Source of the DNA: Candidatus Micrarchaeota archaeon
GTDB lineage: Archaea; Micrarchaeota; Micrarchaeia; Anstonellales; Bilamarchaeaceae
DNA length: 39,023 bases
Assembly (NCBI GenBank): GCA_023248035.1
Contig: JAHFFJ010000005.1
Span: 1 to 39,023, forward strand
Direction: 5' to 3'
In this document: positions 1 through 39,023 of the stretch, piece by piece
Layout of the letters: each line of letters begins with the position of its first letter
How positions within the stretch are numbered: the stretch's first letter is position 1
The notes under the pieces: model-generated
Told to the model about the DNA's origin: nothing
The model's input: the letters and a program-made list of their open reading frames with translations, nothing else
Databases searched by the model: none
Position numbers and translations under genes: made by a program

Positions 1-844
1 AATCGGCATAAGTATCCTCGTGCCATTTACCAATATCCATAGGCTGGAAAGGAAAATGATAAAACGCAAGCCTTCCTGAAATAACCAATCCATAATAGAT
101 AGGATCTTTTTTATTTCCGGAGACAAATGGATGGTTAGAACCAGTATGATTAGAACCATTAACCACATAACCGCGCTCTTCCAGATAATCGTCAGTCATA
201 CGACTTTGGGTTTCAAAAAATAAATAAGATAGTCTGAAGGTATCCTCATCAAATTTTCTTTTTCTTGCCTCTTCCTGAGTCTCTTTCTTTAGGCGAGCAG
301 ATTTTATCTTGGTTATTTTTTCATTTGAAGATGGTGTATCGAGGAAAAGACGCTCAGAAAGCAGGTGACCCGGATTTTGCGGGTCTTCCACCTCATCAGC
401 TATTTTTGGTGCATCATAAAATCTTACATTGCCACCTTTTGATGGGAGAGCATGAGTAAGTTTGCTTCTTTTTCTGGATTCTGAATCAATTGCATCCACT
501 ATAGTTTTTGTAGGAAGAACACAACCATAATATCTTGCAATTTTTTGCCCTATCAGAGGACTTAATGGAACACGAACATAGTCTTCATTAGTACCAATTG
601 CAACATAATCAAGGGAGACCCGCACCTTAACTTCGACATCACGACCATTTAACTTCCCTGGAATCGAAATTGTGGTGAAATTTTGTTTTTTAACAAAATC
701 AGGGACATTGCCCGCAGTTACAGCTGCAAAAACTGCAGCTTCGTACTGCATACGAGTCATTTTGTTATCCCTTACCCGCTTCATAAATTCAGTTCCAGTA
801 AGTATGGGCACTACAATTTTTTTTTGGAGCTCAGCTTCAGCCAT
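1..844 (-). CDS. Conserved hypothetical protein, 3'-partial (runs off the left edge; absent from the ORF track)
   Basis: Hand translation from the ATG at 844 stays open to position 2: MAEAELQKK...GNVPDF...DYVAIGTNEDYVRVPLSP...YGCVLPTKTIVDAI...SGNKKD...GRLAFY...QPM...HEDTYAD. An in-frame stop lies just upstream of the ATG, with a TATA-like TTATATTT further upstream. Confidence 0.85.
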   Translation of the reverse strand, partial: MAEAELQKKIVVPILTGTEFMKRVRDNKMTRMQYEAAVFAAVTAGNVPDFVKKQNFTTISIPGKLNGRDVEVKVRVSLDYVAIGTNEDYVRVPLSPLIGQKIARYYGCVLPTKTIVDAIDSESRKRSKLTHALPSKGGNVRFYDAPKIADEVEDPQNPGHLLSERLFLDTPSSNEKITKIKSARLKKETQEEARKRKFDEDTFRLSYLFFETQSRMTDDYLEERGYVVNGSNHTGSNHPFVSGNKKDPIYYGLVISGRLAFYHFPFQPMDIGKWHEDTYAD

Positions 845-972
845 TTGTATCAGTTAACAGTAACGGTAGTAGATTAAATATAAGCTTTTTGGAAACACAA
901 AACGAAATTTCAAATAAACAAAAACAAAACAGTCTTTATAAATTGTCCTATTAAGAGTAATTTTGTGTATTT

Positions 973-1476
973 ATGGCTAAGGTATTAGATAATATTTACA
1001 AAGGATTGTACAGAGGGAGTGGTATTCTGTTATTTGGTGCAATAACAGCATGCACCCAGCCAAAATGGCCAGAACCAAAACTTCTTGTTTCGAAATGGGA
1101 AGAAGGCAGTTGTTCTTTCTTGGATAACAAATTAACTTACACAGTAAATGGTAAAACCGCCAGTATAGAACTTGATTATAAAATCCAGCACGCAGAACTG
1201 CTTGTATGTTCAACAGATTTTAGCGTGGTTTTAAGCGATCGAAAAGTCGTTGTTTCCCTTGGTGGTAGAAAAATCCTCAATGACTGGACAAGCCTTAGGC
1301 AGATGGGAAATTTTGGATTTTTGGCAGTAAATTCTTATGCAGCAGAACTTCCAGGTGAGATGGGAGGAATAATTGGGATAGGGATTGCAGGCAATAAGAT
1401 GCTGGTTAATGCAAAAAATGGCAGTTGGAAAACCGAACTTATAGAACCAGATTCAACCTGGAAGCCATCAAAATAA
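973..1476 (+). CDS. Hypothetical protein, possible lipoprotein
   Basis: 167-aa ORF; hydrophobic GILLFGAITAC segment ends in a lipobox-like Cys; TTTATAAA upstream. Confidence 0.65.
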   Translation: MAKVLDNIYKGLYRGSGILLFGAITACTQPKWPEPKLLVSKWEEGSCSFLDNKLTYTVNGKTASIELDYKIQHAELLVCSTDFSVVLSDRKVVVSLGGRKILNDWTSLRQMGNFGFLAVNSYAAELPGEMGGIIGIGIAGNKMLVNAKNGSWKTELIEPDSTWKPSK

Positions 1477-1521
1477 AGCCCTCCGATTCATTTTAAAAAT
1501 TGTTTCCCGCACATCTAGCCT

Positions 1522-3159
1522 ATGCCAGAAAAAAAGACGAGATTCATTGTTATTACTGGCTCGATAATGTCCGGGCTTGGTAAAGGTATAGTAACTTCTT
1601 CTATCGCAAAACTCCTATCTGTCCGTGGATATCAAGCCATACCAGTGAAATTTGATGGTTACCTAAATGTTGATTGCGGCACCATGAATCCTTTCCGCCA
1701 CGGTGAAGTTTTCGTACTTGATGATGGAACCGAAGTAGATATGGATTTTGGAACCTATGAAAGATTTCTCAATAAGTCACTTTCAGGATTATGTTCTATT
1801 ACTGGAGGGAAGCTTTTCCAAAAAATAATTGAAAAAGAAAGGAAGGGAGAATATCTTGGAAGGGATGTGCAGTTTGTACCTCACCTTACTGATGAGATAA
1901 AAAGATGGGTGAAAGAGGTTGGAAAAGAGAGTGGAGCGGATTTTGTACTTATAGAAGTAGGTGGTACAATAGGAGACCTTGAAAACAGCTATTTTTTGGA
2001 AGCCATGCGACAGTTACGTTTTGAGGATGACAATATGGCATTTGTCCAGCTTACTTATGTTCCAAGTTTAAGTCCCGGCGAGCAAAAAACCAAACCCACC
2101 CAACAGGCAACAAGATTGCTCCAAAGTCTCGGTATACAACCAGACATAATACTCGTAAGAGAGCAGGAAAAACTTAATGAAGAATCAAAAAAGAAGATAA
2201 GCCTTTATTGCAATGTAGCTGAAGAGGCAGTTTTTGATGATCCTTTACTTAACACGGTTTATGAGCTTCCGGTTGTTTTGGAAAAACAAGGATTCTACAC
2301 TCAACTTGCTAAAACTCTTAAACTCCAGGAAAAAACTCCTGATATAAAAGACTGGGAAAAACGAGTGGAACGTATAGTAAAACCAAAAGACAACCCGATC
2401 AAGATAGCCATAGTGGGCAAGTATACTGCGGTAAAAGACGCTTACATTAGTGTGAGGGAAGCTTTGGTGCATAGTGCTGCTGCAGTTAATAGCGGGCTGG
2501 AGATAGGCTGGATAGAAGCAAGCGATCTTGAAAAACTGTATGATGTTGCTGAAGAACTCTCGGGATATGATGGGATTCTCGTTCCTGGAGGATTTGGAGA
2601 ACGTGGAATAGAAGGCAAGATCCGTGCGATAAAATACGCACGGGAAAACAAAATCCCCTACCTTGGACTTTGTTTAGGATTGCAATTGATGGTTGTTGAA
2701 TATGCAAGAAATGTATGCGAATTGGAGGGGGCAAACTCTACAGAGTTCGATAAAAAAACTGCGCATCCGATTATTTATATGCTTCCTGAAAAACAGCAAA
2801 TAGCAAGAATGGGAGGGACACTTAGGCTGGGCAGTTATGATTGTAACATAAAAAAAGAGAGTATAGCGCACAAGGCTTATGGTGATTTGGCACAGGAAAG
2901 ACATCGTCATAGATATGAGGTAAATCCTTCTTATGTCAAAGAACTCGAAAACCGGGGTTTGGTCATATCAGGAATTCATAAAAGTGGGTTAGTGGAAATA
3001 ACTGAGTGGAAGGATAGTTTTGGAATTGCAACTCAGGCTCATATAGAACTAAAAAGCAGACTGGAAACACCGGCACCTATTTTTGTGGAATTTATGAAGG
3101 CAGCAAAAGAGTATAGAAATAAACCAAAGAAATTTGCAAAGGAAACCCAGGGTGGTTAG
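1522..3159 (+). CDS. pyrG: CTP synthase
   Basis: GSIMSGLGKG, DGYLNVDCGTMNP, GEVFV, KTKPTQ; glutaminase motifs VPGGFG, GLCLGLQ, ERHRHRYE, QAHIE. Confidence 0.98.
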   Translation: MPEKKTRFIVITGSIMSGLGKGIVTSSIAKLLSVRGYQAIPVKFDGYLNVDCGTMNPFRHGEVFVLDDGTEVDMDFGTYERFLNKSLSGLCSITGGKLFQKIIEKERKGEYLGRDVQFVPHLTDEIKRWVKEVGKESGADFVLIEVGGTIGDLENSYFLEAMRQLRFEDDNMAFVQLTYVPSLSPGEQKTKPTQQATRLLQSLGIQPDIILVREQEKLNEESKKKISLYCNVAEEAVFDDPLLNTVYELPVVLEKQGFYTQLAKTLKLQEKTPDIKDWEKRVERIVKPKDNPIKIAIVGKYTAVKDAYISVREALVHSAAAVNSGLEIGWIEASDLEKLYDVAEELSGYDGILVPGGFGERGIEGKIRAIKYARENKIPYLGLCLGLQLMVVEYARNVCELEGANSTEFDKKTAHPIIYMLPEKQQIARMGGTLRLGSYDCNIKKESIAHKAYGDLAQERHRHRYEVNPSYVKELENRGLVISGIHKSGLVEITEWKDSFGIATQAHIELKSRLETPAPIFVEFMKAAKEYRNKPKKFAKETQGG

Positions 3160-4100
3160 AGCTTTAGATAGCTAATGGCATTGGCAAGTGCAACATGCAT
3201 ATGAGCAGCTGAATTGAAGCGATCATTAGGATTTGGTGCCATTGCTATCATAGTTATTTCTTCCACAGGTTTTGGCATTGACCTAAATTTAGCTGGTGAT
3301 GGTACCGGGGTAGTTTTATGAAGTTTGAGCAGATTGCCTATATCATTTTCCATTCTGGGAAGGGTATGAGCAAGCATTTGAAATAGAACTACACCAACCG
3401 AATAGATATCAGAACGAAGATCATGACAAATTCCTCCCAACTGCTCTGGCGCAGCATAACAAGCGGTACCATACCCACCAGAATTTTTTGGTGCAGCCAC
3501 CTTTTGAGAAATTCCAAAATCAATTATTTTTAGTAGCTGACCACTACGAAGCATCATTATGTTGTCTGGTTTGATGTCCCTATGCATTACACCACACGCG
3601 TGGACTGCGCTAAGCCCTGCGCATATTTCTGCTGCCACAAGAAGAGAGAGCTTAATTGAAAAGTGGTGATCTAATAGAATGGAAGTAAGTGACTTGCCAT
3701 CCAGATATTCAGTGACTAAGAAAGGCGATTCATTAAATTTACCCGAAAAAAGAGAGGTTACTACGGCTCGATGCTTTATTTCTTCTAGTAGAGCTATTTC
3801 TCTTAAAAAATGGCTCACAAAATAAGCACCTGCAGGTTGTTTAACTACAACAGTCCGCCCATCTTTTTTTCCAAGATAAACTGTTCCATGGCCACCTCGT
3901 TCTATATAATGAGTAAGTATTATACCAAAACGTGATAAGTCAGGAGCATCTTGGGGCAGGGTTCGGTGGTGGAGTTCTTGAATCCTGACTTCTTTATCAA
4001 AAACTTGGCGACCAACTACAGCCAAAAGAACAGGTGGAGTGGGATAACACCTAACTCCATATCTAAAGGCAGCTGAATCATAGACCGTTCTGACTGCCAT
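3156..4100 (-). CDS. Hanks-type Ser/Thr protein kinase (PknB-like catalytic domain, no transmembrane segment)
   Basis: RGGHGTVY, VVVK, alphaC REIA, HRDIKPDN, DFG, GTACYAAPEQ, DIYSVG, PNDRF. Confidence 0.93.
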   Translation of the reverse strand: MAVRTVYDSAAFRYGVRCYPTPPVLLAVVGRQVFDKEVRIQELHHRTLPQDAPDLSRFGIILTHYIERGGHGTVYLGKKDGRTVVVKQPAGAYFVSHFLREIALLEEIKHRAVVTSLFSGKFNESPFLVTEYLDGKSLTSILLDHHFSIKLSLLVAAEICAGLSAVHACGVMHRDIKPDNIMMLRSGQLLKIIDFGISQKVAAPKNSGGYGTACYAAPEQLGGICHDLRSDIYSVGVVLFQMLAHTLPRMENDIGNLLKLHKTTPVPSPAKFRSMPKPVEEITMIAMAPNPNDRFNSAAHMHVALANAISYLKL

Positions 4101-4138
4101 TTATTTGTTGTTATAAAAACAGTTTATAAATGTTTTAT

Positions 4139-4819
4139 TTATGGGAGAAGAGCTACCTCTTTTCTAACATAGACATTTTCTTCACCTTCCAAAAGACGGG
4201 GAGAGCTAGAAATGTCAAAAGAACAATTATGGAATCTAAAGAACTTTTCAAAATCTGGAGGAAACCCTCTTCCAGCAACGTTGAAATTTTGGAGAGTAAC
4301 CATTGTAACAGTATAATGTTGTGCAATTTCAAAAAGATATTGTAAAAGCCTTACTCTCCATCCGCCATAGATTCTTGCTTTATCATCATCTAATTCAGGA
4401 GGACTACCTATCTTGAAACAGCCCTGAATATAGTAGAGATAGAGATTAGTTTTGTGGGAAATCGTTTGATTTTTAGTAGATTTAACTGGTTTTGATAAAA
4501 GAACACAGGATGAAGTCCCCACAGATCCAGGGAATGAATCGGCAGGCCCGCCATCTCGTAAAGATTCAGAACTACGTGTAAATAGCTCTAAATCTTCTAA
4601 TTTAGGGTAGTATAAAAGCCTAAATGGGTTTTCTCTTCCTGAAAATGCTTCTTTAGCTAGAACGATTAAACCAGACCCTCTTTGACCTATTGGATTTAGA
4701 ACAAAACTTTGGGAGAACATTGGGGGCTTATAAAGAACAGGCTCACCTGAAGCCAGTTTTCCCACCATGGTTCTTATTGCTTGGATATTAGGCAATTTTG
4801 GAGGAGACGTAGTCAACAT
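4139..4819 (-). CDS. Hypothetical protein, tandem paralog of 4861-5538
   Basis: Shares GSGLIVLA, YPxLEDxExFxRSSESL, FPGxVG, IQGCFxIGSPP, ARIYGGW, FEIA, GFPxDFEK and RxEVAL with its neighbour. Confidence 0.85.
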   Translation of the reverse strand: MLTTSPPKLPNIQAIRTMVGKLASGEPVLYKPPMFSQSFVLNPIGQRGSGLIVLAKEAFSGRENPFRLLYYPKLEDLELFTRSSESLRDGGPADSFPGSVGTSSCVLLSKPVKSTKNQTISHKTNLYLYYIQGCFKIGSPPELDDDKARIYGGWRVRLLQYLFEIAQHYTVTMVTLQNFNVAGRGFPPDFEKFFRFHNCSFDISSSPRLLEGEENVYVRKEVALLP

Positions 4820-4860
4820 ATAATTGTATTTAAGACCACAATATTTAAAAATAGTAAATT

Positions 4861-5538
4861 TTAATCCTCAATAAGTGCTACTTCAGTTCTAGTAAATATA
4901 TTTTTATCTGGTATTTGATGGATATCGCCAAATATGGAAAAAGAATAGCCCATTTCACTGCTAATTTTCTCGAAATCTGCTGGAAACCCCCTAATACCAA
5001 TATTAGAATTATAAAAAACGACCAAATGTATATCGCTTTCTTTTGCAATTTCAAAAATACATTCGATAAGTCTTCTTTTCCATCCACCATAAATTCGTGC
5101 CCTATTAGGCTCTACCGCGGGAGGACTACCAATTCTGAAACAACCTTGGATAAAATTAATATTTAAATGAGGATTTAGGTAAACATCAGATCTCCCCTTA
5201 AGAGATGGAATCGAAGATCCACATATATCGAAGGGAGTGTAGGATAAAACACCAACCGCACCAGGAAATAAACTCGATGGACTCTGAGGCGTTAAAGATT
5301 CTGAACTTCTTGAAAAAATTTCAATATCTTCTAATTCAGGGTAGCAGATTAGCCGTGGACTTGGAGTGTTAGCTAAATTAAACGAGTAGCCTTGTGCTAA
5401 AACAATTAACCCACTACCACTTGCACTTCGTGCCTTCATTTTGAAAGTTGAACTGCCAGCTTCGTAAAGAATTTCTTTTCCAGACCATAGATCACGAGTT
5501 TTTTCTTTGAAGGCGCCAAATGTTTTTTGAATTTGCAT
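4861..5538 (-). CDS. Hypothetical protein, tandem paralog of 4139-4819
   Basis: Same colinear conserved blocks; near-identical length (225 vs 226 aa). Confidence 0.85.
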   Translation of the reverse strand: MQIQKTFGAFKEKTRDLWSGKEILYEAGSSTFKMKARSASGSGLIVLAQGYSFNLANTPSPRLICYPELEDIEIFSRSSESLTPQSPSSLFPGAVGVLSYTPFDICGSSIPSLKGRSDVYLNPHLNINFIQGCFRIGSPPAVEPNRARIYGGWKRRLIECIFEIAKESDIHLVVFYNSNIGIRGFPADFEKISSEMGYSFSIFGDIHQIPDKNIFTRTEVALIED

Positions 5539-5645
5539 ATAATTATAGTTAGTACCACGATATTAAAAAATGATTACTAATCGTAGATTAAGAAAAAGAT
5601 GGGCCCACGCGGGTTTTCGTATCTTTTTAGCACGCCCTTTTTTGG

Positions 5646-5666
5646 GCGCTTTTTACTAAAAAGCAC
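5646..5666 (-). repeat. REP-like hairpin copy at the start of tRNA intron 3
   Basis: Minus strand GTGCTTTTT-AGT-AAAAAGCGC followed by CCAAAAAAG. Confidence 0.7.
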
Positions 5667-5692
5667 AATCGAACCGCGAATCTCTACCATTC

Positions 5693-5723
5693 CGAGCTTT
5701 TGGAAAAAGCTCGACCAAAACTG
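5693..5723 (+). repeat. REP-like hairpin copy at the 3' end of tRNA intron 2 (inverted orientation)
   Basis: CGAGCTTTT-GGA-AAAAGCTCG followed by the tail ACCAAAACTG. Confidence 0.8.
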
Positions 5724-5868
5724 ATTTGCTAATTTTTGTTTTGTTTCATTCGCTCGCCTTTGAGGCTCGCATAAAACGTTACAAAAATGGTTTACAGCGG
5801 TCAGCGAATTTTCCAGCAGGAAAATTAAACTGACCAAAACCAAAAACCCGAAATGGGTTTTTAAACAA

Positions 5869-5905
5869 CCAGTTTTTGGTCAAACTTTTTTTCCAAAAAA
5901 GTTTG
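5869..5905 (-). repeat. REP-like hairpin copy at the start of tRNA intron 2
   Basis: Minus strand CAAACTTTTTT-GGA-AAAAAAGTTTG followed by the tail ACCAAAAACTGG. Confidence 0.8.
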
Positions 5906-6024
5906 TCAAGGTAGCGTCTTAACCACTGTCGTTTCAAATTTATAATCCGAGATAGTTCTCAGGTTAAAAAGTTGAATCAAAAACCAGTCAGCATCAAAAC
6001 CGAGTTTACGGTTTTGCAAACAGT

Positions 6025-6057
6025 CAGTTTTTGCCGCGCTTTTTCCTAAAAAGCGCG
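6025..6057 (-). repeat. REP-like hairpin copy at the start of tRNA intron 1
   Basis: Minus strand CGCGCTTTTT-AGG-AAAAAGCGCG followed by the tail GCAAAAACTG. Confidence 0.8.
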
Positions 6058-6098
6058 ATTCGACTATGGGCCCAATAATTGGATAGTGTTCACAATGA

Positions 6099-6106
6099 AT
6101 TTTAAA
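6099..6106 (-). promoter_or_regulatory. TATA box of the tRNA-Val gene
   Basis: TTTAAAAT on the minus strand, 26-33 nt upstream of the mature tRNA 5' end. Confidence 0.55.
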
Positions 6107-6325
6107 CTATACAGAAAAAGCATGGGTTTTATCCCAATTAGGATTTAGACCGGAAGGGCAAGCCTGTTTTGCAATATTTCTTACAGTATAACAAGGATCA
6201 TGTTCAGACATATAATGCAAAGCAAGACGAGCAAGATGGGTATTGATAGTTTTGATCTTTTGAATTGCTTTTTTTCTTTTAAGGACGCGTTTACTGGAAA
6301 GTAAATGTAATAGTTCTAGATCCAT
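6107..6325 (-). CDS. Small HEAT/ARM-repeat-like protein
   Basis: LLSSKRVLKRKKAIQKI...ALHYMSEHDPCYTVRNIAKQA fits the HEAT pattern LxDxxxxVRxxA; SD-like GGTG upstream. Confidence 0.6.
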   Translation of the reverse strand: MDLELLHLLSSKRVLKRKKAIQKIKTINTHLARLALHYMSEHDPCYTVRNIAKQACPSGLNPNWDKTHAFSV

Positions 6326-6462
6326 ATTGTCACCGACATATTTATACTATATACATAACTGTTTATAAAGATGTATTTTTATGTAGGTAGAATATTCAAT
6401 TAGACGTAAGAAATAGGATATAAACTCTAGTTGGCATGATAATACATATATTAGGTGTTTTT

Positions 6463-8208
6463 ATGACGTTTAAACGTTCCCCCATAATTTGCATACTAGG
6501 TCATGTAGACCATGGTAAAACAACCCTTCTTGATAGTGTAAGAGGAACTACAGTCGCAAAAAAGGAAGCAGGCGGCATAACACAAATGATAGGTGCAAGT
6601 TACGTTTCAAAAGAAGATGTTGATAGTATTGCAGGCGCACTTGCAGATAGGATGAAACTGGCTATGACCATACCCGGACTTTTATTCATAGATACACCCG
6701 GACATGAAGCATTCACCAATTTACGGGATCGTGGAGGGAGCCTTGCAGATCTCGCAGTATTAGTAGTTGATGTCAATCAGGGATTTCAGCCACAAACAAT
6801 AGAGAGTATAAAAATATTGAGACAGTACAAAACTCCATTCCTTATTGCAGCAAATAAGATAGATGCATTGAACGGATGGAAAAGCAACAAAACCACTTCT
6901 TTTATGGAATCTTTTGCCAAACAACCAGAGCACATAAAACAGAAACTTGATGAAAAACTTTACGAGGTTATGGGCAAGATTTCGGAATATGGATTTGACA
7001 GCGAACGCTTCGATAGGATAGGCGATTTCTCAAAACAAATAGCCATAGTACCTATAAGTGCCAAAACCAAAGAGGGCTTAAGTGAACTTCTTGTGCTCAT
7101 GGGCGGATTAAGCCAGAAATTTCTTGGTGATAGATTAGAGATAGAAGAAAATGGCAGAGGTAAGGGGAGTATAATTGAAGTCAAAGAGGAGAAAGGTTTA
7201 GGCACCACAGTGGATGTGATAATTTACGATGGGGTAATGAGAAAAAATGATGAGATAGCGTATATGAGTGCAGGCGGGATAACGAGAACCAGAGTGCGTG
7301 GCCTGCTTGAACCGAATCTTGGCGGGAAAGAAAAGTTTCTATTTATTGATGAAGTAGCTGCCGCTGCAGGAGTCAAAATTTATGCCCCAGATTTAGAAGG
7401 TGCAATACCGGGTTCGCCAATTGAAGTCATAAGAAATTTTGATGAGGAAAAGAAAGAGATAGAAGCCCAGTTGAAAAGTGTAATATTCCAGAACACCAAT
7501 GAAGATGGGGTGGTACTGCGTGCAGACAGCCTCGGTTCAGTTGAGGCACTAATAAGGCTGCTTAAGGAAGCGGGAATTGTTGTCAAAGATGCCGGAGTTG
7601 GAAATATAATAAGAAAAGATGTGATTTCTGCTTCGGTAGTATCTCAAAATGACCCTTTCCTTGGGGTTGTTCTTGGTTTCAACGTTAAGATACTTGATGA
7701 GGCTTTAGAGGAGAGCAAAAATAGTTCAATACCGATAATTCACAGCAACATAATTTATCGGCTTATAGATGAATACCAGGCTTGGGTGAAAACTGAAAAG
7801 GAGAAGATAAAGAAAAATGCACTCGATAATATTGTCTGGCCAGGTAAAATCAAGGTACTCTCAGGTTATGTGTTTCGTGCTTCTAAACCGGCCATATTCG
7901 GAGTTGACGTAATTGGAGGACGGGTAAAGAAGAATTATCGCCTAATGAACCATAATGGAGAGATAGTTGGCGAAATAAGGGAGATACAAAAAGAAAAGGA
8001 AAAGGTTGAGGAAGCAGGTTTGGGAGATCAGCTTGCAATATCATGCGATGGTATAGTGATTGGAAAAAATACCAATGAGGGCGATGTGCTTTACACTTAC
8101 ATGACAGTGGATGAAATTAAAAAATGGGAAACACAAGCTGCCATGCTAAATGATTCTGAAAAACAAGTTTTTGAAGAAATCAGAAGAATATTAAAGAAAT
8201 ATTTTTAG
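6463..8208 (+). CDS. infB: Translation initiation factor aIF5B (IF-2)
   Basis: RSPIICILGHVDHGKTT, EAGGITQ, DTPGHEAF, NKID, DSLGSVEAL, VFRASKPAI; start moved to ATG 6463 after SD AGGTG. Confidence 0.97.
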   Translation: MTFKRSPIICILGHVDHGKTTLLDSVRGTTVAKKEAGGITQMIGASYVSKEDVDSIAGALADRMKLAMTIPGLLFIDTPGHEAFTNLRDRGGSLADLAVLVVDVNQGFQPQTIESIKILRQYKTPFLIAANKIDALNGWKSNKTTSFMESFAKQPEHIKQKLDEKLYEVMGKISEYGFDSERFDRIGDFSKQIAIVPISAKTKEGLSELLVLMGGLSQKFLGDRLEIEENGRGKGSIIEVKEEKGLGTTVDVIIYDGVMRKNDEIAYMSAGGITRTRVRGLLEPNLGGKEKFLFIDEVAAAAGVKIYAPDLEGAIPGSPIEVIRNFDEEKKEIEAQLKSVIFQNTNEDGVVLRADSLGSVEALIRLLKEAGIVVKDAGVGNIIRKDVISASVVSQNDPFLGVVLGFNVKILDEALEESKNSSIPIIHSNIIYRLIDEYQAWVKTEKEKIKKNALDNIVWPGKIKVLSGYVFRASKPAIFGVDVIGGRVKKNYRLMNHNGEIVGEIREIQKEKEKVEEAGLGDQLAISCDGIVIGKNTNEGDVLYTYMTVDEIKKWETQAAMLNDSEKQVFEEIRRILKKYF

Positions 8209-8421
8209 GCATTTTACAACAATCAATTGACTAACCAATAACCTAACAAATCATACTTGAGCGCAGTGTGGTATTTTTCGGTGGTGGGGTTGTGTATTTT
8301 TTCGGTGGGTTTTGTATTTTTTTTATTTTTTTAGTTGTTCGCGTTAGGAATAGGTCTAGATTTTGTTAGGTAACGGAAATGGATATAATCACAAGCAAAC
8401 AATATGTGCATTGGTGTCAAA

Positions 8422-9444
8422 ATGATCATTGGTTTAACTGGTGAAAACTGCGCAGGAAAAAGCACAGTTGCAGAATACCTCATGAAAAAAGGGTTCTATT
8501 ACTATTCGCTTTCTGATGTTATAAGAGAAGAACTCAAGGCAGATGGAAAAGCAATTAGCCGCGAGAACCTTATTGCAAAGGGTAATGAATTAAGAGGGAA
8601 ACATGGACCAGGAGCACTTGGGGCAAAGATTGGCCAAAAACTCCAGAGTGATAAAAATTACGTCATCGATTCCATAAGAAATCCTGCCGAAGTGGATGAA
8701 CTTAGAAAAAGCGGAAACAACGGGCATGCAGTTTTCCACCTGTTATACATAACTGCACCAAGCGAGGTGCGTTTTGCAAGAATAAGGATTAGGAAGCGTG
8801 AGGAGGATCCGCAAACTTACCAAGCATTTGCCCATATTGAGAAACTAGAGATGGAAAACGTTGATAAGACAAAACAGAATATCAAGGGGACAATAGCCCT
8901 TGCAGAAAAGAAAGTAGTAAATGGTGGGGGATTAAACGAGCTTTATGATAGTGTCGATCGTACGCTTTCTGAACTTTCCGACAAATTTAAATTGGTCAGA
9001 CCAAGCTGGGATGATTATTTCATGCAGATAGCAAAGGTAGTAGCCTCACGAAGCAATTGTATGAAGCGAAAGGTTGCAGCCATAATTGTCAAGGATAAAC
9101 GGATCATTTCAAGCGGTTATAATGGTACGCCACGCGGAACAAAGAACTGCGCTGAAGGTGGGTGCCCAAGATGCAATAATTTCTCGGAAACTGGAAAGAA
9201 CCTTGAAGAATGCCTTTGCAGTCATGGCGAGGAAAACGCCATAGTTCAGGCAAGCTACCACGGTATAGAGATAAAGGACTCAATGATATATACTACATTT
9301 TCACCCTGTCTTCTTTGCACTAAAATGATCATAAATTCTGGATTGAAGGAAGTTGTTTATAACGCAGAATATCCGATGGGTGAAACACCGATGAAATTAC
9401 TTAAGGAAGCAGGAGTAAAAGTAAGGCAACACCAGGTGGATTAA
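8422..9444 (+). CDS. P-loop kinase-like domain fused to dCMP deaminase
   Basis: N-terminal IIGLTGENCAGKST...DSIRNPAEV; C-terminal RPSWDDYFM, SGYNGTP, HGEENA, SPCLLC (zinc deaminase); start at ATG 8422 after GGTG. Confidence 0.92.
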   Translation: MIIGLTGENCAGKSTVAEYLMKKGFYYYSLSDVIREELKADGKAISRENLIAKGNELRGKHGPGALGAKIGQKLQSDKNYVIDSIRNPAEVDELRKSGNNGHAVFHLLYITAPSEVRFARIRIRKREEDPQTYQAFAHIEKLEMENVDKTKQNIKGTIALAEKKVVNGGGLNELYDSVDRTLSELSDKFKLVRPSWDDYFMQIAKVVASRSNCMKRKVAAIIVKDKRIISSGYNGTPRGTKNCAEGGCPRCNNFSETGKNLEECLCSHGEENAIVQASYHGIEIKDSMIYTTFSPCLLCTKMIINSGLKEVVYNAEYPMGETPMKLLKEAGVKVRQHQVD

Positions 9445-10061
9445 GTAGACAAAGTTCCAGGAGAACGAATAGTTTCTGGTTCATCATCTAAACGTGAAGG
9501 TTTGGGTTGAAGTGCAGGAGGAATAACAAAACAACCAAATTCTGAGAGGAAAGAAATATCTCCATAACTGATAATACTTCTTGCAAAAAGTAACTTTGAA
9601 GCAGCTATTAACTTTGAAGGATTGGACGCTTTAATTTGACTAAAACCAACAGGCCATTCAGATTCTGCATCTAAGAAAAGCATTATTGCAGCACTTTCAC
9701 GACGAATAGAGAAGGGTACTTTACCTAAAAGTTCAAACGATTTTACCATTATAGGATCGGAAAAACACTCAAATGGATTTACCTGGACATTTGGTGGAGA
9801 TCTTGGAGAAGGAAGAGTAGGTCTTACTGAAGAGTGAGGACCGCATGTATCATCATTGACCAAACTAGCATCATTGACCAAACTAGCTTGGGTCGGATAA
9901 GGTTGCTCCACGAGGGGGGCTTGTATTTTTTTTGCAAAATATGGCGGGGGGGCAACTAGGGTGGCAGCTGGAGGAGTAGGAAGGCAAGTAAGTGCACCTT
10001 GTGAATGGAACATGCCTCTTAAAGTTCTGTTATCAATACTAGTAGGAGGTCTAGAAGTCAT
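9441..10061 (-). CDS. Pro-rich hypothetical protein
   Basis: Long ORF filling the gap; probable start MTSRPP at 10061; no recognisable motif. Confidence 0.6.
   Translation of the reverse strand: MTSRPPTSIDNRTLRGMFHSQGALTCLPTPPAATLVAPPPYFAKKIQAPLVEQPYPTQASLVNDASLVNDDTCGPHSSVRPTLPSPRSPPNVQVNPFECFSDPIMVKSFELLGKVPFSIRRESAAIMLFLDAESEWPVGFSQIKASNPSKLIAASKLLFARSIISYGDISFLSEFGCFVIPPALQPKPSRLDDEPETIRSPGTLST
9851..9886. repeat. Perfect 18-bp tandem duplication (encodes ASLVND twice)
   Basis: CATCATTGACCAAACTAG at 9851-9868 and 9869-9886. Confidence 0.9.
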
Positions 10062-10175
10062 GACTAATTCTAACAGTCTGTAAATAAAAGCTTTGTGGTT
10101 GTTAAGGGAAAAACGCGTTCTTTTTAAATATATCAATTAAGAGAAGTTAAAAAGAGCGAGAGTCATAGTATATAC

Positions 10176-10246
10176 GGCAACGATGAGAACACCGTCCCAG
10201 TCGGTAGCCATAAGGCGATGACGAGAAGAGTAGCTATTGAGTTGCC
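10176..10246 (+). ncRNA. C/D-box guide sRNA; predicted 23S targets G2251 and U2438 (E. coli numbering)
   Basis: Terminal stem GGCAAC/GTTGCC; box C-like ACGATGA 10180-86; guide ACCGTCCCAGT complementary to the 23S P-loop ACUGGGGCGGU; degenerate D' CGGT; C' ATGACGA 10218-24; guide AGAGTAGCT; D-like TTGA 10237-40; TTAAAAAG upstream. Confidence 0.75.
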
Positions 10247-10336
10247 ATTTTACAGTAGAAAAATTACAGCAAAAAAGGGCAAAAAAACAATTTATATTCT
10301 TTCCCGCCCTATTTTGATGGTAGGGAGGTAAATAGT

Positions 10337-11080
10337 ATGAAACTTATTATTCAGGATGCTCCAGCCCTTAAATCGGCAATAGACTCGATAGTTTGTCTGG
10401 TAGAAGAAGGGCAGTTTGAGGTAAAGGCAGATGGACTTCACCTTAAGGCTATGGATCCATCGCAAATTTCGATGGTGTCTTTTACCATGCCCAAGGAAGC
10501 CTTTGTTGAATACAATTTACCAGAAGAGATGAAGATAGGGGTGGATATAGGGCAACTTGCAAATGTACTTGCCAGAGGTAAAAAAGGAGAAAAAGCCGAG
10601 CTTTCAGTCGAAGAAGGAAGGCTGGTAGTAAAGTTTTATGGTGACAAGCACAAAAGGACATTCAAGGTCCCACTTATAGAAACTGGCGATCGAGTGCAGC
10701 GGGAACCGAAGATAGATTTCACTAACATGGCAAAGATAAGAGCGGATGCAATAAAAGAAGCCCTTAAGGATGCGAAACTAATCAGTTCACATATAAAGCT
10801 CCATTTTACACCGCAGCAATTCATAGTAGAGGTACGCGGCGAAAATGGAGATGTGAAAGCAGAATTCGACATAGGAAGCGCCGAATTGATAGAGCTCAAA
10901 ACCCAAACCCCGGCAAAAGCAACCTTCCCCCTTCAATATCTTGAGGATATGGTTAAGGCAACTTCAGTATCATCGGTGGTAACTGTAAATCTAGAAACCG
11001 ATCGACCACTTAGGATAGAATACGACATAGAAGGAGCAAAAGTTGTATACTATCTTGCACCAAGGATAGAGACCGATTGA
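10337..11080 (+). CDS. pcn: DNA polymerase sliding clamp PCNA
   Basis: KAMDPSQISMV, FPLQYL, PLRIEY, YYLAPRIE; 247 aa; SD GGAGGT. Confidence 0.97.
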   Translation: MKLIIQDAPALKSAIDSIVCLVEEGQFEVKADGLHLKAMDPSQISMVSFTMPKEAFVEYNLPEEMKIGVDIGQLANVLARGKKGEKAELSVEEGRLVVKFYGDKHKRTFKVPLIETGDRVQREPKIDFTNMAKIRADAIKEALKDAKLISSHIKLHFTPQQFIVEVRGENGDVKAEFDIGSAELIELKTQTPAKATFPLQYLEDMVKATSVSSVVTVNLETDRPLRIEYDIEGAKVVYYLAPRIETD

Positions 11081-11109
11081 ACAAAATAATTTTGTTCAAA
11101 AAAAGTACG

Positions 11110-11131
11110 AATCTACTCGGTAGGGTAGATT
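11110..11131 (+). terminator. Possible terminator hairpin after pcn
   Basis: AATCTACTC-GGTA-GGGTAGATT followed by T-rich sequence. Confidence 0.3.
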
Positions 11132-11166
11132 TATCATTTTGTAATTCATATTTTTGTATGATAAAC

Positions 11167-12006
11167 ATGAAACTAGTTTTGATGCGCAGGAGAACAATAT
11201 CAGACGAATCTTTAACTGAAACTAGAGCAGCTCAGATAGCAAATAATGGATCCTTGAGAGAGGTAGTTAGAACACTAACAGAAAATAAACAATCTGGCGG
11301 ATATAGGGATACCCCTCACTTTACCCTAGAAGTTCAGGATAGATTAGCAGAAAGATTTGTTGGTTTGGTAGATAAAGGATCAAGAACTAGGAATGCATAT
11401 GCGGCTATCTCTTTAGGATTAACGTTGATGGTTGGAATTGGTTATTACATAAGGGGAACCACGGAAGAACGAGAGACACGAACAGAACCAACACACCAAT
11501 ACAATCCACCAACACCATGGACTTCAGAAACTTTATTATCCTGTACAATAACTATGAAACCATGCAAAAAACTAACACTAGTACTACCCCCAGGGTTAGT
11601 ATCGGAAAGAGGGGAAGATCAAATTGGGGAGGGAATAGATCTGACTTATTGTTCGGCTTTAGATAAGTGGGAAGGACCGATAGAACCAACCGTTATTACA
11701 CCAAAAACAAACCTAACTCCGTTGTGGAAATTTTTGGGCTATGCCGGAGTAGGTGGTTTAGTTTTTCTAATTGGTACTGTACTTAGAGCAAGAAGACAGA
11801 AAGACGAGGATGAACAGCTTGCTAGAACAGCTCAGGGGATTCTTGGAAGCGGAACATTAACCTCAACAGAAGCAATCCAAAATCTTAGGGTTTTTGTAGG
11901 CCAGAGAATTCCTGGAAGTGGAACTGAGTTAGAGCAATATACCCGGGAAGAAGAAGCAGAAGACACTTCGGGAGATAAACCAAGGGTATTCATCAGAAAT
12001 ATCTAA
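11167..12006 (+). CDS. Hypothetical membrane protein (two TM segments); start uncertain
   Basis: Hydrophobic segments AAISLGLTLMVGIGYYI and FLGYAGVGGLVFLIGTVL. The track's TTG start overlaps the pcn stop, so a downstream ATG was chosen. Confidence 0.65.
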   Translation: MKLVLMRRRTISDESLTETRAAQIANNGSLREVVRTLTENKQSGGYRDTPHFTLEVQDRLAERFVGLVDKGSRTRNAYAAISLGLTLMVGIGYYIRGTTEERETRTEPTHQYNPPTPWTSETLLSCTITMKPCKKLTLVLPPGLVSERGEDQIGEGIDLTYCSALDKWEGPIEPTVITPKTNLTPLWKFLGYAGVGGLVFLIGTVLRARRQKDEDEQLARTAQGILGSGTLTSTEAIQNLRVFVGQRIPGSGTELEQYTREEEAEDTSGDKPRVFIRNI

Positions 12007-12104
12007 TATCAATACATCTAGTATTAATACGTCAAAAAGCGTAGTGATACACAGGTTTAAATAGGATGGGTGGCATAAAATATATAATCGTAGGTGGAAT
12101 GAAA

Positions 12105-12980
12105 ATGAAGAAAACTGAATATTATTTCGCCCAGGAGACAGAGGATAAGCTTCAGGCTATAGATGCAGGAAAAATGGATGATTACGATTTGCCTGAATTC
12201 TCTAAAGAAGTGCCTCTTTCTTCAAGGAAAAACGAAAATGTAGATACAATTACTGTTGAATACGACTGGAAAGGCTCGAAAAGCGAGAGTATAAGGGTAA
12301 AAAGAATAGATTTCCGTAAAGGTGAGGAATTTTCAGAGCTTTATCGAGTGGCGGCACGTGATGGAGCCGACAGTATAACGTTCAAATACAACAATGTTAC
12401 TTACATAATGCGTAAGACATTACGCGAAGTTGCCCAGTCTTTATACAAGGCTTATTCAAAAATAAAAGATGGACTAGAAAACATAGTAGCTTATATCAGA
12501 ACTGCTCTTGGAAACGATTATATTATTTCCAAAGTGGAACAAGAATCTTGGGCATTTGATAGGCGGATAGCCAAAAAAGGGATAAATTACATTGATGTTG
12601 ATGATCTCCCAGCAAAAAACAAGAGCACCCTTTGTGAGTCAATAATTGAACGGGTAGCTGATCTCCATACAAACAGCCTTATTATAGGTCGATTTACATT
12701 AAACAACATCTTAATTGGTCAAAATAGTATCAAACTTACCGACCTTAGGAAGTTAAGGGTGACAAGACGAAAATCTTTCCTCATTGACGAACTTAAGAGC
12801 ATTCTCCAATACCTTTTTGCAATAGGAGTTGCAACAAGAGAAGATGTTTATTACGCTGCAGCTTATTATGCAACACATAACGAGGAGAACTGTAAAGAAT
12901 GGTACTACAGCCAGACAAGGAAGAAGGCAACCGACCAGATGGATGTAGTAAACCGAATCGAGCAGGCAGTTTACAACTAA
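12105..12980 (+). CDS. Hypothetical protein with a degenerate kinase-like C-terminal lobe
   Basis: RVADLHTNSLIIGRFTLNNILI...IKLTDL resembles LHxxxxxHGDLxxxNIL...LID but lacks the catalytic HxD; SD AGGTG upstream of 12105. Confidence 0.7.
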   Translation: MKKTEYYFAQETEDKLQAIDAGKMDDYDLPEFSKEVPLSSRKNENVDTITVEYDWKGSKSESIRVKRIDFRKGEEFSELYRVAARDGADSITFKYNNVTYIMRKTLREVAQSLYKAYSKIKDGLENIVAYIRTALGNDYIISKVEQESWAFDRRIAKKGINYIDVDDLPAKNKSTLCESIIERVADLHTNSLIIGRFTLNNILIGQNSIKLTDLRKLRVTRRKSFLIDELKSILQYLFAIGVATREDVYYAAAYYATHNEENCKEWYYSQTRKKATDQMDVVNRIEQAVYN

Positions 12981-13018
12981 AACACATCTTTTTAAGATAA
13001 ACCACACAATATTTACTT

Positions 13019-13681
13019 ATGACTCAAGCCCAGATACATAGGCCAACCGAAACAAAAAAAACTTTCAGAGCAAGGCTTTTAGATGACCTAACACCAGAAG
13101 GAGTTAGAATTTACACTAATTATAGAAAAACATTAGCAAATGGAGCTGATATTACAGAAGCTAGAGAAGAAGCACGAAAACGGGTGCGAACCTATGTAGG
13201 TTCGGTTTTTGCTGCAGCTGGAGTATATCGGTTAACAGCAACTTTTTATGGAGTAGGTGCTTGGGATACCGGATTACAATTTTCTGCACAGGAAACCTGG
13301 ATGAAGGATGCAAGTCCGCTTGCTGTTTCGGTAGTAACTACAGTTAGTAGTGCAATGACTCCAAATACCAAAAGCATTTTGGCACAGATTGTGATTCCAA
13401 TTGAAATTGCACTGTCATTAGTTCGAATTTATGTTGAGCAACGAATTTGGAGGAAAATGAAAATTACGCCAAATCCACAAGGCACATTACTTACACCATA
13501 TGTTGATGGAGTAATCGAGATGGGATATAAGGCTATTGTTAAATATCCTGAAAATGATGAGCAACGCCTTAATGTAGGGCTAATTGGCATTTATGGAAAT
13601 TTAATAAGATTAGCAAACGATGCACTTCTTTACTTCATAGGGAAGAAGTTAAACTTGGATAAGGAATCGGTGCGGGATTAG
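13019..13681 (+). CDS. Hypothetical protein
   Basis: 220-aa ORF; TTTTAAG about 25 nt upstream; no recognisable motif. Confidence 0.65.
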   Translation: MTQAQIHRPTETKKTFRARLLDDLTPEGVRIYTNYRKTLANGADITEAREEARKRVRTYVGSVFAAAGVYRLTATFYGVGAWDTGLQFSAQETWMKDASPLAVSVVTTVSSAMTPNTKSILAQIVIPIEIALSLVRIYVEQRIWRKMKITPNPQGTLLTPYVDGVIEMGYKAIVKYPENDEQRLNVGLIGIYGNLIRLANDALLYFIGKKLNLDKESVRD

Positions 13682-15978
13682 ATTACTTCCACCGTACTTG
13701 AACCTCCATTATTCTTTTCCCGATTTATTCTATAGCTTGATGCAAAATCACTGCCCATAAAAGCTTCATCATGAGTTATAACAAAGACTTGTTTTACTAC
13801 TTCTGGAACCCTAAATTGCAAGGCGTGTGAAAGGAGTTCAACAGCTTGTGAATCGAGGTTATGAGTTGGTTCATCCAGAATAAGCCAGCTTAGTTTGGGA
13901 GTAAGAACCATGGCAAGAGCCATCCTAAGGGCAAGAGCGGCGCTTGCTCTTTCCCCACCGCTCGCTATACTATCAAGTGCTTTCCAATTACCTCCATCAT
14001 TAACTTCGAAAACGTAATCACGTTCACTTACAGCAAGTCTAAGGCCATGATAATTTTTGTATGGATAGACTATAGACCAGATTTCATTCATAGTACCATT
14101 TATTGCCTCGATTAAGGTGGAACGTAGGGAGGTTTGTGTCTCTAGTAGTGCAAGTTTATAGATTGCCAATTGCTCAATAAGAAGGGATAGTTGAGCAATT
14201 TGGGAAGAGAGTAAGTTGATGGAAGAAAGTTCGGTTTGGATCATCTTTAACATGTCCAAAGAGAAGGAATGCTTGGTTTCTGCTGCTTTTTGTAAAGAGA
14301 GGTTTTTTTCTTTTTCCAAGCCCAATTTTTCCATAGAAACCCTAAACTCTTCAAATTGAACAGGATTAAAATTTGTTGATTGAAGCTTGGATTTTGTTGT
14401 AGAAAGATTCTTAGTAACGTCTTCAAGTTCTTTTTTCTTTTCTATGAGAGATTTTAACAGGGTGGATTCTATCTGGATTTTTTCAATTTCCTTATTTAAG
14501 AGTTCGAGTTTCTTTTCAATTGATGATTTTTGCTCTTTTAGTAAGCTAAGGGCTTTTTCAGTAGATTCTTTCTTTACAATTAGCGGTGTTGATAGTAGTA
14601 TTTCAGATGAAATAGAAGGAATTTGTGCCAAAAGTAAAGAGATTTTAATTAGCCTGCCCTTTAAGCCATCAATTTCTTTTCTTAGGGCTGGAACAACAGA
14701 GATGATTTCAGCTACACGAACTTTCTTTGCTGCACTCAGACGATCTTTTTCAGCTTTTATATGTATTAATGATGATGGGGTTATTGAAGCTGAACAAAGC
14801 GGGCACTCTGAAACATCAGATTTTAGTTTGGAAACGATATCCACAATTTCTATAATTTCCCGCTCTAATGATTTCTTTTCTGATTCCAACGAGAGGAGTT
14901 GTTGTTCCTTAGCAGTTTGTAAATTTGAAAGAGATTCATTTGTATCAGAACCTCGTTCTTTCTTTAAATTTTCCTCCATAGTTTGAAGCCTTGCTTTACT
15001 ATCAGAAAGGGATTTGATTTTCGCTTCTATCATACCTGATTCCTTAGATAGTACGGAAAAATTTACCTCTATTGATTTCATTTCAACCTGACAGGCTGAG
15101 CGTTGTGAATTAAGATCTAGACTTTTAGAGTGAAGTATGTTATGGGTATTTTCATCAATTTGATTGTTTAAATCCTTAGAAAGTGAATCATACCTTGCAG
15201 ATAGGCGAATTGTTTCCTTTTCAAGTAAATCAAAACGCTCTTTTTCTGCCTTCATAGCAGAATAGGATGCTACCAAGCGGGCATAATCCTCAGAAAGTTT
15301 TTGATGAGATTGTTTTAGGGTGATTAGGTCAGTTTCTGAAGCCTTAAGAGCAGTAGAGTGTATTTTTTCTTTTTCTTCCAGCTCTTTTGTTTTTTCTATG
15401 TTTATACCAGATGATAGGGTTTCTTTTTTGGAATTAAATTTGTTTATAACGGCAGTTACATTTGTTCTGGCAAGCTCGAACTTATCAAGTCCTAAAAGAG
15501 TATCAACTTCCTCTTTTCTGCGTTTTGGATCGAGATTTAGGAAATGCTCAATATTGTTTTGTTCAGAGTAAATTGCGCGCGTAAAAAGATCGTAATCGAT
15601 ACCTAATAGCAACTGGATATAGGAATTTACTGCAACTGGACCGTTTTCAACAAGCGAATTATCACGGAAAATTTCTGCTTGGGAAGATGTTCCCTTTTTA
15701 CGCTCGATTGTACGTTCAATCCGATAGTTATGATTGTCGCATTCAAATTCCAGGACGATTTTTACACTTGATTCATTAAGACGAAAGACGTTGTCAAGTT
15801 TGACTTTTCTTCTTTCTAATGCAGGAAACGTACCAAAAAGAGCGAAACTTATCGCTTCAAGTATGCTCGATTTTCCTGCACCCATTATGCCCACAAGTAG
15901 GTTGGTGCCCTTACGGAATTCAAGGAAGCTATCAGCATGAGAACGCCAATTAACTAGGCGAATGGATTTTATCATCAT
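13678..15978 (-). CDS. rad50: Rad50/SbcC SMC-family ATPase
   Basis: NWRSH, Walker A GIMGAGKSS, Q-loop YSEQ, coiled coils with central zinc hook CPLC, signature ASGGE, Walker B ILDEPT, H-loop ITHD. Confidence 0.93.
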   Translation of the reverse strand: MMIKSIRLVNWRSHADSFLEFRKGTNLLVGIMGAGKSSILEAISFALFGTFPALERRKVKLDNVFRLNESSVKIVLEFECDNHNYRIERTIERKKGTSSQAEIFRDNSLVENGPVAVNSYIQLLLGIDYDLFTRAIYSEQNNIEHFLNLDPKRRKEEVDTLLGLDKFELARTNVTAVINKFNSKKETLSSGINIEKTKELEEKEKIHSTALKASETDLITLKQSHQKLSEDYARLVASYSAMKAEKERFDLLEKETIRLSARYDSLSKDLNNQIDENTHNILHSKSLDLNSQRSACQVEMKSIEVNFSVLSKESGMIEAKIKSLSDSKARLQTMEENLKKERGSDTNESLSNLQTAKEQQLLSLESEKKSLEREIIEIVDIVSKLKSDVSECPLCSASITPSSLIHIKAEKDRLSAAKKVRVAEIISVVPALRKEIDGLKGRLIKISLLLAQIPSISSEILLSTPLIVKKESTEKALSLLKEQKSSIEKKLELLNKEIEKIQIESTLLKSLIEKKKELEDVTKNLSTTKSKLQSTNFNPVQFEEFRVSMEKLGLEKEKNLSLQKAAETKHSFSLDMLKMIQTELSSINLLSSQIAQLSLLIEQLAIYKLALLETQTSLRSTLIEAINGTMNEIWSIVYPYKNYHGLRLAVSERDYVFEVNDGGNWKALDSIASGGERASAALALRMALAMVLTPKLSWLILDEPTHNLDSQAVELLSHALQFRVPEVVKQVFVITHDEAFMGSDFASSYRINREKNNGGSSTVEVI

Positions 15979-16047
15979 TCGTTTGATGGGCAGAAGAGAA
16001 TAAAACCCGAAGGGGCGCGATTTTATACCTTGGCTGCGATTATTTGA

Positions 16048-16173
16048 GTGATGATGACCAAGGTGATCACTGAGTCACGCCCTAAGCTTGTGCCCTTCTA
16101 GTTTGTCAAAATTAGTTGGGCCAGGGGAAACCCGGCCACGGTTAATGACGATGACGATTGACGTGCGGTCTGA
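16048..16173 (+). ncRNA. Long C/D-box guide sRNA; predicted 16S targets C1402 and the 3'-terminal GAUCACCU region
   Basis: Box C ATGATGA 16051-57; 12-nt guide CCAAGGTGATCA; D' CTGA 16070-73; 77-nt structured insert; C' ATGACGA 16151-57; 12-nt guide TTGACGTGCGGT; D CTGA 16170-73; TATA-like TTTTATAC at 16021-28. Confidence 0.82.
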
Positions 16174-16246
16174 CCAACTTTTTTAGGAAAAAAGTTGGAC
16201 AAAAAACTAACTGTAATTTTAGGAAAAAGGTTTGACCAAAAACTAG
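16174..16246 (+). repeat. REP-like hairpin copy plus a degenerate second copy abutting the sRNA D box
   Basis: CCAACTTTTTT-AGG-AAAAAAGTTGG (16174-98) with tail ACAAAAAACT; partial copy TTTTAGGAAAAAGGTTTGACCAAAAACTAG at 16217-46. Confidence 0.8.
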
Positions 16247-16339
16247 GTATAAAAGGTCATGCAAAAGTTCAGTTAAAACTCCGAAGCAAAATGCACCTTA
16301 TGAATACTCTTCAGGTGCATAAATGAGCGTACGATCTAA

Positions 16340-16439
16340 ATATCGGATAGGTAGGAATTATAAATATCCGATATATATGAAAAAATATTAAAGACAGAAG
16401 GAGGATATCGGATACATAACATTATAAGCTATCCGATAT
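16340..16439. promoter_or_regulatory. Duplicated inverted-repeat operator, each copy bracketing a TATA-like box, upstream of the Fic-HTH gene
   Basis: ATATCGGATA-N15-TATCCGATAT at 16340-16374 and 16405-16439; both spacers contain ATTATAA. Confidence 0.75.
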
Positions 16440-16450
16440 ATGATATATTT

Positions 16451-17377
16451 ATGGCTCTGGAGGAAAGGACATATGAAAGGATACTCCGCAAACAAGAAGC
16501 GCTAGACCAATTAAGACCATTCAACCAAGGTGCACTCCATAAATTACAGGAAACTTTCCGCGTTGATATGACCTATAATTCGAATGCTATAGAAGGCAAT
16601 TCACTAAGTCTGAGCGAAACAAAACTAGTGCTGGAAGAAGGCCTGACCATAGGGGGCAAGACATTCAAGGAGCATTTGGAGGTTACAAACCACGCTAAGG
16701 CAATAGATTTTGTCGAATCATTAGTTAATAAAAAGGAAATTGTCGAGATCGATGTGCTTAATATTCATGCATTAGTCCTGGATCGAATAAATCCAGAGAA
16801 CGCTGGTTTTTACAGGATAGGGGGAGTTAGAATAAGCGGTACTGACTACATACCCCCTAGTACTGCTAAAGTCCCACACCTCATGAAGGAGATATATCGC
16901 CTTCTCAATATTAAGAGCGGAGAACCAATAGAAACTGCGGCAATTATTCATCAGAAATTTGTTGATATACATCCTTTCATTGATGGAAATGGAAGAACAG
17001 CACGTTTGCTTCTTAATCTATACCTCATGCGAAATGGTTATCCACCTGTGATAATCCTGCAAGTTGAAAGAAAAAAATATATACGAACTATAATGCAATC
17101 GAGAATGGAAAATAACATAACAGTATTTGCAAATTTTGTGGCTAAGGCAGTAGAAAGATCCCTCGATATTTATTTGGATTCTTTAGGGACAGAATCAAAA
17201 GAATACTTAACGCTTGCAGAGGCTGCCAAGATAAGTAGGAATGGATATAGTGGGGAATACCTTAGCCTTTTGGCCAGAACCGGTAAGATAGGTGCGATAA
17301 AATTTGGTAGGAACTGGAAAATAACTAAGGAAGCCTTAAGTGAATACGAAATTATGAACGAACGAAGAAGGGATTAA
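16451..17377 (+). CDS. Fic-family protein (class II) with C-terminal helix-turn-helix
   Basis: Canonical HPFIDGNGRTAR; N-terminal inhibitory motif SNAIEGN; C-terminal YLTLAEAAK...LARTGKIGAIKFGRNWKIT (excisionase-type HTH). Confidence 0.93.
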   Translation: MALEERTYERILRKQEALDQLRPFNQGALHKLQETFRVDMTYNSNAIEGNSLSLSETKLVLEEGLTIGGKTFKEHLEVTNHAKAIDFVESLVNKKEIVEIDVLNIHALVLDRINPENAGFYRIGGVRISGTDYIPPSTAKVPHLMKEIYRLLNIKSGEPIETAAIIHQKFVDIHPFIDGNGRTARLLLNLYLMRNGYPPVIILQVERKKYIRTIMQSRMENNITVFANFVAKAVERSLDIYLDSLGTESKEYLTLAEAAKISRNGYSGEYLSLLARTGKIGAIKFGRNWKITKEALSEYEIMNERRRD

Positions 17378-17402
17378 AATATGCCGTTGGACTATAATTC
17401 TT

Positions 17403-17942
17403 ATGCCCATAATGAGAGGAGATAAAGTAACCTTACGACCATTTACAGAAAATGATCCTGAACTTTTTTATCATTGGGCAACACAGTCAGATGCCACACC
17501 ATTTTGGTATGGGAAATTGTACGGGGATATTGTTCCATCAAAAGAAAAATTCTTTAGTAACTGGAAATCGTATTATTTCGATGGCTCAAAACCTAAACTA
17601 GGAAGATGTTTTTTGATTTTGGTAAAGGATATCCCAATAGGTCAAATAAATTACAATAAACTCGATCAAAATTCTACTGAATTGGACATAGTTATTGGGG
17701 ATTCTAAAAATTGGGGTAAAGGATATGGATCTGACGCAATGAAGACATTAACCAATTACTTATTCGATGAGGGAGTAAGAGAGGTTTGGGTTTTTGTACT
17801 TAAACGAAACCCTAGAGCGATTAAAATGTACGAGAAAGCAGGTTTTGTTGCTAAACTTCACCCAAGATACATCCAGATACCAACGAAGGGGACTACTAAA
17901 AAAGAGGATTGGATTTTTATGTCAACTACACAGAAGGAGTGA
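17403..17942 (+). CDS. GNAT-family N-acetyltransferase (RimJ/RimL-like)
   Basis: VTLRPF, PIGQI, NWGKGYGS, NPRAIKMYEKAGF. Confidence 0.9.
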   Translation: MPIMRGDKVTLRPFTENDPELFYHWATQSDATPFWYGKLYGDIVPSKEKFFSNWKSYYFDGSKPKLGRCFLILVKDIPIGQINYNKLDQNSTELDIVIGDSKNWGKGYGSDAMKTLTNYLFDEGVREVWVFVLKRNPRAIKMYEKAGFVAKLHPRYIQIPTKGTTKKEDWIFMSTTQKE

Positions 17943-17947
17943 GGAAT

Positions 17948-18454
17948 ATGAGATATATCGCTTTTTTACGGGGGATAAATGTCGGGGGGAACAGAATAAT
18001 TCCCATGCAGGAACTCAAAAAACTCTTTGAAGATTTGGGTTTTATTGAAGTTGAAACTTATATCCAAAGTGGCAATGTAGTTTTTAGTAGTGAGAAGGTA
18101 AAATTAGAAATACTCACAAACGGAATTAAGGAAAGATTTTCCTTTGATATAATAGTCATAGTAAAAACAGCTCGGGAATTGGAAAAAATAATAGAAAATA
18201 ACCCGTTTCCTGAAAGTGATAAGCTAGGGTTTATGCTACTTTCCAAAAAACCAGACAAACTTGAAAAACTAACAACCGTTGATGGTAAGGGGGAAATGAT
18301 TGAGATTATCGATGATGTTGCTTATGTAGTTTACAGTAATGGAATGGGTAGGGCAGTATATAACAATAATTTTATCGAGAAAATTTTAGGGGTAAAAGCG
18401 ACTACCAGAAACCTAAGAACTATGAAAAAATTATTATCTATTTGTTCGAAATAG
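17948..18454 (+). CDS. DUF1697 family protein
   Basis: MRYIAFLRGINVGG, ETYIQSGNVVF, TTRNLRT; start at ATG 17948 after GAGG. Confidence 0.88.
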   Translation: MRYIAFLRGINVGGNRIIPMQELKKLFEDLGFIEVETYIQSGNVVFSSEKVKLEILTNGIKERFSFDIIVIVKTARELEKIIENNPFPESDKLGFMLLSKKPDKLEKLTTVDGKGEMIEIIDDVAYVVYSNGMGRAVYNNNFIEKILGVKATTRNLRTMKKLLSICSK

Positions 18455-18457
18455 ACA

Positions 18458-19369
18458 TCATGGTAGATATTTTTTAGACCAATTAAAAATAGCAACCATA
18501 GTTATCCACGGAATCTCGCTTAGGACTAATATTAATGCAACTTTAGCATCAAAAAAGGCCAATGCGAGTGTGATACCGAGTGCCGCGTTGTTGAATACTT
18601 TCGAACTTGATATTGTAATTTTTTCATCCTTCTTTAACCAAAATACCATGAAATAACCGATAAACTGGAATAATATGAATGCTACATAAAGAACAACTAG
18701 ATGGTATGCGATTTCAGCTAAATTGCCAGTGATGTATTCAGTTTGGACTGCGATAACGATTGCGATTATAACGAATAGTAGAATTAAGATTAATATACTG
18801 GAATTATCATTGATTTTCTTTATAAGTCCGTCATTTTTTAGTCTTTTGAATGTTTCTGAAAAGAACAGCGGGATGACGATCAATTTAAACAAAGTGAAAA
18901 TTACACTAACGTAGTCGAGGTTTATTTGAGTTTTGAAAAAAAAGAGAAACATTAATGGTATTGAAACTATTGAGAGGAGGGTACTTAGTATAGTTAAAAT
19001 TAGTGAAAGTGAACTTTTACCGCCCAGAACACTTGTTAAGGGGGGAGCGGCAGTCCCAACAGGCAATACGGCCAAAAGAAACAAACCGACCATTAATTCG
19101 TTAGAAAATGACAGTGAGAGAAAATAGATAATGGCAGGAATTACGATCATATATATTAGTAATACATATGCCAAAAGCTTAGGCCGCTTCAGTTGCTTTG
19201 CAATTTCGCTCAGATCAATCTTGAGAAAGGCAATGAAGAGAATTACCATCTGGATGTAGATGACATAATCCTTGAGAATTTTCAATTGGTCAGAAAAATA
19301 CAACCCAAAAGATATTGATAAGACAAAAAGTATCCAGAACGTAAGATCGGTGCTGCTCTTCCCAGCCAT
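18458..19369 (-). CDS. Bile acid:sodium symporter (BASS) family transporter
   Basis: About 9-10 hydrophobic helices; GLFLLAVLPVGTAAP...LGG and FNNAALGITLA motifs; probable start MAGK at 19369. Confidence 0.8.
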   Translation of the reverse strand: MAGKSSTDLTFWILFVLSISFGLYFSDQLKILKDYVIYIQMVILFIAFLKIDLSEIAKQLKRPKLLAYVLLIYMIVIPAIIYFLSLSFSNELMVGLFLLAVLPVGTAAPPLTSVLGGKSSLSLILTILSTLLSIVSIPLMFLFFFKTQINLDYVSVIFTLFKLIVIPLFFSETFKRLKNDGLIKKINDNSSILILILLFVIIAIVIAVQTEYITGNLAEIAYHLVVLYVAFILFQFIGYFMVFWLKKDEKITISSSKVFNNAALGITLALAFFDAKVALILVLSEIPWITMVAIFNWSKKYLP

Positions 19370-19447
19370 TAGGCTCTTTCTTCTAAAGAGCATATAAATC
19401 AAGCTAATTCGACAGTTATAAAACCATTCGTACTTATAATAACATTT

Positions 19448-20257
19448 ATGGCAACTTCTGGTGGGAAGAGTGATTTACGATCAGTACAACCAACATTCGG
19501 TGATATGAGCGTAGCAACTTATGGCGCAAAAGTCAATACCCCAGCTAAAAATCCAGATTACTTTAGATTGTTTCATGCACTTCTGGTTGAAAGGGCAGTT
19601 AAGTCAAAAGCAGGTAAAGTAGTTCTTCTGGATGTTGCTTGTGGACCTGCACAAGAGCTTGATTTTTTCAAAGATGATAAGAGAGTTGAACTCGTTGGAG
19701 TAGATATAGCTCAAGATTTATTGACAGCAGCACAAGCAAGATTACCTTTTGCTAAATTCTTTTGTTGGGATGTTAGGCAGACACCACCACTACCATCTGA
19801 TATTGCCCCAGGATCTGTAGATGTTGGCATAGCGCTTAACGCAATGATATACGTTCCCGATAAGATGCTTGGAGCACTTGGATATGGACTTAGAAGAGGT
19901 GGGGAAGCAGCAGTTAATTTTAGAGTATTTGGAAACCCTTACAATGAAGCATTCTATACACACTACACCACGAGAAATGGGGTTATACGAGAGGAAGAGT
20001 TATCATTACCTACAGCCCGGGGAGGAACTGAGAAGTTTGTTGTTGCTGCACTCGATTACACTAACTGTATTGATCTAGATACTGGCGAACCAGATCCCAT
20101 AAGAAATCTGGTAGTGCAGATGTATTTCAGATCCAAAAGCGACATCGAGCGTTTGATTGGAATTGGTGGTTTTGAGATAGTTGATAGTAAACCTTTCCAT
20201 TTCCAATCACCAGTAAACCCGGATAATGAGATAGAAGTTTATACTATTAGGAAATAA
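19448..20257 (+). CDS. Class I SAM-dependent methyltransferase
   Basis: LLDVACGPA, LVGVDIA, GSVDVGIA, GLRRGG. Confidence 0.82.
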   Translation: MATSGGKSDLRSVQPTFGDMSVATYGAKVNTPAKNPDYFRLFHALLVERAVKSKAGKVVLLDVACGPAQELDFFKDDKRVELVGVDIAQDLLTAAQARLPFAKFFCWDVRQTPPLPSDIAPGSVDVGIALNAMIYVPDKMLGALGYGLRRGGEAAVNFRVFGNPYNEAFYTHYTTRNGVIREEELSLPTARGGTEKFVVAALDYTNCIDLDTGEPDPIRNLVVQMYFRSKSDIERLIGIGGFEIVDSKPFHFQSPVNPDNEIEVYTIRK

Positions 20258-20296
20258 CCAACGAAAATATATTTATAAATCTAGGACATATTTACT

Positions 20297-22288
20297 ATGA
20301 CAATGTACCAAAAACTAATAGTAATATTACTGATTTTTGCTTGTGTAGGTTTTGCTGGCTCTTTAAACTTTTCTTCCCCAACTCCAGATAATGGAAGCGC
20401 AGTTGGCAATAATTCAGTTGAGTTGAACCTTTCAATTACACAATCGAACTTGGCAAATTTTACCTGGAATTGGAATGGAACCAATCATACTTGTTATAAC
20501 AATTCATTGGTATTAATGTATGGTTTTGATAATTTATCCGCACTAAATGAAAATAATAACAATGTCACTGATTTGAGCAATTACAGCCATCATGGCCAGG
20601 TAATTGGACCGGTTTGGAACATATCGGGTAAATACGGCGGGGCATTTACTTTTGATGGAGTTAATGACCTTATAGAAACACCAAAATCTTCTAGTTTGGA
20701 AATTCAGAATATGACCATAGAGGCATGGATTTACCTTGACCCTTCACCAAATACCAGAAATACCATAGTTTCTTATGGTTGGGGTTCAACAAGTGGGGGG
20801 CCAGAAGATCTTTCTGGTGAATCTTATTCTCTAACTTACCATGCAGATATTGAAACTTTTAGATTGCGGCTCAAAAACAGTGCAGGAGCGAATATTATTG
20901 ATCTTTTAGATTCGGGCAGCATGCCATTGGCCAATGTTTCAGGATGGACATTCGTAACTGCAACATGGAATGGAACAGCAGGTAAAATATACAGAAATGG
21001 AGTTGTGGTAAATTCCGGAACCGGTTCTGGAACAATAAGTTATGTGGATGGTTCTGGTGTTAAATTAAGGGTAGGTAATTGGTTTGGGAATAATGAACGC
21101 TGGTTTAAGGGAAGTATAGATGAACCCAAGATTTACAATAAAAGCCTTAGCCAGGATGAAGTAATTCAGCATTATTATTCAAATCTTAAAAAATACACAG
21201 ATAATAGTTGGGAATTCTATTCAAATGAGCAGAATCTTTCTGATGATGTTTATACATATTATGGATACGCAGATGATGGAGTTGGTGAAGCCAATCAGAG
21301 CCAGACACAAACAGTGACAATAGATACCACGTCACCATATTTTAATTCAACGTATAGCCCCGAAGACAATTTTTCATCAGTAGTAAAGTTTCAGAATTTT
21401 AATTTTACGGTATATGATGCTTTAGCACCAACAATGAATTGTAGCCTGGTGATTGATGATTCAACAGTTTCCAATTTTACAGTAAGCAACAGTACATTAA
21501 CAACAGTCAGCACAACTCTTGCAGCAGGAGTCCGTTCATGGTATGTTTTGTGTAATGATTCAGCAGGAAACGGGAATCAGACGGCAACAAGAACAATAAG
21601 AATAATAGAACCCGAGCAAAGCAGCGTAAATAAGAAGCTAAAAATTTCAAAAGAGATTCTTTGCCCGGATAATGAACTTATAGTAACAGCAACAACGAGT
21701 GGAAACACCATAGGTGGAGTAGAAGTCGGTGTTGGTGATAAGAGCGATAAAACAGACAGTGATGGAAAAGTAGTTTTCAAATTAACTGAGGAGAAACAAT
21801 ACATAATAACTGCCTCAAAGGCGGGTTACAGTGATGCTTCGAACCTTAAAGTGCAATATACTTTATGCAAAATCCCCAAGGTTGTAGAATGTAGCAGCAA
21901 CAACGATTGCCCAACTAACAAATATTGCTCAGGAGATTCCTGTCTAGATATTAAGAAGGGGGTTTGTGGTATTATAACCAACCACACGTGGATAGCATAC
22001 CAGTGTTGTTTTGATTCTGATTGTAATGGTAAAATTTGTGATAACAATGTTTGTGTTCAACCTAAATTAGTAGAAACAACTCCGATTGTAGAAAAAGTAG
22101 ACGAACCAAAAGAGGCGGCAATAGAAACTACGATTAGCAAGGATAAAAAGGCAGAGCAACTATCGCCAACCCCCGAGCCACCAAAAGAGAAGGGTGATGG
22201 ATTCCCGATTTATTTCTTTATAATTCTTATAGCCTTTTTAGGTTTAGGATTATTGTTAGTTTTATATAAATCAGGAAGGAAAAAATGA
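20297..22288 (+). CDS. Membrane-anchored surface glycoprotein with LamG-like jellyroll and Cys-rich region
   Basis: Signal peptide; GKYGGAFTFDG, TIEAWI, WTFVTATW, FKGSIDEPKIYNKSLS (LamG); many NxS/T sequons; Cys-rich repeats; C-terminal TM followed by GRKK. Confidence 0.88.
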   Translation: MTMYQKLIVILLIFACVGFAGSLNFSSPTPDNGSAVGNNSVELNLSITQSNLANFTWNWNGTNHTCYNNSLVLMYGFDNLSALNENNNNVTDLSNYSHHGQVIGPVWNISGKYGGAFTFDGVNDLIETPKSSSLEIQNMTIEAWIYLDPSPNTRNTIVSYGWGSTSGGPEDLSGESYSLTYHADIETFRLRLKNSAGANIIDLLDSGSMPLANVSGWTFVTATWNGTAGKIYRNGVVVNSGTGSGTISYVDGSGVKLRVGNWFGNNERWFKGSIDEPKIYNKSLSQDEVIQHYYSNLKKYTDNSWEFYSNEQNLSDDVYTYYGYADDGVGEANQSQTQTVTIDTTSPYFNSTYSPEDNFSSVVKFQNFNFTVYDALAPTMNCSLVIDDSTVSNFTVSNSTLTTVSTTLAAGVRSWYVLCNDSAGNGNQTATRTIRIIEPEQSSVNKKLKISKEILCPDNELIVTATTSGNTIGGVEVGVGDKSDKTDSDGKVVFKLTEEKQYIITASKAGYSDASNLKVQYTLCKIPKVVECSSNNDCPTNKYCSGDSCLDIKKGVCGIITNHTWIAYQCCFDSDCNGKICDNNVCVQPKLVETTPIVEKVDEPKEAAIETTISKDKKAEQLSPTPEPPKEKGDGFPIYFFIILIAFLGLGLLLVLYKSGRKK

Positions 22289-22770
22289 TCGTACTTTTTA
22301 TAGCAACCAGTCTTGATGGATATATTGCACGTGAAGATGGTAAGGTGGACTGGTTATTTACAGACCAGGATTACGGCTATAAAAAATTCTACAAATCAGT
22401 AGATACAGTTATTATGGGCAGAAAAACTTACGAAAAAGCACTTGAATTCGAGACGCATCCATATAGCGATAAGGAAGTCGTCGTGTTCACAAAGAGAAAG
22501 ATACCAAACGTAAGATGTGTAGGAGAACCTATTTCTTTTATAAAAAATCTCCCACATTCAAAAAAGGTCTGGTTGGTGGGTGGGGGAGAAATCGTAAGAT
22601 TGCTACTTAAGGAGGATTTGATTAATGAAATAATACAGTATGTTCACCCGATAATACTAGGTGGGGGGATTTCACTTTTTAGTGGTGGAATTGAGAAAAA
22701 ACTAAAGCTTTTAAAGATAGCAAAGTATAGGAGCGGACTGATAAAACTCCATTATAGGTCAATGGGATAG
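22285..22770 (+). CDS. Dihydrofolate reductase family (RibD C-terminal-like) protein
   Basis: IATSLDGYIA, VIMGRKTYE, VWLVGGG, PIILGGG. Confidence 0.88.
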   Translation: MIVLFIATSLDGYIAREDGKVDWLFTDQDYGYKKFYKSVDTVIMGRKTYEKALEFETHPYSDKEVVVFTKRKIPNVRCVGEPISFIKNLPHSKKVWLVGGGEIVRLLLKEDLINEIIQYVHPIILGGGISLFSGGIEKKLKLLKIAKYRSGLIKLHYRSMG

Positions 22771-22772
22771 TT

Positions 22773-23429
22773 ATGGAACAGGCAACGAAGCTCAAGTATT
22801 TTCTACTTTCACTTGTCCTTGCAATAGTGTTTTACCCATTTTTAGAAGGTGGGGGTATAAATGAGATAATATTACAAGGCCTTTTTTCTGCAACTTTGAT
22901 ATTTGGAGTTTCAGTAATTAGTTCGGAAAAACATTTTTTGATTTCCCTTATATTGGCAATAGCTACATTTGCAACCGTTCTTGGGTTGATTATAGAAGGT
23001 AATTTGGGATGGTTAATAATTGCAAATTATATTTTTTCCATACTATTCTATTCTTTCATAATGATAAGGTTGCTCACCTACATCACGAGTTCGGTTAAAG
23101 TCCATAATGAGACTATTTATGCTGCAGTTTGCGTCTATCTCCTTATGGGGGCAACCGGAGGGATGATTTACTTGCTGATTGAGCAAGTACATCCAGGATC
23201 ATTCCTTACTCCTTACAAAGCGGAACAATTAACCAGGGCGGATTTGATTTATTTTAGCTATGTAACACTGACCACAACAGGTTATGGTGACATAATAGCT
23301 GCAAGTACGTATGCACGTTCTTTTGCTATTTTAGAATCCATAATAGGAGTTCTTTATGTAGCAGTACTCATTTCCAGATTGGTTGGTGGATATAGTAGGG
23401 AGAAGGATCGTAAAGTTTCTCAGAAGTAG
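22773..23429 (+). CDS. Potassium-channel-family membrane protein
   Basis: YFSYVTLTTTGYGDI pore/selectivity motif preceded by several TM helices. Confidence 0.87.
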   Translation: MEQATKLKYFLLSLVLAIVFYPFLEGGGINEIILQGLFSATLIFGVSVISSEKHFLISLILAIATFATVLGLIIEGNLGWLIIANYIFSILFYSFIMIRLLTYITSSVKVHNETIYAAVCVYLLMGATGGMIYLLIEQVHPGSFLTPYKAEQLTRADLIYFSYVTLTTTGYGDIIAASTYARSFAILESIIGVLYVAVLISRLVGGYSREKDRKVSQK

Positions 23430-24059
23430 TTATTTCAATATTTTCCCGGTTTCGAGATACCATAAATAGAGATCAAGTTCCCCCTGGGTCATAGAAAGCC
23501 TTATGCAAAGCTTCTCAAGCTGCGCCTCAGTTTCCAAATAGATTTTTTTTGAGAGAGATTTTGATTTTGGCCGCTCAATTATTCCATACTCGGAAAGTAC
23601 ATCTATTACATGGAAATCGATTATGGCAAAACCATCATGACCGATGTTTCTTAGAAAGTGGCTTGCTTCCTTATAACCAAGCCCAAGGACATTTTCAACA
23701 AACCACTCACGCAAAACTGGCCCAGTATAGGTAGAGAGAATCCGATTTAACTCTTGGGAGTGCTTCCTTGCTTCTACAATATAACGTGCACGTGCATTTG
23801 GAAAGCGATAGCCAAGCGATTTGAGTTTAGCTGCAAGATCTTTCAGGGGAAGGTTGTGAAACCCATCCTCGATGGCTTTTTGTATCCTTATTGCCCCCTC
23901 AGAAGTATAGTTTGCAGTGAGAAGACAGAAGCAGAGTTCTTTGAAAATTTCTTGTTCACCTTCATTTCCCTTTAACCTGAACTCCTGCATGCGCCCGTGG
24001 ATAGTTTGGCCAAGATGACTTTTTCTTATTTCAATTATAGAGGTAATGAGCTTTTCCAT
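23430..24059 (-). CDS. ogg: 8-oxoguanine DNA glycosylase/AP lyase (archaeal type)
   Basis: ELCFCLLTAN, GYRFPNARA, HhH GLGYKEASHFLRNIG, AIIDFHV, LDLYLWY, GKILK. Confidence 0.93.
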   Translation of the reverse strand: MEKLITSIIEIRKSHLGQTIHGRMQEFRLKGNEGEQEIFKELCFCLLTANYTSEGAIRIQKAIEDGFHNLPLKDLAAKLKSLGYRFPNARARYIVEARKHSQELNRILSTYTGPVLREWFVENVLGLGYKEASHFLRNIGHDGFAIIDFHVIDVLSEYGIIERPKSKSLSKKIYLETEAQLEKLCIRLSMTQGELDLYLWYLETGKILK

Positions 24060-24604
24060 TATTTACCCTTCCATATTATTTCTCCGACCTTTTTCTTGTA
24101 GTTGGCATAGCGGGCCATGGCGAATAAAAGATCACTTAGACGATTTACATAGACGATAATATCAGGGTTTATTTTTTCCTTATTTGAAAGTGAAACGATT
24201 GAGCGTTCTGCCCGCCTGCAAACCGTCCTTGCAAGATGGAGAAGGGATGATGTTTTGGTGCCACCTGGGAGAATGAAATTAGTAAGCGGGGGAAGTTCAG
24301 ACCACATCTGATCGATTTCTTTTTCGAATTCAGAAGATCGCATAGGGCTTATTGAGCGAACTTTGGTGTTTTTTGCAGAGAGTTCGGCACCGATGATAAA
24401 TAGATCGTTTTGTATTTTCTGCAATGACTCATACAGTGGAGCCAATGTAAGGTCGCGGTCATTAAAAGCTAATATGACACCGACCATGGCATTAAGTTCA
24501 TCAATGTCACCGTATGCTCCGACTCGTGGATCGTCTTTTTTGACCACAACACCACCAAAGAGCGAGGTATTGCCAGTATCACCAAATTTAGTATAAATAG
24601 TCAT
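24059..24604 (-). CDS. pduO: ATP:cob(I)alamin adenosyltransferase, PduO type
   Basis: IYTKFGDTGNT, AYGDIDELN, FILPGG, ARTVCRRAER, NRLSDLLF. Confidence 0.93.
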   Translation of the reverse strand: MTIYTKFGDTGNTSLFGGVVVKKDDPRVGAYGDIDELNAMVGVILAFNDRDLTLAPLYESLQKIQNDLFIIGAELSAKNTKVRSISPMRSSEFEKEIDQMWSELPPLTNFILPGGTKTSSLLHLARTVCRRAERSIVSLSNKEKINPDIIVYVNRLSDLLFAMARYANYKKKVGEIIWKGK

Positions 24605-24655
24605 AACTCAAATTGGCGGGGATAAAAATAAAAGGCGCTTTGGTTTAGTTAGGTC

Positions 24656-25279
24656 ATGACGATTATGGATGATTTTTCCCTTCTTCGTAAGAAAGGGTTT
24701 AGGCTACTGCCGTATGTACTAGCAGAAAATGAGGAAGAAGCAGCTAAAGCTGCAAAGAAAATAGGTTATCCAGTAGCTATGAAGATAGTTTCAGCACAGA
24801 TCAGCCACAAAACGGATATTGGCGGGGTTAAGGTAAATATCAAGAGTGAGGAAGCGCTTCGTCTGGCCTATAAGGAGGTAGTGAGCGCAGGTAAGGGTGC
24901 TAAATTGGATGGTATATTGATCCAGAAGATGGCACGCAAAGGCATTGAACTTATAGTTGGTGGGAAACGAGATCCGCAATTTGGCCATATGGTGGTTTTG
25001 GGACTTGGAGGGATATACGTAGAGATATTCAGGGATATAAGTGCAAGAATATGCCCAGTAACAAAAAAGGATGTTGAAGAGATGATTCTGGAACTTAGAT
25101 CACACCCACTTCTTGAAGGTGCACGCGGGGGCAAACCAATAAACAAAAAAATTCTCGAAGAACTAGTTGTTCGGGTATGTGGATTTATGCACGATGAGGA
25201 TATAGAGGAAATGGACCTTAACCCAGTAATATTTGATGAATATGGTTGCGATATTGTAGATGCACGATTTAGCAGGTAA
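24656..25279 (+). CDS. acdB: ADP-forming acetyl-CoA synthetase beta subunit (ATP-grasp)
   Basis: GYPVAMKIVS..ISHKTDIGGV, ELIVG, FG..V.LGLGGIYVE, EMDLNP, VDAR. Confidence 0.92.
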   Translation: MTIMDDFSLLRKKGFRLLPYVLAENEEEAAKAAKKIGYPVAMKIVSAQISHKTDIGGVKVNIKSEEALRLAYKEVVSAGKGAKLDGILIQKMARKGIELIVGGKRDPQFGHMVVLGLGGIYVEIFRDISARICPVTKKDVEEMILELRSHPLLEGARGGKPINKKILEELVVRVCGFMHDEDIEEMDLNPVIFDEYGCDIVDARFSR

Positions 25280-25283
25280 TTTT

Positions 25284-26663
25284 ATGATTCAAAAACTAAA
25301 ATATATTTTTAGCCCAAAGAGTGTAGCCATAGTTGGCGCTTCAGAAACACCAAACAAAGTAGGTAATGTCATATTGAGGAATTTTTTGGATAATAAGTTT
25401 AGTGGTAAGGTATATCCAGTAAATCCCAAATATGGAAAACTTTTTGGGCTTAGATGTTACGCTAAATTAGCCGAGATAGAAGGTAAGGTCGATTGCGTCA
25501 TAATTGCAACCCCTGCAGAGACCGTACCCGATATAGTGGAAGAATGCGTAGCTAAAAAAGTCGGGGGAGTAGTCATATTGAGTGGGGGATTTGAAGAGGT
25601 TAAGAGAAATGACCTTTCTGATAGGATAAAAGAGATTGCAAAAAAGAACGATCTTCCGATAATTGGACCAAATTGCTTGGGTGTTTTCAATCCATATAGT
25701 AAGGTAGATAGTATTTTCCTGCCGATGTACAAACTTGAGAGGCCTAAGCCGGGTAAAATTGCATTTATAACACAAAGTGGGGCAGTCGGCTCTACAGTTA
25801 TGGATTTGGCAGCGTATTATGGAATAGGCATATCAAAATTCATATCATATGGAAATGCCACGGTGTTGGATGAAAGTGACTATCTGGAATATTTAATGCA
25901 TGATAGGGAAACGGAGATAATAATATTGTATATGGAAGGTGCCAAAGATGGTAGAAAACTATTAGAACAAATGAAGAAAGTAAACAAAGTAAAACCAATA
26001 ATAGCACTTAAGGCAGGTAAAGGAGCTGGAGGAGCTGCCGCTGCACGTTCACATACTGGTAATATTGCTGGAAGTTATCTTGCTTATAATGCCGCATTTA
26101 AGCAGGCAAAGGTCACTGAAGCAGATGGAATAATTGAGATTTTTGATTTTGTTAAAATATTTGACCAGCCAAAACCAAAAGGAAATAGAATTGGAATAAT
26201 AACGAATGGTGGAGGCATTGGGGTACTGACTACGGATTATATAGAAAATGAAGGACTCAAACTCGCACAATTTAGTGAGGAAACAAAAAAAGAACTCGCA
26301 AAAATACTACCGACTTATGGTACAGTAAATAATCCGCTCGATTTGGTAGCTGATGCGGGAATTGAAGCGTATAACAAGGCTATTGAAGCCATGATGAAGG
26401 ATCCGAACATAGATGCCCTTATCATAATAGTGTTGACACAAACTCCACCCATAGATGAACGAATAATACACGTGCTTACAAAAGCTTCTGATGATAGGCG
26501 AAAACCGATAGCAACAATTTCTATAGGTGGAAGTTATACTGAAACTTATAGGAAAATACTTGAAAGTAAAGGAGTACCAAGCTATAATTCACCCCAGGCT
26601 GCAGTTAGGGCAATGGAACGTTTAGTCACTTATGCTAACTATTTGAATAGGTTAAAGAAATAA
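25284..26663 (+). CDS. acdA: ADP-forming acetyl-CoA synthetase alpha subunit
   Basis: PKSVAIVGAS, IGPNCLG, TQSGA, SHTG (phospho-His), TNGGG, NNPLD; start at ATG 25284 after AGGT. Confidence 0.93.
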   Translation: MIQKLKYIFSPKSVAIVGASETPNKVGNVILRNFLDNKFSGKVYPVNPKYGKLFGLRCYAKLAEIEGKVDCVIIATPAETVPDIVEECVAKKVGGVVILSGGFEEVKRNDLSDRIKEIAKKNDLPIIGPNCLGVFNPYSKVDSIFLPMYKLERPKPGKIAFITQSGAVGSTVMDLAAYYGIGISKFISYGNATVLDESDYLEYLMHDRETEIIILYMEGAKDGRKLLEQMKKVNKVKPIIALKAGKGAGGAAAARSHTGNIAGSYLAYNAAFKQAKVTEADGIIEIFDFVKIFDQPKPKGNRIGIITNGGGIGVLTTDYIENEGLKLAQFSEETKKELAKILPTYGTVNNPLDLVADAGIEAYNKAIEAMMKDPNIDALIIIVLTQTPPIDERIIHVLTKASDDRRKPIATISIGGSYTETYRKILESKGVPSYNSPQAAVRAMERLVTYANYLNRLKK

Positions 26664-26710
26664 TTTTCCGTTCGCTCGCCTGAAGGCTAAACCCCGTAGT
26701 GTTTTCCGCT

Positions 26711-26853
26711 TGCGCCTATACCAAACAAATGACGCGAACTAACGATTTAAGGACAACAGCATCGAGATTCGTTCGTTTTCAAGCGCGCGTTTTGATGTTA
26801 AAGAAAAAGAATTTGCACCGATTAAACTGCTCGAGTCGGTAGTTCTTGGCGCG
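26711..26853 (+). ncRNA. Candidate structured RNA (three-way junction), family unknown
   Basis: Nested helices TGCGCC/GGCGCG, GACGCG/CGCGTT, AACGA/TCGTT, AAGAATT/AGTTCTT, ACCGATT/AGTCGGT, with G-U pairs on the plus strand. Confidence 0.4.
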
Positions 26854-26984
26854 TAGTTAAACAAAAAAATAAAAAGAGAAATTTTTTTTTTCCCAGTTGA
26901 TAAATACACCTACCACAGACGCTAGGTAGATTGGTGTGGGAGGGGTCAGAATTCGACTAATATTATATGGTTGTTTGTTTGTTT

Positions 26985-27008
26985 TATATGTAACTATAGT
27001 TACATATA
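26985..27008. repeat. Perfect 24-bp palindrome in an AT-rich intergenic region
   Basis: TATATGTAACTATAGTTACATATA. Confidence 0.9.
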
Positions 27009-27102
27009 TAAATAATAAAGAATATAATTCTTTTATCACATTTTATTTTTTCGTTTTTTTTATATTTTTTAATTATTTTTTATTTTGGGGGTTTCCGTTA
27101 GT

Positions 27103-27351
27103 ATGGTTGATTTTATGCAGGTACTTTACATTTACGATCTAAACGCAAAGGATAAGGTCAAATTTAACCGCCTAAAAAGAAAATTTTACTATCACTTGAA
27201 TAAACTACCAATAAAAAACGATAGTTGGAAGACCAAATCCACATTAGCAGTACCATTAAAAATGGAAAAAATGCTCGATGCCTTCTTCAAGGTGTTCAAA
27301 AGCTCAGTAATAGTCTACAAGGCTTATACAGAGTCAATAGAAGAACTCTAA
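27103..27351 (+). CDS. Orphan Cas2/VapD-like small protein
   Basis: MQVLYIYDL (Cas2-type first strand with YD), basic helix, KTKSTLAV resembling xQxSVF; about 80 aa; start at 27103 or 27115. Confidence 0.6.
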   Translation: MVDFMQVLYIYDLNAKDKVKFNRLKRKFYYHLNKLPIKNDSWKTKSTLAVPLKMEKMLDAFFKVFKSSVIVYKAYTESIEEL

Positions 27352-27391
27352 TCCTAACTTATCGTTCTATTAGTGGAATTATGGGGTGTCT

Positions 27392-28960
27392 CTATAACTC
27401 CAATTCCACTAGATAAACGTCAAATTCCAATCCAAACTTCTCTAACATCTGCTTTTTTACCTTACCGAAAATTCCAATACTTCTTCCATTAACAAATACT
27501 GAGGAAGATATCTGACTATCAAAAACCTGAGTTTCCTGTTTCTTTAGTTCAAAAACCAACCCTTGTTCAGCCATAAGGGTTTGTAAATACCCCCTCACCA
27601 AAGCAAAATCTAACATTTTATCCATAATTCCAAATACCAGGCGCTTTCTATCTTGGCCTTTATTATGAACCAGACCAATTTCGTAAAACTTCTGTGGAAG
27701 GCCCCGCATCTTATTTATAGCGAAAGTTTGTACCATATCTAAGACTAAATTCGGTCTTACAACAGTAAAATCCACAGTACTTGGATTGGTTATCTCCACA
27801 ACATCCACATCACCTAATAATTTTTCTTTATTGGTAAGTATGAATGTTTTAGTTTCTATAAAGCCCATTCCTTTCATTATTTCATCAATCTGTACGTACT
27901 CTTTTTTTACCATTCCAACTGAAAAGAAATCTGGGAGGGTAGGTTTGAAGTTATTGTATCCATATGCAATTGCTACATCCTCCACAACATCGACTACCCC
28001 CATTATATCTGCACGATAGGGCGGTATCTCTACCTTACCCTTAGTGTAAACATAACCCATTTTTTGAAGAAGCCCGCCAAGTTCTTTATCATTAAAATTA
28101 CTGCCTAGTATTTTGTTGACATCACCACTTCCAATTTTCATGATTTTTGGTGTAAGATCTGGGGAGTTAAATTTTTCTTTTCCATAATCCATACTAACCT
28201 CATATACCGCCCCTCCCATATCAGCAAAAGTACAAACCAATATGTTAAGTGCTGCTTTACAGGCATTAATCTCAGTTCCAGTGACCTCGATAAATATCTC
28301 GGTTGTGGTTTCATCAACTTTCCCAGTTTCAGCGGAATTTACAATTGGTATAAGGCACATAACCTTTCCTGAACTATCTAGAAAGACTGGATATCTATCC
28401 TGCCCCTTAATCAAGTGGCCATACTGCTGGCCTTTCTTGTGCTCTTCTAATATCTGATCTGCACCCATCACGTTATCATGCCCAAGTGGCCGGTAATTTA
28501 TCTCCCTTGGTTTTAATGTGGTGTACCTTATCGGGAAAGTTATGTTGTGCATTGGATATATACCAAGACCAAATTTTTTCACTTTTCTTCCCAAAGTACC
28601 CATTAACTTTTCCTGAAGAAGTATCATATCCCTTATTCGCTGATCATCAAAGGCCATGCCCTTAACAACTGCACAAACGGTGTAGGGTCTTGAAACAGAC
28701 TTATCTACAATCACCTTATAGTTCGATTTTTTTACCTTGTATCTTGTCTGTTGTTTTTTAGTGTACGCTCGTAACGATCGAGCGAGCCCCTCCATCGAAT
28801 ACCAATCCGGTCGATTTGGTGTAAGTTCGGTTATTATCTTATTAGTTTCTGTTTCGTATTCAGAAGGTGCACCAAGCTCGCTTAATATCTCCACCATTTT
28901 CTCCTTTGGTAGGCCTATAAGCTTCTTCATTTCATCATAAGCAAACTCAATTACGACCAT
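27392..28960 (-). CDS. pheT: Phenylalanine-tRNA ligase beta subunit (archaeal type)
   Basis: TPNRPDWYSMEGLAR, LQEKL..TLGR, PIVNS, IPPYRADI...DVVEDVAIAYGY; start MVVIEF at 28960, just after the purF stop. Confidence 0.95.
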   Translation of the reverse strand: MVVIEFAYDEMKKLIGLPKEKMVEILSELGAPSEYETETNKIITELTPNRPDWYSMEGLARSLRAYTKKQQTRYKVKKSNYKVIVDKSVSRPYTVCAVVKGMAFDDQRIRDMILLQEKLMGTLGRKVKKFGLGIYPMHNITFPIRYTTLKPREINYRPLGHDNVMGADQILEEHKKGQQYGHLIKGQDRYPVFLDSSGKVMCLIPIVNSAETGKVDETTTEIFIEVTGTEINACKAALNILVCTFADMGGAVYEVSMDYGKEKFNSPDLTPKIMKIGSGDVNKILGSNFNDKELGGLLQKMGYVYTKGKVEIPPYRADIMGVVDVVEDVAIAYGYNNFKPTLPDFFSVGMVKKEYVQIDEIMKGMGFIETKTFILTNKEKLLGDVDVVEITNPSTVDFTVVRPNLVLDMVQTFAINKMRGLPQKFYEIGLVHNKGQDRKRLVFGIMDKMLDFALVRGYLQTLMAEQGLVFELKKQETQVFDSQISSSVFVNGRSIGIFGKVKKQMLEKFGLEFDVYLVELEL

Positions 28961-28964
28961 ATCC

Positions 28965-30374
28965 TCACTCTTGCGCCTTAATTCTAGCTGCTCTTTTGAC
29001 ATAATCTGTATGGTAATCCTCATTAAGGCATCCTGTACATATCGGAAACCCTATTGCACCCCTAAGGTCTTCTATAGAAAGATATTCCAAACTATCGGCA
29101 TTAAGGTATTTACATATCTCTTCTACTGTTTTTTTATTGGCTATAAGTTCGTTATAAGTCGACATATCTACGCCATAAAAACAAGGTGCCTTGATTGGTG
29201 GGGAAGTAATTCTCAAATGAACCTCTTTTGCGCCAGCTTCCCTCACTATAGTCACTATCTCTCTAAGCGTTGTGCCTCTGACTATACTATCATCTATAAG
29301 CACCACCCGCTTACCCTTAACAACACTGGTAACCGGATTTAGCTTTAGCCTTACTGCTTCTGAACGTTTATTCTGATCGGGCATTATGAATGTACGCCCG
29401 ATGTATCTGTTTTTTATCAACCCTTCCTCGCAAGGTATCCCCAACTCTCTAGCATAAGCTGTAGCTGCTGTTCTTGAGGTATCTGGTACGGGTACTACAA
29501 CATCTGCTTTTACTGGCGCACTTTTAGCTAGTCGTATCCCTAACTTTTCCCTTACAACGTGCACTGGTAGTCCATGATCTAAAAGTGAGTCTGGCCGTGA
29601 GAAATAAACATATTCAAACATACAGTGTTTCATCTTCTCTCGTTTAATCTGGAATTTTTCTATTTTGGCCTGTTTACCCCTTACAACAATCAATTCCCCA
29701 CCATTCACACTACCTTTGAATGGAATTTTATTCACATCAAGAGCAGCAGATTCTGAAGTAAAGCATACAAAATCCTCATTCTCCCCCCAAACTAATGGTC
29801 TTATTGCGAACTTATCACGAAAAACAATCAATTCCCCATTAGCAAGCCCAGTTACTGAATACGCTCCTTCTAAACTATCCATCATCTTTTCCACTGCTTT
29901 TTTTGTATCTGCATACCTATCCAGATAATAGACCATAACCTCAGAGTCAACCGAACTTGTAAAATTGTACCCATATCCCTGAAATTCTTTTTTGAGCTCC
30001 TTGTAGTTAGCTATATGTCCATTGTGGGCAGCTGCATAATTTTTGTAAACAAAAGGCTGAACATCACAACCATGACATTCGCCGTGGGTGGGGTATCTTG
30101 TGTGCCCAATCCCTATACTGCCTGGAATCCTAAGGTCCTCTTCCTTAACAACCGAATCAACCAGTCCAATTCCTCTACACTCCTCTATTTTCTTTCCATT
30201 CCAAACTGCAAATCCTGCAGCATCCTGCCCTCGATGTTGGAGTGCAATTAGTGCCCTATGAAGGAGTGGTGCCACATCCTGGCCGGTTTTGGAATAAATC
30301 CCTACTATCCCACATTCTTCTCGTTTTTCATCTATGATTTGATCTGTAGAATAAGAGTTGATTTTTACTACCAT
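28965..30374 (-). CDS. purF: Amidophosphoribosyltransferase
   Basis: Propeptide then REE|CGIVG, LQHRGQ, GHTRY, HNG, CMFEYVYFSRPDS, DDSIVRGTT, PCFYG, CTGC (Fe-S type). Confidence 0.97.
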   Translation of the reverse strand: MVVKINSYSTDQIIDEKREECGIVGIYSKTGQDVAPLLHRALIALQHRGQDAAGFAVWNGKKIEECRGIGLVDSVVKEEDLRIPGSIGIGHTRYPTHGECHGCDVQPFVYKNYAAAHNGHIANYKELKKEFQGYGYNFTSSVDSEVMVYYLDRYADTKKAVEKMMDSLEGAYSVTGLANGELIVFRDKFAIRPLVWGENEDFVCFTSESAALDVNKIPFKGSVNGGELIVVRGKQAKIEKFQIKREKMKHCMFEYVYFSRPDSLLDHGLPVHVVREKLGIRLAKSAPVKADVVVPVPDTSRTAATAYARELGIPCEEGLIKNRYIGRTFIMPDQNKRSEAVRLKLNPVTSVVKGKRVVLIDDSIVRGTTLREIVTIVREAGAKEVHLRITSPPIKAPCFYGVDMSTYNELIANKKTVEEICKYLNADSLEYLSIEDLRGAIGFPICTGCLNEDYHTDYVKRAARIKAQE

Positions 30375-30426
30375 ATTGATACTATGTATAATTTCCTTTT
30401 AATGTTTTCCAACCTAATCATTTCTC

Positions 30427-30690
30427 ATGGAAAATAGGGAGATTGAGTTAGAAATTGCCAAAATAAATGAGCGTAATAAAAGGGTGGAGGCAGACAAAGC
30501 TTGGGAAACTAGCTTCACCCGCCGTTTGATCCTATCCTTTGGTATCTACATCTTAGCTCTTGTACTGTTAATTTCTATTGGTTCTCAAGATCCAGTTGTT
30601 TCTGCATTATTACCAATGTTCGGTTTCATAATTTCCACTCTTTCCATTCCACATATAAAGGCGTTTTGGTTAAAATCTTATAAAAAATGA
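30427..30690 (+). CDS. Small conserved hypothetical membrane protein
   Basis: ERNKRVEADKAWETSFTRR followed by two hydrophobic helices. Confidence 0.75.
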   Translation: MENREIELEIAKINERNKRVEADKAWETSFTRRLILSFGIYILALVLLISIGSQDPVVSALLPMFGFIISTLSIPHIKAFWLKSYKK

Positions 30691-30699
30691 GGTCGTATT

Positions 30700-31257
30700 A
30701 TGGGTTCACGTGCAGGTTATTTTATAAGTCAAAATGGGGTTCCTTCCTGGGTAATTCGAAGACAGGAATATTTGGGTGGAAGTAAGGAAGAGCTTATGGA
30801 AATGATACGTTCTATTGCACTCCAGCTTATGGACGCTAAAACCACCATAAATAAAGGGGATTGCGCTCTTCGTCATGATCTTTATCTAGGCCGACTTTTT
30901 TGCGCTGCAGTTAAAGCCATTGCGAGTAGCAAGTACAATTCAATAGAGATCGATTTTAATTGCGATATTGATGAGCATGGCGTTTTTGAAATAGTTCTGG
31001 TGAAATGGAATGAATGGTGGCTCTACCACCATGATCTCAATCTAAAAAACATGGCCGACGAAACAAATGTAGCCGACATTGAAATAAGGAAGCAGATTGA
31101 GCAATCTATGACGGATGCATTTGGCCATAATAAAGAAGCGATTACTGCATTTGTGCCAGAAAACCAACATCTACTTGGAAAATTCTTTTTTGAAGATGGC
31201 AAGGCTCTCAAAGATGGTCTTCGGGTGGAGTGGGAAAAGAACTTTAAGGAATACTAA
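30700..31257 (+). CDS. Hypothetical protein
   Basis: 185-aa ORF with SD GAGGT; fits between its neighbours. Confidence 0.7.
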   Translation: MGSRAGYFISQNGVPSWVIRRQEYLGGSKEELMEMIRSIALQLMDAKTTINKGDCALRHDLYLGRLFCAAVKAIASSKYNSIEIDFNCDIDEHGVFEIVLVKWNEWWLYHHDLNLKNMADETNVADIEIRKQIEQSMTDAFGHNKEAITAFVPENQHLLGKFFFEDGKALKDGLRVEWEKNFKEY

Positions 31258-31281
31258 ACATTACTATCACAGGTAATACTT

Positions 31282-32442
31282 ATGCGTAAAGTTGCAATAA
31301 TCGGTGTAGGAATGACTCCCTTTGGTGAACATTGGGAAGAGGGCCTTCGTGATCTTGCAGTCCAGGCTGGCATACAAGCTATTTCGGATGCAGGAATCAG
31401 TGGTGATAAGATTGATGCAGGCTACATCGGTACCATGGCCTCAGGTCGATTGGTTGGCCAGGAACATATCGGCGGCCTTCTTGCAGACTATATGGGTCTA
31501 AATCCAATTCCCATTACTCGTGTTGAGGGTGCATGTGCTTCGGGCAGTCTTGCTCTTAGGCAAGGATTCATGGCAGTCGCTAGTGGGATGCATGAACTTG
31601 TAGTTGTTGGTGGCGTCGAAAAGATGACTGATCTAGGGGTAAATACTGTTAGTGATATTTTGGGCGGAGCGGGCGATCAGGAATGGGAACTGTTTCTTGG
31701 TGCAACGTTCCCGGGAATTTATGCTCTAATGGCAAAACGTCACATGTACGAATATGGAACTACGGAGGAAATGATGGCTGCAGTTGCTGTGAAAAACCAC
31801 AAAAACGGTGCCAAGAACAAATATGCACAATTCCAAAATGAAATAACTCTAGATACTGTACTCAAGTCAAAAATGATTGCAGACCCACTCAAAGTCTTTG
31901 ATTGCTCACCAATCTCTGATGGGGCAGCAGGGCTGATACTTGCTCCTATGGATGTTGCTCAAAGCTACACGAAAAAACCAATCGAAATAATCGCAACTGC
32001 TCAAGCCAGTGATGCTCTTGCACTCCATTCAAGAGAAACTATGAGTGGTCTTAGGGCTACTCAGGTTGCAGGTAAAAAAGCGTTTGAGATGGCAAAACTT
32101 TCCCACAAAGATATTGATTTTGCAGAAATTCATGACTGCTTTACAATTGCTGAAATAATGGCAATCGAAGATCTTGGTTTTTTCAAAAAAGGCCAGGGTG
32201 GAAAAGCCACTCTTGATGGTAAAACTGCTCTTGGCAGCGAAATTCCTGTGAACACATCAGGTGGCCTAAAAGCCTGCGGACACCCAGTTGGTGCAACTGG
32301 TATAAAACAGGCTGTGGAAGCAGTCTGGCAGCTGCGGGGTCAAGCAGAAGGACGACAGGTAAAAGATGCTCATATTGGTTTAACCCACAACGTTGGTGGA
32401 AGTGGAGCTACTGCGGTTGTTCACATCTATAAGAACCAGTAA
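31282..32442 (+). CDS. Archaeal acetyl-CoA acetyltransferase (thiolase)
   Basis: VEGACASG, GVEKM, CSPISDGA, EIHDCF, GHPVGATG, HNVGG; SD AGGT. Confidence 0.94.
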   Translation: MRKVAIIGVGMTPFGEHWEEGLRDLAVQAGIQAISDAGISGDKIDAGYIGTMASGRLVGQEHIGGLLADYMGLNPIPITRVEGACASGSLALRQGFMAVASGMHELVVVGGVEKMTDLGVNTVSDILGGAGDQEWELFLGATFPGIYALMAKRHMYEYGTTEEMMAAVAVKNHKNGAKNKYAQFQNEITLDTVLKSKMIADPLKVFDCSPISDGAAGLILAPMDVAQSYTKKPIEIIATAQASDALALHSRETMSGLRATQVAGKKAFEMAKLSHKDIDFAEIHDCFTIAEIMAIEDLGFFKKGQGGKATLDGKTALGSEIPVNTSGGLKACGHPVGATGIKQAVEAVWQLRGQAEGRQVKDAHIGLTHNVGGSGATAVVHIYKNQ

Positions 32443-32478
32443 CAATTGTTAATAAAAGTTAAAATTAGAAATAAAAAA

Positions 32479-32916
32479 TTAGTTTCTGCATTTTGCAATC
32501 ATGAATTGTTTTTCCTTCATGGCACTTCCTATAATCGTAACCTCTGGCTTACCATCGGTAGCACGATTGTAAAGAACCCCATGCCATTCAACAAGCCCGA
32601 ACTTATCATCAAGCATCTTGACGACTTTATTGACATCAAAACACTTGCATGAATAAAGGTCGAAGTAGATCTCGTTGGTGCCATCTGGGTGTGCAAAGAA
32701 ATGGAGTGAGCAGTGGCTTGTAGTAATCATTTGTACAAAGCTCTGCCCTGGAAAATCGAGATCTTCTGCATCAGCCCAGTTAATCGGGCCCAAAGGCTTC
32801 ATATTGATGGCCTTAAGCAACTTATCCACAAAACGCTGAGCATCATCCTTCGGCAGTGCCTTAAAACTCGGATCGATCTTGGCGTTTACCGTTATGTGTA
32901 TGTGTTCTAATTTCAT
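32479..32916 (-). CDS. Pyruvoyl-dependent S-adenosylmethionine decarboxylase family proenzyme
   Basis: GQSFVQMITTSHCSLH (self-cleavage xSH), YFDLYSCKCFD; probable start MKLEHIH at 32916. Confidence 0.78.
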   Translation of the reverse strand: MKLEHIHITVNAKIDPSFKALPKDDAQRFVDKLLKAINMKPLGPINWADAEDLDFPGQSFVQMITTSHCSLHFFAHPDGTNEIYFDLYSCKCFDVNKVVKMLDDKFGLVEWHGVLYNRATDGKPEVTIIGSAMKEKQFMIAKCRN

Positions 32917-33088
32917 TTTGCATCTTGGTAGATTTCTTTTCACTATAAATTTAAAAACGTATTCCTCTTTTTCGTGATTTTTGGGGCAGATTTTTCATTT
33001 TTCTTTCTGCCTCAGATCTACCAAATAATATTTATGTGTAGATTATTTTAAAAACTTATTCCCACACTTTTTCCAACTCACGCAATTT

Positions 33089-33622
33089 TTACTTCTGTTC
33101 TAATCTTTCTGACCTCTTGTGGGATCTAATCCAGGCTGCACAATCTGCAAAATATTTTTCATGCCAGGATTTAATCAGGTCAATAAATTCTTTACCCTTT
33201 TCTGTGAGTCTGCATGGTCTTATATCCCCACGTACAAATTTCGTACTACTTATCATTTCGGCTGCTAAAAGCGTATCAATAGAATTTGAAATTCTTGATG
33301 GTGTTGCGTTGTAGAGTTTTGTTATCTCTGCATTATTTCCATAACCATAAGAAACTGCGATCAATACCGCCAAATTCGATTTGCAAATCAATGCTGTGAT
33401 CCCACTATCACCAAAACGTTGTTGAGTCTTATCACTTGTCGTTTCTAGCGGATTCTTTGGTTTTCTAATCACTCTTGATTTTGGTCCATGCTTTGGTTCT
33501 TTTGGTAAAAAATTCGCACCCTCAGTTTGTGGCATGGCAACTATTTTTACTCTAGGAAATGTTTGTGCTGGTGTAATTATTAGAGGTCGTTGTATCACGC
33601 CAATTGCTTTTCTCATTAACAA
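33089..33622 (-). CDS. Hypothetical protein with C-terminal winged-helix-like region
   Basis: SRISNSIDTLLAAEMI...RLTEKGKEF resembles a MarR/HxlR-type wing. Confidence 0.6.
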   Translation of the reverse strand: MLMRKAIGVIQRPLIITPAQTFPRVKIVAMPQTEGANFLPKEPKHGPKSRVIRKPKNPLETTSDKTQQRFGDSGITALICKSNLAVLIAVSYGYGNNAEITKLYNATPSRISNSIDTLLAAEMISSTKFVRGDIRPCRLTEKGKEFIDLIKSWHEKYFADCAAWIRSHKRSERLEQK

Positions 33623-33768
33623 TCCTCAATTGAGAGTCATTTTAAATGTTATTTTTTGTATAAAAACCTGTTTTTTATAAATTTAACTCCCTCTAAAAGA
33701 AAAACTTTATATAGTCTGGTAGCTGATATTAGTTACGGGCATCAGGCTCGTTTTGGAGAGGGGTAGAT

Positions 33769-34422
33769 ATGGAGCCTATGGAGCCAGAAATTATACCGGC
33801 AATCCTAGTTAAAACTCGTGATGAATTGCTGGCTCGTATATCATCCGTCCTTCCTTTTGTAAAAGAAATCCAACTCGATATCATGGATGGGGAATTTGTG
33901 CCAAACAAAACCATCGGCCTTGAAGACCTGAAAAATCTTCCACCTGCAAAATATGAATTCCATTGGATGGTTAAAAATCCGCTAAAATGGATCGAACAAA
34001 TACCAGGTCCTCACACCCATCTTGTTCATGTAGAAACCATTGATTCAAAAGAGTTTGAAAAAATCACTACAGCGATAAAATTAAAAGGGGGTAAAATTGG
34101 TCTTGCACTAAATCCAGAAACACCATTAGAAACCCTTTTGCCTTTTGTGCCTAAGGCTAAACGTATACTGATCATGACTGTCCATCCTGGTTTCTCTGGG
34201 CAGAACTATATCGAGCAAATGGGTAAAAAAATAAAAAAACTCCGCCAGCTTTATCCGAATCTCGATATAGAAGTTGATGGTGGAATCAACCACTCTTCTG
34301 CTGCGCATGCATATTCCTGCGGAGCCAATATTCTTGCTGCTGCAAGTGCCATATTCTCTTCTTCTGATATCAAATCTGCAATAGCGGACCTGAAAAAGGC
34401 TGCAATCGGGGTGCCATCATGA
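33769..34422 (+). CDS. rpe: Ribulose-phosphate 3-epimerase
   Basis: IIPAIL, LDIMDGEFVPN, HWMV, MTVHPGFSGQ, EVDGGIN. Confidence 0.94.
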   Translation: MEPMEPEIIPAILVKTRDELLARISSVLPFVKEIQLDIMDGEFVPNKTIGLEDLKNLPPAKYEFHWMVKNPLKWIEQIPGPHTHLVHVETIDSKEFEKITTAIKLKGGKIGLALNPETPLETLLPFVPKAKRILIMTVHPGFSGQNYIEQMGKKIKKLRQLYPNLDIEVDGGINHSSAAHAYSCGANILAAASAIFSSSDIKSAIADLKKAAIGVPS

Positions 34423-35273
34423 AGCGCATGACTAACATGAAGCAACTCCGGTTCATGGCAAATATAATCCGACAGGATGTTGTACGCATGCTCTATGAGG
34501 CAAAAAGCGGACATTCTGCAGGTTCAATTGGCCTGGCTGATATTTTCACCGCCCTCTACTTCAATGTCCTCTATCACAATCCAGAAAAGCCCGACTGGCC
34601 CGATCGTGATCGTCTCATTCTTTCAAATGGCCATGTCTGCCCGGTACTCTATTCCGCACTTGCAAATGCCGGCTACTTCCCTAAGGAAGAGTTAATGACA
34701 TTACGCAAGCTAAATTCCATGCTCCAAGGTCATCCTCACCGTGGCACACTCCCGGGAATCGAAAACTCATCAGGGCCGCTTGGTCAGGGTCTTTCCCAAG
34801 CTGTCGGTATGGCAATCGTTGCAAAAGCCGAGCGCAAAAGATGGAGGGTGTATGCAATGTTATCTGATGGTGAACACAATGAAGGGCAAACCTGGGAAGC
34901 TGCCATGCTCGCTGCCAAGTACAAGCTTGGTAATCTCACTGCAATTATCGACCGTAACAATATCCAGATCGATGGTTATACCGAAGAAGTATTGCCACTC
35001 GAACCATTTGCAGATAAATACCGTGCCTTTGGATGGAATGTAATTGATGTTGATGGCCACAATATAAAAAAAATAATCGATGCCTGTTCCGAGAGCAAGG
35101 CAGTTTATGAGCGTCCTACTGTTATAATCGCTCACACCATACCCGGTAAGGGAGTACCATTTATGGAAAACCTTTTCGAGTGGCATGGTAAGCCTCCAAC
35201 AAAAGAGCAAGCAGATGAGGCAACTCGTGATTTGGAAGCCATCAAAAAGACGATCGATGAGGATGAAGAATAG
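34419..35273 (+). CDS. Transketolase, N-terminal (TPP-binding) subunit
   Basis: SGHSAGS, RDRLILSNGH, LQGHP, SGPLGQG, SDGEHNEGQTWEA, GKGV, WHG. Confidence 0.95.
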   Translation: MKRMTNMKQLRFMANIIRQDVVRMLYEAKSGHSAGSIGLADIFTALYFNVLYHNPEKPDWPDRDRLILSNGHVCPVLYSALANAGYFPKEELMTLRKLNSMLQGHPHRGTLPGIENSSGPLGQGLSQAVGMAIVAKAERKRWRVYAMLSDGEHNEGQTWEAAMLAAKYKLGNLTAIIDRNNIQIDGYTEEVLPLEPFADKYRAFGWNVIDVDGHNIKKIIDACSESKAVYERPTVIIAHTIPGKGVPFMENLFEWHGKPPTKEQADEATRDLEAIKKTIDEDEE

Positions 35274-35281
35274 GTGCTACT

Positions 35282-36310
35282 ATGAACTCTCACCCCACCA
35301 CCAATTCCAAACCCCCGCTCGAATCTATTTTGGATATGCATCTCATTCCAAATCTCTTTAACCCAGAACTTTCCAAACCCAGTCGCGATGGTTTTGGTAA
35401 GGCACTTGTCGAACTAGGTGAGCAAAATCCAAATGTCTGGGTTCTATCTGCTGATGTTTCAGAATCAACAAGAACTCATTGGTTTGCAGAAAAATTCCCA
35501 AAAAGATTTGTCCAAATCGGAGTTGCCGAGCAGAACATGGCCGGAGTGGCTGCAGGCATAGCCGCTTGCGGGAAGACTGTTTTTCTATCTGCCTATGGTG
35601 TTTTCTCACCCGGAAGAAACTGGGATCAGATTCGTGTTTCGATCTGCTACAACGATGTTAACGTTAAAATCCATGCATCTCATACCGGTCTTACTGTTGG
35701 TCCGGATGGAGCATCCCATCAGGCTCTTGAAGATATGGCAATGATACGATCGCTCCCAAATATCGTTGTTCTTGCCCCCGCTGACATGGAAGAAACAAGA
35801 AAGGCTGCAATTGCCCTTGCTGCTCATAATGGCCCTGGATATATGCGCACTGCACGTGAAAAATCACCTGTTTTCACCACTACAGATACCCCATTTGTAA
35901 TAGGTAAGGCCAATGTTTATCGTGATGGTTCTGATCTCGCCATTTTTGCCTGTGGTATTCAGGTTTATGAATCGTTAAAGGCTGCCGAGCAACTCAAAGG
36001 TGAGGGAATCGATGCCGCAGTTATAGACTGCCACACCATAAAACCAATTGATCGAGCTGCCATCATAAAATACGCAAAAAAATGCGGACTTATTATGAGT
36101 GTGGAAGAGCACCAGGTCGATGGTGGTATGGGTAGTGCAATAGCTGAAGTTACCAGTTCCGAGTTCCCGGTTCCGGTTTATCGTCATGGAATATACAATC
36201 GTTTTTGTGAATCTGGTGAACCCTACGACCTACTAAAAAAATATGAATTGGACGCTGAGGGAATAGTTAAACATGCTAAAGAAGCAATGAAATTAAAGTC
36301 TAAAGTCTGA
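35282..36310 (+). CDS. Transketolase, C-terminal subunit
   Basis: GVAEQNM, GPDGASHQ, TIKPID, VEEHQVDGGMGS. Confidence 0.95.
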   Translation: MNSHPTTNSKPPLESILDMHLIPNLFNPELSKPSRDGFGKALVELGEQNPNVWVLSADVSESTRTHWFAEKFPKRFVQIGVAEQNMAGVAAGIAACGKTVFLSAYGVFSPGRNWDQIRVSICYNDVNVKIHASHTGLTVGPDGASHQALEDMAMIRSLPNIVVLAPADMEETRKAAIALAAHNGPGYMRTAREKSPVFTTTDTPFVIGKANVYRDGSDLAIFACGIQVYESLKAAEQLKGEGIDAAVIDCHTIKPIDRAAIIKYAKKCGLIMSVEEHQVDGGMGSAIAEVTSSEFPVPVYRHGIYNRFCESGEPYDLLKKYELDAEGIVKHAKEAMKLKSKV

Positions 36311-36400
36311 TCTGTCTATTTCGGACGTCGTAGATATACTAACTGTTATAATTGATGTCAAAAGATATGTTTATATAGTTCCACTCACCTAATATTTCTG

Positions 36401-37741
36401 ATGTCTCAATTTCATCCAGGGCGATCAGACGTACGTATACGTGTCGATCCCACTACCAAAACAATTTCTCCTGTGGATGGTAAGCTTCGTGCTGTTTCAG
36501 CATTTGATTTGGCACCACAAGTTGAGACTTTTTGGAGAGCTCATGCAACAGCTATCGATCGTCTTCCACCTGGGTCTTTGATTGATACTCTCACCTTTGC
36601 TGCACGAACCTATGCTGAATTTTCCTCCCGCCATCCTGGTATTACTGAACGTGCATTCGCTATAGTTAATCTTCTCCAGCTTCACCTAACTTTCCCCTAC
36701 CTAAACTTTTTGGATCATTCAATCAATAATCATGCACCAACTGAGGTTATTGACGCACTTCTTGATCCTAGGAATATAGAATTATTTTCCCGCCACCTAT
36801 TTACCAAAGATCACAAACGTACAAACTGTGTTAGTTATATATGCGGCATTCCTTTTGCAGATTCGGGGATTATAAATCGGGTTATGGTTGCCGAGCCTGG
36901 GGAAGGTGTAATAACAAATCTCACCCATTCCTATATCTATCACGATATTGAACTAGCACTTTTACGGGGTGCTATCGATGGAGTGGTTTCAACACTTGGT
37001 GATAAGTTCCAAATGGTTGAACTTGGTCCGGGTCAAGCAAAGCTCGAAGCTATCTTAGGAAGTATGGCAAAGGCGCAGAAACTTCCATCCAATCTTTTCC
37101 TTGTTGATTGTAATCAAACTGTGCTGGAACATATACATGTCCGGATCGGGGGTCTCTATTCAGGACTTATTCGTCCGGTTTCATTTTCATTTGAAGAACT
37201 TGCCCAAAAATCTATTGGTCTTACTGATGAAGAAGTTTTCGTGGTTAATCTGGGGACTACCTTCTGTAATCTCCCTCCGAATAATAATTTTAACGTTTTT
37301 AAAGCTATTAATGCCCGAAACATTCTACTTGGGATCTATCTTGTTCCGCCTACTCGTGATCAACTCTTTGATATGCTAGATCAGTATAATGGAGATGTTA
37401 TGCGTGAGCAGGCAAAGATAGGCGCAAGTCTTCATGGAATAAGCCCTGAAGATATTGAAAAATGCAACTATCGTGTGACATTGGCAAAAGTTGATTTTAG
37501 TGCTATATGCGGTAGTGGTTTTGAGAGCGTTCATATCGTACTTGCGCTTTTCGATGTTGTATCAGATCTACACTCTGGTTTGGGGCAGACCTACCGTTCA
37601 GGCAGCACTCTTGGTGGGTTTTATTCAATAAAATACACCCATGAACAAATGATGCTTTTAGGTTCTCAACATGGGTTTGATATCTCCCGCCTTGCTATTG
37701 ATGAAGGGAGTCAGGTTGCACTCTACCAGCTCCGAAAATAA
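36401..37741 (+). CDS. EgtD-like (histidine N-alpha-methyltransferase family) SAM-dependent methyltransferase with N-terminal extension
   Basis: VELGPG..K, FLVDCN, LGTTFCNL, LLGIYL, QYNG, SIKY occur in the order of the EgtD motifs VELGSG, xDIS, GSTIGNF, LLGVDL, AYND, SxKY. Confidence 0.62.
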   Translation: MSQFHPGRSDVRIRVDPTTKTISPVDGKLRAVSAFDLAPQVETFWRAHATAIDRLPPGSLIDTLTFAARTYAEFSSRHPGITERAFAIVNLLQLHLTFPYLNFLDHSINNHAPTEVIDALLDPRNIELFSRHLFTKDHKRTNCVSYICGIPFADSGIINRVMVAEPGEGVITNLTHSYIYHDIELALLRGAIDGVVSTLGDKFQMVELGPGQAKLEAILGSMAKAQKLPSNLFLVDCNQTVLEHIHVRIGGLYSGLIRPVSFSFEELAQKSIGLTDEEVFVVNLGTTFCNLPPNNNFNVFKAINARNILLGIYLVPPTRDQLFDMLDQYNGDVMREQAKIGASLHGISPEDIEKCNYRVTLAKVDFSAICGSGFESVHIVLALFDVVSDLHSGLGQTYRSGSTLGGFYSIKYTHEQMMLLGSQHGFDISRLAIDEGSQVALYQLRK

Positions 37742-37764
37742 TCCTATAGTTTCTGGCTTGAATT

Positions 37765-38730
37765 TCATTTTGGGACATATTCCAATATCGGTTCAGCATA
37801 ATTGAGCATGGTATCATAATCCACAACAATATCTGCAAACTTAATCCTAAACTCACGTATGAATTCGTGAAGTTCATTTGTCCCATTTACCATTATCTCA
37901 AATTCAAGGTTGTGCATTCCCATTGGTTTTGTAATGTATATCACATTTGGATTAAGCAAAAGATAGGTATGTATTGTTTTTTGATTGTCCTCATTAAGAT
38001 TTTGCAGGGTAAGAAAAACCTTGTAGTGATCATATCCAAGTAACCTTAGATTGAGTTTTGCCCTAAATGCAAGAATGACTTTTTTTTGGAGGAGTTTTTT
38101 GATGCGATAAGAAGCAACCTTCGGATTTATCTTTAAATTTTTTGCAAGTTCCTGTATGGGAATTCTTGCATTGTTAGAAATTTCTCCAAGGACAAGGCTA
38201 TCAGTTTGGTCAATACCCACACTTTCTCCCCCACCCAATACCTTATCGGTCTCATCTTCGGTGCCATAGAGGTAATTATGCTTAAAATGATGTATGCTAA
38301 AGGCAATTGTGGTATATGGGTTTTGGAAAAAAGCTCCGAATTTTGAACTTAAATCATCATAAGTCCCTTCTATTTCCTGAAGATTTCTAGCAATTATAAC
38401 GATAGTTATGTCCCACTTTCCTTCACCAAGAGCTATCCATCTTATACATTTACTTTTTTTACAATAAGTCAGAAGTTTTCCCTCATCTTCCTGCCTCATC
38501 ATCCGGTATTTGAGAAAAACCCTACAATATATGTACCCCAATTTCGTTATATCTACTGCAGCATAATAACCTTCAATGATGCCCTTTTTCTCAAGCTGCC
38601 TTATACGATAATAAACTACCTCGCGTGAAAGCCCCACCCTTTTCCCAAGAACCGAAAGAGGTACTCGTGCATCCATATCTAGTTCAAAGAGTATACGCTT
38701 GTCTTTTTCATTTAGTACTATTTTGTCCAT
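37765..38730 (-). CDS. Lrp/AsnC-family regulator with duplicated HTH+RAM units
   Basis: DKRILFELDMDARVPLSVLGKRVGLS..VVYYRIRQLEKKGII, and a second unit NARIPIQELAKNLKI...YRIKKL. Confidence 0.9.
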   Translation of the reverse strand: MDKIVLNEKDKRILFELDMDARVPLSVLGKRVGLSREVVYYRIRQLEKKGIIEGYYAAVDITKLGYIYCRVFLKYRMMRQEDEGKLLTYCKKSKCIRWIALGEGKWDITIVIIARNLQEIEGTYDDLSSKFGAFFQNPYTTIAFSIHHFKHNYLYGTEDETDKVLGGGESVGIDQTDSLVLGEISNNARIPIQELAKNLKINPKVASYRIKKLLQKKVILAFRAKLNLRLLGYDHYKVFLTLQNLNEDNQKTIHTYLLLNPNVIYITKPMGMHNLEFEIMVNGTNELHEFIREFRIKFADIVVDYDTMLNYAEPILEYVPK

Positions 38731-38860
38731 AAAATCATTAATTTCTATATTAGAGTAAAATGTATATTAAATTTTCTCCTTTTCGTAAAAAAAGTGTTCA
38801 ACTATTTTATATACTAAAATAACATCATTCATAACATTGTTGATAGTTAAAATATCTCAG

Positions 38861-39023
38861 GTGTGTATTATAACCAAAAATCTTGTGAATTGCAATAACC
38901 AGGAAACGATACACTTTATCCTCACTGGGGGAACTATTGATTCTTCTTTCGATCCCACCAAGGATTCTCTAGTAATAGGAGATAAATCCCACATAGAAAA
39001 TTTTGTCACTAATCTTAATCTGC
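38861..39023 (+). CDS. Asparaginase-family protein, 3'-partial (absent from the ORF track); start uncertain
   Basis: Hand translation ...ETIHFILTGGTIDSSFDPTKD... contains the asparaginase TGGTI motif; frame open to the window edge; divergent from the Lrp/AsnC gene. Confidence 0.8.
   Translation, partial: MCIITKNLVNCNNQETIHFILTGGTIDSSFDPTKDSLVIGDKSHIENFVTNLNL

Follow-up and report, generated by a model that had tools for sequence, protein, structure and literature searches.

The DNA analysed here, a window of 39,023 nt from a Micrarchaeota (DPANN) archaeon, carries on its minus strand (5600-6073) a gene for tRNA-Val(GAC) that is split into four exons by three introns. Intron sequence makes up 401 of the 474 nt of the gene (85%). 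Very probably this is a functional gene whose single precursor is spliced by EndA and RtcB, and whose BHB introns belong to a copied, non-coding family. The four-exon gene had been proposed in a first-pass annotation of the window, with coordinates that proved exact. The oddity seen there is real but not isolated, the Val gene being one member of a genome-wide repeated family that also occupies rRNA genes.

Joining the exons by their coordinates (6073-6059, 15 nt; 5925-5904, 22 nt; 5689-5668, 22 nt; 5613-5600, 14 nt) gives a 73-nt molecule that ARAGORN calls as tRNA-Val(gac). It folds into a cloverleaf with an acceptor stem of 7 bp, anticodon and T stems of 5 bp each, a D arm, a 7-nt anticodon loop and a T loop of the TTCRANY type. 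The GC content of the spliced tRNA is 57.5%, versus ~37% in the DNA around the gene. Excision of the three inserts yields a sequence equal to that of intron-less orthologues: the join matches, at 73 of 73 positions, the uninterrupted tRNA-Val(gac) genes of four genomes of the same genus (G005, G009, G018 and G020). These four genes score 67.7 bits against RF00005 (cut-off 29), and through them the join reaches the Rfam gathering threshold indirectly. A reference-guided spliced aligner, blind to the earlier coordinates, returned the same four exons with a score ratio of 1.71-1.72, the ratio being at most 0.9 in regions without a recognisable tRNA gene. Chance cannot explain an ordered and exact match of four blocks to a real orthologue.

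Identity to the intron-less orthologues fixes the junctions to within 1 nt. The cut of intron 1 may lie at 15/16 or 16/17 and that of intron 2 at 36/37 or 37/38, an ambiguity of 1 nt in both cases; the junction of intron 3 (59/60) is unique. The orthologues and the spliced aligner both confirm the sites first proposed, in the D-loop (15/16), at the canonical position (37/38) and in the T-loop (59/60), together with the intron lengths of 133, 214 and 54 nt. The suspicion that standard scanners may miss the gene was justified, in that the unspliced window produced neither an ARAGORN call nor an Rfam match at gathering thresholds. An 88-aa ORF that overlaps the locus (5577-5843) has no Pfam match and was treated as spurious.

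All features of the locus lie on the minus strand. A TATA-box-like element, TTTAAAAT, can be read from the sequence at 6099-6106, 26-33 nt upstream of the mature 5' end; this is the spacing of archaeal promoters and suggests a promoter role. Exon 1 (6059-6073, tRNA positions 1-15) supplies the 5' strands of the acceptor and D stems and includes the BHB helix strand GTCG (6061-6064). The family hairpin of intron 1 (5926-6058) begins at intron nt 2 (6035-6057), and the second helix strand, CGAC (5928-5931), is followed by AG and then the cut. Exon 2 (5904-5925, positions 16-37) comprises D-loop, the 3' strand of the D stem, the 5' strand of the anticodon stem and the anticodon GAC, with the helix strand TTGA at 5906-5909. 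Intron 2 (5690-5903) forms a long rod by pairing of its 5' and 3' ends, which are inverted repeats, and its strand TCGG (5692-5695) is followed by AA and the cut. Exon 3 (5668-5689, positions 38-59) contains the 3' strand of the anticodon stem, the variable loop, the 5' strand of the T stem and part of the T-loop, with TTCG at 5670-5673. This strand pairs with CGAA (5616-5619) of intron 3 (5614-5667), between the T stem and an intron stem that starts at intron nt 2. Exon 4 (5600-5613, positions 60-73) provides the 3' strands of the T and acceptor stems and the discriminator A; CCA is not encoded. A run of five T (5593-5597), starting 3 nt past the discriminator base, may act as a terminator.

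The three BHB helices named in the first-pass annotation (GTCG/CGAC, TTGA/TCGG and TTCG/CGAA) are all present, each with 4/4 pairs at offset (2,2), and both cuts fall 2 nt downstream of the helix strands, inside 3-nt bulges. The TTGA/TCGG helix of intron 2 includes two G-U pairs. The same geometry recurs throughout the genome, where 42 of 86 introns have 4/4 pairs at (2,2) compared with 12.3 +/- 2.9 for permuted pairings (maximum 22 in 500), and this offset is the peak of the 6x6 offset matrix of the genome's introns. The further view that the flanking helices are imperfect, as in relaxed motifs, holds for intron 1, in which h' is a local hairpin and h is lacking (relaxed HBh' type). Only this intron is truly relaxed, because the exon-side helix is absent. 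Introns 2 and 3 are near canonical (hBHBh' in the case of intron 3), since the helix is flanked by the native anticodon or T stem at one end and by a stem within the intron at the other.

Folding of the precursor gives an MFE of -182 kcal/mol, versus -118 +/- 6.2 for shuffles (z = -10.3). In the unconstrained MFE structure the helix of intron 1 forms (4/4 pairs), and those of introns 2 and 3 do not (0/4 each). A fold constrained to have the acceptor, anticodon and T stems, all three 4-bp helices and six 3-nt bulges left unpaired lies 6.9 kcal/mol above the MFE. The splicing-competent fold is predicted to be accessible.

The genome encodes the enzymes that such splicing would need. EndA, a protein of 391 aa encoded on contig C73, matches PDB 4fz2 over its full length (residues 4-391 against 5-387, E = 1e-129) and contains two tRNA_int_endo domains and one tRNA_int_endo_N domain (Pfam). 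The catalytic triad Y236, H251 and K282 is conserved, as are R275, W384 and K161 of the specificity loop, numbered as in the part of PMC3488258 available to us; in the alignment with 4fz2 the ARMAN-specific loop reads GTYKAAHR versus GTYKVSEH. By its sequence this is an ARMAN-2-type epsilon2 splicing endonuclease, in keeping with the ARMAN-type context and broad-specificity enzyme envisaged at first. Cleavage of relaxed BHB motifs by the homodimer has been shown for the ARMAN-2 enzyme only, as far as the consulted parts of PMC3239211 and PMC3488258 extend. A gene for the ligase RtcB is also present, on contig C18.

At each site four exon bases would pair with four bases near the 3' end of the intron, and EndA would cut 2 nt downstream of both strands, removing the introns of 133, 214 and 54 nt. 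The intron-side helix at the 5' bulge would be the conserved hairpin or stem that begins at intron nt 1-2, and the exon-side helix would be the anticodon stem for intron 2 and the T stem for intron 3. Intron 1 offers no exon-side helix, and its cleavage as a relaxed substrate hinges on the assumed broad specificity of the EndA of this genome. RtcB would then join the exons, and CCA addition would follow.

Most likely transcription runs from the TATA-like element ahead of exon 1 to the T-run after exon 4 and yields a single precursor of 474 nt. Oligo-T tracts are intrinsic terminators for archaeal RNA polymerase and, as the introns of this precursor contain eight runs of at least five U, full-length transcription is not self-evident. 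The intronic T-runs might instead terminate transcription, with internal promoters driving separate segments and the exons being joined in trans through complementary intron ends. The long inverted repeats at the ends of intron 2 could pair in this manner, and a TATA-like sequence, ATTATAAA, precedes exon 2 by ~15-22 nt and is seen again in related introns. However, a transcript starting from the latter element would begin downstream of the CGAC strand that the BHB helix requires, and family introns of only 28-54 nt are too short for internal promoters. One upstream TATA-like box and one terminal T-run bracket the whole gene. Split tRNAs, as in Nanoarchaeum and Caldivirga, are assembled from pieces at separate loci, whereas the four exons here are colinear on one strand within 474 nt, which sets the gene outside the split (trans-spliced) class. 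Segmented expression with trans-splicing is accordingly judged very unlikely. No RNA run was listed as covering window positions 4000-9000, and three metatranscriptomes from the same study or sample have no contigs on positions 5450-6250; this is uninformative for or against splicing.

Interruption is the rule in this genome. Approximately 40 of 41 recoverable tRNA genes are affected, the three Val genes among them; in 39 tRNA genes, 86 introns were delimited (20-221 nt in length, ~2.2 per gene). In tRNA-Pro(GGG) there are two adjacent T-loop introns (53/54 and 58/59). Standard scanners recover few of the more than 40 tRNA genes: Rfam reports 2-3 and ARAGORN 14, most of the latter mis-modelled. 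The rRNA genes are occupied as well. Classical BHB introns of rRNA genes are in many cases long and code for homing endonucleases, whereas the three introns of the 16S rRNA gene are 49-84 nt in length and devoid of ORFs, and two of them are members of the hairpin family found in the tRNA genes. Their boundaries were taken from a 98%-identical intron-less orthologue, and all three follow the (2,2) BHB rule; BHB introns in archaeal rRNA genes are described in the available part of PMC6125680. The 23S rRNA gene also contains introns.

These numbers bear on whether the Val locus might be a pseudogene broken by repeat insertions, the GUY codons being decoded by a different tRNA or an unassembled intact copy. 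The inserts do belong to a repeat family and, as the assembly is ~90% complete, an intact Val(GAC) gene could lie on the missing sequence; a search of the assembly found no second one. Against decay, the exons are identical at all 73 positions to functional-looking orthologues, and a perfect 4-bp BHB helix is present at each insertion site. Decay would also have to be assumed for ~40 of 41 tRNA genes and the 16S rRNA gene, leaving the cell without tRNAs. Given that nearly all tRNA genes and every Val gene are interrupted, and that no other Val(GAC) was found, pseudogenes are ruled out as a general explanation, and for this locus in particular decay is highly improbable. A functional, spliced gene is the preferred reading.

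The three Val introns have close relatives elsewhere in the genome. The D-loop intron of Val(CAC) on contig C59 resembles intron 1, with 78% identity across 113 nt. For intron 2 the relatives are the introns at position 58 of Arg(TCG), 40 of Glu(TTC), 56 of Gln(CTG) and 37 of Pro(TGG), with identities of 77-86% across 176-219 nt. Intron 3 matches the intron in the T loop of Val(TAC) on contig C9 (96% identity across 54 nt) and one in the D loop of Ser(CGA) (93% across 44 nt). More generally, 56 of 79 introns are joined in one similarity network, and for 37-55 of 86 (43-64%) a different tRNA type contains an intron that is at least 80% identical, versus 0.4-2.7 for shuffles. The introns are recent copies of one another, the highest identity between different tRNA genes being 98.5%. 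A 5' hairpin is found in 32 of 42 introns with clean junctions, and in 30 of these 32 its start lies between -2 and +3 relative to the cut. Its outer stems are of 25 distinct sequences and are complementary over 3-6 bp in 30 of 32, i.e. they covary. Of 206 hairpin strand-counts, 161 fall in tRNA and rRNA genes, which represent 1.3% of the genome. By these similarities, the Val introns are members of a repeated family spread across the tRNA and rRNA genes of the genome.

These non-coding introns, specific to the genus, have been copied among many tRNA genes, from one tRNA position to another and into rRNA genes, and would be tolerated because a broad-specificity endonuclease removes them. They are probably selfish or neutral. 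It is possible, though we hold this only tentatively, that they are an active non-autonomous mobile element (a 'BHB-intron transposon') with hairpin and inverted-repeat ends, copied at the DNA level into tRNA, 16S and 23S genes, and persisting only where the 3' end forms a 4-bp helix, so that EndA erases it from the RNA. Similar to MITEs and the PATEs of IS200/IS605 elements, the introns are non-coding and occur as many dispersed copies with palindromic or inverted-repeat ends. They differ in showing no resemblance to IS ends, no target-site duplication and a concentration of hairpins in tRNA and rRNA genes. The genome has two IS200-type TnpA genes, and an origin from PATE/IS200 elements was rejected: the ends of both TnpA-bearing IS copies lack an intron-type hairpin and have no significant similarity to the introns. 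Six comparisons of filled with empty sites revealed no target-site duplication, and neither TnpB nor reverse transcriptase was found in the ~90%-complete assembly. A hairpin at C81:5452-5472, within a stop-free frame of 673 codons, was considered as a family intron in a protein-coding gene and proved to be intergenic, 35 nt upstream of an ATG. Rfam searches of the introns for C/D-box sRNAs or other known RNAs returned only noise, far below gathering scores.

Intron presence differs between species of the genus that share an identical mature tRNA-Val(GAC). Introns carrying the family hairpin occupy the corresponding D-loop site of the Val gene in assemblies of other species (G001, G002, G013, G014 and G022) and on an unrelated metagenome contig. 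An aIF5B-like gene (window 6436-8208; Pfam) adjoins the Val gene in G012, G009, G013 and metagenome contig L201, and its presence beside the gene in relatives indicates that the locus is orthologous. Metagenomes hold five loci with a close relative of this neighbour (68-77% identity), the Val gene being found on L201 only. Recurrence of the introns in assemblies of other species and on an unrelated contig argues against an assembly artefact, and neither mis-joining nor chance would produce ordered, exact exon blocks. Self-splicing may be considered here too, as group I introns are known in Micrarchaeota rRNA genes (PMC6125680, in the part available). The inserts, however, gave no match to group I, group II or other Rfam families, at the gathering threshold or at E values up to 5, and 54 nt is far below the size of a ribozyme. 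A group I or II intron, an artefact or chance are thus each scarcely credible as the origin of this locus, compared with BHB introns spliced by protein enzymes.

Multi-intron tRNAs are already known in ARMAN-type archaea. In 'Candidatus Micrarchaeum acidiphilum' ARMAN-2, 56% of tRNA genes are disrupted, compared with ~40 of 41 recoverable genes here (PMC3239211, PMC3488258, as far as available). The two organisms share their phylum, an orthologous EndA, non-canonical intron sites including 59/60, and the pair of adjacent T-loop introns in tRNA-Pro(GGG). By contrast, introns of up to 221 nt, a single hairpin family and occupation of both 16S and 23S genes are not described in the accessible portions of those two papers. 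Thermoproteales likewise have up to three introns per tRNA gene, for which 'intron transposition' has been proposed (Sugahara 2008 and Fujishima 2010, as cited in PMC4090602 and bioRxiv 10.64898/2026.10.13.758758); according to the part of PMC4090602 at hand, the mechanism of spread is still open. They belong to another phylum and have an (alpha-beta)2 endonuclease, and the introns described here are much longer and possess a covarying terminal hairpin module and inverted-repeat ends. In Asgard archaea, the sections seen of bioRxiv 10.64898/2026.10.13.758758 report a similar load (~2.2 intervening sequences per gene), BHB-compatible sites, and D-arm introns that annotators miss. Copying between tRNA types affects only 1.5% of introns there, whereas it is the dominant signal here, and no route of arrival was found, leaving that question open. 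What is new is a family of long, hairpin-bearing introns that tRNA genes have in common with rRNA genes and whose presence varies within a genus. No description of such families in Micrarchaeota was found in the literature searched, and the supplementary ARMAN tRNA lists of PMC3239211 may bear on intron lengths.

To standard scanners the genome looks tRNA-poor, and quality criteria based on tRNA counts will misjudge genomes whose tRNAs are missed in this way. The locus and its relatives show the extent of intron build-up that a broad-specificity endonuclease permits, namely in nearly every tRNA gene and in the rRNA genes. Near-identical introns, together with differences in their presence, provide direct material on how archaeal BHB introns spread. 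If the introns are indeed a mobile element, the 98.5%-identical copies across tRNA genes and the filled and empty sites among species of one genus would make this the first tractable natural system for watching the arrival of archaeal tRNA and rRNA introns.

The four exons of the tRNA-Val(GAC) gene (window 5600-6073, minus strand) lie on that strand at 6073-6059 (15 nt), 5925-5904 (22 nt), 5689-5668 (22 nt) and 5613-5600 (14 nt), and 401 of the 474 nt are intron. When joined from these coordinates by script, the four blocks form the 73-nt tRNA claimed in the first-pass annotation: ARAGORN calls it tRNA-Val(gac), with a 7-bp acceptor stem and 5-bp anticodon and T stems. GC content is 57.5% in the spliced gene versus ~37% in the surrounding region. 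At the level of sequence, the decisive test is comparison with uninterrupted orthologues. The uninterrupted tRNA-Val(gac) genes of four congeneric genomes (G005, G009, G018 and G020) are identical to the join (73/73) and score 67.7 bits with the Rfam tRNA model (cut-off 29). A spliced aligner (own script, with a reference set of 111 tRNAs taken from three intron-poor relatives) independently gave the same four exons, with a score ratio of 1.71-1.72 against a background of at most 0.9 in regions without a recognisable tRNA gene. The junctions can slide by one base in intron 1 (15/16 or 16/17) and in intron 2 (36/37 or 37/38), while intron 3 has a single possible junction. Standard scanners do miss the gene, as had been anticipated, since neither ARAGORN nor Rfam at gathering thresholds gave a match in the unspliced window. 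We infer that the precursor would be spliced.

The predicted bulge-helix-bulge (BHB) geometry was found at all three introns: an exon 4-mer pairs with an intron 4-mer, and each strand ends 2 nt before its cut (5' or 3'), i.e. offset (2,2). The helices are GTCG/CGAC for intron 1, TTGA/TCGG (with two G-U pairs) for intron 2 and TTCG/CGAA for intron 3. The geometry was also assessed without a presupposed motif, by scoring the 86 introns (20 nt or longer) mapped in 39 tRNA genes at all offsets between 0 and 5 on each side. Offset (2,2) gives a perfect 4-bp helix in 42 of the 86, the highest of the 36 offset cells; permuted exon-intron pairings gave 12.3 +/- 2.9 (maximum 22 in 500). Many of the introns failing this rule do so because a divergent reference tRNA made their junctions imprecise.

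The fold of the Val(GAC) precursor is 10 standard deviations better than that of shuffles. A fold constrained to contain three tRNA stems (acceptor, anticodon and T), all three 4-bp helices and six 3-nt bulges left unpaired is only 6.9 kcal/mol above the minimum free energy (MFE) of -182 kcal/mol. In this constrained fold, intron 3 is near-canonical, with the T stem followed by the helix and by an intron stem from intron nt 2. The helix of intron 2 lies between the anticodon stem and a ~30-bp rod built from the intron's own inverted-repeat ends. Intron 1 forms a local hairpin from intron nt 2 and lacks an exon-side helix, which makes it a relaxed substrate. When no constraints are imposed, the MFE structure contains the intron 1 helix (4/4 pairs) but neither the intron 2 nor the intron 3 helix (0/4 each). 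The introns of the precursor, within window 5614-6058 on the minus strand, contain eight runs of five or more U; for archaeal RNA polymerase, oligo-T/U runs of this kind would be expected to favour termination. Runs of at least five T on the sense strand are abundant in other introns of the genome too.

The window is contig C67 of the source genome (1.17 Mb in 83 contigs, about 90% complete), which encodes RtcB and a splicing endonuclease of 391 aa that is 73-85% identical to proteins source-named Candidatus Micrarchaeota or Ca. Bilamarchaeum. The latter matches the ARMAN-2 epsilon2 enzyme (PDB 4fz2) over its entire length (E = 1e-129), and Pfam identifies an N-terminal domain and two endonuclease catalytic-fold domains. 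In the alignment, the Y236/H251/K282 triad, R275 and W384 are all kept, as is the ARMAN-specific loop including K161 (numbering after PMC3488258), the residue reported there to confer cutting of relaxed BHB motifs. Given the conserved triad, the K161 loop and RtcB, the earlier suggestion that the host is of ARMAN type and has a broad-specificity endonuclease appears right. A separate EndA-like ORF of 113 aa (L002) lies at a contig edge (C5:1-342, plus strand) and has one tRNA_int_endo domain (44.9 bits); it may represent either a truncated gene or an additional subunit.

Interruption extends to nearly all tRNA genes of this genome. Rfam finds 3 tRNAs, or 2 with stricter filters, and ARAGORN with introns allowed finds 14, most of them mis-modelled, of which 12 have "introns" of 53-221 nt. 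With a score-ratio threshold of 1.05, the spliced aligner gave 38 loci, and ARAGORN assigned a definite anticodon to 34 of the spliced products and "???" to 4. To these can be added Arg(TCG) on C20, Gly(TCC) on C45 and, from ARAGORN, Arg(GCG) on C54. About 40 of the 41 recoverable genes contain between one and four introns of 20-221 nt each, for example those at C36:60392-60630, C43:10399-10753 and C9:2491-2823, the sole exception being Leu(GAG) on C64. All three Val genes have introns, two in Val(CAC) on C59 and three in Val(TAC) on C9. The Val(CAC) D-loop intron is 78% identical to intron 1 of Val(GAC), and the Val(TAC) T-loop intron is 96% identical to intron 3. A check for another tRNA-Val(GAC), by ARAGORN and the spliced aligner, gave no second copy in the ~90%-complete assembly. 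If Val(GAC) were read as a disrupted pseudogene, the same logic applied across the interrupted set would leave a cell without tRNAs, and this reading is considered very unlikely.

Two further genes have unusual intron arrangements. tRNA-Leu(TAA) (C82:25769-26221, plus strand) apparently contains four introns, after positions 22, 41, 54 and 70 (84, 94, 42 and 132 nt), and perfect 4-bp BHB helices are present at three of these; PMC3239211 puts the highest number known for any one archaeal tRNA gene at three. tRNA-Pro(GGG) (C80:30823-31037, minus strand) has two adjacent T-loop introns, at 53/54 and 58/59 (75 and 67 nt). PMC3239211 describes this unusual arrangement for ARMAN-2 tRNA-Pro(GGG) as well.

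The introns are related to each other across tRNA types. A single similarity network joins 56 of the 79 introns in a first catalogue. For example, identity is 98.5% over 133 nt between the introns at Gln(TTG) position 15 and Lys(CTT) position 16, 90.6% over 212 nt between those at Gln(CTG) position 56 and Glu(TTC) position 40, and 85.6% over 209 nt between that at Arg(TCG) position 58 and intron 2 of Val(GAC). Depending on the coverage required, 37-55 of the 86 introns have a relative at ≥80% identity in another tRNA type (0.4-2.7 in dinucleotide shuffles), and 15-23 have one at ≥90%. Values reported for such cross-type copying, which are based on that study's own clustering and are only roughly comparable, are 28.3% (≥80%) and 12.5% (≥90%) in Thermoproteales, and 1.5% and 0.2% in Asgard archaea (bioRxiv 10.64898/2026.10.13.758758).

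A hairpin core (C, 4-8 T, short loop, 4-8 A, G) is present in 55 of the 86 introns and starts within the first 12 nt in 49. Many long introns close with the reverse complement of the hairpin module; the full element therefore has inverted-repeat ends. Of the 42 introns whose junctions are clean, 32 carry a 5' hairpin, and in 30 of these its first paired base is at -2 to +3 of the cut. The outer stems comprise 25 different sequences and pair over 3-6 bp in 30 of the 32, which is covariation for a helix at the very position of the BHB intron-side helix. Family copies have common interiors, and their last 6-8 nt vary with exon context. Two scenarios are compatible with this pattern: insertion with subsequent selection for ends that can be spliced, or interior exchange between older site-specific introns.

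The family is shared with rRNA genes. According to Rfam, two family loci fall within the 16S gene (C76:21593-23322, minus strand; 1730 nt vs a 1478-position model) and one within the 3' part of 23S (C81:1-1991, plus strand; 1991 nt over 1024 model positions), where ~970 nt exceed the covered model stretch and a copy lies at C81:1671-1851. Set against the 98%-identical, intron-less 16S of G016, the 16S gene has introns of 49, 84 and 55 nt (C76:22618-22570, 22472-22389 and 22103-22049, minus strand), all with perfect helices at (2,2) (GTAA/TTAC, TTAG/CTAA and GTGT/ACAT). The family hairpin opens two of the three, and each is found in some genus members and missing from others. By strand-count, 161 of 206 hairpins lie in tRNA/rRNA spans, which make up 1.3% of the genome.

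About 26 hairpin sites lie outside these spans. Several abut tRNA or 16S genes (e.g., C43:10374-10394, C61:1781-1801 and C80:6276-6294), and one (C81:5452-5472) precedes a PEP-utilising-enzyme-like gene by 35 nt. Solo hairpins may mark leaders or trailers of precursor transcripts, as yet unknown RNAs, or dead copies. At window 16040-16255 (plus strand), in a tRNA-free vicinity, a solo family hairpin plus part of a second module stands immediately after C/D-box-like motifs, and 16047-16083 gives a sub-threshold Rfam match to a C/D snoRNA family (16.8 bits, E = 0.23). One possible reading is an sRNA gene that ends in a family element.

The hairpin family is specific to the genus. The strict motif occurs 38 times in the source genome (1 in the reversed control) and 0-20 times in 24 other genus genomes, and is at control level in 16 genomes from other families of the order (means 1.25 vs 1.38). 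Within the genus, hairpin abundance correlates negatively with scanner-detectable tRNAs (Spearman rho = -0.63, n = 25), a value that is descriptive only as the genomes are related.

The identical mature Val(GAC) is encoded without an intron in four genomes, with one D-loop intron in G013 and G053 (28 and 46 nt) and with three introns here; G012 has two introns and 3 exon mismatches. The locus is orthologous. An aIF5B-like neighbour is common to this genome, G012, G009, G013 and one metagenome contig, on which the Val gene has a 57-nt D-loop intron bearing the family hairpin. D-loop introns of the relatives vary in length and content, and in all those examined the last two bases are preceded by CGAC, CGGC or TGAC. 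In G013, the 28-nt intron consists of one base, the hairpin, a 4-base strand and two bases, and is a minimal canonical BHB intron. Elsewhere in the window, the ORF at 8404-9444 (plus strand) combines an N-terminal AAA/kinase-like and a C-terminal cytidine/dCMP deaminase domain (Pfam), and the proteins of 4139-4819 and 4861-5538 (minus strand) have no Pfam match.

Neither a reverse transcriptase nor TnpB was found in the assembly, and six comparisons of filled and empty sites gave no target-site duplication. Two IS200-type elements (C15:17206-17562 and C45:41682-42038; 89% identity over 665 bp) encode the Y1 transposase only, and were rejected as an intron source on the grounds that the ends of both copies are unrelated to the intron hairpins. 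The mechanism of intron transposition in Thermoproteales is itself called unknown in PMC4090602.

The Val(GAC) gene is a bona fide multi-intron tRNA of the ARMAN-2/Thermoproteales kind. ARMAN-2 has multi-intron tRNAs, a broad-specificity endonuclease, disruption of 56% of tRNA genes and a documented 59/60 intron site (PMC3239211). Multi-intron tRNAs are also known from Thermoproteales. Unlike those systems, however, nearly the entire tRNA set is interrupted here, by long introns (401 of 474 nt in Val(GAC), and up to 221 nt elsewhere) that constitute one recently copied family, bearing hairpins and inverted repeats, common to tRNA and rRNA genes and variable in presence within the genus. The main value of the Val(GAC) case is that the spread of introns becomes testable.

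What the first reader, a model, noticed from the sequence alone, without database searches (positions are those of the whole stretch)
5646..6057. A REP/MITE-like hairpin family builds the tRNA introns: candidate self-sheltering mobile element system
Seen: each intron begins, within about 2 nt of its 5' splice site, with the same unit, a stem N3-4-C-T4-6 / 3-nt loop (AGG, GGA, AGT) / A4-6-G-N3-4 followed by a tail close to RCCAAAAACT. The outer stems differ but stay paired (CGCG/CGCG, CAAA/TTTG, GTG/CGC, CGAG/CTCG, CCAA/TTGG), which is compensatory covariation. Intron 2 has inverted copies at both ends (5869-5905 and 5693-5723), like a REPIN/MITE. In this window the unit was seen only in or next to RNA genes. 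Inference: a non-autonomous element that inserts into stable-RNA genes, is tolerated because the tRNA splicing endonuclease removes it, and so creates or expands introns. No cognate transposase is in this window.
Basis: partly seen in the sequence, partly recalled or inferred. Interest (0 to 1): 0.9.

Follow-up and report, generated by a model that had tools for sequence, protein, structure and literature searches.

The report
Hairpin-ended intron family riddling tRNA genes
The hairpins are the end-pieces of one repeated family of archaeal introns that has multiplied through the tRNA and rRNA genes of a tiny Micrarchaeota archaeon, offering an unusually clear case for studying how such introns spread.

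Summary
Observation confirmed. Window 6073..5600 (minus strand) is tRNA-Val(GAC) broken by three introns (133, 214 and 54 nt). Removing them gives exactly the intronless gene of a relative.

The hairpin sits where helix h' of the archaeal bulge-helix-bulge (BHB) splice motif belongs, and each intron has a matching 4-bp H helix. The genome encodes a full-length epsilon2-type splicing endonuclease.

The unit is a genome-wide family: 110 regex loci against 0-3 in shuffles. A covariance model built from the five window copies finds 82 matches: 64 in tRNA genes, 2 in 16S, 2 in 23S and 14 elsewhere. Whole introns are 76-96% alike across different tRNAs and positions.

Unit counts among congeners run from 1-2 to 102. 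Orthologous tRNA-Val genes range from intronless to two introns; only the window gene has three.

The MITE/REPIN-plus-HUH-transposase reading is not supported. There is no target duplication, elements keep one orientation relative to the host RNA, and IS200-like genes have different ends and do not co-occur with the units.

Best reading: a proliferating BHB-intron family, a new variant of Thermoproteales-type "intron transposition". How it spreads is unresolved.

The parts
5600..6073 (-). tRNA-Val(GAC) gene, 4 exons and 3 introns. Exons: 6073..6059, 5925..5904, 5689..5668, 5613..5600.
   Evidence: The spliced product is identical to the intronless ortholog L020. ARAGORN and Rfam miss the gene.
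5926..6058 (-). Intron 1 (133 nt) in the D-loop. The H helix GTCG/CGAC flanks two 3-nt bulges (relaxed HBh' type).
   Evidence: The MFE fold shows H plus the hairpin. 78% alike to the D-loop intron of another tRNA-Val on C59.
6035..6057 (-). 5' hairpin of intron 1 (helix h'). The tail follows at 6034..6026.
   Evidence: Covariance-model hit at 47.7 bits.
5690..5903 (-). Intron 2 (214 nt) at the canonical 37/38 site. H helix TTGA/TCGG, with the anticodon stem as h.
   Evidence: Seven further copies, 76-89% alike, lie in six other tRNAs and the 23S rRNA.
5881..5905 (-). 5' hairpin of intron 2. Its outer pairs reach 2 nt into the exon. The tail follows at 5880..5871.
   Evidence: 44.1 bits.
5693..5723 (+). 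Inverted copy at the 3' end of intron 2 (hairpin 5693..5713, tail 5714..5723 read on the + strand). On the RNA its 3' arm overlaps the H3' strand TCGG.
   Evidence: 36.8 bits. Alignment and consensus fold show the tail:tail' closing helix.
5614..5667 (-). Intron 3 (54 nt) in the T-loop. Textbook hBHBh' geometry: T-stem, then H helix TTCG/CGAA, then the hairpin.
   Evidence: 96% alike to the T-loop intron of tRNA-Val(TAC) on C9, 93% to a Ser D-loop intron, 88% to a Thr T-loop intron.
5646..5666 (-). 5' hairpin of intron 3. The tail follows at 5645..5637.
   Evidence: 41.9 bits.
16173..16209 (+). Fifth unit (hairpin plus tail) in an intergenic stretch, followed by a degenerate second unit. No host RNA gene was recognised.
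   Evidence: Best covariance-model hit, 49.5 bits. Sequence. Only sub-threshold C/D-box hits upstream.

Best explanation
The unit is the terminal module of one family of homologous archaeal (BHB-type, protein-spliced) introns. This family has multiplied through the stable-RNA genes of this Micrarchaeota lineage.

How it works in the pre-tRNA:
- The 4 exon bases that end 2 nt before the 5' splice site pair with 4 intron bases that end 2 nt before the 3' splice site. This is helix H.
- Each splice site then lies in a 3-nt bulge.

In longer members:
- The CAAAA tail pairs with a GTTTTG tail' to close a compact multi-hairpin core.
- A second, inverted hairpin abuts the 3' splice site.
- The 4-nt outer 3' arm of that second hairpin doubles as the H3' strand.

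The genome's epsilon2 splicing endonuclease cuts both bulges, and a ligase joins the exons.

Shown: the gene structure, the BHB geometry in sequence, family homology across tRNAs and positions, lineage-specific abundance, and the presence of the enzyme gene.

Inferred: actual splicing, and the way copies spread. For spread, my rough odds within this reading are:
- 40% copying at DNA level without a dedicated transposase (ectopic recombination or template switching between RNA genes), filtered by selection for spliceability.
- 25% RNA-level reverse splicing.
- 15% a strand-specific transposase.
- The rest unknown.
For: Gene structure and splice geometry:
- Exact restoration of the ortholog's mature tRNA after removing the three introns.
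- H helices at canonical spacing in all three introns: GTCG/CGAC, TTGA/TCGG, TTCG/CGAA.
- Genome-wide, 27 of 73 introns from my spliced alignment have 4/4 H pairs, against a permuted mean of 4.1 and maximum of 11. The figure is 18 of 32 for introns starting with a unit and 9 of 16 for introns ending with one.

Enzyme:
- The 391-aa EndA matches PDB 4fz2, the ARMAN-2 epsilon2 enzyme, end to end at E 1e-129.

Family:
- 110 regex loci.
- 82 covariance-model hits: 64 in tRNA genes, 2 in 16S, 2 in 23S, 14 elsewhere.
- 27 of 30 spliced candidate genes are called tRNA by ARAGORN.
- Only 3 tRNAs in the genome pass Rfam's cut-off.

Homology across hosts:
- Window intron 2 has 7 further copies, 76-89% alike: Arg T-loop, Glu, Gln, Leu, Thr D-loop, Pro 37/38 and 23S.
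- 12 of 61 consensus pairs are kept through changes on both sides.

Lineage dynamics:
- Pattern counts are 102 in this genome against 1-2 in congeners G004 and G008. Most other genera of the family are at background.
- tRNA-Val orthologs: 8 intronless, about 11 with 1-2 introns, and a T-loop intron only in the window gene.
Against: - There is no RNA evidence that these introns are spliced, or that the tRNAs are made at all.
- 14 of 82 model hits (19 of 110 regex loci by my reading) lie outside recognised RNA genes. They sit right before start codons, right after stop codons, or as about 70-nt doublets. A pure 'intron' label does not explain these.
- The 3' hairpin competes with helix H for the same 4 bases, so its conservation is unexplained by splicing alone.
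- The loop of the 3' hairpin is the complement of the 5' hairpin's loop, not the same sequence. This points to DNA-level symmetry or a rod-like alternative fold. The MFE of intron 2 is that rod.
- The introns contain T5-T7 runs, which resemble archaeal termination signals.
- My intron catalogue comes from my own spliced alignment and has boundary errors. For the two tRNA-Val T-loop introns the automatic junction scores 2/4, while the manual one scores 4/4.
Confidence: 0.75

Rival explanations
1. One reading: a non-autonomous DNA transposon (MITE/REPIN-like). It is mobilised in trans by a transposase, for example an HUH/Y1 enzyme acting on single-stranded DNA exposed in highly transcribed RNA genes. 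The introns are its tolerated insertions.
For: - True inverted termini: the loops of 3'-end units are the complement of those of 5'-end units (tail-frame loops AGG 42, GG 15, AGT 9 of 93).
- Copies exist outside RNA genes.
- Copy number varies about 100-fold among congeners.
- No target duplication and a fixed orientation would both fit an ssDNA (Y1-type) enzyme. That link is my inference from recalled IS200/IS605 biology.
- Two Y1_Tnp genes are present in the genome.
Against: - The Y1 genes are flanked by GC-rich hairpins unlike the unit, and no unit lies near them.
- Of the 13 genomes with at least 25 pattern hits, only 3 have a Y1 match. Several genomes at background have one, such as G064 and G042. 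The MAGs are 67-97% complete, so absence is soft.
- No TnpB-type domain was found.
- No conserved target tetranucleotide is visible at the three window junctions.
- About 80% of units lie in roughly 1% of the genome, although intergenic DNA should tolerate them too.
- DDE-type transposases were not searched.
Confidence: 0.13
2. The family spreads at RNA level. Excised, possibly circular, introns pair with another RNA through the 4-nt arm next to their 3' end. They are inserted by the reverse of the endonuclease/ligase reaction, and the product is then copied back into DNA.
For: - Strict sense orientation: 5'-end units S-type 19 against A-type 3, and 3'-end units A-type 14 against S-type 0.
- Hosts are the most abundant EndA substrates (tRNA, 16S, 23S). 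RNase P and SRP RNAs carry none.
- The 3'-terminal arm is complementary to the exon 4-mer at exact BHB spacing in 9 of 16 such introns.
- No target duplication.
Against: - No reverse transcriptase domain was found in the 90%-complete genome.
- Copies in untranslated and intergenic DNA need another route, or must lie in transcripts.
- The complementarity is equally required for splicing after any kind of insertion, so it does not discriminate between routes.
- Reverse splicing by EndA with a ligase has not been reported, to my knowledge (recalled, not searched).
Confidence: 0.2
3. There is no mobility. The hairpins look alike only because every BHB intron needs a helix next to the bulge and the genome is AT-rich. 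The introns are old and vertically inherited.
For: - The hairpin does sit at the h' position.
- The genome is about 39.5% G+C.
- D-loop introns of tRNA-Val occur at the same site in several genomes, which looks like common descent.
Against: - Homology extends far beyond the hairpin: 76-96% over 54-215 nt between different tRNAs, different positions and 23S rRNA.
- Shuffled genomes give 0-3 units against 208 strand-wise matches.
- Congeners with 39 standard tRNAs have 2 units.
- 8 orthologous tRNA-Val genes are intronless.
Confidence: 0.03

Closest known systems
'Intron transposition' families of tRNA introns in Thermoproteales (Fujishima et al. 2010, seen only as cited in PMC4090602, PMC3239211 and bioRxiv 10.64898/2026.10.13.758758)
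   Same: Closely similar BHB introns sit in different isoacceptor tRNAs, at both canonical and non-canonical positions. There are several introns per gene, the expansion is lineage-specific, the host has a broad-specificity endonuclease, and the mechanism is unknown.
   Different: - A different phylum (DPANN Micrarchaeota) and a different enzyme type (epsilon2, not alpha2beta2).
- Here the family has a defined modular anatomy: terminal hairpins with a variable 4-bp foot, inverted tails forming a closing helix, and internal hairpins.
- It also occupies 16S and 23S rRNA and some non-genic sites.
- I could not read the 2010 paper, so I cannot say whether terminal inverted repeats were seen there.
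Disrupted tRNA genes of Candidatus Micrarchaeum acidiphilum (ARMAN-2) and its epsilon2 EndA (PMC3239211, PMC3488258; passages read)
   Same: The same phylum and the same three-unit endonuclease. Introns lie at 37/38, 59/60 and other sites, with strict and relaxed BHB motifs.
   Different: ARMAN-2 has 56% of its tRNA genes disrupted, with short introns (13-25 nt in the assays). Here only 3 tRNAs are detectable by the standard model, introns reach 214 nt, and they form one repeat family. The passages I read mention no repeat family for ARMAN-2.
REP/REPIN elements with RAYT, and IS200/IS605 ends
   Same: Short hairpins occur singly or as inverted doublets, in many copies, with no target duplication. 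A Y1 transposase gene is present in the genome.
   Different: Most copies are inside RNA genes rather than extragenic. The Y1 genes are not flanked by the unit and do not co-occur with it. The hairpin position is explained by the splice motif.
Introner elements of eukaryotes (transposon-derived spliceosomal introns; PMC11282704 seen in a search listing only, otherwise recalled)
   Same: It works alike in one respect: a repeated element creates new introns because the host's splicing machinery removes it.
   Different: Introners are DNA transposons with target duplications that help form splice sites, sit in protein genes, and are removed by the spliceosome. Here the hosts are stable-RNA genes, removal is by a protein endonuclease, and no transposon hallmarks were found.

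Membership tests
Archaeal BHB (endonuclease-spliced) tRNA intron | Lies in a tRNA gene, and its removal restores a canonical tRNA. | tested here: met
   The spliced window gene equals the intronless ortholog L020.
Archaeal BHB (endonuclease-spliced) tRNA intron | Two 3-nt bulges separated by a 4-bp helix at the exon-intron borders (strict or relaxed form). | tested here: met
   Shown by sequence for all three introns. The MFE fold agrees for intron 1 only. Genome-wide, 27 of 73 introns score 4/4 against a permuted mean of 4.1.
Archaeal BHB (endonuclease-spliced) tRNA intron | The host encodes a splicing endonuclease able to cut non-canonical sites. | tested here: met
   The 391-aa EndA matches PDB 4fz2 full-length at E 1e-129, with Pfam tRNA_int_endo in two stretches.
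Archaeal BHB (endonuclease-spliced) tRNA intron | The intron is removed from the RNA in vivo. | not testable with these tools
   No RNA run holds the stretch, and the contigs laid gave no joints.
Transposed tRNA-intron family (Thermoproteales type) | Closely similar introns occur in different tRNA types and at different positions within one genome. | tested here: met
   For example, 85% over 215 nt between Val 37/38 and Arg T-loop, and 96% over 74 nt between two D-loop introns.
Transposed tRNA-intron family (Thermoproteales type) | Gains are lineage-specific: orthologous sites are empty in relatives. | tested here: met
   8 intronless tRNA-Val orthologs among 19 recognisable in 31 loci. Unit counts run from 1 to 102 within the genus.
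MITE | Terminal inverted repeats. | tested here: met
   Hairpin plus tail is inverted at the two ends, with complementary loops.
MITE | Target-site duplication flanking the insertion. | tested here: not met
   Filled and empty tRNA-Val sites differ by the insert with 0-1 nt of ambiguity.
MITE | A parent element or transposase with matching ends. | tested here: not met
   The Y1 genes have unrelated ends. No TnpB domain was found. DDE families were not searched.
MITE | Insertion in either orientation. | tested here: not met
   33 of 36 classifiable ends are in the sense configuration. All 8 long copies are sense to their host.
REP/REPIN with RAYT | A Y1 (RAYT) gene flanked by the repeat and co-occurring with it. 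| tested here: not met
REP/REPIN with RAYT | Extragenic location. | tested here: not met
   68 of 82 model hits lie inside tRNA or rRNA genes.

The most novel reading that the evidence does not exclude
This would be an archaeal counterpart of introner elements: a self-folding, non-autonomous mobile intron that brings its own splice-site helices. The constant hairpin core supplies h'. The variable 4-nt foot of the 3' hairpin acts as a guide that pairs with a 4-nt exon target. Excised copies re-enter abundant structured RNAs (tRNA, 16S, 23S) through the host's own endonuclease and ligase and are then fixed in DNA, so the splicing machinery itself would be the transposition machinery.
Probability: 0.2. 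Interest if true: 0.9.

Novelty: new variant of a known kind. Interest (0 to 1): 0.7.

Why it matters
How archaeal tRNA introns arrive is an open question. The review PMC4090602 calls the mechanism of intron transposition unknown. A 2026 preprint on Asgard archaea (10.64898/2026.10.13.758758; abstract and section 2.5 read) tested copying, mobile elements and reverse transcription and found no general route.

This lineage offers a much sharper system:
- one recognisable family with defined ends;
- about 100 terminal units in one 1.2-Mb genome, against almost none in congeners;
- copies in tRNA, 16S and 23S genes and in a few non-genic sites;
- a strict orientation rule;
- a solved, assayable endonuclease.

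These features turn the rival spread models into concrete experiments.

There is also a practical side. Standard tools find 3-6 tRNAs in this 90%-complete genome, so such MAGs look tRNA-poor in quality checks. The 16S gene also carries inserts inside conserved stretches, which by my inference could hide these organisms from amplicon surveys.

Tried and rejected
- ARAGORN and Rfam on the window found no tRNA. This is a detection failure, resolved with orthologs.
- RNA evidence: no RNA holder is listed for window 5300-6500. Laying X1-X3 on 5000-17000 gave only fragmented contigs that break at the units, with no joints over the introns. This is no evidence either way.
- Closer relatives: the metagenome scan with aIF5B gave nothing above 77% identity.
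- Viral contigs: 0 matches to a 23-nt conserved pattern from the long element.
- HUH/Y1 link: tested and not supported.
- TnpB Zn-ribbon domain and reverse transcriptase: no match in the genome. The genome is 90% complete.
- RNase P and SRP RNA: located below Rfam's cut-offs, with no unit inside.
- A target-duplication or 'exon mimic' idea for the outer stems. For two introns the 5' arm of the 3' hairpin resembles the exon 4-mer, but this follows from both pairing with the same strand and fails where G:U pairs are used. Checked by eye and dropped.
- A mirror rule (5' hairpin arm complementary to exon 2). Checked by eye on two introns, no match, dropped.
- My first orientation test used a motif that lies in the self-complementary closing helix, so it was invalid. 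One search replaces it.
- My first unit regex was faulty. One search replaces it.
- One search found no open reading frame interrupted by the about 70-nt doublets on C83 and C75, so an mRNA-intron reading was dropped.
- Fujishima et al. 2010 is not held. Supplements were not consulted.
- Literature searches that found no description of such a hairpin-ended family.

Full report
**What the window holds.** The window is contig C67 of a 1.17-Mb, 83-contig genome that is 90% complete. By its aIF5B gene, its relatives are Candidatus Micrarchaeota (DPANN) MAGs at up to 78% identity. ARAGORN and Rfam find no tRNA in the window. On the minus strand, however, 6073..5600 carries the four pieces of a tRNA-Val(GAC). 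A relative (locus L020) has the same gene uninterrupted. Removing three stretches from the window gene gives that sequence base for base. The three introns are:
- intron 1, 6058..5926 (133 nt, D-loop);
- intron 2, 5903..5690 (214 nt, position 37/38);
- intron 3, 5667..5614 (54 nt, T-loop).

**The observation.** The unit has a 4-5-bp variable stem, a C:G pair, a run of 4-7 T:A pairs and a 2-3-nt loop. A tail ending in CAAAA(A)C follows. Intron 2 ends with an inverted copy, and a fifth copy lies at 16173..16209. This is not chance:
- A regex for the core with at least 3 outer pairs finds 110 distinct loci in the genome. Five shuffled genomes give 0-3.
- The fourth outer pair played no part in the selection. 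It is paired in 78 of 93 orientable units, against a permutation mean of 39 and maximum of 53. The fifth pair is at chance, and there are 34 different 4-nt arms.

**What the hairpin is in the RNA.** Archaeal introns are cut at a bulge-helix-bulge motif, two 3-nt bulges on opposite strands of a 4-bp helix H, flanked by helices h and h' (PMC4090602 and PMC3488258, passages read). The cut after the second bulge base is recalled, not taken from those passages. All three window introns fit this geometry exactly:
- The four exon bases ending 2 nt before the 5' junction are GTCG, TTGA and TTCG.
- They pair with the four intron bases ending 2 nt before the 3' junction: CGAC, TCGG and CGAA.
- The hairpin starts 1 nt after the 5' junction, which is the place of h'.

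For intron 3 the T-stem continues directly into H, a textbook strict motif. For intron 2 the anticodon stem does the same. Intron 1 lacks h, which makes it a relaxed form.

The minimum-energy fold of the whole precursor (z = -10) reproduces this for intron 1 only. For intron 2 it prefers a rod in which the two terminal hairpins pair with each other. For intron 3 it chooses another pairing. The assignments for introns 2 and 3 therefore rest on sequence complementarity, not on the fold.

Genome-wide, 27 of 73 introns from my spliced alignment have 4/4 H pairs at this exact spacing, against a mean of 4.1 (maximum 11) when 5' and 3' sites are re-paired at random. The figure is 18 of 32 for introns that begin with a unit and 5 of 34 for those with no unit, many of which are alignment artefacts.

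The genome encodes a 391-aa endonuclease that matches the crystal structure of the ARMAN-2 epsilon2 enzyme (4fz2) over its whole length at E 1e-129. That enzyme cuts strict and relaxed motifs in vitro (PMC3239211).

**A genome-wide intron family.** Only 3 tRNAs in this genome pass Rfam's cut-off, and ARAGORN with introns allowed finds 6. Congeners range from 6 to 39. I took the 39 tRNAs of congener G008 as guides and aligned them to the 56 hairpin clusters with a spliced dynamic program of my own.
- 30 clusters reach at least half the maximal score.
- ARAGORN of those 30 spliced products tRNA (the script's printed total of 31 is a miscount).
- These genes carry 1-6 gaps of 10 nt or more, some of which are alignment errors.
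- 65 of the 110 units lie in these genes.
- Eight more regions are tRNA genes at lower scores or by eye (Ala twice, Arg twice, Tyr-like, Gln, Gly, and an Ala 3' end at a contig edge). By my reading this brings the total to 84 of 110.
- Two units flank an insert in 23S rRNA near the sarcin-ricin loop. Nineteen lie elsewhere and five look like chance (no tail).

It finds 82 matches at E <= 0.01, with 150 of 1091 first-look candidates scored, so this is a lower bound. Of these, 64 are in tRNA genes, 2 in 16S rRNA, 2 in 23S rRNA and 14 elsewhere. RNase P and SRP RNAs carry none.

**Anatomy of the longer members.** From 5' to 3' they consist of:
- one base, then hairpin 1;
- a tail that pairs with a distant tail' to form a closing helix;
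- one to three internal hairpins, each with a variable GC core between A and T runs;
- tail', then hairpin 2, then two bases.

In an alignment of eight about 210-nt copies, 12 of 61 consensus pairs are kept through changes on both sides.

In the tail-oriented frame the loops are purine-rich: AGG 42, GG 15 and AGT 9 of 93. On the RNA, therefore, the 3' hairpin carries the complementary loop. The ends are true inverted repeats, not two copies of one RNA motif.

Where an intron ends with a unit, the H3' strand overlaps the 3' arm of that hairpin, and H is 4/4 in 9 of 16 such introns. The hairpin foot and helix H, both 4 bp, are thus alternative partners for the same four bases. What that alternation is for remains open.

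**Evidence that the family has spread.**
- Window intron 2 has seven further copies, 76-89% alike. They lie in an Arg T-loop, Glu, Gln, Leu, a Thr D-loop, Pro 37/38 and the 23S rRNA.
- Intron 3 is 96% alike to the T-loop intron of tRNA-Val(TAC), 93% to a Ser D-loop intron and 88% to a Thr T-loop intron.
- Other pairs reach 96-98%.
- Across 81 genomes of the family, a pattern for hairpin plus tail gives 102 hits here (reversed-pattern control: 3). Within the genus the range is 1 (G004), 2 (G008), 13-31 in most and 52 in G091. Three other genera give 22-83, and most genera are at background.
- Of 31 loci around aIF5B in relatives, 19 hold a recognisable tRNA-Val(GAC). Eight of these are intronless and about 11 have one or two introns. 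These include 28-30-nt mini-introns made of little more than the hairpin and the H3' strand (L016, L010). None has a T-loop intron.

**Is it a DNA transposon?** The hallmarks were tested and mostly not met.
- Filled and empty tRNA-Val sites differ by the insert with 0-1 nt of ambiguity, so there is no target duplication.
- The closing helix is asymmetric, and orientation can be read from it. The strand next to 5'-end units is of one type in 19 cases against 3. The strand next to 3'-end units is of the other type in 14 cases against 0, with 39 ends unclassifiable. All eight long copies are sense to their host.
- The genome has two nearly identical IS200-like Y1 transposase genes. Their flanks are GC-rich hairpins unlike the unit, and no unit lies near them.
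- Across the same 81 genomes, only 3 of the 13 with at least 25 pattern hits have a Y1 match, while several genomes at background have one.
- No TnpB-type domain and no reverse transcriptase were found.

MAG incompleteness softens all these absences, and DDE transposases were not searched. On the other hand, the 14-19 copies outside RNA genes show that the element is not confined to spliced RNAs. Six stand immediately before a ribosome-binding site and start codon, always with the hairpin towards the gene. Others follow stop codons or form about 70-nt doublets. The hairpin always faces the functional sequence and the tail faces away.

**Verdict.** It is wrong, or at least unsupported, in casting it as a REP/MITE mobilised by an HUH transposase.

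The closest known phenomenon is the intron transposition of Thermoproteales, together with the intron-rich tRNAs of ARMAN-2. What is new here is the phylum-specific enzyme context, the defined hairpin-ended inverted-repeat anatomy tied to the splice motif, the extension to 16S and 23S rRNA and to non-genic sites, the orientation rule, and the scale: nearly every tRNA gene in the genome is affected. I found no description of such a family in five literature searches. I could not read the 2010 Thermoproteales paper or any supplements.

No RNA data exist for this organism in what I could reach. Splicing itself, and the route of spread, remain inferred.

Noticed in passing
window 16032-16173 (+): Box C/D-like motifs (GUGAUGA ... 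CUGA, and UGACGA plus a 12-nt spacer plus CUGA) stand directly before the fifth unit. Rfam gives only sub-threshold snoRNA hits (E 0.29-3.5).
   Followed up: partly
G000 C76:21593-23322 (-), 16S rRNA: The 16S gene is 1730 nt for 1478 model positions. By eye it has at least three inserts of about 50-75 nt, two of which start with the unit. One sits inside the conserved GATTAGATACCC stretch used by universal primers.
   Followed up: partly
G000 C55:677, C62:4089, C81:5451, C32:11276, C69:24327, C45:22159: Six units stand immediately upstream of a ribosome-binding site and ATG, always as tail' plus hairpin with the hairpin next to the gene. Two share a longer common leader.
   Followed up: partly
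G000 C15:17134-17598 and C45:41610-42074 (L072, L073): Two nearly identical IS200-like Y1 transposase genes have conserved GC-rich hairpin flanks. They form an insertion sequence separate from the intron family.
   Followed up: yes
G000 C64:9296-9332 (-) and C43:10373-10394: Units also abut mature tRNA ends. One directly follows the 3' end of the intronless tRNA-Leu(GAG). One lies 5 nt before the 5' end of a tRNA-Ala.
   Followed up: no
window 5646-6057 and introns genome-wide: The introns contain T5-T7 runs on the sense strand, like the T5 run that follows the tRNA-Val gene at 5590-5599. Why these would not terminate transcription is unexplained.
   Followed up: no
G000 C83:3990-4170: A 28-nt direct repeat occurs twice, about 20 nt apart, just upstream of a 72-nt hairpin doublet in a stretch without long reading frames.
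   Followed up: no
window 4139-4819 and 4861-5538 (-): Two adjacent reading frames of about 225 aa encode clearly similar proteins (shared motifs near both ends), next to a protein-kinase-like frame at 3156-4100. No family search was run.
   Followed up: no
G003 and G012 (same genus): Both have only 6 detectable tRNAs but just 13-23 pattern hits. Their tRNA genes must be broken by diverged units or by other intron types.
   Followed up: no

Follow-up and report, generated by a model that had tools for sequence, protein, structure and literature searches.

Can a single box C/D sRNA serve both the decoding site and the 3' end of 16S rRNA, and what is a long structured RNA doing between its two guides? 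The question is raised by positions 16051-16173 (plus strand) of the window, by which we mean the whole stretch of 39,023 nucleotides analysed here, from contig JAHFFJ010000005.1 of a Candidatus Micrarchaeota archaeon (assembly GCA_023248035.1). A sequence-only reading of this DNA had proposed near-consensus boxes C, D', C' and D with two 12-nt guides directed at those two regions of 16S rRNA and a structured insert between D' and C', all within one oversized C/D RNA. Beyond methylation, it had suggested possible roles in chaperoning the folding of h44/h45, in 16S 3'-end maturation or in masking the anti-SD of immature subunits. To our knowledge, C/D sRNAs of mesophilic small-genome archaea have hardly been studied. 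We compared the locus with its relatives, with the 16S rRNA and proteins of its own genome and with sequencing runs, and we find that it is a real box C/D sRNA gene, some 125-135 nt long, and is transcribed.

Results

Layout and surroundings of the gene

The elements follow one another along the plus strand in the order C, 12-nt guide, D', 77-nt insert, C', 12-nt guide, D, between two A/T-rich flanking elements:

16021-16027, plus strand: TATA-like box TTTTATA, about 22-28 nt upstream of the start of the RNA contig at 16049
16051-16057, plus strand: box C, ATGATGA; TGATGA invariant in 18/18 aligned homologs
16058-16069, plus strand: D' guide, CCAAGGTGATCA; Shine-Dalgarno (SD)-like, complementary to 16S GAUCACCU, N+5 at C1533
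16070-16073, plus strand: box D', CTGA (pattern C-N-G-A; C, G and A invariant in the alignment)
16074-16150, plus strand: insert, folding as a three-way junction (P1, internal loop, P2, P3, P4)
16151-16157, plus strand: box C', ATGACGA; TGA invariant
16158-16169, plus strand: D guide, TTGACGTGCGGT; 16S 1398-1409, N+5 at C1402, U opposite C1403
16170-16173, plus strand: box D, CTGA; invariant in 18/18 homologs
16174-16206, plus strand: A/T hairpin repeat directly after box D, with a T6 run at 16179-16184

Reading the elements off in coordinates confirmed the boxes and the two 12-nt guides, and the proposed insert proved to be exactly 77 nt long. Two further box-like strings are present: GTGATGA at 16048-16054, which overlaps box C, and a near-copy of box C' in tandem, starting at 16145. 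With canonical archaeal box C/D sRNAs (Rfam snoPyro_CD, RF00095; the Pyrobaculum families of PMC6009581) the RNA has in common the terminal C and D boxes, internal D' and C' boxes with GA, two 12-nt guides, the N+5 rule and the proteins L7Ae, Nop5 and fibrillarin. The difference lies in the linker: PMC6009581 describes the canonical D'-C' link as a short variable loop that forms a K-loop, whereas here it is a structured insert, a three-way junction on what we model as a true kink-turn stem. No Rfam family matched at its gathering score anywhere in the window; with E-values admitted up to 10, there were partial snoRNA-like matches to one half of the locus, the best of them at 12.8-19.8 bits against cut-offs of 36-80.

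The locus is intergenic, with an ORF for a 766-aa SMC/Rad50-like ATPase on the minus strand on one side and a Fic/DOC ORF on the other. The TTTTATA box is probably an archaeal promoter, and comparable A/T boxes lie about 27-33 nt upstream of box C in most of the 41 relatives that were parsed. The A/T hairpin with its T6 run is probably a terminator. This unit of about 33 nt recurs at about 15 sites in the genome, including one directly 3' of a tRNA-Leu gene, and it is also found inside the 16S gene.

A single RNA contig spans both halves

A sequencing search found two DNA runs and one metatranscriptome, all from a single groundwater study, which is also that of the probable source sample. A metatranscriptome contig (153 letters, depth 39.6) covers 16049-16166 with 0 differences and at uniform depth, with Illumina adapter letters directly at both of its ends, and both flanks are uncovered in that run. 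The RNA evidence is thus one assembled contig of one run, contigs fix neither ends, strand nor abundance, and the zero cover outside 16049-16166 is not counted as evidence of absence. The RNA library contained molecules of about 118 nt that run from box C across the insert and through most of the D guide; the sRNA is expressed.

Since this single contig runs across both halves, the halves are not separate RNAs; it also speaks against removal of the insert. The proposal of one oversized C/D RNA is thereby borne out, against the separate transcription of its halves that the sequence-only reading had named as refuting it. Two sRNAs, or an intron-like insert whose splicing would yield a canonical sRNA of about 55 nt, might be suggested by the size, which is atypical for archaeal C/D sRNAs, and by the long tRNA introns and 16S inserts of this genome. 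However, the contig is unbroken from box C through the insert into the D guide, no insert-skipping junction was reported for the RNA run, the insert has no conserved promoter-like or T-run element (18-sequence alignment and 41 parsed members), and helix P1 joins the ends of the insert into the C'/D' kink-turn stem. We regard either form of division as highly improbable. In the DNA runs, short-linker versions of the sRNA belonging to other organisms also occur; their halves are 13 and 38 letters apart.

The source genome (1.17 Mb in 83 contigs, 39.5% GC) is that of an archaeon and encodes fibrillarin (PF01269, 272 bits), Nop5 (PF01798, 189 bits) and L7Ae (PF01248, 97 bits), all above cut-offs, together with a KsgA/Dim1 homologue (PF00398, 160 bits, C36:45507-46142). 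ARAGORN found 6 tRNAs, and a strict C/D scan of the genome left three credible sRNA loci only, the present one among them. Its 16S gene, on contig C76, is 1730 nt long because it contains three A/T-rich inserts, one of which matched the repeat downstream of the sRNA by BLAST, the other two being alike by eye.

The D guide and the decoding site

The decoding site of the genome's own 16S rRNA reads ACCGCCCGTCAA. The D guide matches it at 11/12 positions, with C1402 at N+5; the region and the target base had been correctly proposed, but a U.C mismatch at position 6 from box D, opposite C1403 and adjacent to the predicted target base, had been overlooked. This mismatch costs about 7 kcal/mol (-15.7 versus -22.9 for a perfect 12-nt complement). 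The decoding site is the best rRNA site for the guide, at -16.7 kcal/mol versus -13.5 for the next best. The published prediction rules (PMC4644070) ask for a stretch of 9 bp or more with rRNA or tRNA, in which N+5 forms a Watson-Crick pair, and permit one mismatch away from the target base; with 11 of 12 positions paired and its one mismatch not at N+5, the D guide falls within them. Judged by this pairing, the D guide likely directs 2'-O-methylation of C1402; a mismatch next to the target could prevent catalysis there.

The mismatch is conserved in relatives. TGACG and GCGGT of the D guide are invariant in the 18-sequence alignment, in which the first guide base varies in 2 sequences and the base opposite C1403 is U in 17 and A in one. 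That base is U in 39 and A in 2 of the 41 distinct members parsed, and U in all 17 archaeal matches of the all-species scan described below. The target is identical in the 16S rRNA of 20/21 relatives, the exception reading ACTGCCCG; 3 further 16S loci were without the target region.

The D' guide and the anti-SD tail

The genome's own 16S rRNA ends in ...GGATAGATCACCTCCAAATTT, and the D' guide pairs with GATCACCT through 8 contiguous bp (-13.2 kcal/mol), which places C1533 at N+5. The proposed complementarity to the 16S tail therefore stands for an SD-like guide with this target base, but only over those 8 bp, and the full 12-nt match that had been hoped for is absent from the 16S rRNA (TAGATCACCTCCAAATTT) and from its trailer. 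No other rRNA site for GGUGAUC was found in the assembled pieces of the 23S rRNA, which is split and incomplete and may contain one in its missing part. A better 12-nt target elsewhere had also been named as an outcome that would speak against the proposal. The only perfect 12-mer elsewhere in the genome, C2:9487 on the minus strand, is the antisense of an SD sequence plus ATG; the guide is consequently identical to the mRNA, not complementary to it, and this target was rejected. Because its sole other perfect 12-mer has this origin, the D' guide is, to judge by its letters, a textbook SD sequence. The two guide targets lie 121 nt apart in the genome's own 16S rRNA.

Pairing over 8 bp lies below the 9-bp criterion of PMC4644070. 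Among the relatives the D' guide/anti-SD pairing covers 7-10 nt, being 7-8 bp in most members and a perfect 10-bp complement to AGAUCACCUC in 3/41 (hand count), and the 16S tail is identical in 21/21. GGTGATC is invariant in the 18 aligned homologs. The base 5' of it is A in 33, G in 1 and C in 7 of 41 members (hand count), A or G being able to pair with U1537; the base next to box D' is T in 12 of the 41, where it pairs with A1529; and at position 10 from box D' most of the members parsed have an A that does not pair. The base counts over the 41 members indicate that selection in the sRNA family acts on the anti-SD pairing as well as on the C1403 mismatch. The D' guide may direct 2'-O-methylation of C1533, although we are less sure of this than of C1402; pairing over only 8 bp could prevent catalysis at that base.

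Both limits on pairing would also suit an RNP that pairs with the two sites without methylating them and purely chaperones assembly, or masks the immature 30S subunit so that it stays out of translation, like U3 or domain A of U14. The non-pair kept opposite C1403, beside N+5, points in this direction, as do the D' pairing that in most members stays below the 9-bp rule and the A at position 10, which looks as if it limited stability. However, the N+5 G-C pairs at both C1402 and C1533 are Watson-Crick and invariant, the box geometry and 12-nt spacing are fully canonical, one mismatch off the target base is accepted by the published rules (PMC4644070), and measurements in another DPANN archaeon have shown Cm1402 and methylation of the anti-SD (PMC5389701). 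We consider such non-catalytic binding unlikely and favour guides that methylate.

Distribution of the sRNA family

BLAST against 40 relatives returned full-length homologs in 18 genomes of the same genus, at 72-82% identity, and in 4 more of the 40 the element is fragmented or carries longer inserts. Matches in other families of the order covered one of the two halves, either C'-guide-D or C-guide; these loci have the same two guides, with linkers of 3-40 nt, apart from one exception with an unrelated D' guide. A scan of genomes of all species for both guides separated by a gap of 8-38 nt gave 24 matches, 17 archaeal and 7 bacterial. All 17 archaeal matches have a box C 4-5 nt upstream of GGTGATC; the 7 bacterial ones are without box C and were set aside as chance. 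Relatives with the exact pattern are labelled Candidatus Micrarchaeota, Anstonellaceae or Bilamarchaeaceae, and one Aenigmatarchaeota.

Within the phylum, the dual-guide pattern was present in 60/401 genomes and its reversed-pattern control in 0/401. The matches comprise 48/75 genomes of the source genome's own family plus the source genome itself, 10 from other families of the order and 1 from other orders. To avoid circularity, the scan was repeated with only box C and the half made of C', D guide and D, which recovered 57/401 genomes. Their D' guide contains GGTGATC in 53 and CGTGATC in 1, and is unrelated in 3, all of one genus. The presence of GGTGATC in 53 of 57 genomes that were found without using the D' guide argues, on this sequence comparison, that selection keeps the two guides together. 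As far as these scans reach, the family is found mainly in the family of the source genome and scattered through its order. Since relatives carry both guides with linkers down to 3 nt, the oversize is, by the same comparison, not essential for dual targeting.

The insert folds as a conserved three-way junction

The insert was aligned in 18 sequences, namely 17 of the full-length same-genus homologs and the source genome. RNAalifold folded the alignment into a three-way junction of 23 pairs, with the following parts:

16074-75/16148-49 and 16079-81/16140-42, plus strand: P1, from alignment covariation
16082-16085 and 16137-16139, plus strand: internal loop, CUAA on the 5' side and CAC on the 3' side, both invariant in 18/18 homologs
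16086-88/16134-36, plus strand: P2, from alignment covariation
16093-16120, plus strand: P3 hairpin, all 12 pairs with compensatory changes
16105-16108, plus strand: GUCA tetraloop of P3; G, U and C invariant, A nearly invariant
16124-16133, plus strand: P4 hairpin GGG-GAAA-CCC, 100% of cells paired, 1 covarying pair

In this structure 93.6% of cells are paired, compared with 78.9% in shuffles and 28-43% in slid controls. A homologue search for covariation had been proposed as a check on the insert, and its outcome was favourable: 16/23 pairs show compensatory change, and the covariation score of 0.561 (0.279 in shuffles) was reached in 0/500 shuffles. The insert is structured as had been claimed, and the two hairpins then named are real and covarying, being P3 and P4. 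The single-sequence fold of the insert is unexceptional (z = -1.40), and its MFE structure differs from the covariation structure. In relatives, P4 is usually capped by a GNRA loop, and in some by UUCG or another loop. No other copy of the junction module was found in the genome.

The pairs G16074-C16149 and U16075-A16148 (helix 1), which are 100% paired, occupy the place of the canonical stem of a C'/D' kink-turn. These outer P1 pairs abut box D' (CUGA followed directly by G) and the 3-nt bulge before the GA of C'. The C'/D' geometry, as modelled, fits a kink-turn with P1 as canonical stem, replacing the usual K-loop.

A pairing of the P3 loop, GUCA(A), with UUGAC of the D guide was considered; 4-6 bp are possible, the changes at guide position 12 (U/G/A/C) are uncompensated in the loop, and the candidate was left as weak. 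GUCA(A) reads in the sense of 16S 1405-1409. The internal loop was compared with the 11-nt GAAA tetraloop receptor, CCUAAG...UAUGG (bioRxiv 10.1101/2024.03.11.584472). The likeness is that the 5' strand of the loop region reads CCUAAG and that a GNRA-capped P4 is nearby in many relatives. However, the receptor has a 3x2 loop closed by C-G, C-G and G.U pairs, with UAUGG as its 3' strand, whereas the insert has a 4x3 loop, CUAA/CAC, between C-G and G-C pairs, with CCACGG; furthermore, mini forms of the insert can close P2 with UUCG and lack any GNRA loop. The register thus differs, and because the covarying pair 35-98 fixes the 4x3 loop, we do not file CUAA/CAC as an 11-nt receptor.

The loop and its flanks, CYCUAAGC...GCCACRG, were found in 38/60 dual-guide matches, counted by eye. 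All of these belong to the source genome's own family (38 of its 49 matches by hand count, the source genome included, with 76 genomes of that family scanned), and 0/11 to other families. The motif is also present in 19/20 further members of the family that were fetched in full. Among these are mini forms, in which P2 is merely GC/GC capped by UUCG or GCAA, and expanded forms with extra hairpins and linkers up to about 130 nt. The pair 16081/16140, which flanks the CUAA/CAC loop, covaries between C-G and U-A.

An ordinary methylation guide carrying the insert as neutral baggage, in a D'-C' linker that tolerates insertions, would agree with the range of linkers, from 3 to about 130 nt, that go with the same guides. 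It would also agree with the A/T hairpin repeat that occupies the same position in a second sRNA of the genome (on contig C75), and with the three A/T-rich inserts of the 16S gene. The retention of the module in so many of the family's matches does not favour it, nor does the pattern of change, in which the CUAA/CAC loop and its flanks stay invariant across genera while the neighbouring stems compensate. That pattern argues for purifying selection on sequence and not only on foldability, and we think it very unlikely that the insert is neutral. Because linkers of relatives span this whole range, we conclude from the comparison that the insert is a lineage-specific add-on; the pattern of change places it under selection.

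Discussion

The analysis as a whole probably describes an expressed dual-guide C/D sRNA directed at C1402 and C1533, both of whose guides engage pre-16S rRNA and whose insert is a selected module. Bridging of the decoding site and the anti-SD region by one C/D sRNA is itself already published, for sR13 of Nanoarchaeum equitans (Seistrup et al. 2017, PMC5389701), an sRNA listed in Dennis et al. 2015 (PMC4644070). The 2017 report gives pairing of sR13 with 16S 1405-1415 and 1531-1540 and assigns to it Am1408 and Am1534; Am1408/1409, Am1534 and Cm1402 were measured by mass spectrometry and RiboMeth-seq, and no sRNA was found for Cm1402. The same text proposes that sR13 times the folding of the 16S 3' domain and may substitute for the RsmA/Dim1 checkpoint that N. 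equitans lacks. Dual-guide sRNAs have more generally been viewed as likely folding chaperones (Dennis et al. 2015, PMC4644070).

On the basis of those passages, sR13 and the present RNA have in common that each is a single dual-guide DPANN C/D sRNA that addresses the top of h44 and the anti-SD tail and so spans h45. Their targets differ, being A1408 (and 1409) with A1534 for sR13 and C1402 with C1533 here. The guide order is apparently swapped, with D' of sR13 directed at the decoding site and its D guide at the anti-SD, as far as can be told from a passage in which the prime marks are lost. The description of sR13 available, which was compared as a description and not as sequence, mentions no large insert. 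Furthermore, N. equitans is without RsmA/Dim1, whereas the present genome has a KsgA/Dim1 homologue, so that the rationale given for sR13 does not carry over; a role in replacing a missing KsgA/Dim1 was rejected, PF00398 being present. The new elements are a second, distinct family with other target nucleotides, in hosts that keep Dim1, with both duplexes conservedly weakened and with a selected extra RNA domain on the C'/D' kink-turn. Our literature search found nothing on this family, or on Micrarchaeota or DPANN C/D sRNAs beyond N. equitans, in a scope that left subscription journals and supplements outside.

Likenesses also exist among eukaryotic C/D snoRNAs, including U3. U14 has a structured internal domain, the yeast Y-domain, between two elements complementary to rRNA, U13/SNORD13 pairs with the 3' end of SSU rRNA, and snR70/SNORD43 methylates the equivalent of C1402. 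These RNAs belong to another domain of life and are not known to be related in sequence to the archaeal one.

The mechanism that we propose is as follows. An RNP with L7Ae, Nop5 and fibrillarin would pair through the D guide with 16S 1398-1409 and bring fibrillarin onto C1402 in the decoding centre, while the D' guide, an SD look-alike, would pair with the anti-SD tail and place C1533 at N+5. Both pairings appear to be kept weak, through the conserved U.C mismatch beside the target in one case and through the limited length of 7-10 bp in the other. Since both duplexes are weak, binding probably depends on the simultaneous engagement of both guides on the same pre-16S molecule. Until its departure, the RNP would then keep both the upper end of h44 and the 3' tail in an open state around h45, as has been proposed for sR13; we infer that this holding takes place during late 30S maturation. 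The K-loop would be replaced by a true kink-turn whose stem runs on into the three-way junction, and the insert is most likely a structural or docking module that takes no part in the choice of targets.

A more specific role can be imagined for this module. The D' target starts one nucleotide after helix 45, and the insert sits on the kink-turn beside the D' guide duplex. The CUAA/CAC loop and the junction might form a platform on the kink-turn that touches helix 45 (its GGAA tetraloop, for instance) or a factor of late 30S assembly, and the sRNP would then be a structure-sensing checkpoint of the 16S 3' domain. This is a speculation to which we give a rather low probability. If it were true, the sRNA would be an archaeal counterpart of the non-methylating, domain-bearing snoRNPs of the U3/U14 type, evolved within a DPANN lineage, and the conserved mismatch and short anti-SD pairing would tune a timed release.

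The dual-guide methylation reading that we favour makes testable predictions, namely that Cm1402 and Cm1533 are present, that the U.C mismatch is tolerated and that the CUAA/CAC loop has partners. The sRNA addresses both of the 16S elements that are touched by mRNA at initiation, the anti-SD and the P-site decoding nucleotides. The members of its family can be ordered into a natural series, with a 3-nt K-loop at one end, then a hairpin, a mini-module and the three-way junction, and larger forms at the other end. The series shows that in archaea a kink-turn bearing a selected extra domain can take the place of the C'/D' K-loop, an architecture typical of eukaryotic snoRNAs. Finally, since a distinct family in a second DPANN lineage links the same two regions, our results suggest that guidance by RNA is a recurring way of handling the h44/h45/3'-tail region and not a peculiarity of the loss of Dim1.

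Candidate C/D sRNA loci in the assembly

When the whole genome assembly to which the window belongs (G000) was scanned with a strict pattern, only 3 of the 20 hits were credible C/D loci: the oversized sRNA of the window and the following two candidates.

G000:C75:about 15657-15777, minus strand: second oversized C/D sRNA candidate
G000:C2:about 19190-19242, minus strand: canonical short C/D sRNA candidate

The candidate on contig C75 reads GTGATGA, a 12-nt guide, CTGA, a linker of ~75 nt, ATGACGA, another 12-nt guide and CTGA. Its linker is made of two copies of the A/T hairpin repeat treated in the next section, and neither guide was convincingly matched by the rRNA pieces assembled for G000. 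The short candidate is ordered ATGATGA, 12 nt, CTGA, CCTT, TGATGA, 11 nt and CTGA, and its D' guide has a 9-nt match in the 3' piece of the 23S gene.

A/T hairpin repeats and interrupted RNA genes

BLAST located the A/T hairpin repeat unit at ~15 sites in G000, among them positions directly 3' of the sRNA and of a tRNA-Leu gene. Copies in the window and the features of the 16S gene are as follows.

window 16174-16206: A/T hairpin repeat copy
window 5871-5903: A/T hairpin repeat copy
G000:C76:21593-23322, minus strand: 16S gene
near 16S positions 700-757, 855-925 and 1217-1275: A/T-rich inserts

The 16S gene is 1730 nt long, against a model of 1478 positions, and contains three A/T-rich inserts of ~50-70 nt each. 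By eye, all three have in common the hairpin repeat AACTTTTTTAGGAAAAA...GACAAAAAACT; the third was the sole 16S insert matched to the repeat by BLAST (C76:22064-22101). Possible identities for these inserts and repeats are mini-introns, mobile hairpins and terminator-like units.

The 23S gene is divided between two contig ends (C17 and C81), apart from the 16S on C76, and model positions ~1875-1950 and 2076-2144 were unmatched in these two pieces. ARAGORN found only six tRNA genes in the 1.17-Mb, 90% complete assembly, four of them with introns of 53-159 nt; many of the other tRNA genes may be missing from the contigs, exist as split genes or contain interruptions at non-canonical positions.

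A partial copy upstream of the sRNA

In four same-genus genomes, the C box and first guide bases are partially copied ~50 nt upstream of the sRNA.

G018:C20:24537-24590: upstream partial copy
G319:C74:5879-5930: upstream partial copy
G012:C46:23816-23875: upstream partial copy
G390:C1:37590-37645: upstream partial copy

In three of the four the copy reads RTGATGAC[CT]AAGG, and after it come a hairpin and a stretch complementary to the copy itself; G012 differs, its copy being RTGATGACAACC. Such a copy could represent a leader structure or the remnant of a duplication.

An SD sequence identical to the D' guide

The D' guide of the sRNA is identical over 12 nt to a long SD sequence in G000.

G000:C2:9487-9498: ORF start with long SD (CCAAGGTGATCAGA ATG)

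This identity shows that SD sequences of the GGTGATC type are in use in the organism.
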